In this document: positions 1 through 64,000 of the stretch, in pieces
How the letters are laid out: each line of letters opens with the position of its first letter
Position numbering within the stretch: position 1 is the first letter of the stretch
Virus record (IMG/VR): IMGVR_UViG_3300033150_000473
Span: 10,999 to 74,998 of that record
Length of the DNA: 64,000 nucleotides
Reading direction: 5' to 3' (one strand)
Source: a virus
Notes under the pieces: model-generated
What the model was told of the DNA's origin: nothing
Database searches by the model: none
What the model saw: the letters and a program-made list of their open reading frames with translations, nothing else
Made by a program: the position numbers and the translations under genes

Positions 1-151
1 AGGTTCACTTCGATGCGGAGCGAGAGTTGTTGGACGAATTACTAGGGCTCATGGGGCCGTACTTCATGCCTCGGTCACGCAGGAACCTGATGCCCGAGTT
101 CTTTGTAGCGATGGTGCGGAAGTATTGTGCGGATAGGCCGGTTGTTGTGAC

Positions 152-292
152 ATGACCGACAAAGAGTTCTGGGGGCGCATCCGGCAGGCCATCCTAGCCG
201 CATTGGACGCAATCGAGAAGCGCTGGGGTTTCTCACCGACAACTGCGGAGATCAGGAAACAGGAACGAGAACGACGAAGACAAGACAAATAG
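152..292 (+). CDS. small hypothetical protein (46 aa, MTDKEFWGRIRQAILAALDAIEKRWGF...)
   Basis: ATG152-TAG292 read from the sequence; below the ORF-track cutoff; followed by a terminator-like hairpin. Confidence 0.6.
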   Translation: MTDKEFWGRIRQAILAALDAIEKRWGFSPTTAEIRKQERERRRQDK

Positions 293-313
293 TAAACTGG
301 CAGCCGAGAAATC

Positions 314-353
314 GAGCGCCGCTAACCCTAACGGGTGGCGGCGCTTTTGTTTC
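314..353 (+). terminator. intrinsic terminator upstream of the late operon
   Basis: GAGCGCCGCTA...TGGCGGCGCTT stem followed by TTTGTTT. Confidence 0.7.
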
Positions 354-398
354 TTACCGCAACACCAGTTTGTTACCAGAATAGTAACGGAGAGTGAC

Positions 399-1127
399 AT
401 GCTCAAACCGTTGATTGATCCGAAGTGCGAAGCGTTGGGGCTCACCGTGAGCGAGCCCATAGAAACCGATGGCCTGCATTGGGAACTAAGTCACCTGTGG
501 CTGACAGAAAACGGCAACTGGGATTCTGTGCCCGACTTCGCCAGGGACTTCCAAACCGACCATCTCGGCGGCGACCATCACGTCTACGTACTCGGTTACA
601 GGCTGGACATGCACCGCGCTGAGGAAGAGAGGCTGTTCGTCCTTGGCTGGCCCGATGGACACCATATCTTCTCGCCAAAGAGAGAACATGAATGGTGGGG
701 GAACGCTATCATAAATGCGGGTTTCAACTGGCAGAAGACACCTGGCCCGTACTACGCCCAGATGAACGCTATCAACACGTCTGTCGTCTACGGTATCGGC
801 CTGCCCTACCCGCCCCCGCCATGGAAGCACATGGGCGCGAGACACCATTGGGACGGCGAGACGATGACCGGTGACATCCCTGTCATCGTATCGGCTTCGG
901 GCGAAGATACTGGCGCAAGCGTCATGGGCGGCCTGCACACTAGCTTCTTCCTGGTGTTCCAGGAGGTCGAAGGATATATTCCTGAGCCAGAACCGCCGAT
1001 ACAAGAACAGTTCCTGCGGGTATTGGACAAAGCCGAGGCCGCTGCCGACCAGTTGGTAGGCCAGAACGAACAGGCCGCGGCAGGCAAGATATACCTGGGG
1101 ATTGCCGAGTTGCTCTCCTGGCAGTAA
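399..1127 (+). CDS. hypothetical protein, possibly a cell-surface-associated domain
   Basis: 242-aa ORF with GGAG RBS; GGDHHVYV...WPDG...HTSFFLVFQ pattern. Confidence 0.6.
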   Translation: MLKPLIDPKCEALGLTVSEPIETDGLHWELSHLWLTENGNWDSVPDFARDFQTDHLGGDHHVYVLGYRLDMHRAEEERLFVLGWPDGHHIFSPKREHEWWGNAIINAGFNWQKTPGPYYAQMNAINTSVVYGIGLPYPPPPWKHMGARHHWDGETMTGDIPVIVSASGEDTGASVMGGLHTSFFLVFQEVEGYIPEPEPPIQEQFLRVLDKAEAAADQLVGQNEQAAAGKIYLGIAELLSWQ

Positions 1128-1128
1128 C

Positions 1129-1698
1129 ATGGCAAAGCGACGGCTGTCGGAGAATCCGCCCGATGTCCATAACAACAACAGCATCACGGCCCCCAGGCGG
1201 CTGAAGGCGACAGAGCGCAGGCAATTCGTAGTCGCACTCAGGACGGCAGGGGCTACGTTGCAGCAGTGTGCCAAGCAAGCGGTTGAGAAGTTTGGGGAAG
1301 AACAACTTCCCAAGAACTACAACAGGCAGGCCGTCTGGCTAGACATCAAGAGGGCTCAGAAGCACGCCTACAAGAGCATGGGGGAAGACCTCAAGACTTT
1401 CCGCATGATCCAGGTTGACCGTTACGAAGCTGTAATTAGGGCGCATTGGCTCAGGGCAATGGCTGGTGACAAAGGGTCTACGGATCGCGTCTTGAAAGCC
1501 ATGAAAGACGAAAACGCGCTACTGGGCTTGAATGCTCCAGCGAAAGTAGACATGAGGGTATTGCAAATTGACGCTCGCATCGAACAGCTCATGGAAACAG
1601 TGGCCTCTGGACGACAAGCTGAAGCTCCTAAAGCGCTTGGAAGCGGAGGCGACCAAGAGGAAGACTCCATCGTGGAGGGAACCGCACGACGTCTGTGA
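1129..1698 (+). CDS. putative terminase small subunit (HTH-like)
   Basis: Helical basic ORF directly upstream of and overlapping TerL; C-terminal LLGLNAPAKVD motif typical of TerS-like proteins; ATG at 1129 preferred. Confidence 0.65.
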   Translation: MAKRRLSENPPDVHNNNSITAPRRLKATERRQFVVALRTAGATLQQCAKQAVEKFGEEQLPKNYNRQAVWLDIKRAQKHAYKSMGEDLKTFRMIQVDRYEAVIRAHWLRAMAGDKGSTDRVLKAMKDENALLGLNAPAKVDMRVLQIDARIEQLMETVASGRQAEAPKALGSGGDQEEDSIVEGTARRL

Positions 1699-3880
1699 TT
1701 GGCTGGAAAAGCATTTTTACATCGAAGACCCAAGAGACATAGAGACGGGGGTTTTGCTACCGCCAGGGCCGATCCGGCTGTTCCCGCACCAGAAGCGTAT
1801 CCTGCGGGCGATGGTGGAGAAAGATGAACACGGTTTGTTTCGGTGGACGACACTGGTGTACTCTGCTGTTAAGAAATGTCTCGCGCCTGAGACGAGGGTG
1901 CTAACAACCAGCCTGGATTGGGTTCCTGTTGGCTCTCTCAAAGTAGGCGATAAATTGTTAGGTTTTGATGAAAACCCTGTGTGCCCCGCCTACCGCAAAG
2001 GAAGGGTTCGCGGCGGAACTGGACGAAGATATAGAGTAGCGACTGTATTGGATACTGGACTTGCGCCGATGTTGGCGCGGCGAATCTATCTCGCTGATGG
2101 CACAGTGATAACAGCCTCGCATGACCACAAGTGGCTGACCAGGCAAAAGGGGGGAAAGGGCCTAAGGTGGCGCAAGACGAGCGGTTTAAAGCCAGGGGGC
2201 TGGCTCTCTCGTTACCTGCCAGTTTGGGATATGCCACACGGGTACGATGACGGATATATAGCTGGTTGTTTGGACGGGGAGGGGCATATCCGGCCTGACT
2301 GCCGCGAGATTGGCATGGGGCAGAAAGAGAATGAATTGCTTGCCGAGTTCAAACGCATCTTGGTTGACCACGACATTAAGTTTAGCGAGTATCACCAAGA
2401 GACGTATGGTGGTGACTATGCAGGGCATTCAATTCAGAAGATTGCAATCTTAGGAGGAAGGCCCTGGAATCTTTACATGCTAGGCCATTTCAAGCCCAAG
2501 AGACTATTGGGCAAAATCCTGCCCCAATTAGACGGTGGGATTGGTCAAATCTGGCGGATGGGTGATGTAGAAATCGTTGCCATTGAGGAAACGGCGGCAG
2601 AGCTGGTCACGTTACAAACGAGCACGGAAACGTACTTTGCAGAAGGCTTTGCGGCGCACAATAGCGGAAAGACTCGCATCGCCGCTGGCATTGTCGCCTG
2701 GATGGCTGCACAGTATGGCCCTTACGCAGAATGTTATGTCATGGCAAATGACGGCAAGCAATCCGACGACCGATTGCTTTCAGCGATCCGCAAAACCGTT
2801 ACGTTTAACAAAGTACTAAATTGGCACATTAGCAAACGCAGGGTATCGTTGCCTGATGGTAGCTTTGTCGAGGCAATTCCTGTAGACCCTACCGGTGAAA
2901 GTGGGGCAAACCCGACGGCCACTGCCTGGAGTGAAATGTGGGGATACGGGCTTGCGCATAAAGAGCGCTTCTGGGCCACGATGACTGTTAGCCCTGCCAA
3001 GTTTGGGCGCAGTCTGCGCATCGTGGAAAGCTATGCTGGCTATTCAGGGGAGAGTCCAACACTAGAGCGCCTCTACGAACAAGGTGTTACACTAGGCAAG
3101 AAACACCCAGACTTTCCCGACCTGCCCGTTTATGTCAACGAGCCAGCGGGATTGATCTGCTACTGGGATACGATCCCCAGGATGCCGTGGCAGGATCGGC
3201 GATACTACGCCCAAGAGGCCCGGATGCTGCCGCACAACGAGTTCCTGCGGCTGCACAAGAACCAGTGGGTGCGCTCTGAGTTTGCTGCTATTCCGGTACA
3301 ATGGTGGACGGCTCTCAAAGAAGACCTGCCGCCGTTGAAACCGAAAGAACCGATCATCATCGGCGCGGATGCGGCGGTATCGGGAGCGTGTTTCGGGATA
3401 GTCGCTGTGACCCGACATCCCGATCCCGCGCGACGAGACACCGACGTAGCAGTCAGATACGCGAGGGCCTGGGCTCCACCGAAGGGTGGTAAAATAGACT
3501 ACGGCGCTAAAGATGGCCCGGAAGCGGAGATCCGAAGACTAGCCAAAGAGTACAAGGTTCTTGAAGTCTCTTACGACCAGTACCAGTTGCACCGCACCGC
3601 AACGCAATTCAACAAAGAGCGCGTCTGCTTCTGGAAGCCATTCGGACAGCAACAGGACAGGTTGATTTCAGACAACCAGATGTTCCAGATGATCAAGGGC
3701 GGCCACGTGGCCCATAGCGGGGATGCCGACCTCCAGGATCACGTGGTCAAAGCGAACGCCAAGACGAGCACCGACGAAGACACGAAGCTGAGGTTTGTGC
3801 AGAGAGACGACAGATCACCGATAGACTTACTGGTTGCTTTGAGCATGGCGGCCAAGCGATGTTTGGATTTGAGAATGTGA
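1568..3880 (+). CDS. terL: terminase large subunit containing an intein
   Basis: LFPHQ Q-motif; Walker A KK/SGKT split by the intein; nuclease domain IIIGADAA...SYDQYQ...SPIDLLVALSMA. Confidence 0.92.
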   Translation: MTLASNSSWKQWPLDDKLKLLKRLEAEATKRKTPSWREPHDVCDWLEKHFYIEDPRDIETGVLLPPGPIRLFPHQKRILRAMVEKDEHGLFRWTTLVYSAVKKCLAPETRVLTTSLDWVPVGSLKVGDKLLGFDENPVCPAYRKGRVRGGTGRRYRVATVLDTGLAPMLARRIYLADGTVITASHDHKWLTRQKGGKGLRWRKTSGLKPGGWLSRYLPVWDMPHGYDDGYIAGCLDGEGHIRPDCREIGMGQKENELLAEFKRILVDHDIKFSEYHQETYGGDYAGHSIQKIAILGGRPWNLYMLGHFKPKRLLGKILPQLDGGIGQIWRMGDVEIVAIEETAAELVTLQTSTETYFAEGFAAHNSGKTRIAAGIVAWMAAQYGPYAECYVMANDGKQSDDRLLSAIRKTVTFNKVLNWHISKRRVSLPDGSFVEAIPVDPTGESGANPTATAWSEMWGYGLAHKERFWATMTVSPAKFGRSLRIVESYAGYSGESPTLERLYEQGVTLGKKHPDFPDLPVYVNEPAGLICYWDTIPRMPWQDRRYYAQEARMLPHNEFLRLHKNQWVRSEFAAIPVQWWTALKEDLPPLKPKEPIIIGADAAVSGACFGIVAVTRHPDPARRDTDVAVRYARAWAPPKGGKIDYGAKDGPEAEIRRLAKEYKVLEVSYDQYQLHRTATQFNKERVCFWKPFGQQQDRLISDNQMFQMIKGGHVAHSGDADLQDHVVKANAKTSTDEDTKLRFVQRDDRSPIDLLVALSMAAKRCLDLRM
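1877..2662 (+). mobile_element. intein (262 aa) with LAGLIDADG-type endonuclease motif
   Basis: Starts CLAPETRVLT; block B ITASHDHKW; YIAGCLDGEG; ends YFAEGFAAHN followed by Ser+1. Confidence 0.95.
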
Positions 3881-3893
3881 CGGGAGGATTACG

Positions 3894-5015
3894 ATGAGGA
3901 ACGACGAGAGAAACAAAGAAATGCCCAAAATGGCGGGCGATGAGATGGCTGGCGAAGGGCTTCTCACCAGGGCGCTTTCGCCACAGTGGTCAGGCCATAC
4001 AGAAGTACACACGTTAGCGACAGGAAACCCTGCAATCGGGCGTTCGCAAGGGGGAATGCCGTTCTATGTGTGGGAAGAGGACGGCTTGCTGTACTGGCGC
4101 AAGGGCCGGTTCGGGCAGGGCGGTTGGACTCCGCGCGCTTACCTGGCGGCGGGCAGCGAACCATGCCTCGTGGGCGTACCGAGCGGGAAAGTCCATTGTG
4201 TCTTTTCCAGCGAATTCGGAGGGGTGCGCAACATCTACCACGTGGTGTACGCTAACAGTCAGTGGTCGCTGCCACGCAACGTCTCGCACACCTCCGGCGA
4301 GAGCCGCAATCCTAGGATAGCGGCTGACGGCAACACGTTGTTTGTTGTGTGGGATGACGACGTGTCAGGCCCCCGTGTCGTCTACTGGGCGGAACAGGAC
4401 AGTGACTACTGGGCCTCCGGCCCAATCCCCAGCGCACGCGGCGAAAAACCAGACGTAGCGTACCGGGCCGGCGTCGTTCACGTCGCCTGGCAGGACGATT
4501 CGCCAGAGGTCATCTACTACTCGCGGAGACTCGATGGTTCCTGGAGCCTTCCTGAGAACATCAGCTCGTATGCAGCGGCGTACAACACTGACGTGCGCCT
4601 CGCGGTGGACGAGAACGACAAAGTGCATATCGTGTACGGTCAGTACCACCCCGTTGGGGGAGATGGTTGGTACATCTATTATGTCTGTGGGCAGGTGGGC
4701 AACTGGTCGCCGCCAAGGATGGTGAACTGGTACGACCACTACAACACTTTCCCCGACATCGAGATCGCCGGGGACTGGGTGTTGGTCGTCTGGCGTCACA
4801 GGGTGACCATCGCAGAGAACCCAAGCTGGATCATGGCCCGGAAGAAGACGGTCACGTCAGAATACTGGCGCTGGTATCCGACTGAACAGGCCACGGCAGG
4901 CGGAGTAATTGAAGCTGCGCCGGATCTGGCCGTTGAACCGGGCGGGAAGGCGTATCTCATCTACACGCGTGGCAGCGCGGCCTACGCCGCGCAACGGACG
5001 AACGCTTATCCGTAG
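3894..5015 (+). CDS. beta-propeller (BNR/sialidase-like repeat) protein
   Basis: Repeated VHxVW/F...IYY...WSxPxNV/IS units; true start uncertain. Confidence 0.6.
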   Translation: MRNDERNKEMPKMAGDEMAGEGLLTRALSPQWSGHTEVHTLATGNPAIGRSQGGMPFYVWEEDGLLYWRKGRFGQGGWTPRAYLAAGSEPCLVGVPSGKVHCVFSSEFGGVRNIYHVVYANSQWSLPRNVSHTSGESRNPRIAADGNTLFVVWDDDVSGPRVVYWAEQDSDYWASGPIPSARGEKPDVAYRAGVVHVAWQDDSPEVIYYSRRLDGSWSLPENISSYAAAYNTDVRLAVDENDKVHIVYGQYHPVGGDGWYIYYVCGQVGNWSPPRMVNWYDHYNTFPDIEIAGDWVLVVWRHRVTIAENPSWIMARKKTVTSEYWRWYPTEQATAGGVIEAAPDLAVEPGGKAYLIYTRGSAAYAAQRTNAYP

Positions 5016-5032
5016 TTGGCGGGAGGATTGCA

Positions 5033-5722
5033 ATGGGTGAAATACTAAAAGCCAGGCAACGCAGCAATACATTGTCGCGCGCTTTGGAGTGCGATGACAA
5101 CGCGGCGCTCTACGTAGTCGGCGGCGGCGCGGGCATGGCCGTGACGATTGCCGACGGCGCGGATGTTGCTTTAGGCGCGACTACGGATGCTGAATCCGCG
5201 GCAGGTAACGGCACGGTCGTCGCTATCTTGAAACGGCTACGGACGCTGCTCAACGGCGGACTGCCAGCCGCTTTGGGCCAAGGAACGATGGCACAGAGCC
5301 TCCCTGTTGTCGTTGCTAGTGACCAATCGTCTCTCACTGTTGACCAGGCAACACACGATCTCCTAAACTGCAACGCCAACATCCAGGTGGGCGATGCGGA
5401 TGTAGGCGTGGCAAATCCTGTGCCCATAGAAGCCGCGCCGATCACGACGCCGACGCATACCGCGGTCAACGTGACGGTAGCAAGCGGAGCGGTACTGGCT
5501 GCAAATGCTAACCGACTGTACGCGCTATTGGTCAACGACAGCGACACGGTGATCTACATCAAGCTGGGCGCGGCTGCGGTTGTCAACCAGGGCATCCGTA
5601 TCAATGCCGCCGGTGGCAACTACGAGATAAGCTCTGCGTTTGGCAATCTTTACACGGGAGCTATCTACGGCATCCATGGGGGAGCAGGGAACAAGGCGCT
5701 GCTAATGACAGAAGGAGTGTAG
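5033..5722 (+). CDS. putative virion structural/fibre protein
   Basis: Ala/Gly/Val-rich; GQGTMAQSLPVVVASDQ fibre-like motif; GGGAGG RBS. Confidence 0.55.
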   Translation: MGEILKARQRSNTLSRALECDDNAALYVVGGGAGMAVTIADGADVALGATTDAESAAGNGTVVAILKRLRTLLNGGLPAALGQGTMAQSLPVVVASDQSSLTVDQATHDLLNCNANIQVGDADVGVANPVPIEAAPITTPTHTAVNVTVASGAVLAANANRLYALLVNDSDTVIYIKLGAAAVVNQGIRINAAGGNYEISSAFGNLYTGAIYGIHGGAGNKALLMTEGV

Positions 5723-5724
5723 AC

Positions 5725-7275
5725 ATGCCATTGAGAAACCCGCTATGCATATTAGACGAAGACGACATGGCGTCCGATAGCGACATCTGTGTTCCCACGC
5801 AGCAGAGCGTCAAAGCCTACGTGGATGAGCGAAACTACTTCGGCATAGCCTGGAACGAGTCCACTGACGCTTACGAACGTCGCGGGGAACTCGCGGGCGT
5901 GGCAGCAGGAAGCTCGCCTGGGGACTCCGCGTTGCCTATCCAAGCGGCTATGCGACGGTGTGTCATCAGTGACGCGGGGGTAGTGCAGTACTATCTAGAC
6001 CCTACTGACTCCACCAAGAAACTGAGCGGCGAGGCTTCAGTTCTCACGGGCGCAGACGGCCAGGTGATGGTAGAGATACCGAAGTTCTACTATCGCTACA
6101 GCTACGCATCGAACGTCCACAAGTGGGACATCTCGTTCCTGCCACTGGCTGGATTTGACGTACACCCAGCCTTCATCAAGAACGGCGTGGAGGTTGACTA
6201 TCGTTACATCGGTGCATACGAGGGCGTGCTTTACGACAACTCTGAGTCTGTATACACTTCTGACTACAACCAGGTAGCGGCACACGCTGCCACGTTTGCT
6301 GTACCCGCCAACACCATCACAGCGGGGGCGGGGACACCGTATGCCCTGTTGCAAGCTGGCGATGTAATCGTAGTTACAGGAACGCCCAGCAACAACGGGA
6401 CTTATGTAATCTCAACGGTGGTGGGTGGGAACGTCATCACGACTGTGGGGGCATTGGTGGCAGGCGAAGCTGCGCCGAACACAGTTATCACTGCACCAGC
6501 AGTAGATACGGCTAACGACAAGTTGTCAAGCGTCAGCGGCAAGAAAGCAGTCACCGGCATCACGAGAGCCAACTTCCGGTTGATTGCAGCCAAGCGGGGC
6601 ACGGGCTGGCGGCAGTTCGATTTCTATCTAGCATCAGCAATCCAGTTGCTATATCTCGTAGAATACGCAGACTTCTACTCGCAGAGCATGATTGGCAATG
6701 GGCTGACAGATTGGGCCAGCGGAACGTGGAACACGCACAATGCCTATCATGCCATCAACAACGGCGGGCTAAGTAATGGTGACGGCAATGTGACTGCTAA
6801 TGTTTCCAACGGCGATGGTGTTGTGGGTTCATACATGAGTTACCGCGGTATCGAGAACTGGTATGGGCATGTCTGGAAGTTTGTAGACGGGTTCAATGTC
6901 AATAACTATGACGACAATGCGGGGACGGCATACAGTCGTGTGTGGGCTTCGAATACCGATACCGACTTTACGGATGATACCGCCGCGAACTACACGCAGG
7001 TTGGCGATGTTTGTGAAACTGATGGATACCAGAACACGCTAGTCCAAGTGGCGAGTGCTTTCTTGCCGTTGACGGTGGGCGCTGGTAGCACGACCAAGAT
7101 TACGGATTACTATTGGGCTTACTTTGATGATCTCTCTGCGCCGTTTGATGAATGGCGCGTGGCTCTTGCGGGCGCGGCCGCGTCCTACGGTGCGGGTGCC
7201 GGGGGCTGGGCGCTGCTTCTTCATCTTGCGTCGGGTAATGCCTCTGCGGATCTTGGCTCTCGGGCCTGCTTTTGA
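5725..7275 (+). CDS. DGR target protein with C-terminal C-type-lectin (FGE-like) fold and variable region
   Basis: GQVMVEIPKFYY and SYRGIENWYGHVWKFVDG motifs; the last 40 codons align to the downstream TR. Confidence 0.9.
   Translation: MPLRNPLCILDEDDMASDSDICVPTQQSVKAYVDERNYFGIAWNESTDAYERRGELAGVAAGSSPGDSALPIQAAMRRCVISDAGVVQYYLDPTDSTKKLSGEASVLTGADGQVMVEIPKFYYRYSYASNVHKWDISFLPLAGFDVHPAFIKNGVEVDYRYIGAYEGVLYDNSESVYTSDYNQVAAHAATFAVPANTITAGAGTPYALLQAGDVIVVTGTPSNNGTYVISTVVGGNVITTVGALVAGEAAPNTVITAPAVDTANDKLSSVSGKKAVTGITRANFRLIAAKRGTGWRQFDFYLASAIQLLYLVEYADFYSQSMIGNGLTDWASGTWNTHNAYHAINNGGLSNGDGNVTANVSNGDGVVGSYMSYRGIENWYGHVWKFVDGFNVNNYDDNAGTAYSRVWASNTDTDFTDDTAANYTQVGDVCETDGYQNTLVQVASAFLPLTVGAGSTTKITDYYWAYFDDLSAPFDEWRVALAGAAASYGAGAGGWALLLHLASGNASADLGSRACF
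7153..7272 (+). repeat. DGR variable repeat (VR)
   Basis: Gap-free 120-nt alignment to 7317-7436; 33 mismatches, 32 of them at TR adenines. Confidence 0.97.
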
Positions 7276-7316
7276 GTTTTTCAAGTTTTAGGGTTTTCCA
7301 TATCAATCAGGCCAGT

Positions 7317-7436
7317 TAGCGCGTAGCTCATGCAGGCACGAACACGAACAACAGTGCGAATGCCAGGGGCTAGGCACTGAATCTTAATAATGCGTCAGGT
7401 AATACCAATGCGAATATTGGCACTCAGGCTAGCTTA
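7317..7436 (+). repeat. DGR template repeat (TR)
   Basis: AAC/AAT-rich copy of the VR; 37 adenines, 32 differ in the VR; non-coding. Confidence 0.97.
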
Positions 7437-7557
7437 TTTCGAATGACAAACAAATACGAGATATGGAAAACCTTGCCTCTCGGCAAAACACAAGGCAATG
7501 CCCCATTGGTGTTGGTAGGGCCGAAGGGTCTCGAAGGCTCCGGGGTGAAATAAGCAG

Positions 7558-8646
7558 ATGAAACGCTACGGCGATCTGTACGCCAAGATTTGGGACATGG
7601 AGAATATCCGCGAGGCACACCACAATGCACAGCGCGGCAAGAGGCATTACCGCGAAGTACAAATGGTAAACGCCAATGAGGAGAAATATCTATCACAAAT
7701 CCAGGCAATGTTGCGTGACAAGACATTCCACACTTCCGAATATGAGGTCTTCACCAAATCAGACAGTGGCAAAGAACGCGAGATTTCTAAACTGCCGTAC
7801 TTCCCAGACAGAATCGTGCACCACTGCGCCATGCAGGTACTTGAGCCAATCTGGATGAAGACACTCATTACCGATACTTATGCTGCACTGAAAGGACGGG
7901 GCATTCATAGGGGTGTCAAAAGGGTAAAGCTGGCATTGCGCGACAGAGAAAACACGCAGTATTGTCTCAAGTTTGATATACGCAAGTTCTATCCGTCCGT
8001 TGACCATGACGTCTTGAAGTCCATAATCCGCCGGAAGATCAAAGACCCAGGTGTATTGTGGCTCTTGGATGAAATCATAGACTCCGCTGATGGTATTCCA
8101 ATTGGGAATTATCTCAGCCAGTATTTTGGCAACTTGTACTTGGCGTATTTTGACCATTGGATGAAAGAAGAGAAGCGTTGCAGATACTACTTCCGCTATT
8201 GTGACGACATCGTAGTGTTGCATAGTAGCAAGAAGTTCCTGCATGGGCTGTTCAGAGAAGCACAAGAATATCTATCTACCAATCTGAAACTGTGCATCAA
8301 ATCCAACCATCAGATATTCCCAGTAGACAAGCGCGGTATTGATTTTCTTGGCTATCGGTTCTTCCATGACTACGTACTCCTGCGAAAGAATATTGCACAG
8401 AGATTTAAAGAAAAGGTGCGCCACATTCGACGCGAGTGGTGGAACATGCGGCCAAGCCAAGTCGTAAACAGCATCATGAGTTATTGGGGCTGGATGAGGC
8501 ACGGGAACTGTCTTAATCTTGCCAAGAGACATATTGACGGGGAAATCCAACGGATCATAGCAGAAACGTGTAAGGCAAGCGGAACGAGAAATCCATTAAG
8601 GAGACTTAAATGGCTCAAGGCGACACCTATCCAGAAACCACAGTAA
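7558..8646 (+). CDS. DGR reverse transcriptase
   Basis: DRIVHH, LKFDIRKFYPS, GIPIGNYLSQ (SQ signature of DGR RTs), YCDD, GIDFLGY; 362 aa; no maturase or endonuclease domain. Confidence 0.96.
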   Translation: MKRYGDLYAKIWDMENIREAHHNAQRGKRHYREVQMVNANEEKYLSQIQAMLRDKTFHTSEYEVFTKSDSGKEREISKLPYFPDRIVHHCAMQVLEPIWMKTLITDTYAALKGRGIHRGVKRVKLALRDRENTQYCLKFDIRKFYPSVDHDVLKSIIRRKIKDPGVLWLLDEIIDSADGIPIGNYLSQYFGNLYLAYFDHWMKEEKRCRYYFRYCDDIVVLHSSKKFLHGLFREAQEYLSTNLKLCIKSNHQIFPVDKRGIDFLGYRFFHDYVLLRKNIAQRFKEKVRHIRREWWNMRPSQVVNSIMSYWGWMRHGNCLNLAKRHIDGEIQRIIAETCKASGTRNPLRRLKWLKATPIQKPQ

Positions 8647-9005
8647 AATCGCGCGGCAAGACGCTATATAGGTACAACATCCGTGAAGTTGAAGTTACCA
8701 ACGAACCCAATGGCAAGCCCCGAACGGCCTACGAGTATGATGAAGTTGCCATCGCGGGCAAAGTCACCAAAGCCAAGATCGTCGCTGCCATGCGTACCGC
8801 CGAGGCCGAGCAGGACACCAGTGACATTGGCGAGGCTGCGGCGCAGTATCGGGGCGCCAAGGGCGCGATCAAGCTGTCGAACCTGTCCGAGTTTACCTAT
8901 GACGAACTCGATACCTATATCCAGATTCATGTGACTGACATGGCGTCAGCCAGGGGCTTTCTGAAGAAACTCGCGAAGGTTGTGTTAGCGATACTAAAGA
9001 GCTAA
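8610..9005 (+). CDS. hypothetical protein overlapping the RT 3' end (possible DGR accessory or fibre chaperone)
   Basis: 131-aa ORF with AAGGAG RBS inside the RT gene. Confidence 0.65.
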   Translation: MAQGDTYPETTVKSRGKTLYRYNIREVEVTNEPNGKPRTAYEYDEVAIAGKVTKAKIVAAMRTAEAEQDTSDIGEAAAQYRGAKGAIKLSNLSEFTYDELDTYIQIHVTDMASARGFLKKLAKVVLAILKS

Positions 9006-9009
9006 GGTC

Positions 9010-10560
9010 ATGCCGCAAATGCAGTTGCAAATCAGAGACGAGATGCGCGCCAGCGTGCGCCAGTTCCCCAGGCATCAGCCGATCATCTTCCGCGTTGCTA
9101 TGACGGCGGATGGAGTTCCGGCCTGGTGGGGCAAAGACCGCGACGCTTACCTGCGCCTTTTCTGGCAGCAGGAGAGTTTCCTGGCAAGCACGGTCTACGC
9201 GCTATGTGCCCGTAACGCAGGCTTCCAATGGGTCGTCGAGGGGCCAGAAGCCGAGAGCTTGCAAGCCACAAGAACCCTGCGCAACGTAGAGTTTGGTCAG
9301 GGCTGGCAGCAACTGATGCTTCAGTTCTCAGAGGACTTGTTAGTCAGTGACAACGGGGGATTTATCGAGATTATCCGGCCAGCACGGGCTAGAATCAACG
9401 GCAAGAGCTATCCGGCCATCGCCAAGAGGCACAAAAGCGGCGACATAGACTGGTTTGCTATCATCAGCCGCATGGGCCACGTGAAGCAGGTAGAACCGGA
9501 GGACGTCAGCGACTCGCCCTACGACCTACCGGTTAGCTTGGCTCACCTAGATTCTGCAAAAGTCACGCGCACCGGAGACCCCGACACCCCTGTGATCTAC
9601 ACAGATCGCAACGGAGGCGAGCATGAGTTGAAGTCATGGCAGGTGATGAGCATGACTGACATGCCGTCACCCATTGAGGAGATGCACGGGGTGGGCTTTT
9701 GCTTCGTCAGTCGCGTTCTCAGAAACGCCCAAACCGTGAGAGACTGGACTATCTTCCGGCAAGAGAAAATCAGTGGCCGGTTTGCCAGAGCGGTTCACCT
9801 CACCAACGTAGATTCTGACTGGATTTCTGATGCTATTGCCCAGGCTCAAGCCAAAGCAGACGAACGGGGGCTTCTAGTCTACTCTCAGCCCATCATCACC
9901 AATACACTTGACCCTAGTTCCAGGCCGTATCTTGTAACTATTCCGCTGGCTGAGTTGCCAGACGGGTTCACCGAAGACGAGACCATGCGCTGGTACATCG
10001 GGCTTCTGGCATTGGCGGCAGGGGAGCATTACAGCTTCCTCGCCCCCATGCCTGGTAGACGATTGGGATCAGCCAGAGAAGTCGAGGTGCAGGAACGACA
10101 GGCGCGAGGCAAATCGTCTCGGCTGTTCATGGATCAGTTGGCTACCCAAATCAACAACGCCGGTATCTTGCCGGAGGGATGTGTATTCGTCTTCCGAGAA
10201 AAGGACACCGAAGAACAAGCGGCACACGAGCAAGCCGAACGCAGGCGGGCCGAGACCCGCAAGATGCGCATCGAGAGCGGCGAGATAACACCAGCGATTG
10301 CCAGGCAGATTGCCAAAGACCAGGGCGACTTGAAAGACGAATACCTGCAACAACTAGGCGAGGAGGATATTACACCGGATGAAGGCGAACCATTGGAGAG
10401 CGTAGATGGGGTGGAGGAGAAACAGGAAGAACCCCTGGATATTTCCAAAGACGACGTGGCGCGAGCTATCGGCAAGTGGAATGACCGTATGTCGGAGGCC
10501 GAGGGTCTTCTACAAGCGTCCGAGGCGGAAAAAACCGCGGGAGGACTAGATGCCGAGTAA
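9010..10560 (+). CDS. portal protein
   Basis: 516 aa; position in the head module; DLLVSDNGGFIEII and GVGFCFVSR portal-like segments. Confidence 0.8.
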   Translation: MPQMQLQIRDEMRASVRQFPRHQPIIFRVAMTADGVPAWWGKDRDAYLRLFWQQESFLASTVYALCARNAGFQWVVEGPEAESLQATRTLRNVEFGQGWQQLMLQFSEDLLVSDNGGFIEIIRPARARINGKSYPAIAKRHKSGDIDWFAIISRMGHVKQVEPEDVSDSPYDLPVSLAHLDSAKVTRTGDPDTPVIYTDRNGGEHELKSWQVMSMTDMPSPIEEMHGVGFCFVSRVLRNAQTVRDWTIFRQEKISGRFARAVHLTNVDSDWISDAIAQAQAKADERGLLVYSQPIITNTLDPSSRPYLVTIPLAELPDGFTEDETMRWYIGLLALAAGEHYSFLAPMPGRRLGSAREVEVQERQARGKSSRLFMDQLATQINNAGILPEGCVFVFREKDTEEQAAHEQAERRRAETRKMRIESGEITPAIARQIAKDQGDLKDEYLQQLGEEDITPDEGEPLESVDGVEEKQEEPLDISKDDVARAIGKWNDRMSEAEGLLQASEAEKTAGGLDAE

Positions 10561-11296
10561 AATCGAACTTCCCTATGGTTTGGGAGCGCGCTACAAAGAC
10601 GACGACCGCGACTGGCGCTACAGGCGCGGAGCTTTGGTACGCAGCGGCACGCACAGGCCACCAGTGGTAGACAACCGTCACCTGTTCATCAGGATACCCG
10701 TGTGGAATCAAGGGAAAGAGGGTGCTTGCACTGGAATGGCGATGGCTGGAGCACTGAGCGAGATTTACGGCCAAGAACTCAGTCCCCGTTTCATGTTCGA
10801 GGCGGCCAAAGAGCACGACGAGTGGCCTGGTGAGGACTACGACGGGTCTTCGGTGCGAGGTGCAGCCAAAGCCGCGGCCTCTGTAGGCTGTTGTCTGCAC
10901 AACTTGTGGCCGTTCGCGCCCTTCCAGACAGGGGGGAAAGACCCGAATGCTAACACTGATGCCAAGCTGCATGTGCTTACCAGCTACGAGCGACTAGGTT
11001 CGCTCAGGGAGATACTACATGCCATCTGGGACATGGGATACGTGGTAGCGACGGTTGACGTGCACACAGGGTGGATCAGGCCAACGAGGAAGCACAGGAT
11101 ACGCTATCATCCCAGGTACATCAGCCGTGGACTTCACGCAGTCTTGTTCTGTGGCTACGACGAGAAGACCGGCTACTTGTTGCTTCGCAATTCTTGGCGG
11201 GACGACTGGGGCGATGCGGGGTATGCCTGGTTGAAGTTCGATGACTGGATGGCAAACGGCCAGGATGCGTGGATGGTTGTCAATGAGGCATACTAA
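10550..11296 (+). CDS. papain-family (C1A) cysteine peptidase
   Basis: WNQGKEGACTG (Gln/Cys), GLHAVLFCGY (His), LRNSWRDDWGDAGY (Asn). Confidence 0.9.
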   Translation: MPSKIELPYGLGARYKDDDRDWRYRRGALVRSGTHRPPVVDNRHLFIRIPVWNQGKEGACTGMAMAGALSEIYGQELSPRFMFEAAKEHDEWPGEDYDGSSVRGAAKAAASVGCCLHNLWPFAPFQTGGKDPNANTDAKLHVLTSYERLGSLREILHAIWDMGYVVATVDVHTGWIRPTRKHRIRYHPRYISRGLHAVLFCGYDEKTGYLLLRNSWRDDWGDAGYAWLKFDDWMANGQDAWMVVNEAY

Positions 11297-11901
11297 TGGA
11301 CTGGACTTGGCAACCAACAACTCAGTCTTACCGCGATAACGAAACTGGCCGCGTCATTACATCGGACCAAGTACGAGAATGGGTACTGGAATCCATCCGC
11401 AAATCAGGCGATGCGGTAACGGAACTGGCCCGATTGCTCGCTGAGGGGAAACTCAGCCTGGACGACTGGCGCAGGCTGATGCGCGATGAAATCAAAGACG
11501 AATACGTGGCGCTGTTTCTGTTGGGGCTTGGAGGGTTGGCTTTACTGAGGGCTGAGGACATCTTGTTGCTGGCTGAGTTGCTGAGGGAACAGTTCGCTTA
11601 CCTGGATCGCTTTGTTGTAGAGATAGGCGAACTCAGTGAGGCCCAGATAAATGCCAGGGCACGAAGCTACACCAAGACAGCAGAATCAGCGTTTTGGCGG
11701 GGAGGGCTGAGAGCGGCAGTCGCAGCGGGTATGGAAAGAGTGAAATGGACTCTCACGCCCGCGGAGCATTGCGAAGACTGTATCGCTTTTGCCGACATGG
11801 GCTGGCAGAGAATAGACGATAACCCTTACCACGGGGCTACACCGAAATCAGGGGCAACTAGATGCCTGTTCAATTGCGCCTGCGTGCTTCTATTCCGGTA
11901 G
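11296..11901 (+). CDS. head morphogenesis / minor head protein (MuF/gp7-like)
   Basis: C-terminal W...AEHCEDC...P...CLFNCAC pattern; position after portal. Confidence 0.7.
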   Translation: MDWTWQPTTQSYRDNETGRVITSDQVREWVLESIRKSGDAVTELARLLAEGKLSLDDWRRLMRDEIKDEYVALFLLGLGGLALLRAEDILLLAELLREQFAYLDRFVVEIGELSEAQINARARSYTKTAESAFWRGGLRAAVAAGMERVKWTLTPAEHCEDCIAFADMGWQRIDDNPYHGATPKSGATRCLFNCACVLLFR

Positions 11902-11956
11902 CTGAGGTTATGTAACGCTAGAATGCACGGATGTGCATTAAGGGGGAGATTAAATC

Positions 11957-12037
11957 GTGTGGGAAGTCGCTGTAATCCTAGCCGTGATTTTGTTCATCAG
12001 CTCATTCTGTCTTGTGGTTATAGGTTTAACTAATTAA
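11957..12037 (+). CDS. 26-aa single-TM peptide (MWEVAVILAVILFISSFCLVVIGLTN)
   Basis: AGGGGGAG RBS, GTG start, TAA stop; fully hydrophobic. Confidence 0.45.
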   Translation: MWEVAVILAVILFISSFCLVVIGLTN

Positions 12038-12039
12038 TC

Positions 12040-12229
12040 CCCCGCCATTCCAAAGTGAATAGCGGGCTAATAAACGCCTGGGGATTGCTGTGTCAATCCC
12101 CAGTACCGGCAATCGCAGCCCCCGTCTGTGAGACAGCGGCGCTTGCTGTAGACCCCAGGGATAGCATCTCTGGCCTGACGCCCGCCAACGGGGGGCGGTG
12201 ACGTTTCTTGTGAGACGTACATTGGGGGC
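12040..12229 (+). ncRNA. candidate structured RNA (two hairpins plus a five-way junction)
   Basis: Dense stems with G-U pairs favouring the + strand; see findings. Confidence 0.45.
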
Positions 12230-12233
12230 GTAA

Positions 12234-12404
12234 ATGGCGGAAGATGAATTGCACCGAGAGCCAGAATACTTAGAGCTTTCTCCAGAAGCCTGGGCCAGAA
12301 TAAGGGCTAAGATGGTTGAGCTGCTTCGGCGCAAGTCCATCCTGCCAAAGCCTGTCTACGATGATGAGTATTTTGAAGCCATGAGACCTGAAAACTGGCG
12401 GTAA
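12234..12404 (+). CDS. small hypothetical protein (56 aa)
   Basis: ATG-TAA ORF filling the gap before 12412. Confidence 0.5.
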   Translation: MAEDELHREPEYLELSPEAWARIRAKMVELLRRKSILPKPVYDDEYFEAMRPENWR

Positions 12405-12411
12405 AAGAATT

Positions 12412-14751
12412 ATGACAGAGCTCATCCAACTACCAGTAGGCACAGACCACCGTGGCCTGCACCTGAAGCCGCCGCACGGCGAACTGATAGCAGACGGCTA
12501 CAAGACGCAGATCGCCAAGGCGAAGCCGTTTGACCTGTCAGGCCCGTGGATACTGATTTCGGGTGGCAAGGCATGGGGCACGATGGAAGTCGGGTTGCCT
12601 GAACCGATTGACGTCGAGGGGTTTGACAAGGCGTTTGGGGAACACCGCGTTTCCGTTACGGAAAGAAAGAAGTGGTGGACTGGCAAAGAGACATTGTATC
12701 TGTCAGAGATCACAGCGTTCGAGCCGTTCAAGAAGACTCTGGACATCCAGGTCATCCCTGGGATGCAGACTGTTATTGAGACTGTGGAGTTCATAACTGC
12801 TGAACCAGACCTGTTGGAACACTGCGAACAGGTACGGTTGGTGATTGGGAGCACGGAAAAAGAGACAACCGGGGATACAACCTGGATTGAGGCCGAAGAA
12901 AAAGCGGAGGCGAACATGGAAACAGAGGAAAAGGCCGCTGGGACAGAAGGCGCTGAGGGAGCACCAACGGCGGAGGCAATTGAGATAGGTTCCAAGCCAT
13001 ACGACCCAAAAGACCCACCCGCTAAGGTGCGGGGAATGCCGGAGAAGGCCCAGCGCATCTGGGTTCACGCCTACAACAGCGCTCTTGAGAAGTATCCCGA
13101 CGACGAAGCGCGTTGCCACAAGATCGCCTACGGCGCTGTGAAAAACGCGGGCTACTACCAGGACAAAGACGGTGCTTGGCACGCCCCGAAGGAGAAAAAG
13201 GAGATGGATGAGGGCCAGAAAGAACTGGGTGAGGGCCAGGGGGTTGACGGCCCGCGGCAGGGAGTCGGAGGTGCAGAAGTTTGTCGCTGCCCCTCTTGCG
13301 GTTACGAGATGGAACACGAGCGGGGCACGCCATGTGCTGAGATCAAGTGCCCCAAGTGTGGCGCGGCCATGCAGGGTCAGCCACAAGAATCCAAAGCGAC
13401 TTGGGATACTGCCTATGTCAACTCTTTGGGCGACGGATGCTTCCTCCACATTGAAGCTGGGGGCGACAAGGATGAAACTGGGCGCACGAAGCCTAGATCA
13501 CTGCGCCACCTGCCCTACAAAAACCAGGCCAACGAGATAGATTTGCCGCATCTCCGAAATGCCATCTCGCGCCTCGGTCAACCGAAGACCGGCAAGGGCT
13601 GGCTGACTGAAGACCTACGCAAGCGCTTGTTGGCTAAAGCCCGCGGCATCCTAGCGAAGCAGAACAAGACAGATTCAAAGAATGTCTTGGTGTGGCTCAA
13701 AGAGAAGTTCGATGGCATCCTTGACGGCCTCCGTGAGCCACCCGAATTGGGCATGACGTTCAAAGCAATAGATGGCCGTACCTGGCTTTTGACCTGGACG
13801 ACCAACGCTTTCCAGGACAGGGAGGAAGAAACTTTCCGTACCAAGGCCATCGAGGACTACGTAGCCCGTCACGCTGATGACGAAACCAAAGGGGAGTTCT
13901 GGTTCTGGCATCTCCCTGGAGCGAAGATGGCCCAGATAGAATGGCAAGCAGTCGTAGGGCGTTTCTTGGTGGAAGCAGGGCCGTTCGATGACACGCCGAC
14001 CGGTCGCAAGATGGCTGAGTTCTTCAGCCAGCACCCACACGACCATCCCGAAATCGCACCTGAAGGATGGGGGACGTCGCACGGCTTCAAGTATGTCGAC
14101 GCAGATCGCGCCGACAAGATTTACGATTGGTTTGACAAGTTCGAGACAACGGTACTTCCCAAGTCTGCGGCCTCAAACCAGCACAGTCCAAAGATGGAGG
14201 TATTACCGATGAACCAACAGCAGAAAGACGCTCTAACCGCCATCGCTGGTGATGAGTTTGTGAACATGGTCATCAAGACTGGCGAGGAGCGGACGAAGGA
14301 GCTAGAGGAACGGGGCATCGCTTTCAAGGAGACCGAGGAAGTCGCCGAGGAAGTGGAAACCGAAGAGGTGGCCGAAGTCAAAGAGGCCGAAGAGGCCACA
14401 GAGACTGAAGAGGTCGAGGAAACCGAAGTCAAAGAGACTGACTCCCAGATGACTGCGCTGGCACAACAGATCGTTGCTGGCTTGAACCTTGGGACGATGA
14501 CCGAGGCGATCAAGTCCATTCAGGACACGGTGAAGGCTATCGCTGGCAGCCAGGTAGAGCAGGACAAGCGGCTCAAGGCACTAGAGGACATCGGTGGCGA
14601 ACAATCAGCTCCACTGATCCCATTGCCCCGCGCCACCTACTGGCAGGCTAGTCGAGTGGCCCAGACCGAACCTGACGAGAAGCTGGCCGACAAGGCTCAG
14701 CCCAAAGTGCCCGACGCCATCAGCGAGATGGCTAAGCGCATTCCGATCTAA
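12412..14751 (+). CDS. multidomain prohead protease/scaffold fusion (ASCH-like, ChaB, Zn-finger, protease-like, acidic scaffold)
   Basis: ChaB motif AQRIWVHAYNSA...AYGAVK; CRCPSC...CPKC; TNAFQDREEE...FWH...GTSHGF...TVLP..A.N protease-like region; Glu-rich tail; directly precedes the capsid gene. Confidence 0.7.
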   Translation: MTELIQLPVGTDHRGLHLKPPHGELIADGYKTQIAKAKPFDLSGPWILISGGKAWGTMEVGLPEPIDVEGFDKAFGEHRVSVTERKKWWTGKETLYLSEITAFEPFKKTLDIQVIPGMQTVIETVEFITAEPDLLEHCEQVRLVIGSTEKETTGDTTWIEAEEKAEANMETEEKAAGTEGAEGAPTAEAIEIGSKPYDPKDPPAKVRGMPEKAQRIWVHAYNSALEKYPDDEARCHKIAYGAVKNAGYYQDKDGAWHAPKEKKEMDEGQKELGEGQGVDGPRQGVGGAEVCRCPSCGYEMEHERGTPCAEIKCPKCGAAMQGQPQESKATWDTAYVNSLGDGCFLHIEAGGDKDETGRTKPRSLRHLPYKNQANEIDLPHLRNAISRLGQPKTGKGWLTEDLRKRLLAKARGILAKQNKTDSKNVLVWLKEKFDGILDGLREPPELGMTFKAIDGRTWLLTWTTNAFQDREEETFRTKAIEDYVARHADDETKGEFWFWHLPGAKMAQIEWQAVVGRFLVEAGPFDDTPTGRKMAEFFSQHPHDHPEIAPEGWGTSHGFKYVDADRADKIYDWFDKFETTVLPKSAASNQHSPKMEVLPMNQQQKDALTAIAGDEFVNMVIKTGEERTKELEERGIAFKETEEVAEEVETEEVAEVKEAEEATETEEVEETEVKETDSQMTALAQQIVAGLNLGTMTEAIKSIQDTVKAIAGSQVEQDKRLKALEDIGGEQSAPLIPLPRATYWQASRVAQTEPDEKLADKAQPKVPDAISEMAKRIPI

Positions 14752-14764
14752 GGAGAGTGAAACA

Positions 14765-16210
14765 ATGGATCAAAGACAAATCGACGCGCTCAGCATGGCT
14801 ATTGCACAAGCGATAGGCCAGAAGGCTCCTGCTACGACTCCTAGCGGCTCGTGGATGCACGGGCCAGGCGGGCTGTTTGCAGGTACGGCCATCGACAAGC
14901 GGGTGCTGAGTCTACGCATTGCCCCACGGGGTATCTCTAGTGTGCTGCGGGCGTTTCCGTCCGCGTACACCAATCCTGAGTTTGGCTATCTGACGGGGAC
15001 CATTCAGTCAGCCGGACAAACTCAACCTAGCGACGAATGCTCCACCTGTGTCCACGGGGAAACGCAGTCCTGTGTGCAGACCGCGCAGTTTGGGCGAATC
15101 TGTGCCGAGACCAAGACCCTGACGATCCAGAGAGCAATCGAGCGCGTCAACCGCATGGACGTCGACTACACCCTGGTCAACGACCTGTTTGGTGAAGATT
15201 TTGCCAAGGACTTCTTCCGCGGCGTGCGGAAGATCGACAACAGCAAGGTCATGCAACTGTCAGTAGCCTGGGCCATGGTCGAAGTCGGAGTGCTCTTGCA
15301 GAACCTGGGCGTACCAATGGTCTGGCAGGGCAATCCAACCAATAGTGTCGGCACGGGCTACATGGAGTTTCCTGGACTGGACATCCTGATCGGTGTCAAC
15401 AAGGTCGATGCTCATACAGGGAACTCTTGCAACTCTCTGGACTCTGATGTCAAGGAGTTCAACTACGCCAGTGTCAATAGCGTCGATGCCGCAGGGAACT
15501 TCCACATCGTGCGCTACATGGAGGCTATGGAACACTACCTGTACCACAACGCCTCTCGGCAGGGTTTCTTGCCCGTTGAGAAGGTCATAGTTATGCGGCC
15601 TGAGTTGTGGCAGGAGTTCTCTATGATCTGGCCCACGGCATGGATGGCAACACGGAACATCGTGCTACCTGCCGGAAATACCAACTTCCTGGACGCAACT
15701 CGCATCAGGGAAATGGTGGCTGAGCTACAGCGCACTATGACGCTGGAACTGAACGGGCGTCGCTATCAGGTCATCCTGGACGATGGTGTCTTCGAGTATA
15801 CCAACGTCAACGACGCCAACGTTCCTGCTGGGTCTTATGCCAGCAACATCTACTTTGTCCCGACCCGCGTCATGGGGCAAAGGGACGTCTGTTTCTTCGA
15901 GCATCTGGACTACCGCGCAGGTCGCCAAGAAGCCGCAGACGCTAGGCTCCAGCAGACCTACTGGACGGACGATGGCAGGTTCTTGTGGACGCACGAGACC
16001 ACGAAGTTTTGTTTCACGGTCTCCGGCGAGATGAAGCCACGGGTCATCCTGCTGACGCCGCAACTGGCTGGCAGGATCAACCACGTGCTATACTCGCCGC
16101 TGCAACACCTGCGGAGCTACGACCAGGATTCGAGTTACTTCTTCAAGGGAGGCGAGTCAAGTCGTGGCGCTCCCTCGCTCTTCAGTGACTGGAACTTGCC
16201 GCGACAGTAA
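14765..16210 (+). CDS. major capsid protein
   Basis: 481 aa after protease/scaffold; AAGGAG RBS; VWQGNP...EFPGLD...IVMRP pattern of HK97-fold capsids. Confidence 0.8.
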   Translation: MDQRQIDALSMAIAQAIGQKAPATTPSGSWMHGPGGLFAGTAIDKRVLSLRIAPRGISSVLRAFPSAYTNPEFGYLTGTIQSAGQTQPSDECSTCVHGETQSCVQTAQFGRICAETKTLTIQRAIERVNRMDVDYTLVNDLFGEDFAKDFFRGVRKIDNSKVMQLSVAWAMVEVGVLLQNLGVPMVWQGNPTNSVGTGYMEFPGLDILIGVNKVDAHTGNSCNSLDSDVKEFNYASVNSVDAAGNFHIVRYMEAMEHYLYHNASRQGFLPVEKVIVMRPELWQEFSMIWPTAWMATRNIVLPAGNTNFLDATRIREMVAELQRTMTLELNGRRYQVILDDGVFEYTNVNDANVPAGSYASNIYFVPTRVMGQRDVCFFEHLDYRAGRQEAADARLQQTYWTDDGRFLWTHETTKFCFTVSGEMKPRVILLTPQLAGRINHVLYSPLQHLRSYDQDSSYFFKGGESSRGAPSLFSDWNLPRQ

Positions 16211-16394
16211 CAGATAAAACTGAGATGGGCGACGTCCCATTACTTCCAAAAACAGGGAAGTCATTCGTGCACTGCGGGTCAACCTACACTACCCTGGTGA
16301 GCTACGTTAGCACATCGCAGACGATAGCACGCCGACATCTAACTATGTGCCCGGAATCGCGGGTGGCTTCCCATTACTAAACAAGGAGTGTTCA

Positions 16395-17351
16395 ATGCCA
16401 TACTGGAACGGTCGTCGTATCGTCGTCACGGGGGGATGCGGTATGATTGGGGCCCCCTTAGTCCGACTGCTAGTGGAGCATGGGGCGACAGTAATCGTCT
16501 TGGACGATCTCAGCCGTGGATATACACAAATTGAGGGAGCGTCTTACCTGAGAGGCGACGCTGGCTCTATGACCAGGTGCGTGGAAACCTTTCAGCGCGC
16601 TGACGGTGTGTTTAATCTAGCAGCTACGGTGGCTGGGGTAGACTACAACATGGCCCACCAACTTGCCATGTACAGCGCCAATATGCGGCTACAACTTGTT
16701 CCTGTCCTGGCGGCGGTGGAGGCCAGGGTTAGGCGGTTCGTGCAATGTTCAAGTGCGTGTATCTATTCGCCTGAGTATAACCACCCAGCAAAGGAAGATT
16801 ACGGGCACGCGGGGAATCCACATGCAGGCAATGCGGGTTATGCTTGGGCCAAGCGTATGGGTGAGCGGGCTTTTCTATGGTCAGGATTGAACGGAGTGAT
16901 CGTCAGACCGTTCAATTCGTATGGCCCTTTGGACTACTATGACGAACGGGCGCACGTTATCCCTGCGCTTATTAAGAAGTGCTTACAGGATGATGTGGTA
17001 AAGGTAGCCTCTAGGGACACAGTGCGAGAGTTCATCTACTCCGCGGACGTAGCTGAGGGAATGGTCGCAGCCTATCAGTGGGGACGCAACCAAGGTATCT
17101 ACAACCTAGGAACAGGAGGAAAGACGGCGGTTAAGATACGTGGCTTGACCATGATGATACTCAATATCATGGGACTAAAGGACAGCCCACCGGTAGAATG
17201 GCTAGACAGCAGGGCAGGTGATGAGATACGCTTTAGTGACTGTACCTTGGCAGAAAAAGAACTGAATTGGCACTATCGCACTGGGTTAGTTGAGGGATTG
17301 GGGAAGGCCATAACTTGGTATCAGGAAGCGAGGGAAAATGTCGGGCTATAG
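16395..17351 (+). CDS. NAD-dependent nucleotide-sugar epimerase/dehydratase (GDP-sugar epimerase-like)
   Basis: VTGGCGMIG Rossmann motif, SSACIY, YAWAK catalytic YxxxK, REFIY; AAGGAG RBS before ATG 16395. Confidence 0.92.
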   Translation: MPYWNGRRIVVTGGCGMIGAPLVRLLVEHGATVIVLDDLSRGYTQIEGASYLRGDAGSMTRCVETFQRADGVFNLAATVAGVDYNMAHQLAMYSANMRLQLVPVLAAVEARVRRFVQCSSACIYSPEYNHPAKEDYGHAGNPHAGNAGYAWAKRMGERAFLWSGLNGVIVRPFNSYGPLDYYDERAHVIPALIKKCLQDDVVKVASRDTVREFIYSADVAEGMVAAYQWGRNQGIYNLGTGGKTAVKIRGLTMMILNIMGLKDSPPVEWLDSRAGDEIRFSDCTLAEKELNWHYRTGLVEGLGKAITWYQEARENVGL

Positions 17352-18045
17352 GGTCCTTGTACTCACCAGTGACCATTACTTGCACGCCTTGCAACCGTTC
17401 AGTTTCTTGTTCAATAAGTTCTGGAGTCCAGAGCAAGAGGTTGTAGTCGGTGGTTTCAAGCAGCCTGAGTTCATGTTGCCACCCAACTTCACCTTCGTGT
17501 CCCTAGGCGACATGAAAGACTATCCCATCGACAAGTGGTCGGACGCCTTTATCAAGTTCCTGAACATTGTGCCCGATGAAGTGTTTGTCTTCATGCTCGA
17601 AGACTACTGGTTGACGCGACCGGTAGACGTGGAAGCGGTCAAGATTCTGTATGACTACATGGAACAATTCAAGTACGTCTTGAAAATTGACCTCTGTGCT
17701 GACCGTCTCTATGCCATGAATATGCAGTCCTACGGATGGGTTGGGCGTTTGGACTTGGTGAAGTCGGACAGGGGTTCACCGTACCATATGAGCCTGATGA
17801 CGGGCTTGTGGCGAAAGAAACTGTTGCTGAAACACGTCATCCCTGGAGAGTCGCCTTGGGACATCGAGATCAGGGGCACGCGTAGGTTGTCCCTGGACGG
17901 CGACGATATTGTGTTAGGTTCGAGGCAGTGGCCCGTGAGGCATCTTCTAGCATACAGGGGTGGTGACAGTAGCAGCGGAGCCGACGTGTCTGCACTAAAG
18001 CCAGAAGACGTTGCTGAAATGGAGAAAAGGGGGTATCGGTTATGA
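17338..18045 (+). CDS. putative GT-A fold glycosyltransferase
   Basis: VFMLEDYWL DxD-like motif; GESPWDIE; operon context. Confidence 0.6.
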   Translation: MSGYRVLVLTSDHYLHALQPFSFLFNKFWSPEQEVVVGGFKQPEFMLPPNFTFVSLGDMKDYPIDKWSDAFIKFLNIVPDEVFVFMLEDYWLTRPVDVEAVKILYDYMEQFKYVLKIDLCADRLYAMNMQSYGWVGRLDLVKSDRGSPYHMSLMTGLWRKKLLLKHVIPGESPWDIEIRGTRRLSLDGDDIVLGSRQWPVRHLLAYRGGDSSSGADVSALKPEDVAEMEKRGYRL

Positions 18046-19199
18046 AAAAAGTGACCGTGGGGACCTTCACGGCGACGGAGCGAATGCGTGAATTGGTGAA
18101 CGAGGTCTTGAATACAGGCCGAATCTCCTACGGCCCAATGTCGCGGGAGTTCGAGCGCAAGTTTGCCTCGATCCACGAGAGCCAATTCGGTATATTGTCC
18201 AACAGCGGCACTAGCAGTCTTCTAGTAGCTTTGCAGGCTATGAAAGAACTGTATGGCTGGCGAGACGGCACAGAAGTCATAGTACCGTCAGTGACTTTCG
18301 TCGCTACCATCAACATCGTGCTGCATTGCCGCATGAAACCTGTGATAGTGGATGTAGAACCCGATTGCTACGGCATGGATCCAGGGTTACTCCATCGCGC
18401 CATCACCGACCAGACTAAAGCAATCATCCCTGTGCACCTCTTTGGGATGCCCTGTGATATGACGGCCATCAGTGAAATCGCTGACTTGTATAGCCTCAGA
18501 ATCATCGAAGACAGTTGCGAAAGCATGTTTGTGCGCCATGCTGGCCGTATTTCGTGGGGCGATATTGGGTGTTTCTCTACTTACGTGGCACACTTGATCA
18601 CGACAGGCGTCGGTGGCATAAGTACGACAGACAACGAAGACTTAGCTATCAGGATGCGGTCTCTAGTCAATCACGGGCGTGACAAGGTTTACATCAGCAT
18701 CGACGATGACGATAATTTGTCTGAAGCCCGATTGAAGGAAGTGATTGGCAAGCGACTCCGTTTTGGCTCTGTGGGTCATAGTTTCCGTATCACGGAACTT
18801 GAAGCCGCTTTAGGTCTAGCCCAACTGGAAACATGGCAGGAGATGATCAGAAAGCGGCAGGGGAACGCCCAATACCTGACCGTGAAGTTGAGCGCTTATC
18901 CACAATTACAACTACCGACGATCCGAGACAACACGGGGCATGCTTTTATGATGTACCCAATCGTAGTTAGGGAAGGGGGCAAGTGGGGTCTAGTACACCA
19001 TCTAGAAGCCAACGGTATCGAGACCAGGGACATGCTTCCAGTTACCAACCAGCCTGTTTACCAGGATTGGTTGAACGAAGACGATTATCCTGTTGCCAAA
19101 TGGATCAACCAAGGTGGCCTATATTTGGGCTGCCATCAAGACTTGACGGTTGAAGACTTGGACTGGATCATCTACCAGGTTGACCGGTTCTACTCTTGA
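18042..19199 (+). CDS. DegT/DnrJ/EryC1/StrS-family PLP enzyme, His-type (3-dehydratase-like)
   Basis: NSGTSSL, PVHLFG, IEDSCES; STYVAHLITTG has His in place of the usual Lys. Confidence 0.9.
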   Translation: MKKVTVGTFTATERMRELVNEVLNTGRISYGPMSREFERKFASIHESQFGILSNSGTSSLLVALQAMKELYGWRDGTEVIVPSVTFVATINIVLHCRMKPVIVDVEPDCYGMDPGLLHRAITDQTKAIIPVHLFGMPCDMTAISEIADLYSLRIIEDSCESMFVRHAGRISWGDIGCFSTYVAHLITTGVGGISTTDNEDLAIRMRSLVNHGRDKVYISIDDDDNLSEARLKEVIGKRLRFGSVGHSFRITELEAALGLAQLETWQEMIRKRQGNAQYLTVKLSAYPQLQLPTIRDNTGHAFMMYPIVVREGGKWGLVHHLEANGIETRDMLPVTNQPVYQDWLNEDDYPVAKWINQGGLYLGCHQDLTVEDLDWIIYQVDRFYS

Positions 19200-20719
19200 A
19201 CATCGAAGTTTGGTGGAAGGGCAAGAAAATCATCTACGTCATTGGCTATCCACGCTCAGGTACGACGTGGATAGCTAGAGCCATTGCTTGCGCTTTGGAC
19301 TGTCCGATGTTGGGGGCGGCCGCGGAATGGACAGCACCACCGCCAGACGTTGAGGGGTTGGATAGAGAGAGCGAATATGCTGTACGGCGTGTGCATTTCC
19401 CAGAGGAAAAGTTCCTGGGAAGAACAGCCGACCACGAGGTTGTTGGTGTCATCTTCTCTGTGCGTGATCCACGAGATGTTGCGCTTTCAGCATGGCGCTA
19501 CTTTACTTACAGCAAGGATCAGGAGGGTTTGTGGAATTGCGTCAACCAATTGTCGGGAGTAGGACATGATGGTGCTCCCCTCCAACCACAGCGATGGGCT
19601 GGCAGAAATCGGCGTGGCTGGCCTGGTTATGTGGAAGATTGGTTAGGCACTCCATCGATACGTTACGAAGACCACCTGAGAGACCCAGAAGGCGAACTGA
19701 CCAGGGTTTTGGAGGAACTTGGCTTCCAGATACCGCAAGAGAGAATTGCCGCCGCTGCCGAAGCCAATCTCTTTCACAACCGCAAGAGAGACAGCCTCAT
19801 GTTTCGAGGCAAAGCAGGCATGTGGCGGTTTGAGTTAGAACCAGAGATGGTGGAGACTATCGAGGAACATTGCGGCGACATCATGGAACGACTGGGGTAC
19901 ACAAAAGGAGATACTATGTCAAGTGTTGAGGAACTGCGTGAGAGGGTAGAGGGATTGAAACACCTTGATACACCTGGGCTTTCTGAATCATGGCAAGGAC
20001 GCCGCAAGACGATCAGCGAACATATCCTGGGGCATGACTTGTTGGATTTCCTGAATTGGGCTGTAATCAGGAGCACGATGTTTGTAGGAGACGCCCCCTA
20101 CATTCCCGCGAAGTTGAAAGCGATGCGCAAAGTACGAAAAGGCTGGCGTCGCTGGCGCAACGCAATGAAAGAGGACGACTTTGGTGGTGCTCTCAGACTA
20201 CCAAAAGAGAGTTGGACGAGCGGGAATCTCATCAACCAGGGGAGCCACCTCCACATGTTCGAGCAACTAACGGGCTTGAGTGTCAACGACATGCCTGCCA
20301 TTGGTGACTTTGCAGGCGGCTATGGAGCGATGGCAAAGATTATTAGGCGGCTTGGCTTTGAAGGGCCTCTGGCTACCTACGAGATGCCAGAGATGGCCGC
20401 CTTGCAGCAGTTCTATCTGGAAAACATCGGCATCGACGATGTGCAATCCCTGTATCATCTAGAGGACTTCATCGATGTGTTCAAGGATGGAGGTCTGTTC
20501 ATCTCTATCTGCGGCCTCAGCGAACTACCGTTTGCCCTCCGGTTGAGCATCCTAGAAGAGGTGAAAGCAACAGCTTACCTGATCGTCTATGGTCATATCT
20601 GGGACGGGAAAGATAACGAGAAACTCTTTGGCCGGTTTATGAAAAAGCACCCTGAGATTTCTTGGCAGCGGGGTAATTGCATCTACACCCATCGCTACCT
20701 GATAGGTGTGACCAGGTGA
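19196..20719 (+). CDS. sulfotransferase fused to a putative sugar O-methyltransferase-like domain
   Basis: GYPRSGTTW (5'-PSB loop), RDPRDVALS (3'-PB), FRGKAGMW; C-terminal half has a DFAGGYG SAM-like motif. Confidence 0.8.
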   Translation: MNIEVWWKGKKIIYVIGYPRSGTTWIARAIACALDCPMLGAAAEWTAPPPDVEGLDRESEYAVRRVHFPEEKFLGRTADHEVVGVIFSVRDPRDVALSAWRYFTYSKDQEGLWNCVNQLSGVGHDGAPLQPQRWAGRNRRGWPGYVEDWLGTPSIRYEDHLRDPEGELTRVLEELGFQIPQERIAAAAEANLFHNRKRDSLMFRGKAGMWRFELEPEMVETIEEHCGDIMERLGYTKGDTMSSVEELRERVEGLKHLDTPGLSESWQGRRKTISEHILGHDLLDFLNWAVIRSTMFVGDAPYIPAKLKAMRKVRKGWRRWRNAMKEDDFGGALRLPKESWTSGNLINQGSHLHMFEQLTGLSVNDMPAIGDFAGGYGAMAKIIRRLGFEGPLATYEMPEMAALQQFYLENIGIDDVQSLYHLEDFIDVFKDGGLFISICGLSELPFALRLSILEEVKATAYLIVYGHIWDGKDNEKLFGRFMKKHPEISWQRGNCIYTHRYLIGVTR

Positions 20720-20723
20720 GTTA

Positions 20724-21422
20724 ATGGAACAGAAAGAAATCTACGTAACTGCATTCCCAAGGTCAGGCAACACGTGGCTCAACCGCCTGCTGGCTGACGT
20801 GCTCAATTCGCCCATGCAAACCCAGCCCAACGCTGTCGTCAATTGGGCTAGTGAAGGGCGGGATGGCGATTACGTACTGCGTAAGGCGCATAAGTTGGGA
20901 TACGAGAAAACTGACGGGAAGTGGATATTCATCCAGCGAGACCCGCGGGACGTTGCTGTATCGGCTATGTATTACAGCAAATCTCCCTCTTTGTTAGAAA
21001 CGCTTATGACACTGTTGTGTCGGTGTGAACCCTGGAAACCAGGGATATTCCGCAAAGTTGGCGTCTACGAGCGTTGGGTGAGGTCGTGGTTAGATACAGG
21101 GTTAGCAGATGTAGTAACGAAGTACGAGATTTTGCACGCTGATCCCGTGCACGAGCTTAGTCGCATCGTCAGTGTTCTTACCGGATTGTCTTTAGACATG
21201 GATTGGATTAGAGAGTGTGTGCAGCGTCAGTCGTTTGACGTTGTTGCCAAGTCTCGAAAGGGGGACTTAGCTATGCGCAAAGGCATCGTCGGTGACTGGC
21301 GCAATCATTTCACTCGTCCTGAAGGGCATTTGCTGAACGATTATCTAGGGGAGTTCATGTACGAACAGCGGTACATTGAAAAGTTTGACTGGTGGGTAAA
21401 CTTACCCATGGAAAGGACATAA
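20724..21422 (+). CDS. PAPS-dependent sulfotransferase
   Basis: AFPRSGNTWL, RDPRDVAVS, RKGIVGDWRNHF. Confidence 0.92.
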   Translation: MEQKEIYVTAFPRSGNTWLNRLLADVLNSPMQTQPNAVVNWASEGRDGDYVLRKAHKLGYEKTDGKWIFIQRDPRDVAVSAMYYSKSPSLLETLMTLLCRCEPWKPGIFRKVGVYERWVRSWLDTGLADVVTKYEILHADPVHELSRIVSVLTGLSLDMDWIRECVQRQSFDVVAKSRKGDLAMRKGIVGDWRNHFTRPEGHLLNDYLGEFMYEQRYIEKFDWWVNLPMERT

Positions 21423-21425
21423 TGC

Positions 21426-24056
21426 ATGCCGACTTTTTACGTACACCCGTCCCCCGCTCGTGGGGAGATCGACTTCGGTGTTATCAAGCGCATCATTGAG
21501 GTACACCAACGTCAACTGCCGAGGCACGGCTGGAAAGAGGTTAGCACCGAGGCCCACGCGCAGTTGGTAGTCGGACACCTGGGTGCAAACTCTGAGAAAC
21601 TAGACGTTTTCCATTTGCATGGCTTCTATCCCACTGGGATGCTCGAAGACATGCCCAAGCAATGTTGGGCTGCCAACTCGGCCATCATCGAGAATGTCAG
21701 GCGAGCCAAGAATGTTATTGCCGTCTCGGAGTGGGTTGCTGAGACTTTACGCCGTGACATGCATCTGGATCCGATGGTGTGCGGTCATGGCATAGACTTG
21801 GACGTGTGGGCCAAAGTCAAAGCCGTGAAGAGAAAACCGTATGTCTTGTGGAACAAGAACCGGACACTTGGTGTATGTGACCCGCAGCCAGTGATCGAAC
21901 TTGCTCAACGTTTACCTAAACTGGATTACGTCACTACGTTTCTACCTGGAGACGCAAAACCTACTAAGAACATCTCAGTAACGGGTACTCTAGCTACATC
22001 GAAGATGTGGCCTTTGGTAAAAGGGGCATCTGTCTACCTGGCTACGACGAAAGAGACATTCAGCATCAGTGTCTTGGAAGCGATGGCTTCTGGAGTGCCG
22101 GTGGTTGGTTTCAACTGGGGCAACGTGCCGGTACTGATTGACGGTTGTGGGGTATTAGTTGAGCCGTATGATTACGACGGATTAGCAGAAGCGGTTGAAG
22201 AAGCACTGGATCGCAGGGATGAGTTCGGGGCAAATGGGAAGGAGCATGTCAAGCAATTCACGTGGGATAGGGTGGTCTGGCGATTGGCACGTCTCTACCA
22301 AGAGTGTTTGGAGGAACACAAAGGCCCGAAAGTCACGGTAACAATCCCATGTAAAGATTATGGCCGGTATGTCAAACAGGCGATTGAATCTGTCTTTGCC
22401 CAGACATTCGAGGACTGGGAACTGTTTATTGTCGATGACGGGAGCAGTGACGACAGCGCTGCTGTGATCCGAGAGACTATTGCCGATGAACCACGAGCCC
22501 GTTACTTGCGCCACGAAAACGCGATGGGGGTAGCTCATGCTCGCAACCGTGGCATCAGCGAAGGCAGAGGTATGTACGTTAGTTGCCTGGATGCCGATGA
22601 CATCATGGAGCCTGAGTTTCTAGCAAAGATGGTCGCAGCGATGGACGAAGACCCGAAACTGGGTCTAGCCTATAGCGGTTTGCGCCTCATGGACGAGAAC
22701 GCATCTGCGGCAGACAATGTTCATGCCTTCCCAGGGCAGTATGATCCAGAGAGAGGCATGAAGGGAAACCAAATCCCCACACTCAACATGTTCCGCAGGG
22801 CCACCTGGAAACGACTTGGTGGTTATCGACAGAGGTTCGCTCCTCATGGTGCAGGGCTTGAAGACGGTGACTTCTGGTCACGAATACTCGCTTGTGGTGG
22901 GGGTGCTCGCAGGGTTACGGATGAAGGGTTGTTTCTCTACCGCATACACGCTAAATCAGCGACCAGAACATATCACGACAAAGGGAGTCCCTGGTACGAT
23001 TGGCAGCCGTGGAAAGATAACGACAACCATCCATTCGCCTCTCAGTTGGGCATCCCACCAATGGGGTCTTGGGCGGTAAGAGACTACGACCGTCCCAGAA
23101 TCGCTATAGTAGTTCCTGTAGGGCCTTACCACAAGTTGGACATGATCAACGCCCTGGATTCTGTAGAAGCACAGACTTATCGTTTCTGGGAATTGATCGT
23201 AGTCAACGATACAGGAGAACCATTGGATCTCAGCGCCTGGCCGTTTGCCAAGTTGATTGACACAGAGAAGGCCAGTACGGGACCTGGTCACAGTCGTAAC
23301 TTGGGGACGGCTGCGTCGAGTGCGCCACTGGTTGTTTACTTGGATGCTGATGATGTACTACAACCCACTTTCCTGGAAGACACGTTGAGTCTTTGGTTGG
23401 ATGTGGGTGGTTGGATTTACACTGATTTCTTCTATACCAAAGCAGACGGAGCACGCAACATCTGGCAGGCGAAAGAATGGGATGCCGAGAGGTTGTGGGA
23501 AAAGGGCGTGGCAGCGGTAACAGGTTTGTATCCAGTTCAAGCCTGGGAGGATGTAGGGGGTTTTGACGAACAGATCGCTCACGAAGATTGGGAGTTCCAC
23601 ATCAAATTGGCTCTTGCGGGTTGGTGTGGGACGCGGTTGGCGAAACCGCTCATCACCTACCAGCACGACACAGGGAAGCGACGCGAGGAATGTATCGCCG
23701 CCGAGGGGTTCAAGCAAGTCAAGAGGCGCTATGCCAAGGAGAGCCTAATGGGGTGTAATTGTGGGAAGGGTGGCGGGGTGGTAAGGAAGATTCGCCGGCC
23801 AGTAGAGAAGGTAGAAAGTATCGACTTAGACCCATCCGTGCTACCTGCTAAGTCTGATGACAGCTACAGGCTCATCATGTACGTTGGCAAATCCAAGACC
23901 GACCTGATGTTCCGGGGCAGGACGGGGAAAACTTACATCTTCAGCACAGCGAGACGGTTAGCCTGGGCTGACCCACAAGATGTTGGGAGACTAGCCCGCA
24001 AGTCTGTATTGCGCATCGTGCAAGAGGAGACAGCCCGTGCGAGCCTCAACGTATAG
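21426..24056 (+). CDS. tri-domain glycosyltransferase (GT4 + GT2 + GT2) with C-terminal extension
   Basis: ETFSISVLEAMASG (GT4); VDDGS...ARN...LDADD; VND...SRN...LDADD...HEDW. Confidence 0.92.
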   Translation: MPTFYVHPSPARGEIDFGVIKRIIEVHQRQLPRHGWKEVSTEAHAQLVVGHLGANSEKLDVFHLHGFYPTGMLEDMPKQCWAANSAIIENVRRAKNVIAVSEWVAETLRRDMHLDPMVCGHGIDLDVWAKVKAVKRKPYVLWNKNRTLGVCDPQPVIELAQRLPKLDYVTTFLPGDAKPTKNISVTGTLATSKMWPLVKGASVYLATTKETFSISVLEAMASGVPVVGFNWGNVPVLIDGCGVLVEPYDYDGLAEAVEEALDRRDEFGANGKEHVKQFTWDRVVWRLARLYQECLEEHKGPKVTVTIPCKDYGRYVKQAIESVFAQTFEDWELFIVDDGSSDDSAAVIRETIADEPRARYLRHENAMGVAHARNRGISEGRGMYVSCLDADDIMEPEFLAKMVAAMDEDPKLGLAYSGLRLMDENASAADNVHAFPGQYDPERGMKGNQIPTLNMFRRATWKRLGGYRQRFAPHGAGLEDGDFWSRILACGGGARRVTDEGLFLYRIHAKSATRTYHDKGSPWYDWQPWKDNDNHPFASQLGIPPMGSWAVRDYDRPRIAIVVPVGPYHKLDMINALDSVEAQTYRFWELIVVNDTGEPLDLSAWPFAKLIDTEKASTGPGHSRNLGTAASSAPLVVYLDADDVLQPTFLEDTLSLWLDVGGWIYTDFFYTKADGARNIWQAKEWDAERLWEKGVAAVTGLYPVQAWEDVGGFDEQIAHEDWEFHIKLALAGWCGTRLAKPLITYQHDTGKRREECIAAEGFKQVKRRYAKESLMGCNCGKGGGVVRKIRRPVEKVESIDLDPSVLPAKSDDSYRLIMYVGKSKTDLMFRGRTGKTYIFSTARRLAWADPQDVGRLARKSVLRIVQEETARASLNV

Positions 24057-25263
24057 CTTGGTTAGTTTATCACAGTTTGCCCAGATACTCGGGCTCGACC
24101 CGCTGCATTTCGCGGGAGGTCACAGCGCGTTGAGGCCAGTAGGTGCTCATTGCCACGACGTATGGACGCAATACCAGTGGCAAGACCCTGGGAAAGCCAG
24201 CAGAGAAGAGATCGCCCGCTCCCTGAAACGCGCCGAGGAAGAGATTGCTGACATCTGTGGTTACTATGCAGCGTGGAAGTGGATCGCTGATGAGAGACAT
24301 AAACTAGACCGCGGCGGATCGTGTTGCAACGTTGCCAGGACGCGCCTCGTCACCAAGAGAAAACATGTGCTCGGTGGTGGGGCTAAAGCTATCAGCGACA
24401 TTGATGATGTCACCAGGGAGGCAGACATAGACCCTGATGGTGACGGGTTTGCTGAAACGGCTGTCTTCACTCTCGCCAATATCCCTACCACGTGGGATTT
24501 GGAAGAGATCAGAGCCTGTTACAAAGTGTACGCTCCTGGTGATGCGGAGAACTGCCGCACAGACCCATCCAGTGATGGATACGACGAAGCATGGGAAGTA
24601 CGCCCTCTGAAACTAAGCCGCAGTGACACTACGGTAACGGCTTATCTTCCTGTGTGGCATTTGTTCAAGCCAGAACTGTACGAGCGGCTAAACCCTAGTC
24701 AAATCAATGCCGACGACGCCAATAGTTATGTAGACACGCTCAGCTTCTACCGCGTTTATACTGACTTATCATCTCAGGCATCATTCATGTGGGGGACGGA
24801 TTGCGTCTACGACGTTAGCTGTGCCTGGGCCATACAGCCTGGGTGCATCCGTACCCCTGATCCGCGAACTGGCATAGTCACCGTCGTCCCTGGGACGTGG
24901 GACGCTGACAATGATCGTTACAACGCTACCAGCTTCACGTACAACACAGTACCGGATGCGGTGCGGCTCTGGTATCGTGCTGGACTTGAACGCCCAGCTC
25001 CTGGGATAGTTGACAGTAGAATGGCGCGGCTGATTGTCATATTGGCTTGTACCAGACTCGACTATCCCATCTGCACCTGCGGAAACGCACAAACGTTGGT
25101 GGCTAACTGGCGAGAGAATGCAGCCAGGGCGAGCAAAGAGAGAACGTTCATGTTGACACCACAGATGCTCCAGAATGTGCTGGGGATGCGTGTCGGAGAG
25201 ATCACCGTGTGGTCAGCTCTCAATATCCCTAGCACGAGGGTAGGCAAAGCGGTGCGCACATGA
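24037..25263 (+). CDS. putative head-tail adaptor
   Basis: Position; VRLWYRAG motif resembling gp6/gp15-like connectors. Confidence 0.5.
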   Translation: MRASTYSLVSLSQFAQILGLDPLHFAGGHSALRPVGAHCHDVWTQYQWQDPGKASREEIARSLKRAEEEIADICGYYAAWKWIADERHKLDRGGSCCNVARTRLVTKRKHVLGGGAKAISDIDDVTREADIDPDGDGFAETAVFTLANIPTTWDLEEIRACYKVYAPGDAENCRTDPSSDGYDEAWEVRPLKLSRSDTTVTAYLPVWHLFKPELYERLNPSQINADDANSYVDTLSFYRVYTDLSSQASFMWGTDCVYDVSCAWAIQPGCIRTPDPRTGIVTVVPGTWDADNDRYNATSFTYNTVPDAVRLWYRAGLERPAPGIVDSRMARLIVILACTRLDYPICTCGNAQTLVANWRENAARASKERTFMLTPQMLQNVLGMRVGEITVWSALNIPSTRVGKAVRT

Positions 25264-25778
25264 AGGCTATCTTTGAGGCGCTGCCGCTCAATCCCAAGGA
25301 CTTCCTGGCAGAAGTGGATGCGGTGCTGAAAGAGGCGGGGAAGTCTGGCAAGAAAGGGTTCGAGGCGACTACTAGAGGCTGGGATCACAAGCCGACGTTT
25401 GACATCATCGGCCCGTTCACTGAAGGAAACGATAGAAAAGTGGTCGTAGGGCCGAAGGTGGGCGACCATGCTAGTGACATATTCACGTGGGTAGACAAGG
25501 GAACGAAGCCGCGTGACATCTACAGCAAAGGCGATAAGCCGATGCGCTGGAGAGAACCATTCGTTCCTAAGACAAGCCCGGGCCGTCTTAGTTCTGGCCC
25601 AGGCCTACGTACCGGGCCAATATTCAAGAGGGCGCATCACGTGAAGCATCCAGGTATCGACCCGCGCAACTTCTCTTACTGGATAGCGATGGAGTTGGGC
25701 AGGTGGTTCTCAAGCAACGTGAGGAAGCTCAACCAGAAGTTTGGGCGGATCATCCAAGGCAACATTAAATCAATATAA
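25260..25778 (+). CDS. putative neck/tail-completion protein
   Basis: VDKGTKPRDI...VKHPG basic motif typical of HK97 gp10-like proteins. Confidence 0.6.
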   Translation: MKAIFEALPLNPKDFLAEVDAVLKEAGKSGKKGFEATTRGWDHKPTFDIIGPFTEGNDRKVVVGPKVGDHASDIFTWVDKGTKPRDIYSKGDKPMRWREPFVPKTSPGRLSSGPGLRTGPIFKRAHHVKHPGIDPRNFSYWIAMELGRWFSSNVRKLNQKFGRIIQGNIKSI

Positions 25779-25822
25779 GTGGCAGTGACCCTTTCCCTGC
25801 GCAATGACACGGAGGTAACACA

Positions 25823-27232
25823 ATGGCAGACGAAAAAGTTGGAAACAAGAGTTCCGGCGTTTTTCTCCTAGATCAATGTAACTCAGAGGCACAATTCCAG
25901 GGCTGTCTCCGAGTTACTGCGCCGACGCACTCACGGGGCGACATCACTGCGCACTACTGTTTTATCGGTGGCATACCGTTGCCGGTTGGACAGACACAGG
26001 GTGTCCCTACACCCTTCACGCCTAGCGTAGAAGCGCCAATGCAGGTACTGTGGCCCTGGTACAATCGCAGATGCCCGTTTACTATGGTAGTAGCTGTCAA
26101 GACTTGCTACGAAGGCCACGAGATCGCTCAATGGGATAGTGGCATCGACTACGCGGTCTACTTCCCCAAGAGCGAGATCACTGACGAAGGCTTTATGACC
26201 AACTTGACGCAGGGGTTGGATGACGCCGAAGAGGTGCTGATGAGCACCGTCACGCTCAACGCGGCCGACTGGGAGTTGTACGAGAAGCACACTCCTGGCA
26301 AACTGACACTACCTGACAGGCTCATCACTCAGATCAACCACATCGCCTACTGCGGTGGGCCTCTGTGTGCGAGTCTGTCCAGTGCTTGCAACCAGCCGTA
26401 TGATCCTGGTTGTCAGGACATCTGGATCGGCGGTGACGGTGGTCTTCTCTGGTTGTCTGTAGACGGTGGCCTGAACTGGACAGAGAAGGAAGGAAGCGGC
26501 GCAGGACAGTTGGATCTCGACGATGCGCTGTACGGCACGATGGACGTCGAGGCTCTGTACTGTGACCGCAGCGTCGTCTTGGTTTCTGCCGAGAACGGCT
26601 GTATCTACTACTCCCACGACGGGGGAACGACCTGGGTTACACCAAGTGACTGTTCGCAGATGGCCGTGGCCTTTGCAGGGTATCTGAAGAACATCTTTGC
26701 TGCCGGCGCGGGTCTGTGGAAGTCCATCGACGACGGGGTTTCCTGGACACAGCTTATCGCTGGTACGTTCCTAGACGTCTACTTCACGGTAGACGGAACT
26801 GGAGTCGCAATCACCGCAACGGATACCTACTACAGCACCGACAGTGGCGCTTCGTGGGTGACGTTGACAGCTTCTGGGCTGACGGCACAGACTGATGTGC
26901 AGTTGGTGAATGGCATGATCTGGGTCTCTGGCGGCGATGGCATGGCCTACACCAGGGATCAGGGTACGAACTGGACGGTCATCAACACTGACGCCTGGGA
27001 CGACTTCGTGTTCTTGACCTGCTACGTCGGCTACCGGCTGACTGGTGCGGGGAATACGGTGGGGCCGTTGCAGTACACGCTCGATGGTGGTGTGACCTGG
27101 TGGGACTTGACCATCAGCGGCTGGGTTGCTGAAGACCTGATAGTCTTGGCAGCTTGCTACGACCGCCTGATGATCGGCGGCGCAAGCGGGTTCCTGGCGC
27201 AAATGGTAACGAAGAGCCGAATGATAACCTAG
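25823..27232 (+). CDS. putative major tail protein with C-terminal Asp-box (BNR) propeller
   Basis: About 6 S/TxDGGxxW repeats; located just before chaperones and tape measure. Confidence 0.55.
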   Translation: MADEKVGNKSSGVFLLDQCNSEAQFQGCLRVTAPTHSRGDITAHYCFIGGIPLPVGQTQGVPTPFTPSVEAPMQVLWPWYNRRCPFTMVVAVKTCYEGHEIAQWDSGIDYAVYFPKSEITDEGFMTNLTQGLDDAEEVLMSTVTLNAADWELYEKHTPGKLTLPDRLITQINHIAYCGGPLCASLSSACNQPYDPGCQDIWIGGDGGLLWLSVDGGLNWTEKEGSGAGQLDLDDALYGTMDVEALYCDRSVVLVSAENGCIYYSHDGGTTWVTPSDCSQMAVAFAGYLKNIFAAGAGLWKSIDDGVSWTQLIAGTFLDVYFTVDGTGVAITATDTYYSTDSGASWVTLTASGLTAQTDVQLVNGMIWVSGGDGMAYTRDQGTNWTVINTDAWDDFVFLTCYVGYRLTGAGNTVGPLQYTLDGGVTWWDLTISGWVAEDLIVLAACYDRLMIGGASGFLAQMVTKSRMIT

Positions 27233-27264
27233 AATTGACTAGGGAGACTTCCCTGGGAGGAAGT

Positions 27265-27840
27265 ATGGCAAAGAACGAGTCCACAATCTATTACACGCTG
27301 GACAAAGACGGCCGCGCCTGGGCGCAGTTGCCGTCCAAGAAGAAGCTACAGATAAAACCCGTCCATCCGATGGTGGTGAGGCGGATCATCGGCGCTTTCC
27401 CTGCACCCAAGATGCCTACAGTAGACGTAGAGATCGGGGACACGGGGATGGCCCAGAAGTTCACCAAAGAACACGATCCGGCTTTTCTACAAGCCCAAAT
27501 GGAGTGGCAGTCATCATTAGCAGCGGCAATGATGACCCGCTTCATCCTCGATGCCGTCGTTGTACCAGAAGACGACGAGTGGGCTTGGAAACTAACCGAA
27601 ACTGGAGTACCTGTCCCGCAGAATGGCGCAGACCGCCAATGGGCCTACGTCGAGGAGGCCCACATCGAGCTACTAGAAGACCCAGGGGAACAGTCAGCGT
27701 TTCTCAGTGCGGTACGGCAGTCTAGTGTCCCTTCTGAGGCAGGCATTGAGGCTGCCCGTCAGCGGTTTCGGGACGAAATGGAAGGGGACGAAACTGGTGA
27801 ACCTGAAACTACCATCGGGGGAGTTCAGGACGAGCCGTGA
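27265..27840 (+). CDS. tail assembly chaperone (G-like)
   Basis: GGGAGG RBS, ATG 27265; position upstream of tape measure. Confidence 0.65.
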   Translation: MAKNESTIYYTLDKDGRAWAQLPSKKKLQIKPVHPMVVRRIIGAFPAPKMPTVDVEIGDTGMAQKFTKEHDPAFLQAQMEWQSSLAAAMMTRFILDAVVVPEDDEWAWKLTETGVPVPQNGADRQWAYVEEAHIELLEDPGEQSAFLSAVRQSSVPSEAGIEAARQRFRDEMEGDETGEPETTIGGVQDEP

Positions 27841-28045
27841 ACTAGAGGAGTTGGCTGTAACGAAACAGTTTGGCATACTGCCAGATGTGTGGGATGAGAT
27901 GCCTGTAGCAGAGAGAGAGCGCCTCATTGGGGCTGCGCGTGATCAGGCGGCTATGCAGCAAATCGCGGATATGGGTAGTGAGGAGAAGGCGGCGTTGGGT
28001 GCGATTGGTGGATGGGTGAAGGTGGAGAAAAAGAATGGCAGGTAG
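27767..28045 (+). CDS. frameshift extension of the tail chaperone (T-like), +1 frame
   Basis: Overlapping frame without a good start; FGILPDVWDEMP GT-like motif; CGG TTT CGG at 27763-27771. Confidence 0.55.
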   Translation, partial: FGTKWKGTKLVNLKLPSGEFRTSRELEELAVTKQFGILPDVWDEMPVAERERLIGAARDQAAMQQIADMGSEEKAALGAIGGWVKVEKKNGR

Positions 28046-31004
28046 ACTACCCCTGGCGGGGCTAGAAGCAACCTTCTTCCAAATCAATAAGTTCCTGACG
28101 GACATCAAGCGCTACAACAAGGGTATCATCAGCGCCAAGACCACGACCAAAGCTGGCGCTCAGTCCATGACGGACAGCGCGCAGAAGATGGCGAAGGCGT
28201 GGGATCCGTTCGCGCACACCTTTGAAGACGTGAAGTCAGACGCCGAGAAACTTGGCGGCTCGCTGGAAGACCTGGGGAACAAAACGGCACGCCTCACTGT
28301 ACCTGCTGGGGAGGCAGCAGGCGCAGTCCGCGGCATGGCAACAGACCTGGAGATGGCTGGCTACCAGGTCGAAGTCGTAGAGCAAAAAGTAGAAGATGCC
28401 ACTGGCGTCTTTGAGGGTTTCCGCAAGTCCATGCTGGCTATGGGTGGCCTACGTGGCGGCATGATGTTCCGCTTTATGAAGGGCATGGGCGGCATGGCTG
28501 CTACAACGGCTGTTGTGGGTTATGTAGCTATCCGCGCAGCCAAAGCCATTGGTAAAGCTACAGAGAAACTCGTAGAAGCCCTGGAGGGGATGGAGAGAAC
28601 CGACGTCGCCACCAGTTCCCTGGAGAAACTAGGACAGCAAGCAGGCGTCACGGCAGATGCCATAGTCGCAGGAGCGGTCATCGCCTCACGGTATACGCTC
28701 AAGAGTGCAGAGGTTACAGTCAGAGCAAACCAGTTGATACTGACCAGTCACCAGCAAGTAGTTTCTGCTATTCCTCGGTTGGCGGAGGCTGCTTTCGTCA
28801 CAGCCCGTGCATTGGGCATGGAGACGAAAGATGTGCTGGATGATTGGATTGAAGCTATCACAGAGGGAGACGCAGCGACACTGGAGGCTGAGTACGGGTT
28901 CAAAGACATAGAGAAAGCGGTAGAGGATTACGCCAGAAGCATGGGTGTTGCCGAGGAAGACATAAAAGGCTTCGCGAGGGAACACATTGTACTCCAGGCT
29001 GTACTAGGTCAGACTGAAGACTACACAAGCAGGCTGGGCGAGTCGAGCATAAAATCAGCGGGGATATGGCGCAAGTTCTGGGCCGACTTCAAAGATACCC
29101 TCGCTGAGAACCTGTACTTGCAGAGAAGAATATCGGATCTCTATGCCGAGATTGAGGAAAAGGGCATCGAGGTATCCAAAGAACGCGCAGGGGTCATTCA
29201 GGGAGAGCGCGGGCAAGTTCTTGATCTGATAGAAGTATATGAGGCGCTGCTCGAAGTGCTAGGAAGGGCTGCTCCCTCAGCGTTCGAGTTAGAGAAGTGG
29301 CGCAAGTATGGCGAATCTGGTCGGTTGGCGATAGAAGAACAGATGCTTGCCGAAAAGAATGCTGAGGGTTTTAGGGCGAGGGCGGCAGAGCGCGAAGAAG
29401 AACGTGTCCTAGAAGTCCTCGATGCGCGGCAGGGATACCGCGACCAACTAGAAGCTGATCTCATCAGCCTCACGGGCTATGGACTGTCCTCCGAGAAGAT
29501 ATTGGGGTTGATAGAGCAAAAAGCAGAGGGCCTAGACGCCCTGATGCTGCAACTTGGCGATGACATCCTGACGCCGAAAGGCAAGATTGCGCTCATTGAG
29601 TTCTTTGAAGGGGTATCCAGTATTGGTGAGGCTGCGGAGGAAGTTACAGCTAAACAACAAGAGATAAATGATGCTGTGAGCAGCTTCGTGGTCGAGGCGC
29701 TTGAGATGGGAATGCCCTACCAGGAAGCGTTGCGTTACGGCGAAGAGATGCGGACGCAACTGGAAGGACTGGGCGATCTCTCTACAGAGGAAGCACAAGC
29801 AGCAGCCAATGCAATCGTGGGCATCTTCACCAATATGCTCGACAGAATGGCGCAAAAGACAGATAGTTTCATCAAAGGATTGGTAGAGCGCTCTGCCGCC
29901 GAGTTTGGCAAGTGGGAAACGCAAACGGCGCGGAAAGCGATTACGATTGCCCCTTATGTGACCTTCGAACAGTACCAACAGTACGCTGAGGGCTACAACA
30001 AAGCCATGGAGGAATGGTACAGAAAATACCAACCCAACCTCTGGGGTGACAAAGCACAGTTTGATTTAGCCATCATCAAGAACCGCTGGGATAGTATTGC
30101 CAGTAGTATCACCCGCGCCGGTAAAGGCATAGGCACAAGCGTTTCATCCATGAAGAAGCTGGCCGATGAGACGTTGTTGGCTTCTAAGTACCTGGGCAAG
30201 TGGGCTACAGCATTCAAAGCAGGGCGCGGCGGTACAGGGGTGTTGGCGGCTTATGCGCGGCACGAGGAACCTCTTACGGCGGCATTGATAGACAAGTTGT
30301 GGGGGGAGCAGTTCGCGAAAGATTACGGACGCCCGCCAACTGAGGAAGATTGGAAGGCGCACTGGTACGAGTATTGGTATCCCAAAGAACTGTATCACGC
30401 TCCTGGTGCGCCCATCGGTGCAGCAGGAGGGCCTCTAGCCGAGGAAGCACGCAAACTACTCAGCGAACAGGGGCTTAAGGGCCTTGGCGACATCTACCAG
30501 GATGAATACCTTCAGCGCAAAGGTTTACTTGGTGAGATGGATAAAGAGACACTGGCACGAGAAGACCAAGTTGAGGCGCTAGGCGACCTCACTGCCGCAT
30601 TCCGTTCCGCTACAGAAGTATTCACACCACCAACAGGCGATGAAGAAGACAGTACAGAAGGCGCGGTTGGAGCAATAGTGAAGACAATCGCCAAGGAGCT
30701 GGGCGCGGGCTGGACCGGTATCCCTGAGTTCCAGCATGGTGGCCTCACCAGTGGCGCGGGCCTGGCATTCCTCCACGCTGGCGAGCTAGTCATCCCCCTC
30801 AATAGACTAATTGACACGGTGTCTATGTACGCAGCCGGCGGCAACGGCGGCGGCCTCAGCATCCAGAACCTAAGCATCCCTGTGACGGTTGGCAGTGGCG
30901 CGTCTCCCACGGTCGCTAGAGACGTGCAGACTGCCGTCATTCATGCTATCAAGAACCGCGGCGGCACGGAGATGCGGCGTGCTGCACGGAGACTCGGACG
31001 ATAG
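28035..31004 (+). CDS. tape measure protein
   Basis: 989 aa, Ala/Glu-rich helical; C-terminal FQHGG...LHAGELVIP motif. Confidence 0.88.
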   Translation: MAGRLPLAGLEATFFQINKFLTDIKRYNKGIISAKTTTKAGAQSMTDSAQKMAKAWDPFAHTFEDVKSDAEKLGGSLEDLGNKTARLTVPAGEAAGAVRGMATDLEMAGYQVEVVEQKVEDATGVFEGFRKSMLAMGGLRGGMMFRFMKGMGGMAATTAVVGYVAIRAAKAIGKATEKLVEALEGMERTDVATSSLEKLGQQAGVTADAIVAGAVIASRYTLKSAEVTVRANQLILTSHQQVVSAIPRLAEAAFVTARALGMETKDVLDDWIEAITEGDAATLEAEYGFKDIEKAVEDYARSMGVAEEDIKGFAREHIVLQAVLGQTEDYTSRLGESSIKSAGIWRKFWADFKDTLAENLYLQRRISDLYAEIEEKGIEVSKERAGVIQGERGQVLDLIEVYEALLEVLGRAAPSAFELEKWRKYGESGRLAIEEQMLAEKNAEGFRARAAEREEERVLEVLDARQGYRDQLEADLISLTGYGLSSEKILGLIEQKAEGLDALMLQLGDDILTPKGKIALIEFFEGVSSIGEAAEEVTAKQQEINDAVSSFVVEALEMGMPYQEALRYGEEMRTQLEGLGDLSTEEAQAAANAIVGIFTNMLDRMAQKTDSFIKGLVERSAAEFGKWETQTARKAITIAPYVTFEQYQQYAEGYNKAMEEWYRKYQPNLWGDKAQFDLAIIKNRWDSIASSITRAGKGIGTSVSSMKKLADETLLASKYLGKWATAFKAGRGGTGVLAAYARHEEPLTAALIDKLWGEQFAKDYGRPPTEEDWKAHWYEYWYPKELYHAPGAPIGAAGGPLAEEARKLLSEQGLKGLGDIYQDEYLQRKGLLGEMDKETLAREDQVEALGDLTAAFRSATEVFTPPTGDEEDSTEGAVGAIVKTIAKELGAGWTGIPEFQHGGLTSGAGLAFLHAGELVIPLNRLIDTVSMYAAGGNGGGLSIQNLSIPVTVGSGASPTVARDVQTAVIHAIKNRGGTEMRRAARRLGR

Positions 31005-31015
31005 GAGAAAACACA

Positions 31016-31579
31016 ATGGCTGACTGCGACATTCCCGTCATCTCATTACCCTCAATAACGTGTCTCGCTGACCTGAAAGAGTGGGGCGTGCAAGCCGAAG
31101 CTGCGTTACAAGCGGCTATCGACCACGTGGTCGGCTGTGTCCAAGGCTTCGAGATACCCGATCTGGACATCTGCGTCAGCAAAGACGATCTCATTACATG
31201 TCCGATCACCTGCAACATGATGGACTTCGAGGGGGCAACTTATGCTGACGTAGGCGGGGTCTGTCAGCTACCGCTGCCTCCGAACTTGGGTGATTACGAG
31301 TTCCGTCACGGTACAGGGCTGATAACACCTGGTTACAGGAATGCGTGGAGAAGCACAGCAATCGTCTTTAGCACGCCGTTTACCACCGAACTGCTACATA
31401 TGGCTGTGACAGTGACCTCTGCACCTGGTGGAGACAGTGGCGTTGATGTGAACGGCGAGGGTTACGGCATCATTGTCCAACTGGACTCTATGAGCGCCAA
31501 TGGATGCACGGTTTGGATTTATAGAACTGGCGACGAGGACAGCACTGTAACCTTTACGTACTTCGCTATAGGACAATGA
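31016..31579 (+). CDS. tail-associated protein (gp53-like C-terminal domain)
   Basis: IVFSTPF...FTYFAIG motif. Confidence 0.5.
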   Translation: MADCDIPVISLPSITCLADLKEWGVQAEAALQAAIDHVVGCVQGFEIPDLDICVSKDDLITCPITCNMMDFEGATYADVGGVCQLPLPPNLGDYEFRHGTGLITPGYRNAWRSTAIVFSTPFTTELLHMAVTVTSAPGGDSGVDVNGEGYGIIVQLDSMSANGCTVWIYRTGDEDSTVTFTYFAIGQ

Positions 31580-32709
31580 TACTAGCACAATTCGGTTCAA
31601 AAGCAGCAAAGGGCTGGCGACCTATTTGGTTCGACGGGCTTCTTGACGACCGTGACCAGACGGGCGGCAGTTCCAAGTCTGCGCAGATTGACTTGCCCTG
31701 GGGGGATTTCGCCTCTGACGGCTATGGGGCACATCGTTCCCCGCTGGAAGTCAACGCCATGAATGTCCAGGGGCAGGTCTACTGTTCCTCGCGGCAGACA
31801 GCGGATGAATGGGTGCGAGACATCCGCAGTCGTGTCGGCGTCAAAGACTGGCTCATGGGCTACAGGGGAGGCGGCTGCAAGTGCGGTGCTTGTGGGCCTT
31901 ACGTGCGCTGTTGTAACGTTTGTGGGGGTGAACAGTCAGTGCAGTGGTTCGCCCGTCAGGCGCGGCTGAAAAACGTGTCAATCACCCGCAATCCGCAATC
32001 GAGATACAACCCCGTGCCCGTGCAGATGACATTCGATCCCTACTCCCCCTGGCAGTTGATGTCCACTACCCGCTGGGCCTGGGGCGTGCCTAATAGTCTA
32101 GACACTGTACCCTCAGACGCTTGCAATCCCCCCAGTATCGACGAGATGGCGTGGCCCTGTGTGTTTCCTCCATGTACATTACCACCACCGTCTCGGTTCT
32201 ACAGGCGCGAATTTACTTGGATAGAGAACTACTGTGTTGGCTACTGGTCGGCAGGCCGGTGGATTCGTGCTAGTATCGGAGAACCTACACAGCAGTTCAC
32301 ACACGGCGGCGAGGCTATCATCATCGTTGGCGGTGACACGTTCCCCATAAGCAGATTAGCTTTTACCAACTTCACGCGCTTGGAATTGACGGTCTGCTCA
32401 CCCACTGGTTTCCAGTACAGCTTCACCGTTGACCAGGTATGTGGTGAGCCGCAGTATCTACTCATCTCGCCCTACGCCCCGCCACAGTTCCGGTATTGTC
32501 CTGTGAGCGACGACGAATGTCTCGATACAGTACCCACGGCGGAGTTTGCTGAGATCGCCCAGAACGGCGTGCCCGTGGCTGTGGATTCGCAGACGATGAA
32601 CATCCTCGGTCGCCTGTGGCCTGGTAGAAACATCTTGCGGTTCAACGGAATGCGGTTGCCAGGGCATCCTTTTCACTACTCGTATGATGTGGCCGAAGCG
32701 TTTCTGTAA
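31576..32709 (+). CDS. putative distal tail protein, Cys-rich
   Basis: Position after tape measure; C-terminal LWPGRNIL resembles the Dit LxPGxN motif. Confidence 0.55.
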   Translation: MILAQFGSKAAKGWRPIWFDGLLDDRDQTGGSSKSAQIDLPWGDFASDGYGAHRSPLEVNAMNVQGQVYCSSRQTADEWVRDIRSRVGVKDWLMGYRGGGCKCGACGPYVRCCNVCGGEQSVQWFARQARLKNVSITRNPQSRYNPVPVQMTFDPYSPWQLMSTTRWAWGVPNSLDTVPSDACNPPSIDEMAWPCVFPPCTLPPPSRFYRREFTWIENYCVGYWSAGRWIRASIGEPTQQFTHGGEAIIIVGGDTFPISRLAFTNFTRLELTVCSPTGFQYSFTVDQVCGEPQYLLISPYAPPQFRYCPVSDDECLDTVPTAEFAEIAQNGVPVAVDSQTMNILGRLWPGRNILRFNGMRLPGHPFHYSYDVAEAFL

Positions 32710-32718
32710 GGAGTAACC

Positions 32719-33147
32719 ATGTCTGAGCGCCAAGAAATCATCGACACCATTGACCAGGCAATACTAGCGCACGAGAGGAGGCTGGTTCGCGCCGAACTCA
32801 AGAAAGCCCAAAGTGAGACCAATCCAACCGCGGAGCTCGATACAGCAATCGGCTATGCGAGCAGGGAAATTGACAGGCTCCAAGTCTTAAAGTCGCGCAT
32901 GGACAACCACAACGGGCGCGTCACCCAGCGAGACCGCATGGACAAACTCTCTGCCCAGGTGGGCGAGGTCAAGGGGCAGATGATTGGCGTCAACGGCACG
33001 CTCAAGAACCAGGGCGTGATATTGGGCAGCATCAAGACTACGATTGATACGATTGAGAAAGAATGCCCGCTCTTTCGCGCCGACATGGAGGAAGGCGTAC
33101 TGACATTTGTCAGGAAGACAGATGACCATTCAAGTCTGGGACGATAA
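32719..33147 (+). CDS. hypothetical coiled-coil protein
   Basis: AAGGAG RBS; 142 aa. Confidence 0.6.
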   Translation: MSERQEIIDTIDQAILAHERRLVRAELKKAQSETNPTAELDTAIGYASREIDRLQVLKSRMDNHNGRVTQRDRMDKLSAQVGEVKGQMIGVNGTLKNQGVILGSIKTTIDTIEKECPLFRADMEEGVLTFVRKTDDHSSLGR

Positions 33148-34729
33148 CGACGACGTTTTCTTGGGTCGTCTAACATACCTCCGCGAGGTCACCGCACAAC
33201 TGGTGCTCAGCGAAGCGGGCCAGTTCTCTGCCTCCGCGCCCTACGCCGAGTGGCGTGACCTCATGGAGATCGTGCCCAACTTCCAGCACGTGCGTCTTTA
33301 CGGCCCTGAAGAACTGATGCATGGCATCTGGTTGACGCGCGACGACGACACTGGTATTCCAGGGCATCTAGAGATGGGCGGCGTCGATCTCCTGGAAGAA
33401 CTCCGAGCACCTTGCCTGCCACCAGATTTCTACATTAGCCACTATCCTGCTACAGAGGCTATTGCTTGGTTGCTAGAGCAAAGCGGCACAGGCTGGGCAA
33501 TCGGTGACACAACACTAGCTGCCGTAGGCTATGTATCAGTCAACCTCGGCGGCGAGAGTTACCTGAGCGCCGTCTTGGAGATTGCCGAACTCTCTGGTAA
33601 CTATGTGCGGCACAACGGTATAGACAGAAGCTTGGATGTATTTGCTACGCCGTTCCCTGTGGTGGCTACGATCCTGGGCATGTTGCCTGACGACGAGGAA
33701 CTACCCGCGGCTACAGGAAGAATCGTCGGAGCACCGTCACTGACGATAGATACTGGTGAAGTATTGCGTGGTGTCTATCCTCAGGGTGGTAGTATCATAG
33801 ACACTGAGGGCAACGAGCAGGTATTACGGCCTACAGGTATAGAATCCCTGCCCGTAGGGTTTAGCTTCAATCGTGCGGGAGCTATTGTCAACAACTCTGT
33901 GACCAAGGGCTTGTGGCGGATTGCTGAGTATCCATTGATTGAACCGCTGAGTAATCGCACTGTTACAGCAGACGGCGAAGTCGAAGCTACTGGCAACAAC
34001 TTTATCACCTGCGAGGCATTACGACGCCCCAACAACAGCTTCTGGCTTGGGGGGATTCTAACTGTCGCTGATGTAGAATACAATGTCGTGTCTCATTCCG
34101 GTGCAACAGTCACGGGCGCTTGGGGTACTCAACCTATTGGTGCATCGTTCTCTGTGAAACGCGTCTTCGAGTACGATGCAGATGCTGAGAGCGAGGCGCG
34201 CCAAGACCTCGTAGATGCTGCGGTTGGGTTTATGAGCGCCAACAGCGAAGCATCACAACAACTCTCCGTCACTGTCGAGGGATTGGAAACTATACAGCCT
34301 GGTGATCAAGTGCGGCTAGAATGGATAGCAACAGCCGAGACACAAGACCTGATCACTGACGAACTGACACGTTACATCTTTGATGCCTTCCGCGGTGATT
34401 TGGTGGTCTGTTCCATCACTGTGTCGGTAAGTACAAAAACGGTGCATACTTTGGAGTTAGTCAAAGAGTTGCAGTTGATACCGACCGAAAGCGGTTTACG
34501 GGAGATACAAGCGTTAGCACAGATTTCAGGCCGTTACAACAGGGTGCTGAACGTCATGCCTGTGTCCCGCATGGACATCAACGCTGATGTGTTACGGTTG
34601 CGCCAGACCAAGACGCCACTTAGCGCAGGTGCAAGTGGTAGTCAGGGTGACATCTGTTGGGATGACAATTTTGTCTACATCGCAGTGGGTAACAACACTT
34701 GGAAGCGAGCCGCACTGGCAACTTGGTAA
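33122..34729 (+). CDS. baseplate hub / tail tip protein
   Basis: LSEAGQFS N-terminus; IQPGDQVRL; C-terminal GSQGDICWDDNFVYIAV..NTWKR trimer motif. Confidence 0.7.
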   Translation: MTIQVWDDNDDVFLGRLTYLREVTAQLVLSEAGQFSASAPYAEWRDLMEIVPNFQHVRLYGPEELMHGIWLTRDDDTGIPGHLEMGGVDLLEELRAPCLPPDFYISHYPATEAIAWLLEQSGTGWAIGDTTLAAVGYVSVNLGGESYLSAVLEIAELSGNYVRHNGIDRSLDVFATPFPVVATILGMLPDDEELPAATGRIVGAPSLTIDTGEVLRGVYPQGGSIIDTEGNEQVLRPTGIESLPVGFSFNRAGAIVNNSVTKGLWRIAEYPLIEPLSNRTVTADGEVEATGNNFITCEALRRPNNSFWLGGILTVADVEYNVVSHSGATVTGAWGTQPIGASFSVKRVFEYDADAESEARQDLVDAAVGFMSANSEASQQLSVTVEGLETIQPGDQVRLEWIATAETQDLITDELTRYIFDAFRGDLVVCSITVSVSTKTVHTLELVKELQLIPTESGLREIQALAQISGRYNRVLNVMPVSRMDINADVLRLRQTKTPLSAGASGSQGDICWDDNFVYIAVGNNTWKRAALATW

Positions 34730-34743
34730 CAGAGGAAATGGAT

Positions 34744-37700
34744 ATGCACAAACAGAAGCAACTTCTTCTCATAACCGCTGGCATACTTGTGGTTGCTGCG
34801 TTGCTAGGCTTGCGATCCTGTATGCGCGCGGAGGTAGTAGAGCCCCCAACACCAACAAGAGAACTGGTAGGCGCTCCGCCTGGCGGCGTAATAGGGCCAT
34901 GGCCTGAGCATCAGTTTCCACGGCTCTATGCTACATGGCTACGCTGGGGCGACTGGACGCCTGACAGGGACATTGCTGCGCGCCATCACATCGTGGAGCT
35001 ACAATGCGGCGCAAAGGGGGATTCTGAAAGCCCCACGATTTGCGAGTACCTCAAGGCGGCCAACTCCGACCTGAAGCTGTACGTCTACATGCCCGCCAGT
35101 TTCGAGCAAAGCAACTGGGCTGACTGGATCTCCTGGGGCGCGCGGTATGACTGCCGCGGCTATAACGGGCAAGCCTGTGACGCGAATGCTTGCTGGTTAG
35201 AGGACGCTACAGGCACTAAGGTCAACATGGGGTATGGTGCTTGGGCGATGAACATGTCGCAGTACGGCGGCAGTGGAGCACCAGCAGCCCCATGGAACGA
35301 GACTTATGCAGCCTATCTTGCAGGAGCCAACATCTGGGACAACGGAACGTGTGTTTGGGACGCAGTGCGTTTGGATGTAGCTGGTTATCACAAGCGGCAG
35401 ACGCATTATCCCTGGAACGTGGATGAAGACATTACCGCCGTAGGCGACCAGACTGAGCATGGCGGAGTTCCCCTGGGCATAGCTTGGATAAACCAGGAGT
35501 TCACGGACGGCCTCAACAATGCGCTAAACACTTTTCTCGTAGCAGAGCCAAGCGCATACATCGGTGGCAACGGCATGTGGCAGACTGTTGACACAACGAT
35601 GGCGGTTAGCCCATTTGCTGATGCCGGTTACGCTACGATTGCCATGAACGAGTGGTGGCCGTGGCAGGCCGCTTACGAGGACTGGTACGAAGATGGCCAC
35701 TTGGCGCGCACCTGCGACTGGGAATGCCAGATGAAGCACTATCTAGATTGGCTGGATACAGTTGGCTCTGACGCTGTGTGGATTTCCCTTGGCTGCGATT
35801 ATCATAGCTACGGTCAGTACAAGACCATGCGCTATGGGCTTGGGTCAACGATGCTAGATGACGGGTACTTCTCGTATCAGAACAACTGCTACTCTGGATA
35901 CTCAAACATCGAGCAGTACGACGAATACTGGGTAGACACCACCACAGCAACAACAGATTGGGATCTCTCTAACTTGGGCTACTGCGGCGATCCGGTCAAC
36001 GCGGCCCTCTCACTGAACGACGGAGAAACACTACGCACCAAGATCGCTGACGGTGATGATCTGGATGCGGTATGTTGGTCTAGAGAGTTTGACAACTGCC
36101 TCGTGCTCGTGAACCCCACGGGAAGTTCTTGTACATTCACTGGATTGGGGACAACCTGGCAACACTTCTTGGGCACACAAGACCCAGCCATCAATAGCGG
36201 AGCACTTGTGTCTGCTTCTGAGGCTGTGGTTAGTCAGGACGCTGAGATACTGGTGCGTCGTTCAGGTGAACCAACCGTAACGCCAACATCAGGCCATACA
36301 CCAACGCCGACATTGACACCAACAGCAACGATTACGCCCACCAACACACCAACGCCAACCTCGACGATCACGCCGACAGTCACACCAACGGCGACGCCGT
36401 GCTTTGCATCTTGGTACGAGCCTGACGAAACTGGCCCACCTGCATTGTGGGATGACGTGTGTACGTCTAGCACGGGTGTCGTAAACCTCTCTGGGGCATA
36501 CGCTTGTGCTGGCGATAATAGCTACTGGCACTGGCACAACGAACCGACACCGACCCCTGGCGTTGCTTTCGTTAGCCACGATGTACCCATTACCGATACG
36601 GGGGACTTTGAGGCGTGCATCCGCACCACGGACACTTACACTACACCTGTTACAATAATGCGCGGCGTAGAGGTCAGTGGTACGTACCCGTGCACTAGTA
36701 CACTGCACAACGTGTGGCATGTCAATTACTCTGACCCAAGCTCAACTGATGCGCGGTTCTATTGTGACGTTTGTTCACCTGAACTCAGTTGGGGCATCGG
36801 GGCGCTTCCTGTTGACACCTGGACTACCCTGCGCGTCACGTGGGACTTGCCTGTTGACCCAGGCACAGGATCAATCGAGGTGCTCAAAGCTGGCGGCTCT
36901 GTTGTTAATGCTTCTGGGCTAAGCATGAAGGGCGCAGGCACGCACCACCAAGTCGAGGCGTGCCAGGTAGGTATCATCGACTGGGACAGTCAAGCTACTG
37001 GGCCAGACGATCTTTACAGCGATGAAGCCTATGACAGACAAAATACGGTGACATGTACGCCAACAACTACGCCTACAGTCACGCCGACACCAACGATCAC
37101 AGCAACACCAACTCCAACTCCTACGAACACGGCAACGCCGACAGTTACACCCACGCATACGCCAGGGGCCTCACCGACACCAACACCCACGCCGGGGTAT
37201 GGCACTGCAACGCCAACCGCCCAGGGTACGATGGTAACGCTACACGCAGGAGCAGATACGTTCCTGTGTGAATGCGAATGCGCAACCGGAACGCCACCTG
37301 CGACAAATACGCCTACGCCGTATGCTGGCACAGCCACGCCAACCTGGACGGCAACGCCGACCTGGACACCGACGACCACGCCGACAAATACACCAACACC
37401 AACAGCAACGACACCTCCGCCTGCTTGTTGGGAAACAAGTAACGAAGACCCAGTGCCGGGGGACTGGGATCTGGTTTTTGAGATTGGCAACAATTCTACC
37501 GTAACCCGCACAAATGCCCATGTGTTTGCGGGCGCGTATAGCTACGCGCATGCTATGCCTGGCACTGGAGTTGAAACAAGCGCGTGGGCAGCCACGTGCC
37601 TCACCTGCACCACACCAACTACAACTGACTGGTTCACGGGGCACATCCGTTTCGGCGGCACCAACTGGGGTGCAGGGGTGTGGGATAGGGTGTTTTGGGA

Positions 37701-38079
37701 GATGTCTGTTCCGTCAGAAGGAACGGTCGTGGCGAACATGCGACTGTGGATAGACGGCCCAGCAGGAGATGTAAAACTGTCTTGCCTCTCGCGGTTGTGC
37801 GAACCAGCGCAAACATGGGACATTTTCACGGGCACGCTACAAACGAATCAGTGGTACACCTTTAGTGTCTCCATTGACTTGCCCCAGAACGTCGCAGACG
37901 GAACAGTTGAAGCGTGGTGGGATGACGTGAAAGTGGTAGACTGGTCTGGGCCAACCGCCGATGCAGTTTGGCGCGAGCAAGAACGCATCTGTATCGGACA
38001 CATCAGATCGCACTGGTTCTACCACCCGCAGACAGATTATGTCGACGTGCTAACAGACTGTGGGTGTAGAGCCCCATGA
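34744..38079 (+). CDS. exported putative glycoside hydrolase (TIM-barrel type) with Pro/Thr linkers and two beta-sandwich modules
   Basis: N-terminal hydrophobic segment; WDAVRLD, MNEW, MRYGLGSTMLDDGYF, WSREFDNCLVLVNP; long (PT)n tracts. Confidence 0.7.
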   Translation: MHKQKQLLLITAGILVVAALLGLRSCMRAEVVEPPTPTRELVGAPPGGVIGPWPEHQFPRLYATWLRWGDWTPDRDIAARHHIVELQCGAKGDSESPTICEYLKAANSDLKLYVYMPASFEQSNWADWISWGARYDCRGYNGQACDANACWLEDATGTKVNMGYGAWAMNMSQYGGSGAPAAPWNETYAAYLAGANIWDNGTCVWDAVRLDVAGYHKRQTHYPWNVDEDITAVGDQTEHGGVPLGIAWINQEFTDGLNNALNTFLVAEPSAYIGGNGMWQTVDTTMAVSPFADAGYATIAMNEWWPWQAAYEDWYEDGHLARTCDWECQMKHYLDWLDTVGSDAVWISLGCDYHSYGQYKTMRYGLGSTMLDDGYFSYQNNCYSGYSNIEQYDEYWVDTTTATTDWDLSNLGYCGDPVNAALSLNDGETLRTKIADGDDLDAVCWSREFDNCLVLVNPTGSSCTFTGLGTTWQHFLGTQDPAINSGALVSASEAVVSQDAEILVRRSGEPTVTPTSGHTPTPTLTPTATITPTNTPTPTSTITPTVTPTATPCFASWYEPDETGPPALWDDVCTSSTGVVNLSGAYACAGDNSYWHWHNEPTPTPGVAFVSHDVPITDTGDFEACIRTTDTYTTPVTIMRGVEVSGTYPCTSTLHNVWHVNYSDPSSTDARFYCDVCSPELSWGIGALPVDTWTTLRVTWDLPVDPGTGSIEVLKAGGSVVNASGLSMKGAGTHHQVEACQVGIIDWDSQATGPDDLYSDEAYDRQNTVTCTPTTTPTVTPTPTITATPTPTPTNTATPTVTPTHTPGASPTPTPTPGYGTATPTAQGTMVTLHAGADTFLCECECATGTPPATNTPTPYAGTATPTWTATPTWTPTTTPTNTPTPTATTPPPACWETSNEDPVPGDWDLVFEIGNNSTVTRTNAHVFAGAYSYAHAMPGTGVETSAWAATCLTCTTPTTTDWFTGHIRFGGTNWGAGVWDRVFWEMSVPSEGTVVANMRLWIDGPAGDVKLSCLSRLCEPAQTWDIFTGTLQTNQWYTFSVSIDLPQNVADGTVEAWWDDVKVVDWSGPTADAVWREQERICIGHIRSHWFYHPQTDYVDVLTDCGCRAP

Positions 38080-38090
38080 TGGGAGAAAAT

Positions 38091-41000
38091 ATGAAAAGTA
38101 AAGTTGTTTTTTGTATACTCGTTAGCGCTATACTCGCGCTGGCGGTTTTCGCAGTCGTTAGCGCAGACCCAGCCACTGAATACTACGTATCAACGACCGG
38201 AGACGACACCGATCCAGGTACGGAGGCACAGCCGTTTCTAACTATCGCGCGTGCCCAGACTGCCGTGCGCGCTGAGATTGCAGGCGGAATGTCCTCAGAC
38301 GTCACCACCTACATCCGTGGCGGTAACTACTTTCTCACAAACACCCTGTCTTTCGATGCGAATGACGCAGGACGTGATGGGTACACAGTCATCTATAAGA
38401 ATTACACCGGCGAAACACCAGTCATCTATGGTGGCACAGAGGTTACAGGGTGGGTGCTCCACGCCGGGAGTATCTACAAAACAAATGTGGGGATTGGCTG
38501 GACGTTCTATAACCTCATAGAAAACCAGACACTCTCCACGATGGCACGGGAGCCAAACTCTGGCTGGCTTTCGGCTGTGACTGCACCAGCATACAACCAG
38601 ATCACGTATGGCGTGGGAGACTTACCCGTTTTCGATTATAGCGACGCGCAGCTAAGCATCAAGCTGGCAGCGCACGCAACGAACGAGTATTTCGCTGAGG
38701 TCTTGCCCATCACGAACGTTGATTTTGGTACTAGAACGATAACTGTGCATAAGCACGCGCACTGGTGGCCGTTCAACGCGGGTACTAGATACTTTGCGCG
38801 GGGCTCATTGGACTTTCTGGATCAGGCTGGAGAGTATTACCTCGACGAATCCACGGGCTGGTTGTACTACTGGCCCATAAACTTGCCCATTGCAGACCAG
38901 GAGATCGTTGCTCCCAGGATGAAGCGAGTTATCGAACTTGTGGGTGGTTCCACGTCAAGTCTTGTTGAGCACATGAAGTTTGACGGCCTCACGTTCAGGC
39001 TTTCAGACTTCACGAAAGAGCATGGGATGTACTACACTGTTGAGGAGGGCACTGACCACGCTCTGATTTTCATGCACAATGCGCAAAACATCGAGATTCG
39101 GGACTGCGACATAAAGTTTGCAGGCTTCGCCGGTGTAACGATGTGGGAGTACGCGCGAAACAACACTGTCTATGGAACGTGCATTCAAGAGGCAGGAACA
39201 GACGGGATTAAGCTCAGTGGTTATGCCGTGGGCGTCTTAGAGTACATCAATAGGAACAACACAGTCTCCAACTGTTACTTGGCAAATGGTGCTTTGTTCT
39301 GGCCCCAAGGGAATGCTATAACCATGTTCCAGACTGGTAACAACGAGATTGTACACAACGAGATTGTTCACTGGCCGCTGAATGGCATCCACATGGTCAG
39401 CAAGAACTATGACACCATGAGAACCGCCCCGTGGGGGTCTTCGGTCACGTGGGCCAACCACTGGGACTGGCTTTACACGCGAGACAACAACATTGCATAT
39501 AATGACATTTCCTATGTCCTAGAGAACTCTAGTGACGGCGGCGGTATCTACACATTTGGGACTGGCACAGGGAATGTTATCAACAACAATCGTGTACACG
39601 ACATCACATCAGGAAACCCCCGCAACGAGTCGACCGCAGGTATATACCTGGACAACTCGTCGAGCTATATCAATGTCACCAACAACATCGTCTATGGTAT
39701 TGGCTCGACTCGCGCCCGCCCAATACGCACCACGGGTGATCACAACCTGTTTGATAACAACGTCATAGCGGACAACCCGGGCATACTTGACGTAGTGGGG
39801 AATCACCCCATTGAAATACTCTTTCTTTACCAAACCAGTGCTTACCCCGATGCCGATACTGGGCACTTCACGTCTACGCACAACATTCTCTATCGCGCCA
39901 GTGGGTACTACGCGTATTTTCGTGATGGGGGCTTTACTGATAACCTGGACTCCTCAAACAACAACGTGTTCTATCACCCTGGAGGGTCAGTTCAATTCAA
40001 CGGCGAGGGCAACTTTGCTGCATGGCAAGCTGCTGGATGGGATGCAGCTTCCTTGGAGGCTGACCCATTGTTTACTGACAGGGCAAATCACGACTACTCA
40101 CTGGCGGGCGCGTCCCCCGCTCTGGGGTTGGGAATCGCGTCAATCGACCAAGCCAGCATTGGTTTGGAAGGCACCCTAGCCTGCATGAGTGGCCTCGGTC
40201 CCACACCAACTGTGACCCCCACACCAACCAGCACACCCACGCCCACGACATGTTGGGTTGGCCCCTTAACCTGCACGCCGACCATCACGCCGACGCCAAC
40301 CAACACCCCCACAGTTACCCCGACAGCCGCGCCGACGGCTACGCCAACGGCGGCGTCGTCTTGCTGGACGACAGACAACGAGGATTTTATCATACCGGGC
40401 GATTGGAAGGGTACGTCTATCTACACCGAGGCTGCGGGTGGGTATGTTGCGCGCAGTTCTACAAAGGCGCATACGGGCTCGTATAGTTACGAGCATTACG
40501 TAAATTGCAATGATAGTGGTTGTTGGTCTACGACATACAACCACCCCTGCTACGTGGACATGTTTGAAGGCATGGTGGATGCCTGGGTACTGTTCTCTGC
40601 GTATCCTGGCATAGACGTGCTTACTTACCCGTTCATGCGCGGCGCTGAGATAAGCGGGCTGGGCTGGGCGGTGAATCCGCCACAACACAAGACTGTATGG
40701 TCGGTGTACTATGATGACAGGGCAGGACATACCAACGAGGCGTGGTTGAAGTGTCATGTATGTAGCCCGCAACAGGAGTGGTTGCTAGGCACTATCATAC
40801 TCGACGTATGGCACGAGTACAAAGTGGAGTGGAATCTGCCATTCAACTCCACCGAGGGCACAATCAGCGCTTGGTTCAACGGGGTACTACAGGTCGGGGT
40901 GACTGGACTAACAACCACAAGTCACGCATGGGAGTTTGCAGACTTCGATGTTGTGTTCATGGGGCCGCTAGACTGGCACTACTTGTGGGGCGACGAGATA

Positions 41001-41567
41001 AGCACTTACGTGGACGACGTGGAAGTCTGTGGTTGTTTTGGTGAAGACCCTGCGACTCCAACGCCGTCTCCCGCAGACAAGTGCAAGAAGTACGGGCACG
41101 CAGCGGTACTCAACATCGACAGTGACTGCGAGGCCATACTGCGCCCAAGGAACGTAGTCGCATCTGTACCAGGAGATGCAATCGTTACGCGAGCGAAGTT
41201 GTATATCTATGGGACGGCTTCTGAAGTATTGGGAGAAACTGTCTACGTCACACCACTCAATCCTTTGTGGGGAGAGACGACAACAGACTGGTGTAGATCA
41301 CGGGTAGGGGCTTTGTGGGGCCAAGAAGGAGCCTACGATGTACCCATAGACCGAGAGCCAGGGAGCATCGCTACTTTTGAAACTGCCTTGGGGTGGATTG
41401 AGATTGATTTGCCCACGGCGCTCGTAGAGGATTGGGCACGCGCGGGCGGTGCAAATGCCGGGGTGATCCTTTGGAATAGCGCGCTAACGGGCAAGTTCAG
41501 CGTTGCCAGCAGGGAGTGGTACACGAGTGCCTACCAGCCGTACATGGAAGTGTGGTATACGCAGTAA
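38091..41567 (+). CDS. secreted right-handed beta-helix carbohydrate-active protein with PT linker, beta-sandwich and DNRLRE-like domain
   Basis: Signal peptide ending VSA; YYVSTTGDD...PFLTIARA; LDQAGEYY; DGGGIY; GIYLD; C-terminal SREW...P.MEVWY. Confidence 0.8.
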   Translation: MKSKVVFCILVSAILALAVFAVVSADPATEYYVSTTGDDTDPGTEAQPFLTIARAQTAVRAEIAGGMSSDVTTYIRGGNYFLTNTLSFDANDAGRDGYTVIYKNYTGETPVIYGGTEVTGWVLHAGSIYKTNVGIGWTFYNLIENQTLSTMAREPNSGWLSAVTAPAYNQITYGVGDLPVFDYSDAQLSIKLAAHATNEYFAEVLPITNVDFGTRTITVHKHAHWWPFNAGTRYFARGSLDFLDQAGEYYLDESTGWLYYWPINLPIADQEIVAPRMKRVIELVGGSTSSLVEHMKFDGLTFRLSDFTKEHGMYYTVEEGTDHALIFMHNAQNIEIRDCDIKFAGFAGVTMWEYARNNTVYGTCIQEAGTDGIKLSGYAVGVLEYINRNNTVSNCYLANGALFWPQGNAITMFQTGNNEIVHNEIVHWPLNGIHMVSKNYDTMRTAPWGSSVTWANHWDWLYTRDNNIAYNDISYVLENSSDGGGIYTFGTGTGNVINNNRVHDITSGNPRNESTAGIYLDNSSSYINVTNNIVYGIGSTRARPIRTTGDHNLFDNNVIADNPGILDVVGNHPIEILFLYQTSAYPDADTGHFTSTHNILYRASGYYAYFRDGGFTDNLDSSNNNVFYHPGGSVQFNGEGNFAAWQAAGWDAASLEADPLFTDRANHDYSLAGASPALGLGIASIDQASIGLEGTLACMSGLGPTPTVTPTPTSTPTPTTCWVGPLTCTPTITPTPTNTPTVTPTAAPTATPTAASSCWTTDNEDFIIPGDWKGTSIYTEAAGGYVARSSTKAHTGSYSYEHYVNCNDSGCWSTTYNHPCYVDMFEGMVDAWVLFSAYPGIDVLTYPFMRGAEISGLGWAVNPPQHKTVWSVYYDDRAGHTNEAWLKCHVCSPQQEWLLGTIILDVWHEYKVEWNLPFNSTEGTISAWFNGVLQVGVTGLTTTSHAWEFADFDVVFMGPLDWHYLWGDEISTYVDDVEVCGCFGEDPATPTPSPADKCKKYGHAAVLNIDSDCEAILRPRNVVASVPGDAIVTRAKLYIYGTASEVLGETVYVTPLNPLWGETTTDWCRSRVGALWGQEGAYDVPIDREPGSIATFETALGWIEIDLPTALVEDWARAGGANAGVILWNSALTGKFSVASREWYTSAYQPYMEVWYTQ

Positions 41568-41572
41568 TCAAC

Positions 41573-41601
41573 TTGCCAAGTTCTTCATTATGTGGTATAC
41601 T
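41573..41601 (+). promoter_or_regulatory. sigma70-type promoter with extended -10
   Basis: TTGCCA-17 nt-TATACT, preceded by TGTGG. Confidence 0.7.
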
Positions 41602-41606
41602 AAGAA

Positions 41607-41689
41607 CGGTGAAGATGAGCTTTTCATCTTTCCCCCTCCTTTTGAGTTAGGTAGGGCCGTCACTTTCCGGGGTCGGTGGCGGCTCTACC
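41607..41689 (+). ncRNA. candidate small RNA with anti-SD tract
   Basis: Own promoter; hairpin, CCCCCUCCUUUU, then a 15-bp hairpin. Confidence 0.5.
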
Positions 41690-42074
41690 GCGTCAGCCAC
41701 CCCTTGATCCGGCTAACGAGACTGATGTCCACTCTGAGGGCTTCGTGAAATGCCCTGCTGTCACCCAGATAGTCCGCCGAGACCCAGCCCTCACCGCCAT
41801 CCCACATTACGAAACACCAATCATCGAGACGCCCCCAGACCTCAACCTGTTGCCCTTCTGGTATCTGGTAAAGCCGCTCGTAGTCTGCACCTGGGCCTGC
41901 GCGGACGTTGAGCATCTCGGTGTTGACGCATTGGTGTCCGAGTGGGGCCGTGATGTCTACGTGGACGTCTAGGGCGATCTCTTTCGCCATAGCGGGGGTG
42001 ATTATAACTCCATAGGGCGCAATTGCATGACAGCAGATGAGCGCCGCGGTTTGTCTAACCATTCTCATGTTCAT
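41685..42074 (-). CDS. SH3b-domain protein
   Basis: LNVRAGPG...VEVWG...W...GWVSADYL. Confidence 0.85.
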   Translation of the reverse strand: MNMRMVRQTAALICCHAIAPYGVIITPAMAKEIALDVHVDITAPLGHQCVNTEMLNVRAGPGADYERLYQIPEGQQVEVWGRLDDWCFVMWDGGEGWVSADYLGDSRAFHEALRVDISLVSRIKGWLTR

Positions 42075-42823
42075 CCCCCTGCCTCACGCCGCTTGTTTGC
42101 CCACCACCGCTTCGTTGCCGCGCTTTGCTTGCGCTTGGTCTCGTCAGTGTGTTGTTTCCCCCACATGGGGTTAAGCTCGCCCATCAAGCGCCTGTTTTTC
42201 TCCCGACACCACTCGTCAGTACGCTTGCTACCTTTGGCGTTTTGGTTGCCCAGCCTTGCCCTACTTAGCTTGCGACGCGTTTCTTCAGAGGGTTTGCGCC
42301 CCGTGGCAGCGACGCCTATCTTAGCCCTTGTTTCGTCAGAAACCGTGCGGCCTTTTTGAGCCATGCCCATCTTGAGCTTGGTCTCCTCAGTATGCTTCCT
42401 GCCTCGCTGGGCTATGCTCATCTTGCGCTTGGCCTCGTCCGTATGCTTGTAGCCAAGGCATCTTTGGTTGCCCATCGCAGCCTTGCTCATCTTGCGTCTT
42501 GTTTCGTTAGTGTGAGTATGTCCCAGCATTGGTGCGGTAGCATTGCGGGCGGTATTGTAGCAGGCCCCCAAAGCAAAACGACCGTCAAGATGTTTCTGCT
42601 CGGCTGCTAAGAGTAAGGCGGCATCTTTTACTGTTTCTACCACGCGGAAGTCAAACATGTCTTCACCATATTTGTCCCAAGCGTGTTGTAAGTATATGCT
42701 ATGATGCTTGCCCTTACGGAGCTTGTTACGATGCCCCTTCATTCTCTTCTCAATGTTTACTGAGCTTCCGATGTATGCCTTTTTGTTCTCGCGATTCTCG
42801 ATTTTGTAGACACCCTGCATCAT
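42071..42823 (-). CDS. GIY-YIG homing endonuclease with NUMOD3 repeats
   Basis: GVYKI...YIGSS...R; repeated HTxETRxKMS units; AAGGAG RBS before ATG 42823. Confidence 0.93.
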   Translation of the reverse strand: MMQGVYKIENRENKKAYIGSSVNIEKRMKGHRNKLRKGKHHSIYLQHAWDKYGEDMFDFRVVETVKDAALLLAAEQKHLDGRFALGACYNTARNATAPMLGHTHTNETRRKMSKAAMGNQRCLGYKHTDEAKRKMSIAQRGRKHTEETKLKMGMAQKGRTVSDETRAKIGVAATGRKPSEETRRKLSRARLGNQNAKGSKRTDEWCREKNRRLMGELNPMWGKQHTDETKRKQSAATKRWWANKRREAGG

Positions 42824-42962
42824 GCCGTCTCCTTGACATAGAAAATCCCCACGGCAGTTGCGCACCATTGTGGTGTGGTAGGCAGGGCTGACCGTGGGGA
42901 TTGTCCACGTGTGTATTTTGGGATTGCAACACAAAACCCCGCTTCTACCACACCACGACTAC

Positions 42963-42991
42963 AGCATAGCATAGAATGCGTTTGTTGTCAA
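42963..42991 (-). promoter_or_regulatory. sigma70-type promoter of the GIY-YIG gene
   Basis: TTGACA-17 nt-TATGCT with TGn extension. Confidence 0.75.
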
Positions 42992-43056
42992 ATTATGACA
43001 CCACGGGCCGCAGCATGACAGCAGAGAAGCGCGGCTGTTTGCCTAACCATTCTCAT
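42988..43056 (-). pseudogene. truncated 5' remnant of the SH3b gene (MRMVRQTAALLCCHAAARGVII*)
   Basis: Near copy of the first 23 codons at 42000-42068. Confidence 0.8.
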
Positions 43057-43253
43057 TGCACTTTCCCTTCAAGAAGCCAAAGGCCAAAGATTGTTACTAT
43101 TAGCGTGGCACAGACACAGAAGTACAAGATGGCCCGTATCAAGTGCCCATCATCAAGCGCCCTGCCAAGCCTAGAAGCCAGGGTGTCGATGACAAACGGT
43201 ATCGCAGTCAGGCAGGCTGCGGCGCAGGCGAAAGCTACCAGCTTCTTTTGCAT
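43053..43253 (-). CDS. small 2-TM membrane protein
   Basis: 66 aa, two hydrophobic segments, GAGGAG RBS. Confidence 0.6.
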   Translation of the reverse strand: MQKKLVAFACAAACLTAIPFVIDTLASRLGRALDDGHLIRAILYFCVCATLIVTIFGLWLLEGKVQ

Positions 43254-43256
43254 GTG

Positions 43257-43637
43257 CTATCTCCTCAATCTCTTGTCAATAGCCCTCTGCCCACCAATCA
43301 CTGACGCTGGATCCACTGTCCGCAATGCCCGCCGGAACTCCTCCTCCATGCGTATCTCAGACCAGCCCATGTCAGCCCAGGCGTGGCGGTGCAGTCCTTC
43401 CAAGTAAGCTATGCTATCCCTCATGGTCGTGCCGTCAGGGATACTGCTCGCCAAGACAACTCCAATAAACATAAGCACGCCGCAACACCCCATCAACAGT
43501 AGTTGGTGCTGTCCACAACACCAGAGAAAACCCCAGCTCGCGGCTAAGAGAAGCAACCAGCCAACAAGCACAATAATGACTTCATGCTTGTACCAGCCAT
43601 AGCGGTGTCCGGTAATAGTCGTTTCAGCCCACCTCAT
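43257..43637 (-). CDS. membrane protein
   Basis: GGAGG RBS before MRWAETT; two TM segments. Confidence 0.6.
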   Translation of the reverse strand: MRWAETTITGHRYGWYKHEVIIVLVGWLLLLAASWGFLWCCGQHQLLLMGCCGVLMFIGVVLASSIPDGTTMRDSIAYLEGLHRHAWADMGWSEIRMEEEFRRALRTVDPASVIGGQRAIDKRLRR

Positions 43638-43650
43638 GGTTTCCTCCAAT

Positions 43651-44277
43651 CTAGTCGCATGCGACCATCTCCCCGTCCACGAAACGGAAACGGTTGGCGG
43701 TGTCTTCTCGCCCGTACCACGCCTCCAATACACGCGGGTAGGTATCAGGGATGAGCAGACGACCAGCGCGGATGCCTCGCTTCTTGAGCAAATCATTCAC
43801 CCGATTCCATTCATTGTGGGTACAGATCCCTGCCGCGGTGCACGCGGCGCGGCTCATGCTTTTCTGCGCGTAGTATCTGCGCATGATGCGGCGTGCGACA
43901 GAGTCGAGGCGACTCGCATTCGGCTCTCTCCCCATGCGCACATCGGCGTGCGTTTCGTTTGCCCTCTCCCAATCAGAATCCTCGAAGATGCGCCTGCGCT
44001 GTAGCTCTGTCCGGCTCACGCCTTCGTCCCGCTCAATTGCCAGCATTCGGTAAAAGCCCAACCCGCCAGCCGCAGCCAGCGCCAGAACGGTGTCAACCAA
44101 CAAGAGCGTCCAGGGGGAGACATCCCAAATCGCGTAGACCGTGATTGAGAGAGAACCAGAGAGCAGTAGCATGAAACCGCCTGCGTATAGAGCTGACATG
44201 GCAAGATCCACGAGGCCCGTACCGTATATCGCGGGAGAATCAATCATCGCAACGTTAGCGGAAAGTTTCTGCCTCAT
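43651..44277 (-). CDS. membrane protein with basic C-terminal domain
   Basis: 208 aa, two TM segments; GAGGT RBS. Confidence 0.6.
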   Translation of the reverse strand: MRQKLSANVAMIDSPAIYGTGLVDLAMSALYAGGFMLLLSGSLSITVYAIWDVSPWTLLLVDTVLALAAAGGLGFYRMLAIERDEGVSRTELQRRRIFEDSDWERANETHADVRMGREPNASRLDSVARRIMRRYYAQKSMSRAACTAAGICTHNEWNRVNDLLKKRGIRAGRLLIPDTYPRVLEAWYGREDTANRFRFVDGEMVACD

Positions 44278-45016
44278 TGTTTACCTCTGAGAAGAGCGCT
44301 TGAAAGCCGACGCGATAGGCATCGAAGTCGCTACTGGCGTGGACTGTCATATGGCACGAACGATGCAGGCTTACCAGGTTTGCCATCGCGCTGTTTTGCT
44401 TGTCACCGTCAATATGATGCACATCAAGCGCTCGGCCATTCTGAGGTTCGCCACAGAGGATGCAGATGAACCCGTCACGCTCTCGGACTGCCTGTTTGAG
44501 TGCCTCGTCGAATTCTGGTGGGTAACACTTTTGCGAAGCGCCCTCGCGCCAGAAATTGCAGTTTTCCCCAGAATGCGCGGCCCGAAACTGCGGGTCTTGC
44601 CACCGGGCTTTCATCCTTTCGGATATTTTGCGCAGCCGTTCCCCATCATCAAAGTCGCCCCGCGCCCATGCTGCCCTTAGTTTTTCAGACATACGTCGGC
44701 GCAGTTCTGGTTCTGCCATTGCCTCGTAATATCGTTGGCGGTAGTCTGGATCTTGCCAGACAACCTTCATCCCCAACGATATTTTCTGCCGCCATTCCTC
44801 ACCGTAAACCCCGCGTTTGTAGGCAGCCTTTACTATCGCGGACATCTTCCCGCGCCATTCCTTGCCGTAACCCCCGCGTGAGCGACGTGCTTCCAATCCC
44901 GCAGAATGCTTGCGCTGCCATTCGGGATCTTGTGCCTGGGCCTCGCCTGCACAGCTTCTACACCGCTTACTCCTTTTATCTATCTTGGCTCCACAATCCA
45001 GACAGGTATTCGTCAT
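44255..45016 (-). CDS. HNH endonuclease with NUMOD3-like repeats
   Basis: RERDGFICILCG...DVHHIDGDKQN...NLVSL...CH; repeated KMS...WQDP units. Confidence 0.88.
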   Translation of the reverse strand: MTNTCLDCGAKIDKRSKRCRSCAGEAQAQDPEWQRKHSAGLEARRSRGGYGKEWRGKMSAIVKAAYKRGVYGEEWRQKISLGMKVVWQDPDYRQRYYEAMAEPELRRRMSEKLRAAWARGDFDDGERLRKISERMKARWQDPQFRAAHSGENCNFWREGASQKCYPPEFDEALKQAVRERDGFICILCGEPQNGRALDVHHIDGDKQNSAMANLVSLHRSCHMTVHASSDFDAYRVGFQALFSEVNNEAETFR

Positions 45017-45153
45017 TGGTGGCGCTCCACCCGCTCAAGCTCAACGCGAACCAAGCGGTCTAGAATCGACACCATGCTCTCGCCTGTCAACGCGTAGATC
45101 ATGCGCAACTTCTTCAGCGTACTTTTCCAAATCTTGATTGTTTGTGTCTTCAT
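45013..45153 (-). CDS. ribbon-helix-helix-like protein (46 aa)
   Basis: MKTQTIKIWKSTLKKLRMIYALTGESMVSILDRLV; ATGA overlap with the HNH gene. Confidence 0.7.
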   Translation of the reverse strand: MKTQTIKIWKSTLKKLRMIYALTGESMVSILDRLVRVELERVERHQ

Positions 45154-45163
45154 GGTAGGGGTA

Positions 45164-45192
45164 ATTTTACCACAATGTGAATTACTTGTCAA
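45164..45192 (-). promoter_or_regulatory. sigma70-type promoter, near-leaderless transcript
   Basis: TTGACA-17 nt-TAAAAT with TGTGG; ATG 10 nt downstream. Confidence 0.8.
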
Positions 45193-45206
45193 GTGGGCAT
45201 CTCTGG

Positions 45207-45629
45207 TTACGCGCCCTTTCTCCTCCGTCTCCGTTTGTTCCTTGCTGCTCTTCGGTGCTCGTCGTTCACGTATCGGTGTTGCCCAGCATACAGTGACATC
45301 CCGCAGCCACAGGCACACCGCCTCAATCGTCCTCGAACCGCCGTGTGCGGGGGCACGGTCTCGGCAGGCCCCAGGTCGGGCCACGCCAACTCCACCGCAT
45401 CCCGTAAGTCCCCGCTACCGTTCAGCAATCGTGTCATCGCCAACCGAAACGGCTCAGAGATTTCGTACCAGCCGCTCGTTTCAGGGTGCGCCCAGTTCCA
45501 GACGGCTTGCCTGGAAAACGGCCTGCCGACGTAGGGACCTTCACGCCGGTAGTGGGCCAGTATCTTGCCCAGTGTTCCAGGGGAGCACTCGAAGTGGGCC
45601 AGGGTTTCCAGGATCGTTTCGGCCTTCAC
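45207..45629 (-). CDS. hypothetical protein with CxCGC motif
   Basis: 140-aa ORF on the coding strand. Confidence 0.55.
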   Translation of the reverse strand: MKAETILETLAHFECSPGTLGKILAHYRREGPYVGRPFSRQAVWNWAHPETSGWYEISEPFRLAMTRLLNGSGDLRDAVELAWPDLGPAETVPPHTAVRGRLRRCACGCGMSLYAGQHRYVNDEHRRAARNKRRRRRKGA

Positions 45630-45785
45630 TTTTCCTGTGCCTTCCTAAGCGGGTTTGGGCGAAAGTCCATATCTAATACAGCAACCCGAAACTAGACTCT
45701 CTGCGTGGCTCCTTTACGCTTATCTTTACGCTTTTTGATGCCAAAACAGCTCACCGCGGGATCACCCTTTGCCCCCGCAGTTCCC

Positions 45786-46556
45786 CTAGTCCAACAGAGA
45801 CAATTGCACGCCAGTCACCTGTGCCAGCCGCCTCTCTGACATTGCGCAGTATTCGGGATTCAGTTCAATGCCGATGTAGTGACGCCCCAGCTTCTTGGCG
45901 ACGAGGGCCGTGGTTCCGCTGCCCAGGAACGGGTCTAGGACAACATCGCCTCTGTAGCTGTAGAGCTTTATCAGCCTCTCGGCAATGGTTTCGGGGAAGG
46001 CCGCGGGATGTTTTGTCGCATTGGGTGATACGGCAGGAACGCGCCAGACGCTCTTCGTCCACTGTAGAAACTCGTCGCGTTCTATGTCGCTTTCCCCTTT
46101 GGCCTCTTTCCCGTCCACCTCGTTGGAAGCTACAATGATGAGTTCGTGGACATCTCGCAGGCACGGATTAGACGCTGACATCCACGACCCCCAGCCCGTA
46201 GAACTAAAGCCCCTGCTTGCGAAGTCTTTGAACCAGATGATATGGCCTCTAAGCTGGAACAGCTCAGCCAATTGCATTGTAATGGCAGACCCTAGTGGAA
46301 GATACGGATGCCGACCGTAGCCCTGGCATACCACCACAGCGATTCTGCCGTCAGGTTTCAGTACCCGCTTAGCGGCTATCCAGGCTTTCATCATGTCTGC
46401 CAGGTACGCAGCGTCGTTTTCCCAATGCGAGTATTCTCTGGCGTTCAGATATGGCGGGCTTGTGACTATTAGGTCTACGCACTGCTCTAGCATTTCTTGC
46501 ATTACAGCAATGCAGTCCCCGCAGACCACCGTATCCAACGCGTAAGCCCTACTCAC
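45786..46556 (-). CDS. DNA amino-methyltransferase (N4-C/N6-A, beta class)
   Basis: TSPPY motif IV before VLDPFLGSGTT motif I; HPAAFP. Confidence 0.93.
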   Translation of the reverse strand: MSRAYALDTVVCGDCIAVMQEMLEQCVDLIVTSPPYLNAREYSHWENDAAYLADMMKAWIAAKRVLKPDGRIAVVVCQGYGRHPYLPLGSAITMQLAELFQLRGHIIWFKDFASRGFSSTGWGSWMSASNPCLRDVHELIIVASNEVDGKEAKGESDIERDEFLQWTKSVWRVPAVSPNATKHPAAFPETIAERLIKLYSYRGDVVLDPFLGSGTTALVAKKLGRHYIGIELNPEYCAMSERRLAQVTGVQLSLLD

Positions 46557-46748
46557 CGCAATCCTCGCACACCTCGTCCACCCGCGGCCCCATGCCGCCT
46601 GTCCACCGTGCACCCTTCACGCTCCTAGTAACGGCGCACCGGAGGCACAGGTTCACTTCGCCGCCCTCGAACGTGAAGTGGTAGACATCTGGTGAGACGT
46701 CTTCCGTGGGGCCGACCTGAACAACTAGTTCACCGTCAACGACGTTAT

Positions 46749-47093
46749 TCATTTGGCTTCTCCTTGCTTCTGTTCCTCGGCTAACGCACAGCGCAGGCAC
46801 TTGCTGTCTGCCCAGTAGTCCGCGTCGTCAACCGTATGCTTGCAGACGGGGCACGTTAGGCCGCCTGAAGCCTTCTTGTCGCTTTCCCACTGTAAATCCT
46901 CTGCGATGCCAAGACGGAAAGCTGTCGCCACGTCGTGCCGACATCGAGGGCACACGTCGTTGCCCTGTACGTGTACCCAACGAATCTCATCGCCGCCGCG
47001 CCACCGACGTCCATCCTCAGTGAGTTCACTCCGCTTGTATTGGGCATGGTCGCAGATGTCACAGGTAACGATGGTGTCTGCTTTTCTACTCAT
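46749..47093 (-). CDS. Cys-rich hypothetical protein
   Basis: Four CxxC pairs; AAGGAG RBS. Confidence 0.6.
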   Translation of the reverse strand: MSRKADTIVTCDICDHAQYKRSELTEDGRRWRGGDEIRWVHVQGNDVCPRCRHDVATAFRLGIAEDLQWESDKKASGGLTCPVCKHTVDDADYWADSKCLRCALAEEQKQGEAK

Positions 47094-47751
47094 GGTATGC
47101 TCCTTTTTTCACAATGCACGGACGTGCATTAGTCAGCGGCGCAACGCTCACCGCCACGGGGATGTCGTTGTCAGCGAACCGTGCGCCTCCGTCTTCCTCA
47201 ATAATGATAGAGTACCTGGTCTTGCCCGCAATCTCGATCCAGTTTAGGTTTCCTTCACGGCGCACCCAGTACGGCGGCCCAAACGGTTTGCCGTCGTTTC
47301 CGGCCCTGAGTAGCCGTAACTTGTGGGCGTTAGCCCCCTCTGCCAGGGCCGTCAGCAACCTGTTAATCGGATTGGGCCACAACAATGCTTCTTTGTACAG
47401 GTCGGTCGGCACGTCAGGGTAACGCTGGGCAATCGAGAACGTTACAGCAGCCTTGGCTCGGTACTCCACTGTGCGTGCTTTGCAACCAAAAGTCTCCCCG
47501 ATCCTGCGCTTGACCAACATGGTGCGGCCAAACTTCCGCAACAGGGCCTCGGCCACGTCGCCGCTGACCCACCAGAGATACCGTTGCCCAGCTTCCAGGA
47601 GAGCCACAAACGGCAACGCTTCGTTCAGCGTCTCGAAGCAAGACATCCAGTGTTCGATGCGTGGAAACTGCCAGGAGGTCTCGTCTCTGACGGACTGAGT
47701 TACGAGGCTGAGGGCATCGCCTAGAGGGTCTACCAGGCTATTCTGGGGCAT
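47086..47751 (-). CDS. hypothetical protein
   Basis: 221-aa ORF coupled to neighbours. Confidence 0.6.
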   Translation of the reverse strand: MPQNSLVDPLGDALSLVTQSVRDETSWQFPRIEHWMSCFETLNEALPFVALLEAGQRYLWWVSGDVAEALLRKFGRTMLVKRRIGETFGCKARTVEYRAKAAVTFSIAQRYPDVPTDLYKEALLWPNPINRLLTALAEGANAHKLRLLRAGNDGKPFGPPYWVRREGNLNWIEIAGKTRYSIIIEEDGGARFADNDIPVAVSVAPLTNARPCIVKKGAYHE

Positions 47752-48172
47752 CGGTATCTTCCCGATACTGTTCCCATTCTGGGGGCGTCATCATTGTAAT
47801 TGCCCCATGCTGTCGTACAGGGATACAGGCATCTATGCGTTCAGAGACTAGATACCCATCGTGGTTTTTGGGAACGCTACGCAGGGGTATCCGCCCGTTC
47901 CACCACTCTGCCAGCGCCCCAAGCAACGCCGCACGACAACTCTTGCAGATACGCAGATACCAGCCGCGTTCCTCTAGCCCCTCTACCAAACGCAAGCTGA
48001 TAGCGTCGGGGACGGCTTCGCTAACGTCATAGCCACACGAGATGATTAGACTGCGTTTGTCTGCGCCGTGGGCGTGACAAAGCATACACAAATCATGGTC
48101 GAGCGCCTCAAACCGTTTGGCGTCGTCTTCGTTGCGCTTCCGTGTTTGTTCCAAGATGTCTTGGATACTCAT
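47738..48172 (-). CDS. hypothetical Zn-binding protein
   Basis: Two CxxC; ATGA overlap. Confidence 0.6.
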   Translation of the reverse strand: MSIQDILEQTRKRNEDDAKRFEALDHDLCMLCHAHGADKRSLIISCGYDVSEAVPDAISLRLVEGLEERGWYLRICKSCRAALLGALAEWWNGRIPLRSVPKNHDGYLVSERIDACIPVRQHGAITMMTPPEWEQYREDTDAPE

Positions 48173-49383
48173 TGTGTTGCCTCCCTCTTACACTTGCAAT
48201 CCATCACGCAATCCTCGAAGATAAGCTGCACGTCCTCCAGCACTGGCGTTGGCCCAGGTGTACTTGTTGCCTCTGGCGTACTGGACGGGGTGCTCGTCGG
48301 CGTCCTCGTTGGCTCTGGCGTACTCGTTGGCGTCTCTGTTGCCTCTGGCGTGCAGGTGGCTGACGGGGTTGGCGTCCATGTCGGCACACCCAGCGCCATC
48401 TCCATCCACGCTGCGCCCACGAGAGTCAGCGTGTCACTGTTGCGATTGGCGAACAGGTTCGAGGACATCCCCTCCGTGTGCGTGGAGTACCATAGATGGC
48501 TCTCGATCCACTCCTGCATCTCCAGCCACGGCCACATGTCGCGCAGGAACTGAGCTACGCGTTGCACTTCATCGGGGCTATCGTTCCAGTCGCTCAGGAC
48601 GCCCCACTCGGAGACGATGATGACCTTGTCTTTCAGGTATTCCGGCCAGCCACAGGGCATGTTCTCGTTTAGTTCTACGGTATTCAAGATGCGTTGCTGT
48701 ACCAATTTAGCATCAAAGCGGGTAGCAAAGTCACCGTAGAAGTGATAATGGAGTCCGTCCATCGGCGGAAACATCCTGTACTCATCCGTGTACCGCTGGA
48801 AGAACTCTGACATCCAGTGCTCGTTCGCCTGTGGACTTCCAGTGCCGCAACAGTAGACCCTGGAAGTCGGGTCAGCTTCTTTGAGCGCATGGTACACGTC
48901 GTGGTAGACTTGAATGGCTGTCTCGGGATAGCAACATGACTGGTCTGGATTGCCGGGCTCGTTGAAGATCAACCATCGCAATCCTGGATGGTCAATAGCA
49001 AAGACGCGCAACCGTTCCAGGTCAACTTTGTCCCACGACTTGCCAGATGTGCCGCAGCCCCATTGCATCGGCAGGTACTCGATGTCTCCTAGTGGCGCTA
49101 TGGCTCGCTCAAGATAATTCCAGTTGTGCGCTGACTGGACGCCCATCTCGGTGAACCGATCAACGTATGCCGCGGGCGCACCGGCCCAAGCGACGCCACC
49201 CTTGTGTGCCCGTTGGAGCAATGGCACATAAAGCTCAGCCTGGGTATCGTATGCGACCATACGAGCATCGCGGGTCTTATAAGCATAGACCAAATAGGCC
49301 GCTGCGACTAGAGCCAACACGAAAACAACCCACTTGATACGAACAGCCAAAGCGTCAAGTTCCTCTTTTGTTTCAAACATCAC
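48169..49383 (-). CDS. membrane-anchored clan GH-A glycoside hydrolase (GH128-like) with PT tail
   Basis: N-terminal TM; YLPMQWG, FNEP, HYHFY, IVSEWG; C-terminal PT repeats. Confidence 0.8.
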   Translation of the reverse strand: MMFETKEELDALAVRIKWVVFVLALVAAAYLVYAYKTRDARMVAYDTQAELYVPLLQRAHKGGVAWAGAPAAYVDRFTEMGVQSAHNWNYLERAIAPLGDIEYLPMQWGCGTSGKSWDKVDLERLRVFAIDHPGLRWLIFNEPGNPDQSCCYPETAIQVYHDVYHALKEADPTSRVYCCGTGSPQANEHWMSEFFQRYTDEYRMFPPMDGLHYHFYGDFATRFDAKLVQQRILNTVELNENMPCGWPEYLKDKVIIVSEWGVLSDWNDSPDEVQRVAQFLRDMWPWLEMQEWIESHLWYSTHTEGMSSNLFANRNSDTLTLVGAAWMEMALGVPTWTPTPSATCTPEATETPTSTPEPTRTPTSTPSSTPEATSTPGPTPVLEDVQLIFEDCVMDCKCKREATQ

Positions 49384-49850
49384 GTCTCCTCTCTAGCAGG
49401 TGTTGGCCCTGTCTGGCCCGCGTAACGCCCAGCATAAGGCTTAGACGGCATACCCATTGTCACATGAAACACTATCTGAAATATGCGTTGGCCTGCGCGT
49501 AGTTCGATAGGCCGATGGGTATGCAACTCTGCGGTAATTGTACCAAAGAAACCTGGATCAACCCAGCCAGCCAAAGAATGGTCAAGCCCCAATCTCGCAA
49601 ATGTGGATTTGAGGCAGATACTTCCCGCAACGTTCTTGGGCATCCTGATGTACTCCAACGTTGTAGCCAAGATAGCACAGCCAGGGACTAAGAGTGCCTT
49701 TGTGGCAGAAAACGGAGCCATGGTATTCATGTCTATGAACTCTGATCCTAACCGCAAGTCTAGCGATGCAGTGTTTACACAGGCGGCGTCATACGGTTCT
49801 ATACCGCCAGCCGCAGCCCATTCACGGATCAGAACGTCGTGCCAGATCAT
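49380..49850 (-). CDS. dcd: dCTP deaminase
   Basis: ASLDLRLG, KSTFARLG, AGWVDPGFFGTITAE, YAGQ. Confidence 0.9.
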   Translation of the reverse strand: MIWHDVLIREWAAAGGIEPYDAACVNTASLDLRLGSEFIDMNTMAPFSATKALLVPGCAILATTLEYIRMPKNVAGSICLKSTFARLGLDHSLAGWVDPGFFGTITAELHTHRPIELRAGQRIFQIVFHVTMGMPSKPYAGRYAGQTGPTPAREET

Positions 49851-50416
49851 AGATCACCGAAAGCGTACGGGGCTTCTACGCGCAGGATGTCCAATATCCT
49901 GCTGCACATGTCTCGTATCTCCCATTGAGCATGTGGGTTTTTAGCACGTATCTTTACCAGCCACCGCCACTGTTCCAGGTTCGTCGTCACTTTCAAGAAC
50001 GTCCCCGTGGACAACGGCAGGCTGTATCGGGCATCTTCCCGTGGCACACCACCGGCCACCATATCGTCGTAAAAGTTTTGGGCAATATCCAAGAACATTG
50101 TCCACCGATCACCAAACCCTTTGTCTTGAATGGTCTGTGGACACACAAACCCCGTTGGCGCAACACGTCGCTGACTCTCCACCGACAGGGCCAGGAAGTT
50201 GTGCCGTCCCAACTGTGCCAAACAGGCCCGACTGATGCCAGTGACATTGAACGTAGCAGAGGCTTGTCGTAGAGGGGACAAGTGCCCCTTGGCTATGAGC
50301 CCAGGGATGTCCTCCACCCTAACTCTTTGTTTTCCGCGTCCACCGTAGCAGTCGGCGTACGATTCAGCGATGAGTTCCTCGGCATTGGGCGTAATGGATC
50401 GGAGTTCTACTTTCAT
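49847..50416 (-). CDS. thyX: flavin-dependent thymidylate synthase
   Basis: GHLSP, ISRACLAQLGRH-x7-SQR, EDARY, HAQWEIR; start at MKVELR. Confidence 0.92.
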   Translation of the reverse strand: MKVELRSITPNAEELIAESYADCYGGRGKQRVRVEDIPGLIAKGHLSPLRQASATFNVTGISRACLAQLGRHNFLALSVESQRRVAPTGFVCPQTIQDKGFGDRWTMFLDIAQNFYDDMVAGGVPREDARYSLPLSTGTFLKVTTNLEQWRWLVKIRAKNPHAQWEIRDMCSRILDILRVEAPYAFGDL

Positions 50417-50949
50417 TGCCCTCTCTCCTCTTTCTGTAATACAGCGTACCCAGCCCCAGCGATAGCCACGGCCATTTCCATGTCGTACTCTCCAGCCACC
50501 TGCGGCAACTTGTCCGCGCCTTTGTACTCCGAGCGCACGAAGATTGCCACGTCCTCCGTGCTCGCTGCGCCGTAGCCCGTGGCGTGGAGTTTCACCGAGG
50601 ACGGGTTGACCGGCTCGACGCGAATACCGAGCCCGTCTGCCCGCTCTTTCAAGAACGTGATCAGGCACTGCATGTGCGCCCCACCACGACCTCTGGCGCG
50701 GACGTCCTCGATGGCAACCATGTCGGGCGACCGATCATAAACCTCTTTGCAGTGGAGTGCCATCCTTGCAAAGCTCATAGTCCAATTAGTCAAGCGTTGC
50801 TCAAGCCTATGGGCTTCGACGCGCTCATCACAGAAACCAAGCAGTTCGCGCCCAGGGAACTCCACCAGTGCCATCGCCATCGGCTTCCCCTTAGCCAGCC
50901 CGGGGTCTATGCCCAGGATCAGTATGGATTGATTTGGCATCTTGGACAC
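50413..50949 (-). CDS. ruvC: RuvC-like Holliday junction resolvase
   Basis: ILGIDPG, VAIED, VKLHATGYG.A motifs. Confidence 0.85.
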   Translation of the reverse strand: MSKMPNQSILILGIDPGLAKGKPMAMALVEFPGRELLGFCDERVEAHRLEQRLTNWTMSFARMALHCKEVYDRSPDMVAIEDVRARGRGGAHMQCLITFLKERADGLGIRVEPVNPSSVKLHATGYGAASTEDVAIFVRSEYKGADKLPQVAGEYDMEMAVAIAGAGYAVLQKEERGQ

Positions 50950-51329
50950 ACCTTCACGAAGTTGTGATCAATCACCATAGGCGGCGCAGGCCAGCCTACC
51001 GTGGTGAAGTCGCGGATCCCCATGTTTCGCCCGCACTTCTCGCACTGCACGTTGCGCAGGTGGTCGCCCATGTCTTCCAGGAGCAGATCAGGCGTATCGT
51101 AGAGACACTTCTCGATCAACGCCTCTCGTTCATTAGGCGTAACCAGCGCAAAAATCTTCGACAGATTCTGCGCTGACGGCGCTTGGTGTCCATTTTCCCA
51201 GCGGCTTATGGCTTCTGGGTAGACTCCCAGGTACTTGGCAAGCTCTACCTGTGTCATCATCATTCGCTTTCTCACCGCCTTCAGCCATCGGGCCATGATG
51301 CCCAGGAACACGTCGTCGTTTTTAGCCAT
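50919..51329 (-). CDS. XRE-family HTH regulator
   Basis: MTQVELAKYLGV...ISRWENG. Confidence 0.85.
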   Translation of the reverse strand: MAKNDDVFLGIMARWLKAVRKRMMMTQVELAKYLGVYPEAISRWENGHQAPSAQNLSKIFALVTPNEREALIEKCLYDTPDLLLEDMGDHLRNVQCEKCGRNMGIRDFTTVGWPAPPMVIDHNFVKVCPRCQINPY

Positions 51330-51696
51330 CAGGCTCTCCTTTCATTTTTCTCTCGCCCTCCCATGCTGTAACCCAGGGGCGTTGTGGTGGGTCATAGCCG
51401 CCTTTGTAGGCATAGCCTTCAGCCGCAGCCTGCTTGATGATATCGGCGGTGGACAAAGGTCCTTCTCCCTTCGTGGCTGCCAGGGCCCGGCGCTTCTTCA
51501 GTTCTTCCAAGAGGCGGATGGCTGTCTTGACGTCAGTCTCAAAGTCTCCGTCTCCTACACCAACTTCGTCCCTGAAGTTGGCCACGAGGAAGTTAGTCAG
51601 CACCTTGTCTTGGTCTCTCAAACGGAATACTTTGCTCTCTAATTCTTCAATCTCTCCCACCATCTCAAGATATACCTCAACGCAATCGTGGTTCAT
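51322..51696 (-). CDS. hypothetical protein
   Basis: AAGGAG RBS before MNHDCVE. Confidence 0.55.
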   Translation of the reverse strand: MNHDCVEVYLEMVGEIEELESKVFRLRDQDKVLTNFLVANFRDEVGVGDGDFETDVKTAIRLLEELKKRRALAATKGEGPLSTADIIKQAAAEGYAYKGGYDPPQRPWVTAWEGERKMKGEPDG

Positions 51697-51995
51697 TCCG
51701 CTTCTCCTTTCGTTACGTAGACATCCAGCCACCCAGTAGCGTGTTGTATCATGCTCACTGCCCCCGACACCGCAAACGCCCAGACACCGATGCGGATCAG
51801 CCAGTGATCCTGTCTCACAGCAACTACTGTCACCAGAGAGCACCAGAACCCCATGCAGTGCGGACATCCAAAGAGTTCATCCAGCAGCCGATGCTTGTTC
51901 GCTAACCAATCGGTCACCGGAGACAGGAGATCATCCCAGACCACCAGTTGCGTCAGCCTCCAGGCGCAGAGGACGGCGAGGATCAGGTCAGTCAT
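51693..51995 (-). CDS. DUF1360-like membrane protein
   Basis: WRLTQLVVWD...ELFGCPHCMGFW. Confidence 0.75.
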   Translation of the reverse strand: MTDLILAVLCAWRLTQLVVWDDLLSPVTDWLANKHRLLDELFGCPHCMGFWCSLVTVVAVRQDHWLIRIGVWAFAVSGAVSMIQHATGWLDVYVTKGEAE

Positions 51996-52004
51996 CGTAT
52001 GCCT

Positions 52005-52643
52005 CTAGCGCGGCCTCTCTCCGTCATGTATGCTGAACCTAACTACCCAAGTCCAGGGGTTTGTCTTCCACCCAAAACCCCGTTTGGCATTCAACTCATC
52101 CCACAACGCCTTAAAGCCCCACCTCATTGTGCCTGCAAACTCCGCAATAATCCTTTGCCTATCAGCGGGACTGTCCTTGTTGAACGGAGGCAACCGGCCG
52201 CGGACACCCTCAGCGAAACAGTCTCGCGAAGTGATGTCCTTCACCCTCTCTACCCGTACCTCCATCACTTCTAGCAAAAGACGGCAGGCCCAGCGGGGCA
52301 TGAAGATTGACGGCAGCACAGACCGTTGCCAGGGCCAATCCTGTGGGTAGTACATCGGATTGCCATCACGGAACACACGAGAACCGTCTGCGAGATACAC
52401 CATTGCCTCTGAATGATGTCCAATGGTCAAGGTCTCCCGCACCCAGAGGCGGTCTCCGCGAATGCCGTAGGGACTGTAAGCAATAGGGATGTCCATAGTT
52501 TCTCCGTCAACTATCCATCCATGCTTCCAGTGTTGCCCTAGCATTGGCTGCGGCTTGATCACGCGTCTCGTTTGCGTTTTCTGGCCAGCGAGTATGGCCC
52601 TCACCATGTCGCCAGTGAACGGGATTGGATGTTCTCTAGTCAT
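52005..52643 (-). CDS. ASCH/PUA-like phage protein
   Basis: MVRAILAGQKTQTRR, GDRLWVRET, PSIFMPRWA, NPWTWV. Confidence 0.85.
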   Translation of the reverse strand: MTREHPIPFTGDMVRAILAGQKTQTRRVIKPQPMLGQHWKHGWIVDGETMDIPIAYSPYGIRGDRLWVRETLTIGHHSEAMVYLADGSRVFRDGNPMYYPQDWPWQRSVLPSIFMPRWACRLLLEVMEVRVERVKDITSRDCFAEGVRGRLPPFNKDSPADRQRIIAEFAGTMRWGFKALWDELNAKRGFGWKTNPWTWVVRFSIHDGERPR

Positions 52644-53263
52644 CGTATGCCTCCAGTGCTGCCAGGGCTTCTAGTACGCCATGACCGTCGTACCGCATTG
52701 GGTCGCCATATTGAGCGAGATACTCGGTGAAAGTCATCCCGCGCCCGCCCATGTAATCCACTTGGATCCGCGCATCCACTCCACACGCCTCAGCCACAGC
52801 CTCCAGGAGACGGAGGCGCTCGGTTGTCTGGCGTCCGTAGACTTTCTTGGTGTCCTTTGGTATAGTCATGGCAACTCCACATATCCTTCCAGTTTGTAGG
52901 CTAACCAACACCAGAAATCGCGGCAGACTTCATAGTCGGCATTGTGCAACTGAGTGCAGTGTCGGTTAAAAGCCCAGTAGATGAACTTACGCAGCAGGTT
53001 ACTCATTGTTCATCTCGTCCAGGGTTCTGCCGTCCCCTTGTGGCAGAGTAGTTAGGTGAAGGCTCTTGGTACGGATCGCTTCGCAGAGATCCTCTTTGCT
53101 GAAATAGTTTTCCGTAGCTTCGCCGTTGCGGACACCGTACCAAAAGAGGTGTCCAAGCACCCAGACAGTACCCAGTTCAAACCCCTTGACAATTTCCGTC
53201 ATCTCTCTCCTCCTCCCACAAACTCAACCGCTACCAGACGCCCAGCAGCCAGCCCCGCCGAGG

Positions 53264-54184
53264 TCACTTCTTCACAGGCCGCGCCAGCGAAAGGACGGCC
53301 TCAATCTCCGCTGACCCTACACCCGCCTGGACTATCATATCGTCTGGCTTGAGGGAGAACGTCGCCACCCGCACGTCCCGTAACCCGCGTTCTACAAACC
53401 CGCGCCCCAATTCCCACGCCCGCCCCTCAGCTCCAGGGTCGAGGCAGACGATTATCTGGCCCACATCAAGCCATTCCATCCACTCTGGTTGCCACTTGGC
53501 ATTCTGCCCCATGATTCCTACTGCCGAGAAACCGGCCTGGTCTAAAACCATGGTCTTGACTTCACCCTCAAGCACTAGTAGCCGCTCGTGCGAGTCGTTC
53601 AAGATCGGGGCATTGAACAGATTGCTGCCAAGACCAGACATCTGTGGCCGGTACTTGCCCCTACCTCCTGGTTGCAGTAGCCTGTGCCGGATGTTCACCA
53701 GGGCGTTGTCGTGTCCAAAGATTGGGATGGTCCTAGACGGACTCTCGTGGTACGTCGGGCACTCAGCAGCATATCCCAAGAGGAAGCGGTCAATCGCTTC
53801 GTCGAAGACTCCCTCGTTAAACCACAGTTCTCTAGTGGCATTGGTGAGATTGCGGTGATAGCGCAGGTGAACGTTGGATGCCCGTAGTCGTTCCAGCTTA
53901 CGCAGCCGCTCATCGTGTTCAATCTGCTTGCGCTCCAGCCGCTTGATGCGCCGTTCCATCTCTCTTAGTTTGTTGTCTCCGAAAGCGTCTTGTTCTCGCA
54001 TTCCCAATGCCTGCATGATCTCTGAAAACGTACATCCGGCAAAACACGTCATTAACAGCGTCCCATCATCCCCCTCGGCAATCGAGAGACTCGCTCTCCT
54101 GTCATCGTGTGCTGGACAACGGGCCATCCAGCCGTTGCTAGTGCGCTTTACACCCTCTAGCCGTTCCAGCACACGGTCTATCAT
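53264..54184 (-). CDS. DNA primase (Zn finger + TOPRIM)
   Basis: CPAHDD...CFAGC; VLEGE; VCLD. Confidence 0.88.
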   Translation of the reverse strand: MIDRVLERLEGVKRTSNGWMARCPAHDDRRASLSIAEGDDGTLLMTCFAGCTFSEIMQALGMREQDAFGDNKLREMERRIKRLERKQIEHDERLRKLERLRASNVHLRYHRNLTNATRELWFNEGVFDEAIDRFLLGYAAECPTYHESPSRTIPIFGHDNALVNIRHRLLQPGGRGKYRPQMSGLGSNLFNAPILNDSHERLLVLEGEVKTMVLDQAGFSAVGIMGQNAKWQPEWMEWLDVGQIIVCLDPGAEGRAWELGRGFVERGLRDVRVATFSLKPDDMIVQAGVGSAEIEAVLSLARPVKK

Positions 54185-55152
54185 TGCGTGTCACTCCAGT
54201 GTGTGTCAATGCTTCTAAGTTCGAGCTCTGCCAGCTTAAGCGTCTGTGGCTCGAACCACATCGCAACAGTAGCACGGCCAGGAGCAAACCGTTCTTTGAG
54301 TTTGCGCACAAGTAACAGTTCAGGAATGACGTTGTACTGCTGTCCGGTTTCCATCTCGATGATAGCGCCCTCCCCTTCTGTGAGGAATGGCCGCCAGAGG
54401 CTAAATAGCTTATCGAACCCCTGTTCTGCACTACTTCCCCACTGGCAGTGTCGCTGCCCAGGCAACTTGACCGCCATGGTATCTACTTCACGAGATGCTT
54501 GAATGCCTACAAACGCAGGCACACCAACAGTCAAGATCAGTTCCTTGATGCGCACCGGCGCTTCTGCTACAGCGGCTATGCGGTCTCGATGGGATTTGAC
54601 GGGCATGATCTGGAGATAGTCCATTAAGAGAAGGGTGGGATGTATACCAAAGTCCTCTTGCATTGTCTCAATAGCGTTGTAGACGACTTCAGCGGTCATT
54701 CTTATACTAGATGGTCGCCCAATTGCCTTACCGATAACGAATATGGGTTGTCGCAAGAGGCCCATCGCTTCCTTCTCGACATCCTTCATCGGGACACACC
54801 CCTTGGCAATATCTGTGACACTGTGCCGGGGACTAGCCAAGAAGAAGTTTGCCAGTTCCTCGCTTGCCGACTCCCATGACACATAGACAACCGTTTCTTC
54901 TTTCTCTTTACCCCTTGCAACTATCCGCTCAGCTTCCCGCTTAGCGAGGATGGCTAACAAGCTAGTTTTCCCCGCGCCTGGTCTGCCTATCAAGCCCACC
55001 ATTTCACCTGGATGGGCAGGGTTCATGTGCTTATCTAGCGCTTTGATACCCCAAGTGATACCAGGTGTCTCGTGGCGGGAACGCGCCCAGTTTATGTACT
55101 CAGAAGCCAACTCTGCCGGAGTGTGAACGAGTCGCCGAACACCAGATAGCAT
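54181..55152 (-). CDS. dnaB: DnaB-like replicative helicase
   Basis: GRPGAGKT, VSWE, LMDYLQ, QASR, KER. Confidence 0.9.
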   Translation of the reverse strand: MLSGVRRLVHTPAELASEYINWARSRHETPGITWGIKALDKHMNPAHPGEMVGLIGRPGAGKTSLLAILAKREAERIVARGKEKEETVVYVSWESASEELANFFLASPRHSVTDIAKGCVPMKDVEKEAMGLLRQPIFVIGKAIGRPSSIRMTAEVVYNAIETMQEDFGIHPTLLLMDYLQIMPVKSHRDRIAAVAEAPVRIKELILTVGVPAFVGIQASREVDTMAVKLPGQRHCQWGSSAEQGFDKLFSLWRPFLTEGEGAIIEMETGQQYNVIPELLLVRKLKERFAPGRATVAMWFEPQTLKLAELELRSIDTHWSDTQ

Positions 55153-55153
55153 G

Positions 55154-56203
55154 TTATTGACCTAGCCTGATAACTTTGGGGCCTGCATCTGCCGCGCTCA
55201 TCGCACAGATTGTTTTCACGATGGAGTTCAAGTCGGCAATAGCAAACTGGTGCTCTTGGCCTCCAGCACGTTCCGCAAAGAAGCTCTGCATTCTACGAAC
55301 GCACTCAGCCGCGCTACCGGTCTCTTGGTACAAGACCTCTGCTGCGTAGGTGGCGCTATCACGTAGCCGCTTGGTCTTTGGGATAGAGATACCTGACAGC
55401 CGTGTAAACTCCGTAAGTATCTGGCCCTGGTAGACGGGAACGTTTCGCCAGGCGGGATCAATGCCGTTGTCGTGCCTCTTCTCGAACTTGGCGATAGCTC
55501 TAGCTGCACCAGCGCGGACATCCTGGGCGGTGCGCTTCTGACGTGGCGGCGGTGTGGTGAAGGAGATAGACTCTTCTGTACTTAGAGACTCTCTTACTCC
55601 AACAGACTCTTCTTTCTCTACGTGGGTTTGTAAAGGTTTTTCCGTAACAACGCCAGCAGGCGTAGAGTCTTCCAAGGGATGTAAACCAAGGGATACAATC
55701 TTGGGCGTACTATATAGTTTTTCGTCGACATACTCATCAGTTTCTCCGGAAAAACTATATAGTTTTTCGGGGTCTTTTTCAGGGGCTACGAGCCAGGTTG
55801 AGAGGGCCTGATAACCCTGTGGGTGCTGATACCTCTCTATGATCTCTGCTGGCACTTCTATAGGTGGGTCAAACACCTCAATCTCAACTGTCCAGTGCAT
55901 TAGTCGCTTAAAGCTTGCCGGACTGGTGATTTTTATGAAACCGCACTCTTCGAGGAGTTGATTAAGTTCTCTCAGGGTATTTGATCCAATTCGGCAGGCT
56001 TTTGCCAGGTCAGCTTGTGTAATGGCTTTGACTACGCCCTCGCGTTCTAGCCGGCAGTACACGCTATACACTGCTACCCCTCTCGCTCCCAAGATAGGCA
56101 ACCAGATGTCGTAGACGTAGTTTGCCACCCTTACCTGTCCCATTCGGTGAGATGTGAACTTTATCCCACCTTGTGGCGTTTTTTCGTACAGTTTGCGTCC
56201 CAT
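55154..56203 (-). CDS. replication initiator protein (HTH)
   Basis: ITQADLAKACRIG...LEECGFI; upstream of the helicase; internal repeats; start MGRKLY. Confidence 0.75.
   Translation of the reverse strand: MGRKLYEKTPQGGIKFTSHRMGQVRVANYVYDIWLPILGARGVAVYSVYCRLEREGVVKAITQADLAKACRIGSNTLRELNQLLEECGFIKITSPASFKRLMHWTVEIEVFDPPIEVPAEIIERYQHPQGYQALSTWLVAPEKDPEKLYSFSGETDEYVDEKLYSTPKIVSLGLHPLEDSTPAGVVTEKPLQTHVEKEESVGVRESLSTEESISFTTPPPRQKRTAQDVRAGAARAIAKFEKRHDNGIDPAWRNVPVYQGQILTEFTRLSGISIPKTKRLRDSATYAAEVLYQETGSAAECVRRMQSFFAERAGGQEHQFAIADLNSIVKTICAMSAADAGPKVIRLGQ
55568..55768. other. putative replication origin inside the initiator gene
   Basis: 20-bp palindrome GAAAAACTATATAGTTTTTC (55749-55768), partial copy at 55709-55724, three AGACTCT repeats. 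Confidence 0.55.
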
Positions 56204-56204
56204 C

Positions 56205-56816
56205 TTAGACCTCCCCGTAGACAACCAGGTTACAGCCAACAGGCTCAGACCATTCTGGGATTGGGCCAAGGGTAAGCGTCAGCCCGTCGGCAGAATAGTT
56301 ATCCTTGTGATTGAAGGGTGGATTTAGCATTGCAATGAAGTAGGCCTCTAGGAGTATTGCGTCAGGCATTGAGTTCGTTTGGACGTACTTCACACTTATT
56401 GGCCGGTTATAGTTGCTAAAGCGCCCAAAACTTGATAGCATCCGTTGACCTAGACGGATACTGCGTCCGACATATAGTGGATCTCCGTCAACGTCCACAA
56501 AGCAGTAGACGCCGCAAACACCTCCTAAGTCTTCAAGCAACTCTATGAAGCCTGGTGTGAGCGTATGCGCGAATTTGAACTCCTCTATGTATTTAGTGCG
56601 TTGTGTTGCTAGCCACTTGAGCACATGTTTTTCTTCTAGGAGTTGTCCTCCGCGGGTTCGGAGTGCATAGGTATAATCGTCGGCCAACCCTGCGTTAAAG
56701 ATTTCTTTCTTATAGAACTGTCCTGATAACAACGCGTCAGTATCTATGCTTGGGCTTTCCCTGATTACCTTGTTGAGATAATTGAAGAAGTGTTTCTCGC
56801 CCTGTATGTAACCCAT
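56205..56816 (-). CDS. protein with C-terminal GIY-YIG (UvrC-like) nuclease domain
   Basis: GVYCF...LYVGRS..L..R...E...I...NPPFN. Confidence 0.85.
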   Translation of the reverse strand: MGYIQGEKHFFNYLNKVIRESPSIDTDALLSGQFYKKEIFNAGLADDYTYALRTRGGQLLEEKHVLKWLATQRTKYIEEFKFAHTLTPGFIELLEDLGGVCGVYCFVDVDGDPLYVGRSIRLGQRMLSSFGRFSNYNRPISVKYVQTNSMPDAILLEAYFIAMLNPPFNHKDNYSADGLTLTLGPIPEWSEPVGCNLVVYGEV

Positions 56817-56960
56817 GATACGTCATCTGCCTCCAAACAAAACGCCCCCACGACAGCAACTCAAGATCGGCATTGTGACGTGACGATGATGAGACACAGG
56901 TCGTGGGGGCGGTATGCGATTGGATTACTGTGTCTATCATCATGTCACGTCACGCTACCC

Positions 56961-56989
56961 ATCGTACCACAGAACTCCAAACTTTGCAA
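56961..56989 (-). promoter_or_regulatory. sigma70-type promoter
   Basis: TTGCAA-17 nt-TACGAT with TGTGG. Confidence 0.7.
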
Positions 56990-56990
56990 G

Positions 56991-57143
56991 TTAGCCTTCC
57001 AGCAGCCTGGCGCAGAGAGCGTCGATCTGTGCATCTTTGCGTGCCACTGTGTTGGTTATGGCCGCCGAGGCGCAACAGCCCATGACGATTGCGCTGAACG
57101 AAGCGGTAAGCGGGATGATGAGTAGTAGCCATAATGGGTTCAT
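56991..57143 (-). CDS. 50-aa single-TM protein (MNPLWLLLIIPL...)
   Basis: GGAGGT RBS; read manually. Confidence 0.6.
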   Translation of the reverse strand: MNPLWLLLIIPLTASFSAIVMGCCASAAITNTVARKDAQIDALCARLLEG

Positions 57144-57154
57144 GTTACCTCCGC

Positions 57155-57556
57155 TCAGAAGCAGCCTGGCGACTGGTTGCAGTAGTAGTCCAGCCGCGGG
57201 TACACACGCGCATATTGCCCCGCAGGTGGAGGGGCGACGAAGTAGATACCACTACCCGCAATGCTGTATCTCCCTCTGGCCTGAACTTGACAGTAAGAGT
57301 AAGGACTTACGACATACGCTGGTAACGCCACAGCAAACCACCCGCTGCTTTGAGTAGTAGTATATTTCGTGAGACCGCCACCTGGGTAACGGCAACTGAC
57401 TTTTACCGTTGCCCCAGACCACTGCGGAGGCCAGTAGTTCTTGCTACACGCCCACCCTGGCGTGACTCGGCCAGAGATGTTGCTATCGTTGGAACCTGCT
57501 GCCGTTGGTAGGACGACGAGTAACACTAGTGCGATTGCTACGATCAACTTCTTCAT
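57155..57556 (-). CDS. secreted beta-rich protein
   Basis: AAGGAG RBS; signal peptide MKKLIVAIALVLLVVLPTAA. Confidence 0.7.
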   Translation of the reverse strand: MKKLIVAIALVLLVVLPTAAGSNDSNISGRVTPGWACSKNYWPPQWSGATVKVSCRYPGGGLTKYTTTQSSGWFAVALPAYVVSPYSYCQVQARGRYSIAGSGIYFVAPPPAGQYARVYPRLDYYCNQSPGCF

Positions 57557-57627
57557 GTTTTTAGCTCTCCTTTGATTGGTGTTCGGGTTTGTTTGATCTG
57601 TTGTTTGGTCATAGTCTCCTCCCAAGT

Positions 57628-57963
57628 TTAGTCCTCGTCTGTGAAAACATCCGTGATAGCAATGCACCATATCCACGAGCCGTCGTCCACGTACAGCCTG
57701 GGGAAGTCCCAGACGTTTTGCCCCTCGTTTTCCATGAACCGCACTCGTCCCAGGGGCAAACCTGGCATCTGGATTTCGTGGCACTGGTTGTCCTTCCAGA
57801 GCAGAAAAGCATACCGTCCTTCGCCGTAGTCCATCTTGGGTATTCGTATCCAATCGACGTTGGGAATACCGGCATCAACCAGGAAGTGCTTGATGTTCTC
57901 GGTAGCGTTGGCTTCCGTAGCGTTGGCTACTGGTCCTGTGCCAGGGTTTATGACTACTTCCAT
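57628..57963 (-). CDS. hypothetical protein
   Basis: AGGAGG RBS; DFPRLYVDDGSW. Confidence 0.65.
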   Translation of the reverse strand: MEVVINPGTGPVANATEANATENIKHFLVDAGIPNVDWIRIPKMDYGEGRYAFLLWKDNQCHEIQMPGLPLGRVRFMENEGQNVWDFPRLYVDDGSWIWCIAITDVFTDED

Positions 57964-58011
57964 CGGTCTCCTCCTTGGTACGGTGCTCCACAAAACCCGT
58001 CACTTGGCGAG

Positions 58012-58302
58012 TTAGTCCTCGCGTGCCGCAAAGAAGTGTAGGACGATCCAGCCCTCCCTCACCGCGGTTCCGAGGGAAAGCAGCTTCTGTGGCGGTGTAA
58101 ACTCTTGTCCTGTCAATATAGTCCAGAATGTCCAGGTTTCCTTCTCTTGCTCCTCGGGGTCAACTAGTACCCAAACCATAGGCGCGTCAGCTTGGTAACG
58201 AACATACAGTGGTTGAGACCCGCATGGCAGGGTTTTCTTTTGTAGCGTCCTCAAATCAGATAGCGGGTATTTCCAAACCGTTCTCGTTTCGTTCTCGGCC
58301 AT
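58012..58302 (-). CDS. conserved-type phage hypothetical protein
   Basis: VWKYPL...VWVLVDP...TG...GT...VLHFF; AGGAGG RBS. Confidence 0.7.
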   Translation of the reverse strand: MAENETRTVWKYPLSDLRTLQKKTLPCGSQPLYVRYQADAPMVWVLVDPEEQEKETWTFWTILTGQEFTPPQKLLSLGTAVREGWIVLHFFAARED

Positions 58303-58317
58303 CAGTCTCCTCCTTGA

Positions 58318-58390
58318 AGGGTAGGGCAGGATTTGAACCTGCGTCAGTCTCGGGCCACATCCGAGCGCTCTGCCGCTGAGCTACCTACCC
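58318..58390 (-). tRNA. atypical tRNA, anticodon GTG (His)
   Basis: Full cloverleaf: GGGTAGG/CCTACCC, GCTC/GAGC, CTCGG-ATGTGGC-CCGAG, GCAGG-TTCAAAT-CCTGC. Confidence 0.85.
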
Positions 58391-58861
58391 GCTCAGAAAC
58401 CCGCACTCCCGCAGCCGCCGTTCCATCTCGGCAACCACCAGCTCCAGTCTCAGGTTGCCAGCGGTCGTGAAGTCGCCGTCGTAATCGTCAGGACGGTGGG
58501 CTTCACGGAACTCCCGATACAGCATGTCGTTGCCCATAGCAGCTAGTTCGCCAGGGCACTCCGTGTGGATTTGCAGCACCCCCTGGCACGCGGTACAGAG
58601 GCCGCCGTCAACCGTGTAGTCGTTCCAAACACCAGGCGGGAGTACCCTTCGCGTCCGCGGGCTGACCGTATCAGACGAAACGCCGTGTATCCACCTCTCG
58701 TGTCCCTGTCCAGGTAACAATCCCACCTGATCTTGGAAGGCTTTGCCGCACCAAGTCTCTACTAGACCTGCTGCCGCATACGCCTTGGCCTCGTATGGCC
58801 CTTTGATGATGTGGACAGGGCCGTTTAGGCGGCCGCGGAACGAGTTTTGGATGTATTTCAT
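58385..58861 (-). CDS. hypothetical protein
   Basis: 158 aa; stop codon overlaps the tRNA 5' end. Confidence 0.6.
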   Translation of the reverse strand: MKYIQNSFRGRLNGPVHIIKGPYEAKAYAAAGLVETWCGKAFQDQVGLLPGQGHERWIHGVSSDTVSPRTRRVLPPGVWNDYTVDGGLCTACQGVLQIHTECPGELAAMGNDMLYREFREAHRPDDYDGDFTTAGNLRLELVVAEMERRLRECGFLSG

Positions 58862-59126
58862 TAGTGACCCCCTTCACAATGCACGGACGTGCATTGGCTC
58901 GAACTTCCGGCACTTGCCATCGTCGTTATGGTCTCGGCAATTGGCGTACCCTTGTGGCTCTTGCTTGCCAGTCACGTAGTTGAATACGCGCGGCAGTGGA
59001 TATGCTTTGCAGACGTGGCTGTACCAAATGTCGGCCCGCTTTGTACCGGCGTTGAGGTTCAGGAAGTGCTTGCAGTTGTAGCAGATTGCTTTCATGGTGT
59101 CTTCTCCTTGTGTGTTGACGTGCATT

Positions 59127-59492
59127 CTAGCTGTAGTCCGTTAGGCGGCTCTTGAAACAGCTTTGCGCGCACCTGTACCACGCACGGACATTCTTTTCGC
59201 CGTATCGCTCGCAGGCCAGCGCCCAGAAGAAACGCGCTCCTGGTATCCGCTCATGGCAATCGTGATTGACGAGAAAGAGATTTATCGGGTGGTTCAGGAT
59301 TTCGGCCCTGTGTTCTTTTGCTACGCCGCGGAAGTGTGCCTTTGTGAGTATGCCGTGATGCAGTTCGGGATGCTCCAGCATCTGTCCGCATCCGCAGGAG
59401 CAAGGCTCGTTTAGGGCAAAATGGATAGCGAGAAGGTCCGCACGCGTCTCCCCCAGGCTTTGCCCCGCAGGAATAGCATTCCAAGCGCTCAT
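59127..59492 (-). CDS. HNH-like Zn-binding protein
   Basis: CSCGC...ELHH...NL...CH. Confidence 0.55.
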   Translation of the reverse strand: MSAWNAIPAGQSLGETRADLLAIHFALNEPCSCGCGQMLEHPELHHGILTKAHFRGVAKEHRAEILNHPINLFLVNHDCHERIPGARFFWALACERYGEKNVRAWYRCAQSCFKSRLTDYS

Positions 59493-59854
59493 CCTGTCTC
59501 CTCAAACAACGCCATCTGCCCCAGCACCTCGCGGTATCGTCGCAGGATACCGGCCACCTGTTGCTTGAACGGCTCACCGACCTCCCAGTCGTCGTCCCAC
59601 CAGCGGGGATACGCTTTGTTGCGGATGCGTTGCCAGTCATCCAGCGCCAGGTCGTTGAACGTCTCCACTTCTCTGCCGAGCAGTTCTGACACCAGGAACA
59701 GGCGCTCGTCACGGCTACTGACGCCGAGTTTTTTGGACAGCAGGATCAGGGCTAGTCTCTGGCCGTTGGTGATCATAATGCCTCCTGGCCCGTGTTGGCG
59801 ACCACACGGCAAGGGGATGCCAGGGCTGACCAGGCCCACCGCCAACACGAGCCA

Positions 59855-60061
59855 CTATCTGTTGAGTTCCCGAAACACGAGCAGGAAAGCCACCACGAAC
59901 ACCCCCGCGGACAGCCACTCAGCCCAAGCTTCGCCGCGGTCAAGCGCCACTACCGTGATAGCTATGCCCCAGAGGGCCAGCACGATGACAGCTATGGCCG
60001 CCAGAAGCATCCCGATCCACAGTAACTTGCCGAGCCAGAGAAACTCGTTGTCTTCCATCAT
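59855..60061 (-). CDS. small 2-TM protein
   Basis: Two hydrophobic segments. Confidence 0.55.
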   Translation of the reverse strand: MMEDNEFLWLGKLLWIGMLLAAIAVIVLALWGIAITVVALDRGEAWAEWLSAGVFVVAFLLVFRELNR

Positions 60062-60376
60062 TCGACTCCCCCCGCCTCTCCGGTCTCTGACCACAAGTCG
60101 TTCAAGTTTGTGGCGATGATGGCATAAGGCATCTGTGAGTGCCCGATGTATACTGTGACGCCAGGAGCGATGTGCCTGTCGTTTGTTTTGGCGAAAATTG
60201 TCAGTGCTAGTTTCCGAAGAGTCTGTTCCGCCCCGTCTCTACGCCCCGCCGCTTTCTGGTAGTGACCTATCGCCTCCGATTGAACACGCCAATCGCCGTA
60301 TACTTCTGGAATATTCGCTTTGGCCCTTTCAGCCTCGCGGCGGGCCGTGATCACATTAGCGTAAGCTGCACGCAGT

Positions 60377-60634
60377 TCAGTATTCATATTCCCTCCAGTC
60401 GCCATGAGATTTGAAGCACAGCGGACAAATCGGCGGCGCTTTCCACTGTGCAGCGACCACTTGTACCCTACCGTGCCACATCGTCAGCAGTCCATCCGCA
60501 ACCAGGTTCTGGACACAGCTATGGGCCACGGACGTCGAGGACAGGTGGCAGCCGTCGCGGATCTCTCGGATCGTAGGTGGTAGCTGGTGCTCCAGGTAGT
60601 AGGCTACGATGTAGTGGTAGACCGCCTGAGTCAT
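60377..60634 (-). CDS. LexA-type winged-HTH protein (DNA-binding domain only)
   Basis: PPTIREIRDGCHLSSTSVA...L...G; AGGAGG RBS. Confidence 0.85.
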   Translation of the reverse strand: MTQAVYHYIVAYYLEHQLPPTIREIRDGCHLSSTSVAHSCVQNLVADGLLTMWHGRVQVVAAQWKAPPICPLCFKSHGDWREYEY

Positions 60635-60948
60635 GGTGTCTCCTCCTGTATCAGGGCGACTGCCTGCCTGCGCTTCTCTTCCTTCTTCCTCCAAAACCTG
60701 CGCCACCGCGCCTCGGGCCACCCAGACATCCCTCGCACAAACCCGCATCCACAGTCGGCTATGAAAACACCGCAGTCCTTGCAATGAGCCTCGTAGCCCG
60801 AACAGTAGGGCGTCCCGCAAGCAACGTCCGCGTAGTAGTCCGGATACAGGTTCTCGTGCTTGCACTTCGCCACCTTGTCCCAAAAGTTCACGTTACCCCT
60901 CCTGCATCGGGGCGACCCAGGAAGCCGCCCCGGTGCACGTCCGTGCAT

Positions 60949-61662
60949 TTAATCTTCGTAACTTTCAGGGACTTCAGTCAGCACATCAACGCCCACGAAG
61001 TCAATCACCCTGACAGGGATCATCTTGCCCTTGCCGCCCATCTTCTGGGTGCAAACGGCAAGGACATCTTTCTTCGTGAAGTCAATGTTCTTGCCGACTT
61101 CCCAAGTATCTATGTTAGTCAGCCCGCCTAGCTTCTCAATCCCGCTGCTGTCGGGCCACGCCTTAGCGCCCCACTTGCGCCACGGGAACCCCTCGACCAG
61201 ATAGTAGGGGTTGCCGTTATCCGTCACTTTCTTCGTAATGCTGTCCACCTCGATGGTGCGTGTTGTTGCTTCTGTGCCCCCCTCACTGCCGCCTGTCTTC
61301 GTCTGCTTGCCCAGCTTCTTTTTCACCTTGGCCGTGGTCTCTGCGATCTCTGCCTCTGTCCTTGGTTTCCGGTCGGTAGGCATCCAGCCTTGCTCTACCA
61401 GGTCACCAAAAGCATTGGACGCTGTGAACACGGTATCTAGTACCATGCGCCTGGTTGCTCCGCCGCGGACGACGACGTGAATCTTCACTCCAGCAGGGGC
61501 GAAGACGTCGAACCAGGTCACGACGGTGTGGTTCGGGGGAAGTGGTTGCTCGCTGCCAAAAGCCGCAGCAACCTCGTCGTTGGTCAATTCCTTCTCCGCG
61601 GCCCACGTTTTGATCTTCTCCAATAGAACGCGCTTGGCCGCCACTTCTGCATCTGTACTCAT
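60949..61662 (-). CDS. hypothetical protein (possible ssDNA-binding/recombination)
   Basis: Own promoter, AAGGAG RBS; beta-rich C-terminus with acidic tail. Confidence 0.55.
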   Translation of the reverse strand: MSTDAEVAAKRVLLEKIKTWAAEKELTNDEVAAAFGSEQPLPPNHTVVTWFDVFAPAGVKIHVVVRGGATRRMVLDTVFTASNAFGDLVEQGWMPTDRKPRTEAEIAETTAKVKKKLGKQTKTGGSEGGTEATTRTIEVDSITKKVTDNGNPYYLVEGFPWRKWGAKAWPDSSGIEKLGGLTNIDTWEVGKNIDFTKKDVLAVCTQKMGGKGKMIPVRVIDFVGVDVLTEVPESYED

Positions 61663-61699
61663 GTTCTCTCTCTCCTTTTGTGTATTGTGCTCCACCGCA

Positions 61700-61728
61700 A
61701 TTATACCACACCTTGCTGAACTTGGCAA
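61700..61728 (-). promoter_or_regulatory. sigma70-type promoter
   Basis: TTGCCA-17 nt-TATAAT with TGTGG. Confidence 0.8.
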
Positions 61729-62268
61729 GTTAGCCTTTGATAATAGTCAGGCCAGACGTACGGATCAGTTTCTGCCTCGCTGTGCCCGCTGTAGGGCAAG
61801 TCAGCCTCGCACGGCAGTGCCGCCACGTGTAGCCTGTGGCACAAGAGGCAGAGTTTCCGGTCGGGGCAAGACTTGCAGCTTGTGCCTCGTTTCCCCTGGC
61901 CCTGCTTGCAGACGAACACTAACCTGGGTTCGAGTCTGGCCGCTCTCCAGGCTACGGCGGGTTGGGAAACGCCGAGAAACTTTGCCGTCTCAGTTGATGA
62001 CATTCCTGCTTGCTGGCAGGTTATCAACTGCGCGGGATTAATTGTGTACATTGGCTTTGAACTCCTTGATCTCCTTGGCAGTAAACGGCCCCCAGGTGTT
62101 GCCATGTTCAGGGCCTACGGTAGCCCAGAACTCCAGACATAGAGCGCAGCGGCAGTGGTAGGGATGACTAGGCCCAGACGCTTCTAGGAGCATCTCTGTC
62201 GTTTCGTCGCCAATCGCAGACATGCCGTCCAGGAAGCGTTGCAGGTTCGGGTGTCTCATCGTTCCTCC

Positions 62269-62652
62269 TCAGAATCTTGGATCTGTAGCCCCACACGGGT
62301 TCATGGGGTCTTGCTCGAACTCCTGGGGAGGCTCTGGAAACTTGTCTGGCTGGCTGGGCATGTCTACCCATTGCAGCGCTACTGACCACATGTGGTCAGT
62401 CCATTCATCGAGTGGCAGGCCCAGGGGTTTCCAGCCCAGCCGTGCGGCCTTTTTGTACTCTGGTTTGAGCAGTGACCGCGGTGTGGTCAGTCGCTTGCCG
62501 TCGTGTCGCATGGTGTACTGTGCATGGCATCGGGTACAGCGGCAGACGCCGTGGATGATACCCCACTCTAAGCTAATCGCCCCGCAGACCTCGCACTCCC
62601 AGTCGGGGTCTAGTGGCCAGTCCATGTTACCGCCCCATTCTGTGAAAGTCAT
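62269..62652 (-). CDS. Zn-ribbon hypothetical protein
   Basis: CEVC...CTRC; AGGAGG RBS. Confidence 0.6.
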   Translation of the reverse strand: MTFTEWGGNMDWPLDPDWECEVCGAISLEWGIIHGVCRCTRCHAQYTMRHDGKRLTTPRSLLKPEYKKAARLGWKPLGLPLDEWTDHMWSVALQWVDMPSQPDKFPEPPQEFEQDPMNPCGATDPRF

Positions 62653-63441
62653 CGCTCCTCCTGTATCAGCATAGTCATGTTCTTGATTCCTGCCATCCTG
62701 GACAGGTCTTCGGCTATCCCCAGCAGCGCAGCCAGCATACCGATACTAGCGATCTCTGTAGTAGTAACGGTGTCGTAGTCGGTAACGCGCTGTAAAGCCC
62801 GTGCCAAATACCTGTGACCAATCGTTCTCAGTTCGCTTTGGCTGTATTCGCTCATGCCTCGCCTCCTGTCAAGAAAATCTGTGGCACATCTCGCAGCCAC
62901 TCGTGCTCATCGCGGGCTGCGTCGTACAGTTCAGCGTCGAACAGTCCCCAGCGCCACAGGTCGCCGTCTTCCTGGACGATCAGCCAGATTTGCGTGCCTT
63001 TCCATGCTTGGGCTGTGGCCACGACGTAACCAATAGCCCCTAGCTCAGCACGGGCAATGCGGTCATTGTAGCCCTCGGCATCAGGGATACTTGGGGCTCG
63101 GATCTGCTCGAAGATACCCGCGTCCAGGGTCAGCAGTTTAGTCAACAACTCGGTCATTCTGGGTTCTCCTTTCTAGTTCTGCGTCAACCATCGCTACGAT
63201 TGCCGCGTTGACATCGAGGCGTTTCTGTGTGCTCTCTCCGTTGTATGTGTCAACCCCAAGCGCTAGGGCTTTCTGGCACAGAAGCACATCGTTCGCGGAT
63301 GCTAGTCTGTCCGCGTGCAGTTCTTCTAGCGGAATCTTTGTGATGTCAGTCATGGTAACTCCCGTTGCAGGAGCAGTTGCCCCAGCGCCAGGGCCAGGAA
63401 CAGAACCCCAGAGCCAGCGAGCAGCCACAGGATGTCTCGGA

Positions 63442-63615
63442 TCATGCGTCAATCTCCTTTTCGTGATAATAGTCGGCGGCCTCAAAACCCTCTTGGTAAC
63501 GGCATTCCTCGCAGTCCTCCCAGGTATGGTCGTCATGGCACTCTCTGCATAGAGATAGACCACAGTTCGTGGGATACAGCTCCGCATATTCCTCTTTGCA
63601 GTTGTCGCATTTCAT
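63442..63615 (-). CDS. 57-aa Cys-rich protein (MKCDNCKEEYAELYPTNCGLSLCRECHDD...)
   Basis: Read manually; AAGGGAG RBS; three CxxC. Confidence 0.6.
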   Translation of the reverse strand: MKCDNCKEEYAELYPTNCGLSLCRECHDDHTWEDCEECRYQEGFEAADYYHEKEIDA

Positions 63616-64000
63616 TCAGAGTCTCCCTTCTTGTAGGCTCTCTCAACTAGCCACGAGCCTACGAGCCAGGTAACGAACGCAACGGTGAACACGGCGAGCA
63701 GTAGCTTGTCATTCATTCTCGGCCAACTCCTCGATAGGTATGCGGAGGGGCTCTCCCGTCCTTGGCCCAACGTCGTGGTCGTAGACCGCGCCCGCCAGTC
63801 CTTCGGGCCAATTGATGACGGCTTGCACTACTCCGCCACTGACTATGATCTGGACTTCCTTCTCTTCTTCCAACTCTCTACCCATTGCGTAGGCAAGGGC
63901 CCGGCGATCAACGGGCACTTGCTCGCTGTGTGAACCTACAGAATCCCGCCTGAGGGATTGAAACTGGTCGTCATGGCACTCTCTGCATAGAGATAGACCA
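63527..64000. repeat. direct repeat of at least 36 bp (63527-63562 = 63965-64000)
   Basis: TGGTCGTCATGGCACTCTCTGCATAGAGATAGACCA occurs twice; the second copy runs off the window end. Confidence 0.9.

Follow-up and report, generated by a model that had tools for sequence, protein, structure and literature searches.

The window analyzed here, 64,000 nucleotides of viral DNA corresponding to positions 10,999 to 74,998 of IMG/VR record IMGVR_UViG_3300033150_000473, carries an intact phage DGR that has no Avd and consists of a tail-protein target gene with its VR, a TR, a structured spacer RNA, and an RT. The reading that we favor, with slightly better than even confidence, is that this accessory-free DGR rewrites the 40 C-terminal codons of its target and that the RT lineage to which it belongs reads template adenines in two ways, according to the base that has just been copied. 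The pattern spans the RT lineage (45-88% identity) and more than 100 natural TR/VR pairs, and comparison of these pairs indicates that the governing variable is the base, or bases, lying 3′ of the adenine, just copied by the RT, and not whether the adenine is isolated or part of an AAY codon.

An intact DGR without an accessory gene

The components of the element, all on the plus strand, are as follows.

5725..7275, + strand: DGR target gene; its product is a phage tail protein of 516 aa, and the VR occupies the final 40 codons
7153..7272, + strand: VR, 69% G+C, aligned to the TR without gaps at an offset of 164
7291..7306, + strand: conserved motif GGGTTTTCCATATCAA, lying after the VR stop codon and ahead of the TR
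7317..7436, + strand: TR, with 37 adenines (9 before G, 5 before a C not followed by A, 3 in ACA, and 20 before A or T)
7317..7319, + strand: in-frame TAG at the 5′ edge of the TR, where the VR codon is TGG (Trp)
7371..7373, + strand: second in-frame TAG, in the TR interior with diversified AAY codons on either side, where the VR codon is TGG (Trp)
7432..7438, + strand: 3′ end of the TR, GCTTATT, which pairs with AATAAGC (7549-7555) and closes the spacer RNA just before the RT start
7437..7557, + strand: structured, conserved spacer of the DGR RNA (Rfam RT-17 match, RNAalifold)
7558..8646, + strand: DGR RT, 362 aa, with motifs IGNYLSQ and YCDD (PF00078, E=6e-14; phrog_1423, E=5e-125)

A gap of 41 nt separates the target gene and its VR from the TR, and a further 121 nt separate the TR from the RT. 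Two features of DGRs are present: the RT carries the clade motif 4 [I/V]GxxxSQ together with YxDD, and the differences between TR and VR are essentially confined to TR adenines, which account for 32 of the 33 mismatches over 120 nt, the other being a T>C change in codon 38. An adenine-tolerant scan of both strands of the whole 74,998-bp virus record found no second VR, and Avd (PF05635) is absent from the same record, there being no room for it next to the TR. Nor was a near-identical relative of the element found when we sought different VRs under one TR.

The target protein matches phrog_5302 ("tail protein") with E=1.2e-92, and a Pfam search of it found no domain. A profile of its C-terminal domain matches 5vf4, the Thermus aquaticus DGR variable protein TaqVP, which has a C-type-lectin fold, although the match is weak and covers a short stretch (E=1.4e-5); an AlphaFold2 model of the domain, built on a 21-sequence alignment, was poor, with a mean pLDDT of 50. 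The best solved relative of the RT is the BPP-1 bRT structure 8ub7 (E=1.2e-39). On manual inspection of the 8ub7 alignment, the window RT appeared to conserve the residues equivalent to bRT R74 and I181, which we take to shape adenine mutagenesis.

The spacer RNA is likewise intact. Rfam RT-17 (RF03020) matches positions 7469-7561 with 47.5 bits, above its gathering score of 40.4, and RNAalifold applied to the spacers of 18 relatives gave 25 pairs, 8 of them with compensatory changes; the GCUUAUU/AAUAAGC helix comprises seven pairs that are invariant across the 18 relatives. Upstream of the TR, the motif GGGTTTTCCATATCAA stands at the same place in loci L081, L001, L003, L086, L005, and L006, while the rest of the intergenic sequence has diverged. 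Its possible roles include those of a promoter, of the 5′ terminus of the DGR RNA, and of a target-site element that takes the place of the BPP-1 hairpin. BPP-1-type DGRs have an IMH with a GC-only tract, and a hairpin just 3′ of the VR. In the window, the VR end, which lies upstream of the motif, is rich in G and C (GGCTCTCGGGCC), and fixed positions set it apart from the TR end.

Two neighboring genes deserve mention in their own right. Positions 1568-3880 encode a 770-aa terminase large subunit with a TerL nuclease domain and a putative intein. The putative insert opens at about residue 104 with CLAPETRVLT, its Cys following two lysines, and ends in HN, after which SGKT follows, so that removing it would restore a Walker-A-like KKSGKT; a Pfam search of the protein gave no intein match. 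Downstream of the DGR, a 131-aa ORF (8610-9005) overlaps the RT stop by 37 nt and matches phrog_11557, of unknown function (E=1.3e-5); Pfam found no domain in it, and it might conceivably stand in for an accessory protein.

Two classes of template adenine in the window

A first-pass annotation of this DNA, made from the sequence alone, had drawn attention to in-frame stop codons in the TR and to two classes of template adenine with unlike outcomes, and our codon-by-codon comparison of TR and VR bears out these observations and each of the counts given. At codons 1 and 19 the TR reads TAG and the VR reads TGG. The TR has 17 adenines that do not belong to AAY codons, and none of them is retained in the VR; 12 are replaced by G, 4 by T, and 1 by C, and the 12 changes to G include all four adenines at fourfold-synonymous third positions (GTA>GTG, GCA>GCG twice, and TCA>TCG). 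Within the 10 AAY codons, 15 of 20 adenines are changed, only 4 of them to G. The pattern is unlikely to be a chance effect: at the AAY-type change rate of the lineage, the probability of 17 changes in 17 sites is 2e-4, the probability of 12 or more G in 17 is 6e-5, and Fisher's test of isolated against AAY adenines in the window gives p=0.003.

Sorting the same sites by the base that follows the adenine gives a sharper picture. Adenines before G became G in eight cases and T in one (n=9), and those before a C not followed by A became G in four and T in one (n=5), while the 20 adenines before A or T yielded 4 A, 4 G, 5 C, and 7 T. All 12 of the A>G changes outside AAY codons fall at A before G (8) or at A before a C not followed by A (4), and none of the three isolated adenines that precede T became G. 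The first-pass annotation had suggested that isolated adenines are read almost deterministically as G while AAY codons are randomized. The existence of two classes stands, but the distinction between isolated and AAY adenines does not, since the 3′ base governs the outcome.

Some of these differences probably have another origin. The last three to five differing codons (36 to 40) lie at or in the 3′ boundary of the repeat, and the same differences are fixed in all relatives, where the TR reads CAGTCAGGTCAGC and the VR reads CgGTCgGGTCtGC, an A>T change at this point creating a Cys. These fixed differences adjoin the TR segment that is paired with the spacer RNA, and in a sister subclade of elements (see below) a comparable A>T difference is fixed at the 3′ edge. 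Judged from this conservation, the differences in codons 36 to 40 are probably fixed differences of the IMH/IMH* type rather than outcomes of mutagenesis. In a Bacteroides DGR, boundary zones free of adenine mutation have been described (10.1101/2024.11.15.621889). Of the 17 sites counted above, two to five therefore leave the argument, and what stays is the interior of the repeat, where all seven isolated adenines between the first and last changed AAY codons became G.

The context rule across the RT lineage

Related loci were gathered from viral contigs (80) and from metagenome contigs (80), with RTs 49-88% identical, and their TR/VR pairs were located with an adenine-tolerant diagonal scan. 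Context counts were restricted to the converted tract, taken as the stretch from the first to the last changed AAY codon. All of the data are surviving natural VRs, and related elements are not fully independent samples. Counted over 27 and then 54 distinct C-terminal-VR pairs, adenines outside AAY codons gave A 74, G 231, C 25, and T 44, as against A 220, G 100, C 90, and T 102 for AAY adenines. When the interior sites of 45 C-terminal-VR pairs were sorted by context, adenines before G were 92% G and 7% A, with about 0 C or T (n=98), and those in ACC, ACG, and ACT were 70-94% G. Adenines in ACA, AA, and AT kept A in 31-50% of cases, with G, C, and T all present; for AA and AT taken by themselves the range is 31-48%. 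Consistent with a rule set by the following base, isolated adenines before T act like AAY adenines, and in-frame AAC codons are only an apparent exception because most of them precede A and so present the context ACA.

Nine pairs from the nearest relatives (RT 70-88% identity) follow the same rule closely, with G at 29 of 29 adenines before G and at 18 of 19 before a C not followed by A, while adenines before A or T kept A in 40% of cases. In 36 further pairs that had been held out, taken from prokaryotic (cellular) genome contigs, adenines before G became G at 25 of 26 sites, including all 12 that were synonymous; A before C gave only 48% G, so this part of the rule was not replicated. A sister subclade, represented by L027-L080 and L144-L159 and having RTs about 50-54% identical, is organized differently: a single TR supplies a pair of small paralogous targets (about 140-170 aa), whose mid-gene VRs each finish about 78 nt short of the stop codon, and most RTs of the subclade have YADD. 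In the two VRs, every adenine that precedes G is written as G (16 of 16), and the A-before-C rule is absent, these adenines staying variable. Because the A-before-C part fails both in the held-out set and in the sister subclade, we treat A before G alone as well supported. Conversion of A before C to G may be an RT trait specific to the subclade of the window, or it may be due to selection.

The first-pass annotation had also tied the behavior to the YCDD motif of the RT and had proposed a comparison of related TR/VR pairs. The comparison shows a context rule that holds lineage-wide, but one bound neither to YCDD, because YADD and YMDD members give the same A-before-G outcome, nor to the isolated-versus-AAY division. 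One group of loci, L013 to L016, has a single TR and four VRs that differ from one another at A sites; at adenines before G or C these VRs have only A or G, mostly G. As far as natural VRs can tell, this shows recent DGR activity in the lineage. In L013 and L015, VR codon 18 is GAT under a TR codon TAT, a T>G change at a non-adenine beside an adenine, which might by analogy reflect sporadic misreading of a template uracil, an error described for bRT in the DGRec preprint.

Stop codons in the template

The first TAG of the window TR has counterparts in L001, L002, L003, L006, L085, L107, L020, L021, and L132, all with TAG>TGG at the homologous Trp. The second is shared with L082, the nearest relative with a similar TR. 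Among about 47 genuine pairs, about 13, or about a quarter, have a TAG in the TR opposite TGG, and TR TAG codons are always opposite TGG; the window element is the only one of these with two template TAGs, and it also has the highest share of changed adenines (86%, against a median of 67%). Elsewhere in the lineage, TR codon 11 of L155 is TGA opposite TGG, L264 (a Lentimicrobiaceae MAG contig) has TAG opposite TGG, and L270 has TAA opposite TTA. No sign of TAG reassignment was seen in the window phage: the gene ending at 5722 uses TAG as its stop, as do 29 of 81 long open frames.

The TAG codons mean that a faithful copy of the TR is nonfunctional, in agreement with the earlier proposal that an unmutated copy would truncate the target. 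A close relative with G in place of a template adenine, which had been put forward as evidence against that proposal, does exist: L082 has TGG at TR codon 1, where the window has TAG. We read this as neutral A/G interchange, A and G at these TR sites being nearly neutral among relatives because both are written alike; polymorphism among related TRs, at 190 A/G and 172 C/T differences, speaks clearly neither for nor against neutrality. We found no description in the literature of in-frame stops in a DGR TR. A published design rule holds that DGR templates cannot write nonsense codons (PMC4372165, PMC10907252, 10.1101/2025.03.24.644984), and the AAY codons of the window obey it, whereas the template itself carries two in-frame TAGs.

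Selection, repair, editing, and drift as alternative explanations

Most A-before-G sites are nonsynonymous scaffold positions (Trp, Gly, Arg, and Ala), at which selection alone would give G. Synonymous sites are therefore the more telling ones. At fourfold sites before G, 41 of 45 adenines became G and none became C or T, in contrast to 0 of 8 before A or T; at all A/G-synonymous third positions before G, the figure is 46 of 50, from 31 elements. Because the pattern persists at such sites, protein selection cannot explain it, as had been argued earlier for the window, although the argument assumes that misincorporation is independent between the sites of one cDNA. Selection on codon usage for G-ending codons was rejected, fourfold sites in the same genes being 29% A and 20% G. 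Template slippage, in which the base just copied is used again, fits AG>GG and also predicts AC>CC, but C makes up only 0-6% here.

The main rival, which we judge unlikely, is an explanation that retains selection. It supposes an ordinary bRT-like error spectrum, with A>G arising only before G at 20-40%, from which the rare survivors are those with G at about ten scaffold sites; G at synonymous sites would then appear because survivors derive from cDNAs made in a high-error state, whether through dNTP imbalance or through a "mode" of the RT. The behavior of bRT itself, which gives A>G only before G and at a lowered rate, fits this explanation, as does the conservation across relatives of the W, G, R, and A residues that the mostly nonsynonymous sites specify in the VR. 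The A>T change that gives Cys in every relative also fits, being a conserved difference that clearly reflects no general reading of A as G. However, 10-12 required sites converted at 20-40% would leave only 1e-5 to 1e-8 functional products per homing event, and productive homing must be frequent, since changes at non-A positions of the TR are mirrored in the VRs lineage-wide. Furthermore, in the same VRs, AAY adenines keep A in 34-49% of cases, five times more than the 8% at synonymous adenines before G. Any high-error state would thus have to be context specific, which is nearly the same claim as the two-way reading of adenines that we favor.

A second explanation, which we regard as improbable, places the effect in the target DNA rather than in the RT: a G:T mismatch between an old VR G and a faithful T in the cDNA would be corrected to G, so that the VR would retain a memory of its former state and G would become absorbing wherever the RT gives A or G. 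The necessary intermediates are plausible, as heteroduplexes and an effect of MutS on DGR homing have been reported (10.1101/2024.11.15.621889) and the effects of ExoI and of replication orientation point to annealing between cDNA and target (PMC12875486). In the Bacteroides DGR, on the other hand, the substitution pattern does not depend on mutS, and the repair of heteroduplexes by MutS is all-or-nothing, which argues against site-by-site retention of old VR bases (10.1101/2024.11.15.621889). Moreover, G is not enriched at AAY positions (16-28%), even though it would be sticky there too.

Still less probable, in our view, is A-to-I editing of the TR RNA, in which a host or phage adenosine deaminase would make inosine from adenines before G and the RT would read it as G. 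Both the direction of the change, A read as G, and the preference for a 3′ G resemble ADAR-type editing. Against this, the pattern tracks the RT lineage across very different hosts (Bacteroidota, Deltaproteobacteria, Firmicutes, and archaeal MAG contigs), which makes editing unparsimonious. In addition, bRT by itself displays a bias of the same kind in E. coli (10.1101/2025.03.24.644984).

Finally, G>A drift of the TR after death of the element, which the first-pass annotation had offered as an alternative and which could draw on the A/G differences among relatives at these TR sites (L082 against the window, as above), is hardly credible: the RT ORF, the RT motifs, and the spacer RNA are all intact; the TR has A at 16 of 47 VR G sites and T at only 1 of 36 VR C sites in the window (p=3e-4); TR/VR differences clade-wide number 625 A/G against 3 T/C, 3 C/T, and 2 G/A, so that ordinary transition drift is absent and decay after inactivation can be rejected; the pattern recurs in more than 100 elements; and VRs differ under the identical TR of L013-L016.

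A model for two-way reading of template adenines

If adenines are indeed read in two ways, the events at the window TR might be as follows. After copying a G, the RT would insert dC opposite a following A in roughly nine of ten productive events, giving G in the VR, and in the subclade to which the window belongs it would also do so after a C, unless an A follows that C. After copying an A or T, its choice among the four nucleotides would be free, as in the classical randomization of AAY codons. Of the adenines of the window TR, 14 would then be "hidden guanines" specifying invariant scaffold residues, two of these adenines lying in the TAG codons that are written as TGG, and the other 23 would serve diversification; the occasional copy in which a TAG retains its A would give a truncated tail protein and be lost. 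We infer from comparisons of natural pairs both that the RT itself is the cause and what the rate per event would be, and near-determinism is accordingly to be read as a property of surviving VRs and not as a measured rate.

A broader proposal, which we put forward tentatively and with less than even confidence, is that this Avd-less RT lineage evolved near-deterministic recoding, in which an A read after G is written as G, so that fixed residues can be spelled with adenines, Trp even as TAG, faithful copies are nonviable, and the TR is free to diverge from the VR. The TR and VR of the window are 72% identical and their longest common run is 6 nt; with the hidden-guanine adenines as G, that run would be 19 nt. 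The predicted minimum free energy of the TR RNA is -32.7 kcal/mol in the window, compared with -42.6 kcal/mol with those adenines as G, and the corresponding predicted means for 46 relatives are -25.6 and -33.4 kcal/mol. Speculatively, lower TR/VR identity could shield the close repeats from recombination, or lower structure could ease reverse transcription.

DGR templates are usually read on the understanding that each adenine is variable and that anything able to become a stop is avoided. If A before G is written as G throughout the lineage, diversity estimates and TR-based calls of variable positions would be inflated for such elements; in the window, 14 of the 37 TR adenines would not vary. 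In-frame stops in a TR would likewise not need to signal a dead or "off-switch" template. A natural RT with so sharply context-dependent an error profile would also be relevant to tools for directed evolution, for which bRT alone has been used so far.

Comparison with BPP-1 and other known systems

In its order of target, TR, and RT and in its lack of an accessory gene, the window element resembles Architecture A/Lineage 3 of Wu et al. 2018, which includes crAss-like phage DGRs (PMC5758913). It has no avd, HRDC, or MSL gene, and its target is a phage tail protein. The context rule and template stops are not described in that survey (PMC5758913). In a crAss-like phage that we came across, cr53_1 (L162; NC_055889.1), the annotated DGR RT gene at 2102-3124 contains 8 stops under code 11 and no ORF of >=200 aa, which probably fits stop-codon reassignment in that phage. 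That A>G is the commonest substitution in DGRs has been known since 2012, when a survey found 13-79% of adenines unchanged (PMC3521204); with 5 of its 37 TR adenines unchanged, the window sits at the extreme of that range.

The best point of comparison is the BPP-1 DGR (mtd-avd-TR-brt), which belongs to Architecture B (avd-TR-RT). The two elements have in common adenine-specific TR/VR differences, a C-terminal VR in a tail protein (receptor-binding in BPP-1), homologous RTs, and a structured spacer RNA between TR and RT. They differ in that BPP-1 has Avd and the window element does not, in their RT motifs (IGNYLSQ and YCDD in the window, IGSLTSQ and YMDD in BPP-1), and in the main variable codon, which is AAT in the window and AAC in BPP-1. 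For BPP-1 bRT, the bases just read largely determine the type of error, the mean error being about 30% (10.1101/2025.03.24.644984; PMC12875486), and in E. coli a template G just read "strongly biases" the enzyme to A>G but lowers its error rate (10.1101/2025.03.24.644984). The window lineage thus shares with bRT both an error type set by the base just copied and A>G as the sole error before G; because bRT lowers its error in this context, a rate of roughly 90% would represent a large quantitative departure. The two also part at A before C, where bRT favors A>C (10.1101/2025.03.24.644984; PMC12875486) and the window element gives A>G. The qualitative context rule has, then, already been published for bRT, and it is near-complete conversion and a stop-bearing template that appear to be undescribed.

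The difference is also seen in natural sequences. In 58 natural pairs from the BPP-1 RT clade, taken through the same pipeline as a control, A before G accounts for 19 of 1133 adenines (1.7%, against 8.9% in the window lineage), and these adenines are 58% A and 42% G in the VR, with no C or T. A before G is therefore kept as A in 58% of cases in the BPP-1 clade and in 7% in the window lineage. None of the 58 BPP-1-clade TRs has a stop codon, and the A-before-G outcome distinguishes the window lineage from the BPP-1 clade with p=1.8e-6 by Fisher's test.

Follow-up and report, generated by a model that had tools for sequence, protein, structure and literature searches.

A sugar-synthesis, sulfation and transfer island after the capsid gene of an uncultured phage: a possible sulfated glycan coat on the virion

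Glycans on capsid and tail-tube proteins of mycobacteriophages are described in PMC11256854 and PMC12619734; in Che8 and other cluster F1 phages, soluble phage glycosyltransferases (GTs) act in the cytoplasm to glycosylate proteins of the phage's own particle, giving a glycan shield (Freeman et al. 2023, via PMC11256854, PMC12619734, PMC10877033). The capsid of the chlorovirus PBCV-1 is glycosylated in the cytoplasm, independently of the host secretory machinery, by multi-domain GTs, among them A064R, which joins two GT domains to a methyltransferase, and A111/114R, which has three GT domains (PMC7019647). A sulfated sugar coat on the virus particle has, as far as we could find in the literature, been described for no phage. 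Here, we analyse an island of sugar genes directly 3′ of the capsid gene in an uncultured, 75-kb phage, using a window of 64,000 nucleotides (the whole stretch of DNA analysed).

The island and its head-module setting

Six genes, all on the + strand and overlapping or tightly packed, span 16395–24056 of the window, and with their flanks comprise the following features:

14765–16210, +, major capsid protein, 481 aa, HK97 fold (AlphaFold model and Foldseek); anchors the island
16395–17351, +, extended SDR, nearest GDP-L-fucose synthase/UDP-Glc 4-epimerase (Pfam Epimerase, E 2.8e-43)
17338–18045, +, 235-aa GT-A-fold protein, probable GT of a virus-only family (AlphaFold model and Foldseek)
18042–19199, +, DegT-family PMP-dependent sugar 3-dehydratase, ColD/E1 type (Pfam DegT_DnrJ_EryC1, E 2.9e-85)
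19196–19915, +, sulfotransferase domain of a 507-aa fusion (Pfam Sulfotransfer_1, E 1.6e-11, residues 13–233)
19925–20719, +, methyltransferase-like domain of the 507-aa fusion (motif I, structural look-alikes)
20724–21422, +, 232-aa PAPS-type sulfotransferase (Pfam Sulfotransfer_1, E 7.9e-14)
21426–23705, +, catalytic part of an 876-aa triple GT (Pfam Glycos_transf_1 and two Glycos_transf_2 regions)
23736–24056, +, C-terminal non-GT module with internal Shine–Dalgarno (SD) sequence and start (SD conservation, profile search)
24037–25263, +, conserved 408-aa protein, 3′ border of the island (orthologues follow the triple GT)

The junctions (end of one gene/start of the next) are 17351/17338, 18045/18042, 19199/19196, 20719/20724, 21422/21426 and 24056/24037. 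These coordinates and the + strand reading frames bear out an earlier note on this DNA, which had seen six tightly packed genes after a capsid gene, and its start for the SDR also holds, being an ATG at 16395 with the ribosome-binding site AAGGAG at 16383–16388. Judging from the sequence, the six genes are translationally coupled to structural genes, and the cassette sits in the late structural operon. Promoter-like and terminator-like sites were no more frequent than expected by chance.

The capsid gene had no match in family searches, and none of the 1,495 homologues of its product is annotated. Its identity, as given in the note, was nonetheless upheld by the predicted model (AlphaFold, pLDDT 72), which resembles HK97-fold phage capsids: its top Foldseek matches in the PDB (E about 1e-9) comprised only phage capsids and encapsulins. 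On the other side, the 408-aa protein has no Pfam, PHROG or PDB-profile match, and orthologues of its gene follow the triple GT in every locus extending far enough. Downstream of it, a tape-measure-like gene begins at 28035 (weak PHROG match).

As the note had also stated, transmembrane segments and a flippase are missing: no island protein has a convincing transmembrane segment, and neither Wzx nor an initiating phosphoglycosyl transferase (Bac_transf) was found in 29 records (this genome and 28 related ones; 13 of the 29 at least 90% complete). A caution applies to any virion reading, in that soluble LPS or capsule GTs without transmembrane segments could use host lipid carriers and flippases.

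Such a route would amount to host-envelope remodelling, in which the soluble enzymes act at the inner membrane on undecaprenyl-linked intermediates of the host, the product is moved outward by a host initiating transferase and flippase, and the cell surface is changed or masked late in infection, for example against progeny re-adsorption or superinfection. Many GT2 and GT4 enzymes of LPS, capsule and teichoic acid synthesis are soluble or peripheral; it is such enzymes (TuaG, EpsE, WcaA, chondroitin synthase) that the GT domains match best at family level, and ColD-type deoxy-sugar pathways are classically O-antigen pathways. We nevertheless consider envelope remodelling unlikely, as the 29 phage records encode no initiating transferase or Wzx, and the Gtr systems known for serotype conversion consist of membrane proteins. 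The coupled genes are flanked by the capsid gene and the next conserved structural gene rather than being located close to lysogeny or early genes, and the triple GT is fused to a module that has an internal start and is a post-capsid gene in relatives.

Enzymes of sugar synthesis, methylation and sulfation

The SDR matches NCBIfam models only far under their equivalog cut-offs. When aligned to human GDP-L-fucose synthase (GFS; PDB), its SSACIY and YawaK match the GFS Cys and YxxxK, and Leu replaces the catalytic His of ‘GPHD’. It is likely, from its sequence, an NDP-4-keto-(3,)6-deoxyhexose reductase or an epimerase/reductase (ColC/GFS-like), and is not assignable to a single reaction because of the sub-cut-off matches and this Leu.

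The 235-aa protein, without a Pfam, NCBIfam or PHROG match, yielded an AlphaFold model of pLDDT 94 whose top Foldseek PDB matches were nearly all GT-A-fold GTs (GT6, POMGnT1, B4GALNT1, SpsA; TM 0.4–0.54), with a few nucleotidyltransferases of the same fold. D89, D118 and R123 are invariant in 12 orthologues, an [ED]-D-Y motif is conserved, and its Atlas clusters are viral. The model makes it a probable GT.

In the DegT-family protein, His184 aligns with the Schiff-base Lys of perosamine synthetase 3bn1, and this exchange is kept in six phage orthologues; other DegT genes of related islands retain the Lys. A His at the catalytic Lys position indicates a ColD-type sugar 3-dehydratase, not an aminotransferase; an E1-type Fe-S Cys motif was not found in the protein. 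ColD is GDP-4-keto-6-deoxy-D-mannose 3-dehydratase, and ColC is GDP-L-colitose synthase. The ColD/ColC colitose pathway, and E1 of CDP-3,6-dideoxyhexose pathways, are paralleled here by the pairing of a His-for-Lys DegT-fold enzyme with a GDP-fucose-synthase-like SDR. The phage differs from these in that its DegT protein is closer by score to perosamine synthetase (178 bits) than to E1 (145) or ColD (118), its SDR is without one GFS catalytic His, and it encodes neither Gmd nor a nucleotidyltransferase.

The 507-aa fusion begins at a TTG that overlaps the stop of the preceding gene; ATG-38 was rejected as its start, since the PAPS loop would be lost. Its sulfotransferase domain is a divergent paralogue (24–29% identity) of the phage family's main sulfotransferase, has the PSB loop PRSGTTW, His67 and RDPRDVALS, and in the PDB best matches StaL and SULT1A1. 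The 232-aa protein is the orthologue of the sulfotransferase in related phage islands, with FPRSGNTW, K-x-H, RDPRDVAVS and RKGIVGDWRN invariant or nearly so in 32 homologues, and hence both sulfotransferases retain PAPS-binding motifs and the catalytic His. Residues about 244–507 of the fusion form the methyltransferase-like domain, whose SAM motif I, GGYG, is invariant in four orthologues and which has its own gene in the related loci L047, L050 and L052. Its Atlas structural look-alikes are named sugar O-methyltransferases (TM 0.75–0.81), its match to PDB profiles is weak (E 0.04), and the domain is a probable sugar O-methyltransferase. The phage genome contains no APS kinase or other PAPS-synthesis genes; lacking APS kinase and nucleotidyltransferase, the phage would need host PAPS and NDP-sugars.

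The enzyme content read in the earlier note largely stood. Pfam and motifs confirm two sulfotransferases, one fused to a (probable) methyltransferase domain, the missing APS kinase supports its proposed use of host PAPS, Pfam domains and conserved catalytic motifs agree with its GT4-GT2-GT2 fusion, and the predicted model, rather than any profile match, substantiates its GT-A protein. Its ‘PLP sugar enzyme’ is of the DegT family, and can be refined to a His-for-Lys, ColD/E1-type PMP-dependent dehydratase.

That a sugar accepts the sulfate we infer from context only, because known SULT/StaL-type members also sulfate phenols and peptides. The GTs could then act on a virion protein and the sulfotransferases elsewhere, on a tyrosine or another hydroxyl of a protein, whether from phage or host, or on a small molecule. 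The closest solved relatives, StaL (peptide phenol sulfation) and cytosolic SULTs, fit this, and no sequence feature specifies a carbohydrate acceptor. We regard it as quite improbable, given that in 8/8 related loci the sulfotransferase lies within the sugar island, beside GT-A-fold, methyltransferase, ColD-type or fucosyltransferase genes, and that one sulfotransferase here is fused to a sugar-O-methyltransferase-like domain.

The triple glycosyltransferase and its phage family

The 876-aa protein comprises a GT4 domain (about aa 1–296) and two GT2 domains (about 297–530 and 555–760). Across 22 orthologues (28–39% identity), E210/E218 (EX7E), D337-D338 with D389-A-D-D, and D595 with D640-A-D-D are invariant or nearly so. 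The first GT2 has its closest similarity to the K4CP domain of chondroitin synthase (E 4e-24), and two-domain GT2 synthases can polymerise. The GT2-GT2 pair, for instance, might processively make a cytoplasmic oligo- or polysaccharide, free or bound to a carrier, that acts in the infected cell or once it has lysed. No acceptor was found in our analysis, which would suit an off-virion product. We hold this to be very unlikely: the K4CP likeness spans 170 residues and is of a generic GT2 kind, and such a product is hard to square with a gene that keeps a fixed place in the head module and is fused to a post-capsid module.

That module, of 102 aa, consists of M-G-C-x-C, a linker and an about 55-aa beta domain. 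An internal SD, AAGGAG at 23736–23741, of the same strong type as that of the capsid gene in this window, precedes an ATG at 23748, and 13/20 orthologues have an SD core (at least 5 nt) 5–12 nt upstream of the conserved Met/Val (background 1–8% per codon). Searching with the module profile gave 922 matches at E≤1e-3; in L106, L087 and L011 it stands as a gene of its own immediately 3′ of the capsid gene, and gene calling at the internal start probably accounts for many of the ‘standalone’ copies in databases. The module is thus likely, on these sequence signals, also produced as a free nested protein. In tailed phages, lambda C/Nu3 are in-frame nested head genes. The arrangement here is similar, with an internal SD and start in a long head-module ORF and a short C-terminal product sharing its sequence; it differs in that the long form is enzymatic, not protease or scaffold, and its two products are predicted from sequence.

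In 30/34 related loci (those whose sequence continues for at least 9.9 kb past the capsid gene; capsid identities 31–53%), the triple GT is found between the genes for the capsid and the 408-aa protein. By this synteny it belongs to the core of the head module in a large uncultured phage family, a new finding, and only the genes upstream of it vary. The gap between capsid gene and triple GT ranges in relatives from 0.1 to about 13 kb and holds variable sugar genes, its 124 ORFs including 22 SDRs, 10 GT2, 10 GHMP kinases, seven methyltransferases, four DegT and three cytidylyltransferases. A synteny survey of the kind that the earlier note had suggested found sulfotransferase islands in this gap in at least eight further members of the capsid family, these eight carrying eight Sulfotransfer_1, six Methyltransf_24, four DegT and two GT10 fucosyltransferases. 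The gene sets of L047 and L050 are nearly identical to that of the studied phage. The variable gap, the recurrence of its sulfotransferase versions and the C-terminal module with its conserved internal start are likewise new.

Proposed function and comparison with known systems

The cassette could plausibly, from its predicted enzymes, synthesise a deoxy-sugar and carry out methylation, sulfation and sugar transfer. We favour, at slightly better than even chances, late, cytoplasmic, virus-encoded head-module glycosylation that uses host PAPS to coat a virion protein with methylated and sulfated deoxy-sugars. In this scheme, with putative substrates, step order and acceptors, the GT4-GT2-GT2 enzyme would assemble a short core glycan, a step common to the phage family, and the C-terminal module, also made alone, might recruit the enzyme to the assembling head or itself be the acceptor. 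The swappable genes between capsid gene and triple GT would set the outer glycan chemistry: the ColD-type 3-dehydratase and GDP-fucose-synthase-like reductase would convert a host NDP-4-keto-6-deoxyhexose, most likely GDP-linked, to a 3,6-dideoxyhexose; the GT-A-fold enzyme would attach one sugar; the methyltransferase domain would O-methylate; and the two sulfotransferases would O-sulfate the glycan. Candidates for the coated protein are the capsid protein, the nested module or a neighbour. The earlier proposal of a late, cytoplasmic, deoxy-sugar sulfated glycan is therefore supported in its enzymes, late-operon position and want of export genes and APS kinase, its attachment to capsid or tail being conjectural. 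Mycobacteriophage-like C-terminal Ser/Thr tails were considered as acceptors and rejected for the capsid and 408-aa proteins, which have no Ser/Thr ends and whose C-terminal tails do not track GT presence.

Phage GTs paired with sugar epimerases can also put diverse glycans on 5hmC DNA (bioRxiv 10.1101/2023.12.21.572611), and the GTs here might decorate modified bases of phage DNA. Such DNA hypermodification is highly improbable, since the known pathways adjoin C5-methylase/5mYOX or ThyS and DNA-metabolism genes (bioRxiv 10.1101/2023.12.21.572611) whereas the present cluster is in the head module, and the genome is without a ThyA-type hydroxymethylase or a C5 methylase. It encodes ThyX and N6/N4 methylases; a Tet/JBP search of it gave no match but carries no weight, control genomes being likewise silent.

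Like bacterial O-antigen and capsule loci, the phage islands have conserved flanks (the capsid gene on one side, the triple GT and 408-aa gene on the other) around highly variable sugar-nucleotide, transferase and tailoring genes, and share modules across distantly related genomes; unlike them, they are without an initiating transferase, flippase, polymerase or exporter and are located in a virus head operon. PBCV-1, compared by description, likewise combines multi-domain viral GTs with methylation and virus-encoded sugar-nucleotide enzymes, but belongs to the giant viruses of eukaryotes; its capsid is of the double-jelly-roll type, its glycans are N-linked and neutral with no described sulfation, and its domains are different. 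With mycobacteriophages, also compared by description, the proposed likeness is in phage-encoded soluble GTs acting in the cytoplasm on the phage's own virion proteins. Their GT genes lie near the right genome end, whereas those studied here are bounded by the capsid gene on one side and the next structural gene on the other. Their glycans are at C-termini of capsid and tail-tube subunits, whereas no Ser/Thr C-terminal tails were found on the capsid and 408-aa proteins of the studied phage, which, unlike them, combines a three-domain GT fused to a nested post-capsid module with two sulfotransferases, a methyltransferase and enzymes that tailor sugar nucleotides.

Late-arm layout and the capsid gene

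The source record, a 74,998-bp IMG/VR genome with direct terminal repeats, supplies its bases 10999–74998 to the window. Here the plus strand from ~0.4 to 41.6 kb forms a single long late arm, and replication and nucleotide genes lie on a minus-strand arm. The features used below are as follows.

1568–3880, +, late arm: terminase large subunit
5725–8646, +, late arm: a 516-aa gene followed by the reverse transcriptase of a diversity-generating retroelement (RVT_1, Pfam, E 6e-14)
10550–11296, +, late arm: Peptidase_C1 (papain-family) cysteine protease, between the putative portal gene and the capsid gene; matches PHROG 16701
12412–14751, +, late arm: 779-aa ChaB-domain protein, immediately 5′ of the capsid gene
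14765–16210, +: capsid protein, 481 aa
16395–17351, +: extended SDR, first gene of the island in question
17338–18045, +: GT-A-fold protein, 235 aa
18042–19199, +: DegT-family protein
19196–20719, +: sulfotransferase–methyltransferase-like fusion, 507 aa
20724–21422, +: second sulfotransferase, 232 aa
21426–24056, +: GT4-GT2-GT2 protein (triple GT), 876 aa, last gene of the island
24037–25263, directly 3′ of the triple GT: 408-aa protein
25823–27232: 469-aa protein with BNR/Asp-box repeats (sialidase-like propeller signature), Ser+Thr 16%, between the head genes and the tape-measure-like gene
+, late arm: tape-measure-like gene
48169–49383, −, early/replication arm: Glyco_hydro_cc glycoside hydrolase
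− strand arm: DnaB-like helicase, ThyX, two N6/N4 DNA methylases and homing endonucleases

The 481-aa protein upstream of the island had no family match and no match in GenBank phages. Modelled with 28 homologs, it adopted an HK97-type fold with phage capsids as its best PDB matches and is, on this model, the major capsid protein. Its 1,495 homologs are all unannotated, the closest at 80% identity. In 50,697 GenBank phage records we found no match to the capsid protein, the DNA of the region or the sulfotransferase, and no record that covered the triple GT to 80%. The capsid family alignment has six invariant cysteines (C92, C95, C103, C113, C222 and C416) and a conserved PS[LF][WY]S[DE]WN motif inside a C-terminal tail predicted to be disordered. 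As for its neighbours, the papain-family protein could be an unusual prohead protease, and the ChaB-domain protein, whose C-terminal half is kept across the family, may be scaffold-like. With no canonical endolysin seen, the Glyco_hydro_cc protein is a possible lysin.

Predicted chemistry of the six-gene cassette

Six plus-strand ORFs with overlaps or gaps of 3–20 nt fill 16395–24056, at a slightly lower G+C (0.51–0.53 vs 0.54–0.57). An earlier note on this DNA had described them as a six-gene cassette for a sulfated glycan, made with host PAPS and possibly coating the virion. The gene content holds, given that Pfam identifies an extended SDR, a DegT enzyme, two Sulfotransfer_1 proteins and a GT4-GT2-GT2 fusion, as does the start at 16395, with AAGGAG seven bases upstream. 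The observation itself is thus confirmed, and its interpretation as a sulfated glycan is supported in part. None of the proteins has a transmembrane helix, their hydropathy peaks being core strands of Rossmann type.

Both sulfotransferases score well above the Pfam cut-off of 22 bits for Sulfotransfer_1 (44.6 and 52.1 bits). The 507-aa protein has a PRSGTTW loop, H67 and RDPRDVALS, and the 232-aa protein a PRSGNTW loop, H56 and RDPRDVAVS. The histidine aligns with that of StaL, and it is invariant in 32 homologs together with the residues of the PAPS loop and the 3′-phosphate motif. The C-terminal RKGxxGDW(K/R)N motif of cytosolic sulfotransferases is present as RKGIVGDWRN in the 232-aa protein and has a degenerate counterpart, FRGKAGMWRF, in the 507-aa protein. 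We assign both to the PAPS-dependent, SULT/StaL-like sulfotransferase family as predicted users of the sulfate donor. A GGYG SAM motif lies in the C-terminal half of the 507-aa protein. Three relatives encode this half as a gene of its own, and it resembles models of sugar O-methyltransferases, its PDB profile match reaching E 0.04 only. Likeness to StaL and SULTs also means that the sulfotransferases might act on a non-sugar acceptor; a glycan acceptor is favoured by their location, always within sugar islands, and by the fact that one of them is fused to the sugar-methyltransferase-like domain.

The DegT protein (Pfam DegT, 287 bits) has the DegT/aspartate-aminotransferase fold, and its His184 aligns with the Schiff-base Lys of perosamine synthetase (fgnKiittg). 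This histidine is kept in 6/6 orthologs from related phages, and other DegT genes of related islands retain the lysine. Replacement of Lys by His is a hallmark of the PMP-dependent 3-dehydratases ColD and E1. The E1-type [2Fe-2S] cysteine motif (C-X57-C-X-C-X7-C) is absent from the protein, whose only invariant cysteines are C138, C159 and C177, and no E3-like reductase was seen; hence the enzyme is predicted to be a ColD-like, rather than E1-like, PMP-dependent sugar 3-dehydratase. The scores of the SDR are far below every NCBIfam equivalog cut-off. Its best alignment is to GDP-L-fucose synthase, with which it shares the Cys and YxxxK, the second catalytic His being missing. The colitose pathway has this same pairing of a ColD-like enzyme and a fucose-synthase-like reductase. 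The pair therefore points to a 3,6-dideoxyhexose, into which the two enzymes would turn host NDP-4-keto-6-deoxyhexose. A second SDR, a nucleotidyltransferase and APS kinase were all absent from the phage, which is predicted to depend on host precursors and host PAPS.

The 235-aa protein, which had no family match, was modelled with a pLDDT of 94, and its top PDB matches in Foldseek are almost all GT-A glycosyltransferases. A conserved, DxD-like [ED]-D89-Y acidic motif occurs in twelve orthologs. It is a putative glycosyltransferase of GT-A fold, a fold common also to some nucleotidyltransferases. PDB profile searches with its family and with that of the 408-aa protein gave nothing usable.

Could the glycan be destined for DNA? 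Glycan hypermodification of DNA needs a hydroxymethyl acceptor, and its genes adjoin DNA-metabolism genes (bioRxiv 10.1101/2023.12.21.572611). The neighbours of this cassette are structural genes, and the genome, in which ThyX is present, has no ThyA-type enzyme (PF00303) and no C5 methylase (PF00145), so that we regard this destination as very improbable. A Tet_JBP search found no match in the genome, control genomes being equally without one.

Export to the cell surface, in which the cassette would make a polysaccharide with the use of host machinery, is also unlikely, if less so. Such synthesis would not be self-sufficient, with no initiating transferase and no Wzx in 29 records, as searched with Bac_transf and Polysacc_synt, and no transmembrane segments in the cassette proteins. 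Gtr or O-antigen serotype conversion works with a membrane GtrA flippase, GtrB and GtrC, or with Wzx/Wzy and an initiating transferase; the same negative results weigh against it here.

The triple glycosyltransferase and its variable island

Scans of IMG/VR with the capsid or sulfotransferase protein as single queries gave no match, and a scan with the capsid alignment gave 38 loci. In alignment-retrieved loci the GT4-GT2-GT2 protein is encoded 3′ of the capsid gene, with a homolog of the 408-aa protein next. Among loci of both sets with 9.9 kb or more of sequence 3′ of the capsid gene, it was present in 30 of 34; for two of the remaining four, sugar genes reach the end of the fetched DNA. The distance between capsid gene and triple GT is ~80 nt in loci L005–L009 and 2–13 kb in the others, and the 124 intervening ORFs tallied from 18 loci belong mostly to sugar-nucleotide and transferase families in Pfam. 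Across 22 orthologs of 28–39% identity, the EX7E residues E210 and E218 of GT4, D337-D338 and D389-A-D391-D392 of the first GT2, and D595 and D640-A-D642-D643 of the second are invariant or nearly so, indicating that all three domains are under selection. Locus synteny, the content of the intervening ORFs and motif conservation together mark the triple GT as a core gene of the head module, and the stretch from the capsid gene to it as a variable, putative glycan island. A 941-aa ORF in locus L029, considered as a relative of the triple GT, proved unrelated and was rejected.

The earlier note had proposed a synteny survey of sulfotransferases next to capsid genes. The first 36 records, of the capsid set, had no sulfotransferase at the Pfam cut-off; a search with 32 aligned homologs of the 232-aa protein retrieved 43 IMG/VR loci. 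In eight of these (L044–L048 and L050–L052) a capsid homolog (31–45% identity), the GT-A-fold gene, the triple GT and the 408-aa gene are arranged as in this phage, and the survey is therefore positive, with eight further loci. Their islands hold, by Pfam, eight Sulfotransfer_1, six Methyltransf_24, four DegT and two GT10 fucosyltransferase genes. L047 and L050 have a gene set almost identical to that of this phage, and their identity to it is 55–57% for the GT-A-fold protein, 53–61% for the dehydratase and 35–36% for the capsid protein, a pattern that would fit module exchange, with slower evolution of the enzymes as the alternative. A metagenome scan gave short contigs only, among them L092, where a weak GT-A-like gene and a sulfotransferase-like gene come after the capsid gene.

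Other islands of the family differ in content. The sugar genes of L011, L014, L016, L020, L022 and others include 10 GHMP-kinase and 6 cREC_REC-domain genes, and HNH/AP2 homing-endonuclease genes also occur among the sugar genes of related islands. These genes hint at pathways of phosphosugar or heptose type and at the movement of mobile elements through related islands. In L004 an IS605 OrfB/TnpB (Cas12f-like) transposase gene (12501–13748) is the only insert between capsid gene and triple GT. Two loci, L008 and L009, come from a single 143-kb record, IMGVR_UViG_3300031566_000001, with two different capsid–GT–408-aa modules at 4–26 and 79–101 kb, probably two related phage genomes joined in assembly.

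Past its second GT2 domain, the 876-aa protein ends in a module (23748–24056) in which a variable linker connects Met-Gly-Cys-x-Cys to ~55 conserved, beta-rich residues. A Shine–Dalgarno core of at least 5 nt lies 5–12 nt before the conserved Met or Val codon in 13 of 20 orthologs, against a background in the same genes of 1–8% per codon; with a core of at least 4 nt the module start qualifies in 18 of 20 (background 7–23% per codon). In the window this core is AAGGAG (23736–23741), as at the capsid gene. A single-sequence search for shorter homologs found none, and they emerged with a profile, which matched, at E ≤ 1e-3, 922 of 1.84 billion representative proteins, either short proteins starting at that Met or C-termini of GT2-bearing proteins. 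Many of the apparently standalone proteins match the ends of long GT ORFs from complete contigs (their C-termini) almost exactly and are probably gene calls at the internal start, so that we counted only three loci as having true separate genes: L106, with the order capsid, module, 408-aa gene and no GT; L087, where a 120-aa MGCPSC... gene (10211–10573) lies immediately 3′ of the capsid gene; and L011 (10622–11076), with two tandem MGCxC copies after the GT. We infer that the module is made as a nested product, and that it began as a small post-capsid protein, later fused to the GT. Once fused, it might target the enzyme to the head or serve as acceptor.

Free and nested forms of the module start with Met-Gly-Cys-x-Cys or Met-Cys-Gly-Cys. 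A TTG start of the standalone ORF in L106 (5806–6435) gives MNKLKQLILLAIMFTLFAC..., which resembles the signal peptide of a lipoprotein, with the first Cys of the module motif as its lipobox Cys; if real, this would point to the envelope as the site of that copy.

Proposed virion glycosylation and its known counterparts

Altogether, our analyses somewhat favour a virion glycosylation system built on a variable glycan island found family-wide, with this cassette as its sulfated and methylated deoxy-sugar version. From two weak binning hints the host is possibly a member of the Planctomycetota: a capsid homolog in a Thermogutta MAG, the contig being phage DNA itself, and a homolog of the sulfotransferase in a Planctomycetaceae MAG, on a contig of 69.6 kb. 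One relative, L039, carries a provirus flag. More tentatively, we picture a large uncultured family of tailed phages, possibly on Planctomycetota, with an O-antigen-like hypervariable locus in the head operon, anchored by a triple GT fused to a nested capsid-associated protein. Virions would consequently carry strain-specific glycan 'serotypes', the coat here and in at least eight relatives being a methylated, sulfated 3,6-dideoxyhexose glycan. If so, self-glycosylation of the virion would be ancient and conserved throughout an environmental phage family, and its chemistry (sulfate, methyl groups, dideoxy sugars) would vary like that of bacterial surface antigens. This would imply strong selection on the virion surface, with recognition by hosts or grazers, adhesion to sulfated matrices, charge and stability as possible causes. 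Glyco-engineering would gain soluble sulfotransferases, a compact three-step GT and possibly a capsid-targeting tag.

To our knowledge, actinobacteriophages are the only phages whose enzymes have been shown by experiment to glycosylate the particle, and the glycans there are simple. In the literature searched we found no description of a sulfated phage glycan, nor of phage particles that carry a sulfated glycan synthesized by the virus. Two reports on mycobacteriophages describe GTs, encoded near the genome end, that glycosylate the C-termini of capsid and tail-tube subunits (PMC11256854, PMC12619734). The GTs of this phage are likewise soluble by sequence, on the same strand as the structural genes and coupled to them. 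Its capsid protein ends in ...PSLFSDWNLPRQ, with no Ser/Thr terminus as an acceptor tail, and across loci the type of C-terminal tail did not correlate with GT presence. In PBCV-1 the capsid protein is glycosylated in the cytoplasm by multi-domain GTs, including a GT–GT–methyltransferase (PMC7019647). The present system resembles both in its predicted working, but differs from them in position, in a conserved triple GT with a nested module, and in a variable sugar island with dideoxy-sugar enzymes and sulfation.

Follow-up and report, generated by a model that had tools for sequence, protein, structure and literature searches.

A promoter-proximal leader RNA predicted upstream of GIY-YIG nuclease genes in two related phages

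The locus around 56.9 kb raises the question of what stands between a strong phage promoter and the GIY-YIG nuclease gene behind it, that is, whether the structured segment found there (leader 2) is an isolated feature or a member of an RNA family, and what such an RNA would do for the genes that follow. The window, a stretch of 64,000 nt, corresponds to bases 10999-74998 of the IMG/VR virus record IMGVR_UViG_3300033150_000473 (74,998 bp, hereafter G000), which has a terminal repeat of 114 bp and a G+C content of 54.7%. Leader 2 is flanked on the minus strand by a 50-codon hydrophobic ORF (57143-56991) and the 203-codon gene 2. The coordinates of all features are collected in table 1.

Each element of leader 2 whose position had been given in a first-pass annotation was recovered exactly there. 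The arms of the terminator stem, SL and SR, form a perfect GC-rich inverted repeat of 12 bp with 45 nt between them (duplex energy of -26.2 kcal/mol), and the tail that follows reads UUUUGUUU, then GGAGG and the start codon. Segment A and its complement A', for which about 24 bp of pairing had been proposed, do form 24 bp with two small bulges (-37.5 kcal/mol), an energy reached by 0-1 of 1000-2000 dinucleotide shuffles of the loop (p ~0.001). Only two sites of the 75-kb genome, at 56.9 and 42.9 kb, have a T-rich tail behind a GC-rich stem whose loop measures 20-70 nt, and the pattern CCCCACG..CGTGGGG also occurs twice (0 expected).

The -35 box of the leader 2 promoter is overlapped by a palindrome, AACTTGCCAAGTT, which is placed in the same manner at five G000 promoters and carries one mismatch at leader 2. 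A phage transcription regulator probably uses this palindrome as its operator. As read from the sequence, both upstream promoters would have to pass through the predicted terminator of leader 2 in order to reach the replication genes of the window.

Table 1. Coordinates of the two window leaders and their genes, and the plan common to the five distinct leaders (window positions unless otherwise given)
Feature	Position or extent	Strand	Remark
Structural genes	up to ~41.6 kb of window	+	
DNA-metabolism and replication genes	rest of window	-	
Leader 2, promoter	56961..56992	-	extended -10 sigma-70 type, read from sequence
Leader 2, -35 box TTGCAA	56989-56984	-	17-bp spacer to -10
Leader 2, TG of extended -10	56969-56968	-	
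Leader 2, -10 TACGAT	56966-56961	-	
Leader 2, palindrome-like AACTTGCAAAGTT over -35 box	56992-56980	-	
AACTTGCCAAGTT-type palindrome sites	window 56992-56980, 61728 region, 41573 region; genome 4781 and 5852		genome sites outside window
Leader 2, segment A, 5' strand of long helix	56928..56953	-	starts at ~+1 to +2 of predicted transcript
Leader 2, linker L1, single-stranded, A/U-rich	56912..56927	-	motif AATCCAATCGC; from alignment
Leader 2, stem-left (SL) CGCCCCCACGAC, 5' arm of terminator stem	56900..56911	-	0 nt to A'
Leader 2, segment A', complement of A inside terminator loop	56875..56899	-	ends CAC, then AATG
Leader 2, linker L3, A' to stem-right	56855..56874	-	19-20 nt
Leader 2, stem-right (SR) GTCGTGGGGGCG	56843-56854	-	
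Leader 2, U tract TTTTGTTT	56842-56835	-	directly after SR
Leader 2, Shine-Dalgarno GGAGG	56834-56830	-	
ATG of gene 2	56816-56814	-	
Gene 2, 203 aa	56205..56816	-	unknown N-domain and UvrC-like GIY-YIG
Leader 1, paralogous	42824..42991	-	same part order as leader 2
Leader 1, promoter TTGACA-17-TATGCT	42991-42963	-	
Leader 1, A	42956-42945	-	extended at 42942-42935
Leader 1, SL	42902-42892	-	
Leader 1, A'	42889-42870	-	
Leader 1, SR	42854-42844	-	tail TTCTATGT
Leader 1, AAGGAG	42834-42829	-	
Gene 1, 250 aa	42071..42823	-	I-TevI-like GIY-YIG and NUMOD3, homing-type endonuclease
Gene 2 family members in context	window 56205-56816; L013 2506-3177		
Five leaders, start of A	+1 to +5 of predicted transcript		
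Five leaders, A:A' helix	20-25 bp		six G.U pairs in total, small bulges
Five leaders, SL-to-A' spacer	0, 1, 0, 0, 2 nt		
Five leaders, A'-to-SR linker (L3)	11-24 nt		
Five leaders, terminator stem	10-12 bp		core CCCC(U)ACG
Five leaders, after SR	RBS and ATG within 4-24 nt		U tract comes first
Five leaders, predicted leader RNA length	about 120-145 nt		

The claim that the same architecture recurs at 42.9 kb with a different sequence also holds, with an identical order of parts and another helix sequence in leader 1. The short motifs that had been regarded as the only ones common to both leaders are all present, but they are not the only ones: an A/U-rich motif with AATCG, directly 5' of stem-left, is also common to both. 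The two downstream nucleases belong, as had been proposed, to different GIY-YIG subtypes. The product of gene 1 combines the GIY-YIG domain with five NUMOD3 motifs, and that of gene 2 is UvrC-like, with a profile match to PDB 1yd6 (E 1e-6) and a Pfam GIY-YIG domain in 6/6 members of its family. The stop codon of gene 2 is followed at once by the start codon of the replication initiator, and the genes for a DnaB-type helicase and a primase come next.

Three other elements of the window are recorded here. The phage encodes a tRNA-His (anticodon GTG, 58318-58390, minus strand) at a distance of 1.4 kb upstream of leader 2, within the early arm. A match to the Rfam RT-17 RNA (7469-7561, plus strand; 47.5 bits, above gathering) directly precedes a 362-codon ORF. 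At 45192-45020 (minus strand), a TTGACA-17-TAAAAT promoter leads into a nearly leaderless mRNA with a 46-codon ribbon-helix-helix-like ORF, directly upstream of the HNH endonuclease gene 44255-45016; this arrangement is a different way to head a nuclease gene within the same phage.

A search with the replication initiator retrieved one related phage from six metagenomes, with 69% identity to the window in the initiator and 82% in a neighboring ORF. The complete record of this uncultured phage, G002, is 116 kb long with terminal repeats. Its gene before the initiator is an I-TevI-like nuclease, 44-45% identical to gene 1, and not a homologue of gene 2, and the respective cassette comprises a TTGACA-17-TATAAT promoter and a leader with A, SL, A' and SR, the tail of which is nearly the same as that of leader 1. 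In total, G002 contains cassettes at 2732, 8241, 14090 and 34339, all located before I-TevI-like GIY-YIG genes. These are four more copies with three distinct sequences, the leaders at 2732 and 14090 being identical, and they bring the total to six copies and five distinct sequences (nhmmer E of 3e-27 to 3e-34; 105-144 bits with the covariance model R1). The distinct leaders are named W56 (56.9 kb) and W42 (42.9 kb) in the window, that is in G000, and G2_14090, G2_8241 and G2_34339 in G002.

The cassettes are mosaic. Behind the identical leaders at 2732 and 14090 stand nucleases that diverge beyond about residue 105. Two contigs of the G002 type (L026 and L027, 3100-3140) become identical midway through the promoter spacer and show no relationship before that point, which places a recombination breakpoint inside the cassette promoter. 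Together, these two observations indicate that promoter, leader and catalytic domain form one recombining module, independent of the DNA-binding tail. Between the G002 cassettes, the promoter is 87-95% identical and the nuclease domain 75-99%. For A and A', blastn gives no alignment between the cassettes at 34339 and 14090, and in the one at 8241 both segments differ greatly. The conservation of the flanks next to the divergence of A and A' suggests, at the level of sequence, selection on pairing rather than on the sequence itself.

The five distinct leaders follow a common plan (table 1). Their terminator loops range from 37 to 53 nt, and the motif with AATCG 5' of stem-left is common to the leaders, the version AATCCAATCGC of leader 2 being related to CCAATA..AATCGYRGAAT in the others. 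W56 has the 12-bp stem and the tail UUUUGUUU; the other four have stems of 10-11 bp and 4-5 U, and in three leaders the U tracts are short (UUCUAUGU, UUCUGUAUC). Four of the A:A' helices begin with GUG and end with CAC. In the five positions that follow GUG, 3-4 different Watson-Crick pairs are found at each position without a single mismatch in 20 cells, so that the covariation earlier proposed for the other paired bases is borne out on five sequences, which come from two phage lineages in the sequence searched. Taken one leader at a time, the shuffle p values of A:A' are 0.001, 0.008, 0.005, 0.055 and 0.009 (3.6e-7 when combined by Fisher's method); the helices were scored in this manner because neither MAFFT nor model R1 places the A segment of W56 correctly. 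The six G.U pairs make the RNA fold better on the sense strand.

As for the genes that carry the leader, 17 promoters of the same extended -10 type were found in G002. The leader is present at all four of those that precede this nuclease subfamily and at none of the other 13, which have plain leaders of 20-50 nt (Fisher 4e-4). Similarly, both GIY-YIG genes of G000 have it, against 0/7 other promoter-like sites of the same pattern. The leader is absent from three more divergent GIY-YIG genes of G002, and nhmmer and R1 gave no further copies at 75 other I-TevI-like loci of viral contigs, in G001 (a 98-kb phage) or in the contig L011, the last two of which are described below. The proposal that the leader travels with phage nuclease genes is therefore upheld in part: it describes the G002 subfamily (4/4 vs 0/13), but not G001, the 75 loci or the three divergent genes of G002.

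Broader searches added no member. Viral contigs scanned for CCCCACG..CACAATG..CGTGGGG had four chance matches lacking the architecture; viral contigs searched with gene 2, gene 1 and DnaB gave none or only distant matches; nothing useful was obtained from the cultured phages searched, and only unrelated GIY-YIG domains from the genome contigs. A scan of the window against Rfam 15 at gathering score reported only the tRNA and RT-17 and nothing at the leaders, and both window leaders and three G002 leaders, examined at E values up to 5-10, showed only sub-threshold noise. The suggestion of a new family thus agrees with the lack of any Rfam 15 family that matches the window or G002 leaders. No published description of such a leader was found in the literature searched, the nearest being a review of the T4 family (PMC2988022). 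We take the element to be a promoter-proximal leader RNA that acts in cis and represents a small family not catalogued to date; judged from sequence, this family is real and, in what was searched, confined to two related phages.

The gene 2 family, with about 200 aa, an unknown N-domain and a UvrC-like GIY-YIG domain, includes 68 clusters at E below 1e-30; in G000 as well as G001, its neighbors are a DnaB helicase and a winged-helix replication initiator. From its sequence context, gene 2 looks like a component of the replication module rather than a homing endonuclease. In G001, the gene 2 homologue (44% identity) starts right after the stop codon of primase, and no leader precedes it; therefore gene 2 belongs to a conserved module of nuclease, initiator and helicase in which the leader is not obligatory. 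The metagenome search for gene 2 loci gave at least two, one of which (L011, contig Ga0114919_10108580, 48% identity) includes upstream DNA. A perfect TTGACA-17-TATAAT promoter is followed there by a leader of ~130 nt, which ends in a 17-bp stem with a 27-nt loop and CUUUGUAUUU. Complementarity between its 5' segment and the loop gives no significant A:A' (p 0.16), and neither nhmmer nor model R1 detects homology to the window leaders.

Two further arrangements were noticed in these relatives. In L011 (605-700), an upstream ORF of 15 codons, which has the Shine-Dalgarno sequence GAGG, opens within the terminator loop and extends across the 3' arm and the U tract to a stop codon just short of the SD of the gene itself; read from the sequence, it may be a translation-coupled attenuator. 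In G001 (IMGVR_UViG_3300017971_000228, 15970-16085, plus strand), TTGACA-17-TACTAT is followed by a leader of ~65 nt with a canonical short-loop terminator and then by the RBS and ATG of a 491-codon ORF, which is another promoter-then-terminator unit.

In order to see which structures the leaders can adopt, nested folds were calculated with ViennaRNA, whose energies leave a pseudoknot outside the scoring. When the nascent RNA is cut just before SR, every leader folds as A:A' enclosing L1 and SL (-40 to -45 kcal/mol), and three of the five contain in addition a 5-bp hairpin between L1 (CGURG) and the 3' half of SL (CYACG). For the complete leaders, the energies of the A:A' fold and the terminator fold are -42.3 and -39.8 kcal/mol in W56, -39.3 and -43.8 in W42, -46.0 and -39.9 in G2_14090, -45.6 and -42.7 in G2_8241, and -38.8 and -44.0 in G2_34339. 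The two folds are thus near-isoenergetic, lying within 2.5-6 kcal/mol of each other with a sign that varies by copy; the leaders before the replication initiators (W56 and G2_14090) favor A:A'.

These structures only partly resemble the known classes. All five leaders have the GC-rich stem directly before a U tract on the transcribed strand that characterizes an intrinsic terminator, but their 37-53-nt loops far exceed the typical 3-8 nt, and a consensus terminator scan with loops of 3-8 nt did not report the leader sites. Similarly, A:A' forms first in the predicted folds, as the earlier helix of an attenuator does, but none of its bases belongs to SL or SR; the one overlap with SL is that of the small L1:SL hairpin. 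With their parts in the order A, SL, A', SR and 0-2 nt at the junction, the leaders have the arrangement of an H-type pseudoknot, and since A and A' use no base of the arms, the two helices could coexist in that form. We infer that their coexistence would be geometrically marginal, with 11-24 nt of L3 for a helix of 20-25 bp.

The reading that we prefer, and consider about as likely to be right as wrong, is that of a promoter-proximal attenuator which would dose the nuclease and the genes downstream, here the replication genes too. For the steps of initiation, termination, read-through and regulation that we infer from the sequence, host sigma-70 RNA polymerase would start 6-8 nt after the -10 box, and the first 20-28 transcribed bases (A) would zip with A' once it emerges, closing a domain that holds L1 and stem-left. 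Stem-right and the U tract, made next, would form with stem-left an intrinsic terminator, at which a fraction of the polymerases would stop and release an RNA of 120-145 nt, the two ends of which would be paired. The remaining polymerases would read through into the GIY-YIG gene and, at leader 2, also into the initiator, DnaB and primase. The likely purpose would be to keep a potentially harmful nuclease low in dose or timing despite a strong promoter. A:A' would turn most of the terminator loop into a rigid rod of 20-25 bp, which may either hinder closure of the terminator stem, acting as an antiterminator that tunes read-through, or stack with that stem as one long H-type pseudoknot. Precedent exists in the T4 family, where homing endonuclease genes are held down by RNA structure and terminators (PMC2988022). 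Several points weigh against the attenuator: the two folds are not forced to be exclusive, as no base of A or A' lies in the terminator arms; efficient intrinsic terminators rarely have loops of this length, and three leaders have only short U tracts; the covariation comes from five sequences of two phage lineages; and no ligand, protein or RNA that would flip the switch has been identified.

A strong promoter followed by a terminator fits equally a short RNA as the main product. The terminated RNA, folded as a coaxially stacked pseudoknot of 120-145 nt, may itself be functional and act on the nuclease or on another target, for instance as inhibitor, chaperone or cofactor of the GIY-YIG domain, with nuclease expression as a by-product of leaky termination. 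This is conceivable though rather unlikely. It would account for the 0-2 nt between SL and A' in all five leaders, a hallmark of stacked H-type pseudoknots, for the paired ends, which favor stability, and for promoters near consensus with an extended -10; the summed helices (about -33 to -37 plus -16 to -26 kcal/mol) would also beat either nested fold if sterically allowed. Moreover, the conserved L1 motif and the SL/SR core travel with the catalytic domain, and the DNA-binding tails are not correlated with the leader, as the identical leaders at 2732 and 14090 with their different nucleases indicate. It is weakened by the lack of any complementary target of at least 13 nt elsewhere in either genome, by the tight span that L3 would have to make along the helix and by the 56.9-kb leader, which precedes a different type of GIY-YIG. 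A more specific version, in which the terminator stem stacks on the helix of the triphosphate 5' end and the RNA would be the partner of the nuclease in a mobile RNA-nuclease cassette, is improbable from the sequence; its logic is that of HEARO RNA, which turned out to be the partner of IscB. Equally improbable is a 5' helix that, as in the early RNAs of phage T7 and the lambda N leader, serves as an RNase III processing site or a 5'-end stabilizer setting half-life or translation of the read-through transcript, with the terminator as an ordinary operon boundary. In all five leaders the helix, small bulges included, stays within 20-25 bp or some two helical turns, which is the size that RNase III needs, and it includes the very 5' nucleotides, the pairing of which protects against 5'-end-dependent decay as in the 5' hairpins of the ompA type. 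The start regions of the G002 leaders also form local hairpins (UUUUCUGUAUC with GAUGCAGAAAA) that leave the SD in the loop. However, neither the stem-left inside the helix loop, abutting A', nor the terminator after the promoter is explained by a processing site or stabilizer.

The succession of promoter, structured RNA, terminator and delayed genes mirrors PR-nutR-tR1-O-P and PR'-qut-tR' of lambda, where the parts stand in that order. A phage-encoded processive antiterminator, in the style of lambda N/Q or HK022 put, could accordingly open the gate, with A:A' as the recognition or polymerase-modifying RNA and with the nuclease and replication genes delayed until an early protein appears. The promoter of G001 with its short terminated leader is in line with such a gate, as is the palindromic operator-like motif that the 56.9-kb promoter has in common with four others. 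The Rfam scans gave no boxA/boxB-like or put-like match, though, no convincing -10-like pause element is found in the initial transcribed region, each copy has a helix sequence of its own, contrary to what sequence-specific recognition by a protein would suggest, and no antiterminator homologue was found among the minus-strand proteins scanned with Pfam and PHROGs; we regard this gate as quite improbable. The least credible reading, which we hold to be very improbable, is a DNA-level element, with hairpins or cruciforms as recognition sites of the nuclease, recombination sites or cassette ends. It has a precedent in the GIY-YIG protein Ssn (PMC11893778), and the breakpoint in the G002-type promoter spacer lies right beside the leader. 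Five features of the leaders tell against it, namely the fixed distance of A from a consensus promoter, the U tract on one strand only, the G.U pairs that favor the sense strand, the single copy per gene in place of dispersed repeats, and a helix sequence that does not track the DNA-binding tail.

Other candidates were rejected. A conserved leader peptide, started by the AUG of CACAAUG (16 codons in W56, in frame with gene 1 in W42), has no SD, and this AUG is absent in G2_14090 and opens only 3 codons in G2_34339. The pairing of the 5' segment with the translation start, which would make A an anti-RBS, is not above shuffles (p 0.12-0.68), and no trans-antisense target of at least 13 nt was found in the genome. 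It is unlikely that A/A' mimics the DNA target of the nuclease, given that an identical leader serves two nucleases with different tails. An RNA from the antisense strand is disfavored, as no T tract follows the stem on the plus strand and the G.U pairs become A.C mismatches.

Among the known systems, terminator/antiterminator attenuators and riboswitch platforms also set a promoter-proximal terminator against an earlier helix of near-equal energy. The antiterminator of known attenuators uses bases of a terminator arm, whereas here A' lies in the loop and exclusion would be only steric or topological; in addition, the leader has no conserved leader peptide, recognized aptamer or Rfam match. 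The CI RNA of P4, C4 of P1/P7 and the related RNA of N15 (RF01695) are likewise short leader RNAs of phage operons that include replication genes, with internal complementarity and controlled premature termination. On the other hand, the leaders have no cmscan match to RF01695 at E up to 10 and no second target site downstream, their complementary pair is intramolecular and different in each copy, and they accompany nuclease genes and not immunity. Lambda 6S RNA (PR'-tR') and StxS, of lambdoid late operons, resemble the leader in the strong constitutive promoter and the intrinsic terminator within about 120-200 nt, an order that yields an abundant short RNA as long as the polymerase is not modified; in the leader, no Q-binding element or pause signal was identified, nuclease and replication genes in place of late genes lie downstream, and the helix between the 5' end and the loop is without counterpart in those RNAs. 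In the case of Ssn, the GIY-YIG genes are flanked by hairpin-forming repeats of 20-50 nt that Ssn cuts (PMC11893778); unlike these SRM/NTS sequences, the leader is one element per gene with differing helices, two in the genome, upstream of two-domain nucleases.

The closest parallel is the regulation of homing endonuclease genes in the T4 family (I-TevI/II/III, segB, mobE and segF), which are restrained by autorepression, by RNA hairpins and, in mobE and segF, by intrinsic terminators that lower the amount of transcript (PMC2988022). Both cases have structured RNA at or upstream of selfish phage nuclease genes, with presumed low or late expression, and no sequence homology relates the T4 elements to the leader. 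The T4 hairpins sequester the RBS and have a late promoter inside the hairpin (PMC2988022), whereas in the leader the whole structure follows the promoter, with A starting at +1 to +5 and the RBS outside both helices. Around the translation start, local hairpins of the G002 leaders leave the SD in the loop or, in one leader, pair the start codon, and in the MFE fold of the W56 read-through RNA, UCCAA of L1 pairs with UUGGA of the SD region. The terminators of mobE, with a measured termination of about 30%, and of segF have 4-nt loops and are located inside the coding region (PMC2988022), in contrast with a loop of 37-53 nt that holds the complement of the RNA's own 5' end. The element also stands before the replication initiator in two related phages and therefore may set the timing of phage DNA replication. 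The restraint of homing endonucleases has been studied almost only in T4-like phages, and the leader would be a different solution, a strong host-type promoter and a terminator whose loop is clamped by the 5' end of the transcript, moving together with the catalytic domain; it provides a compact example, open to testing, of a pseudoknot-type topology that either controls a terminator or contains one.
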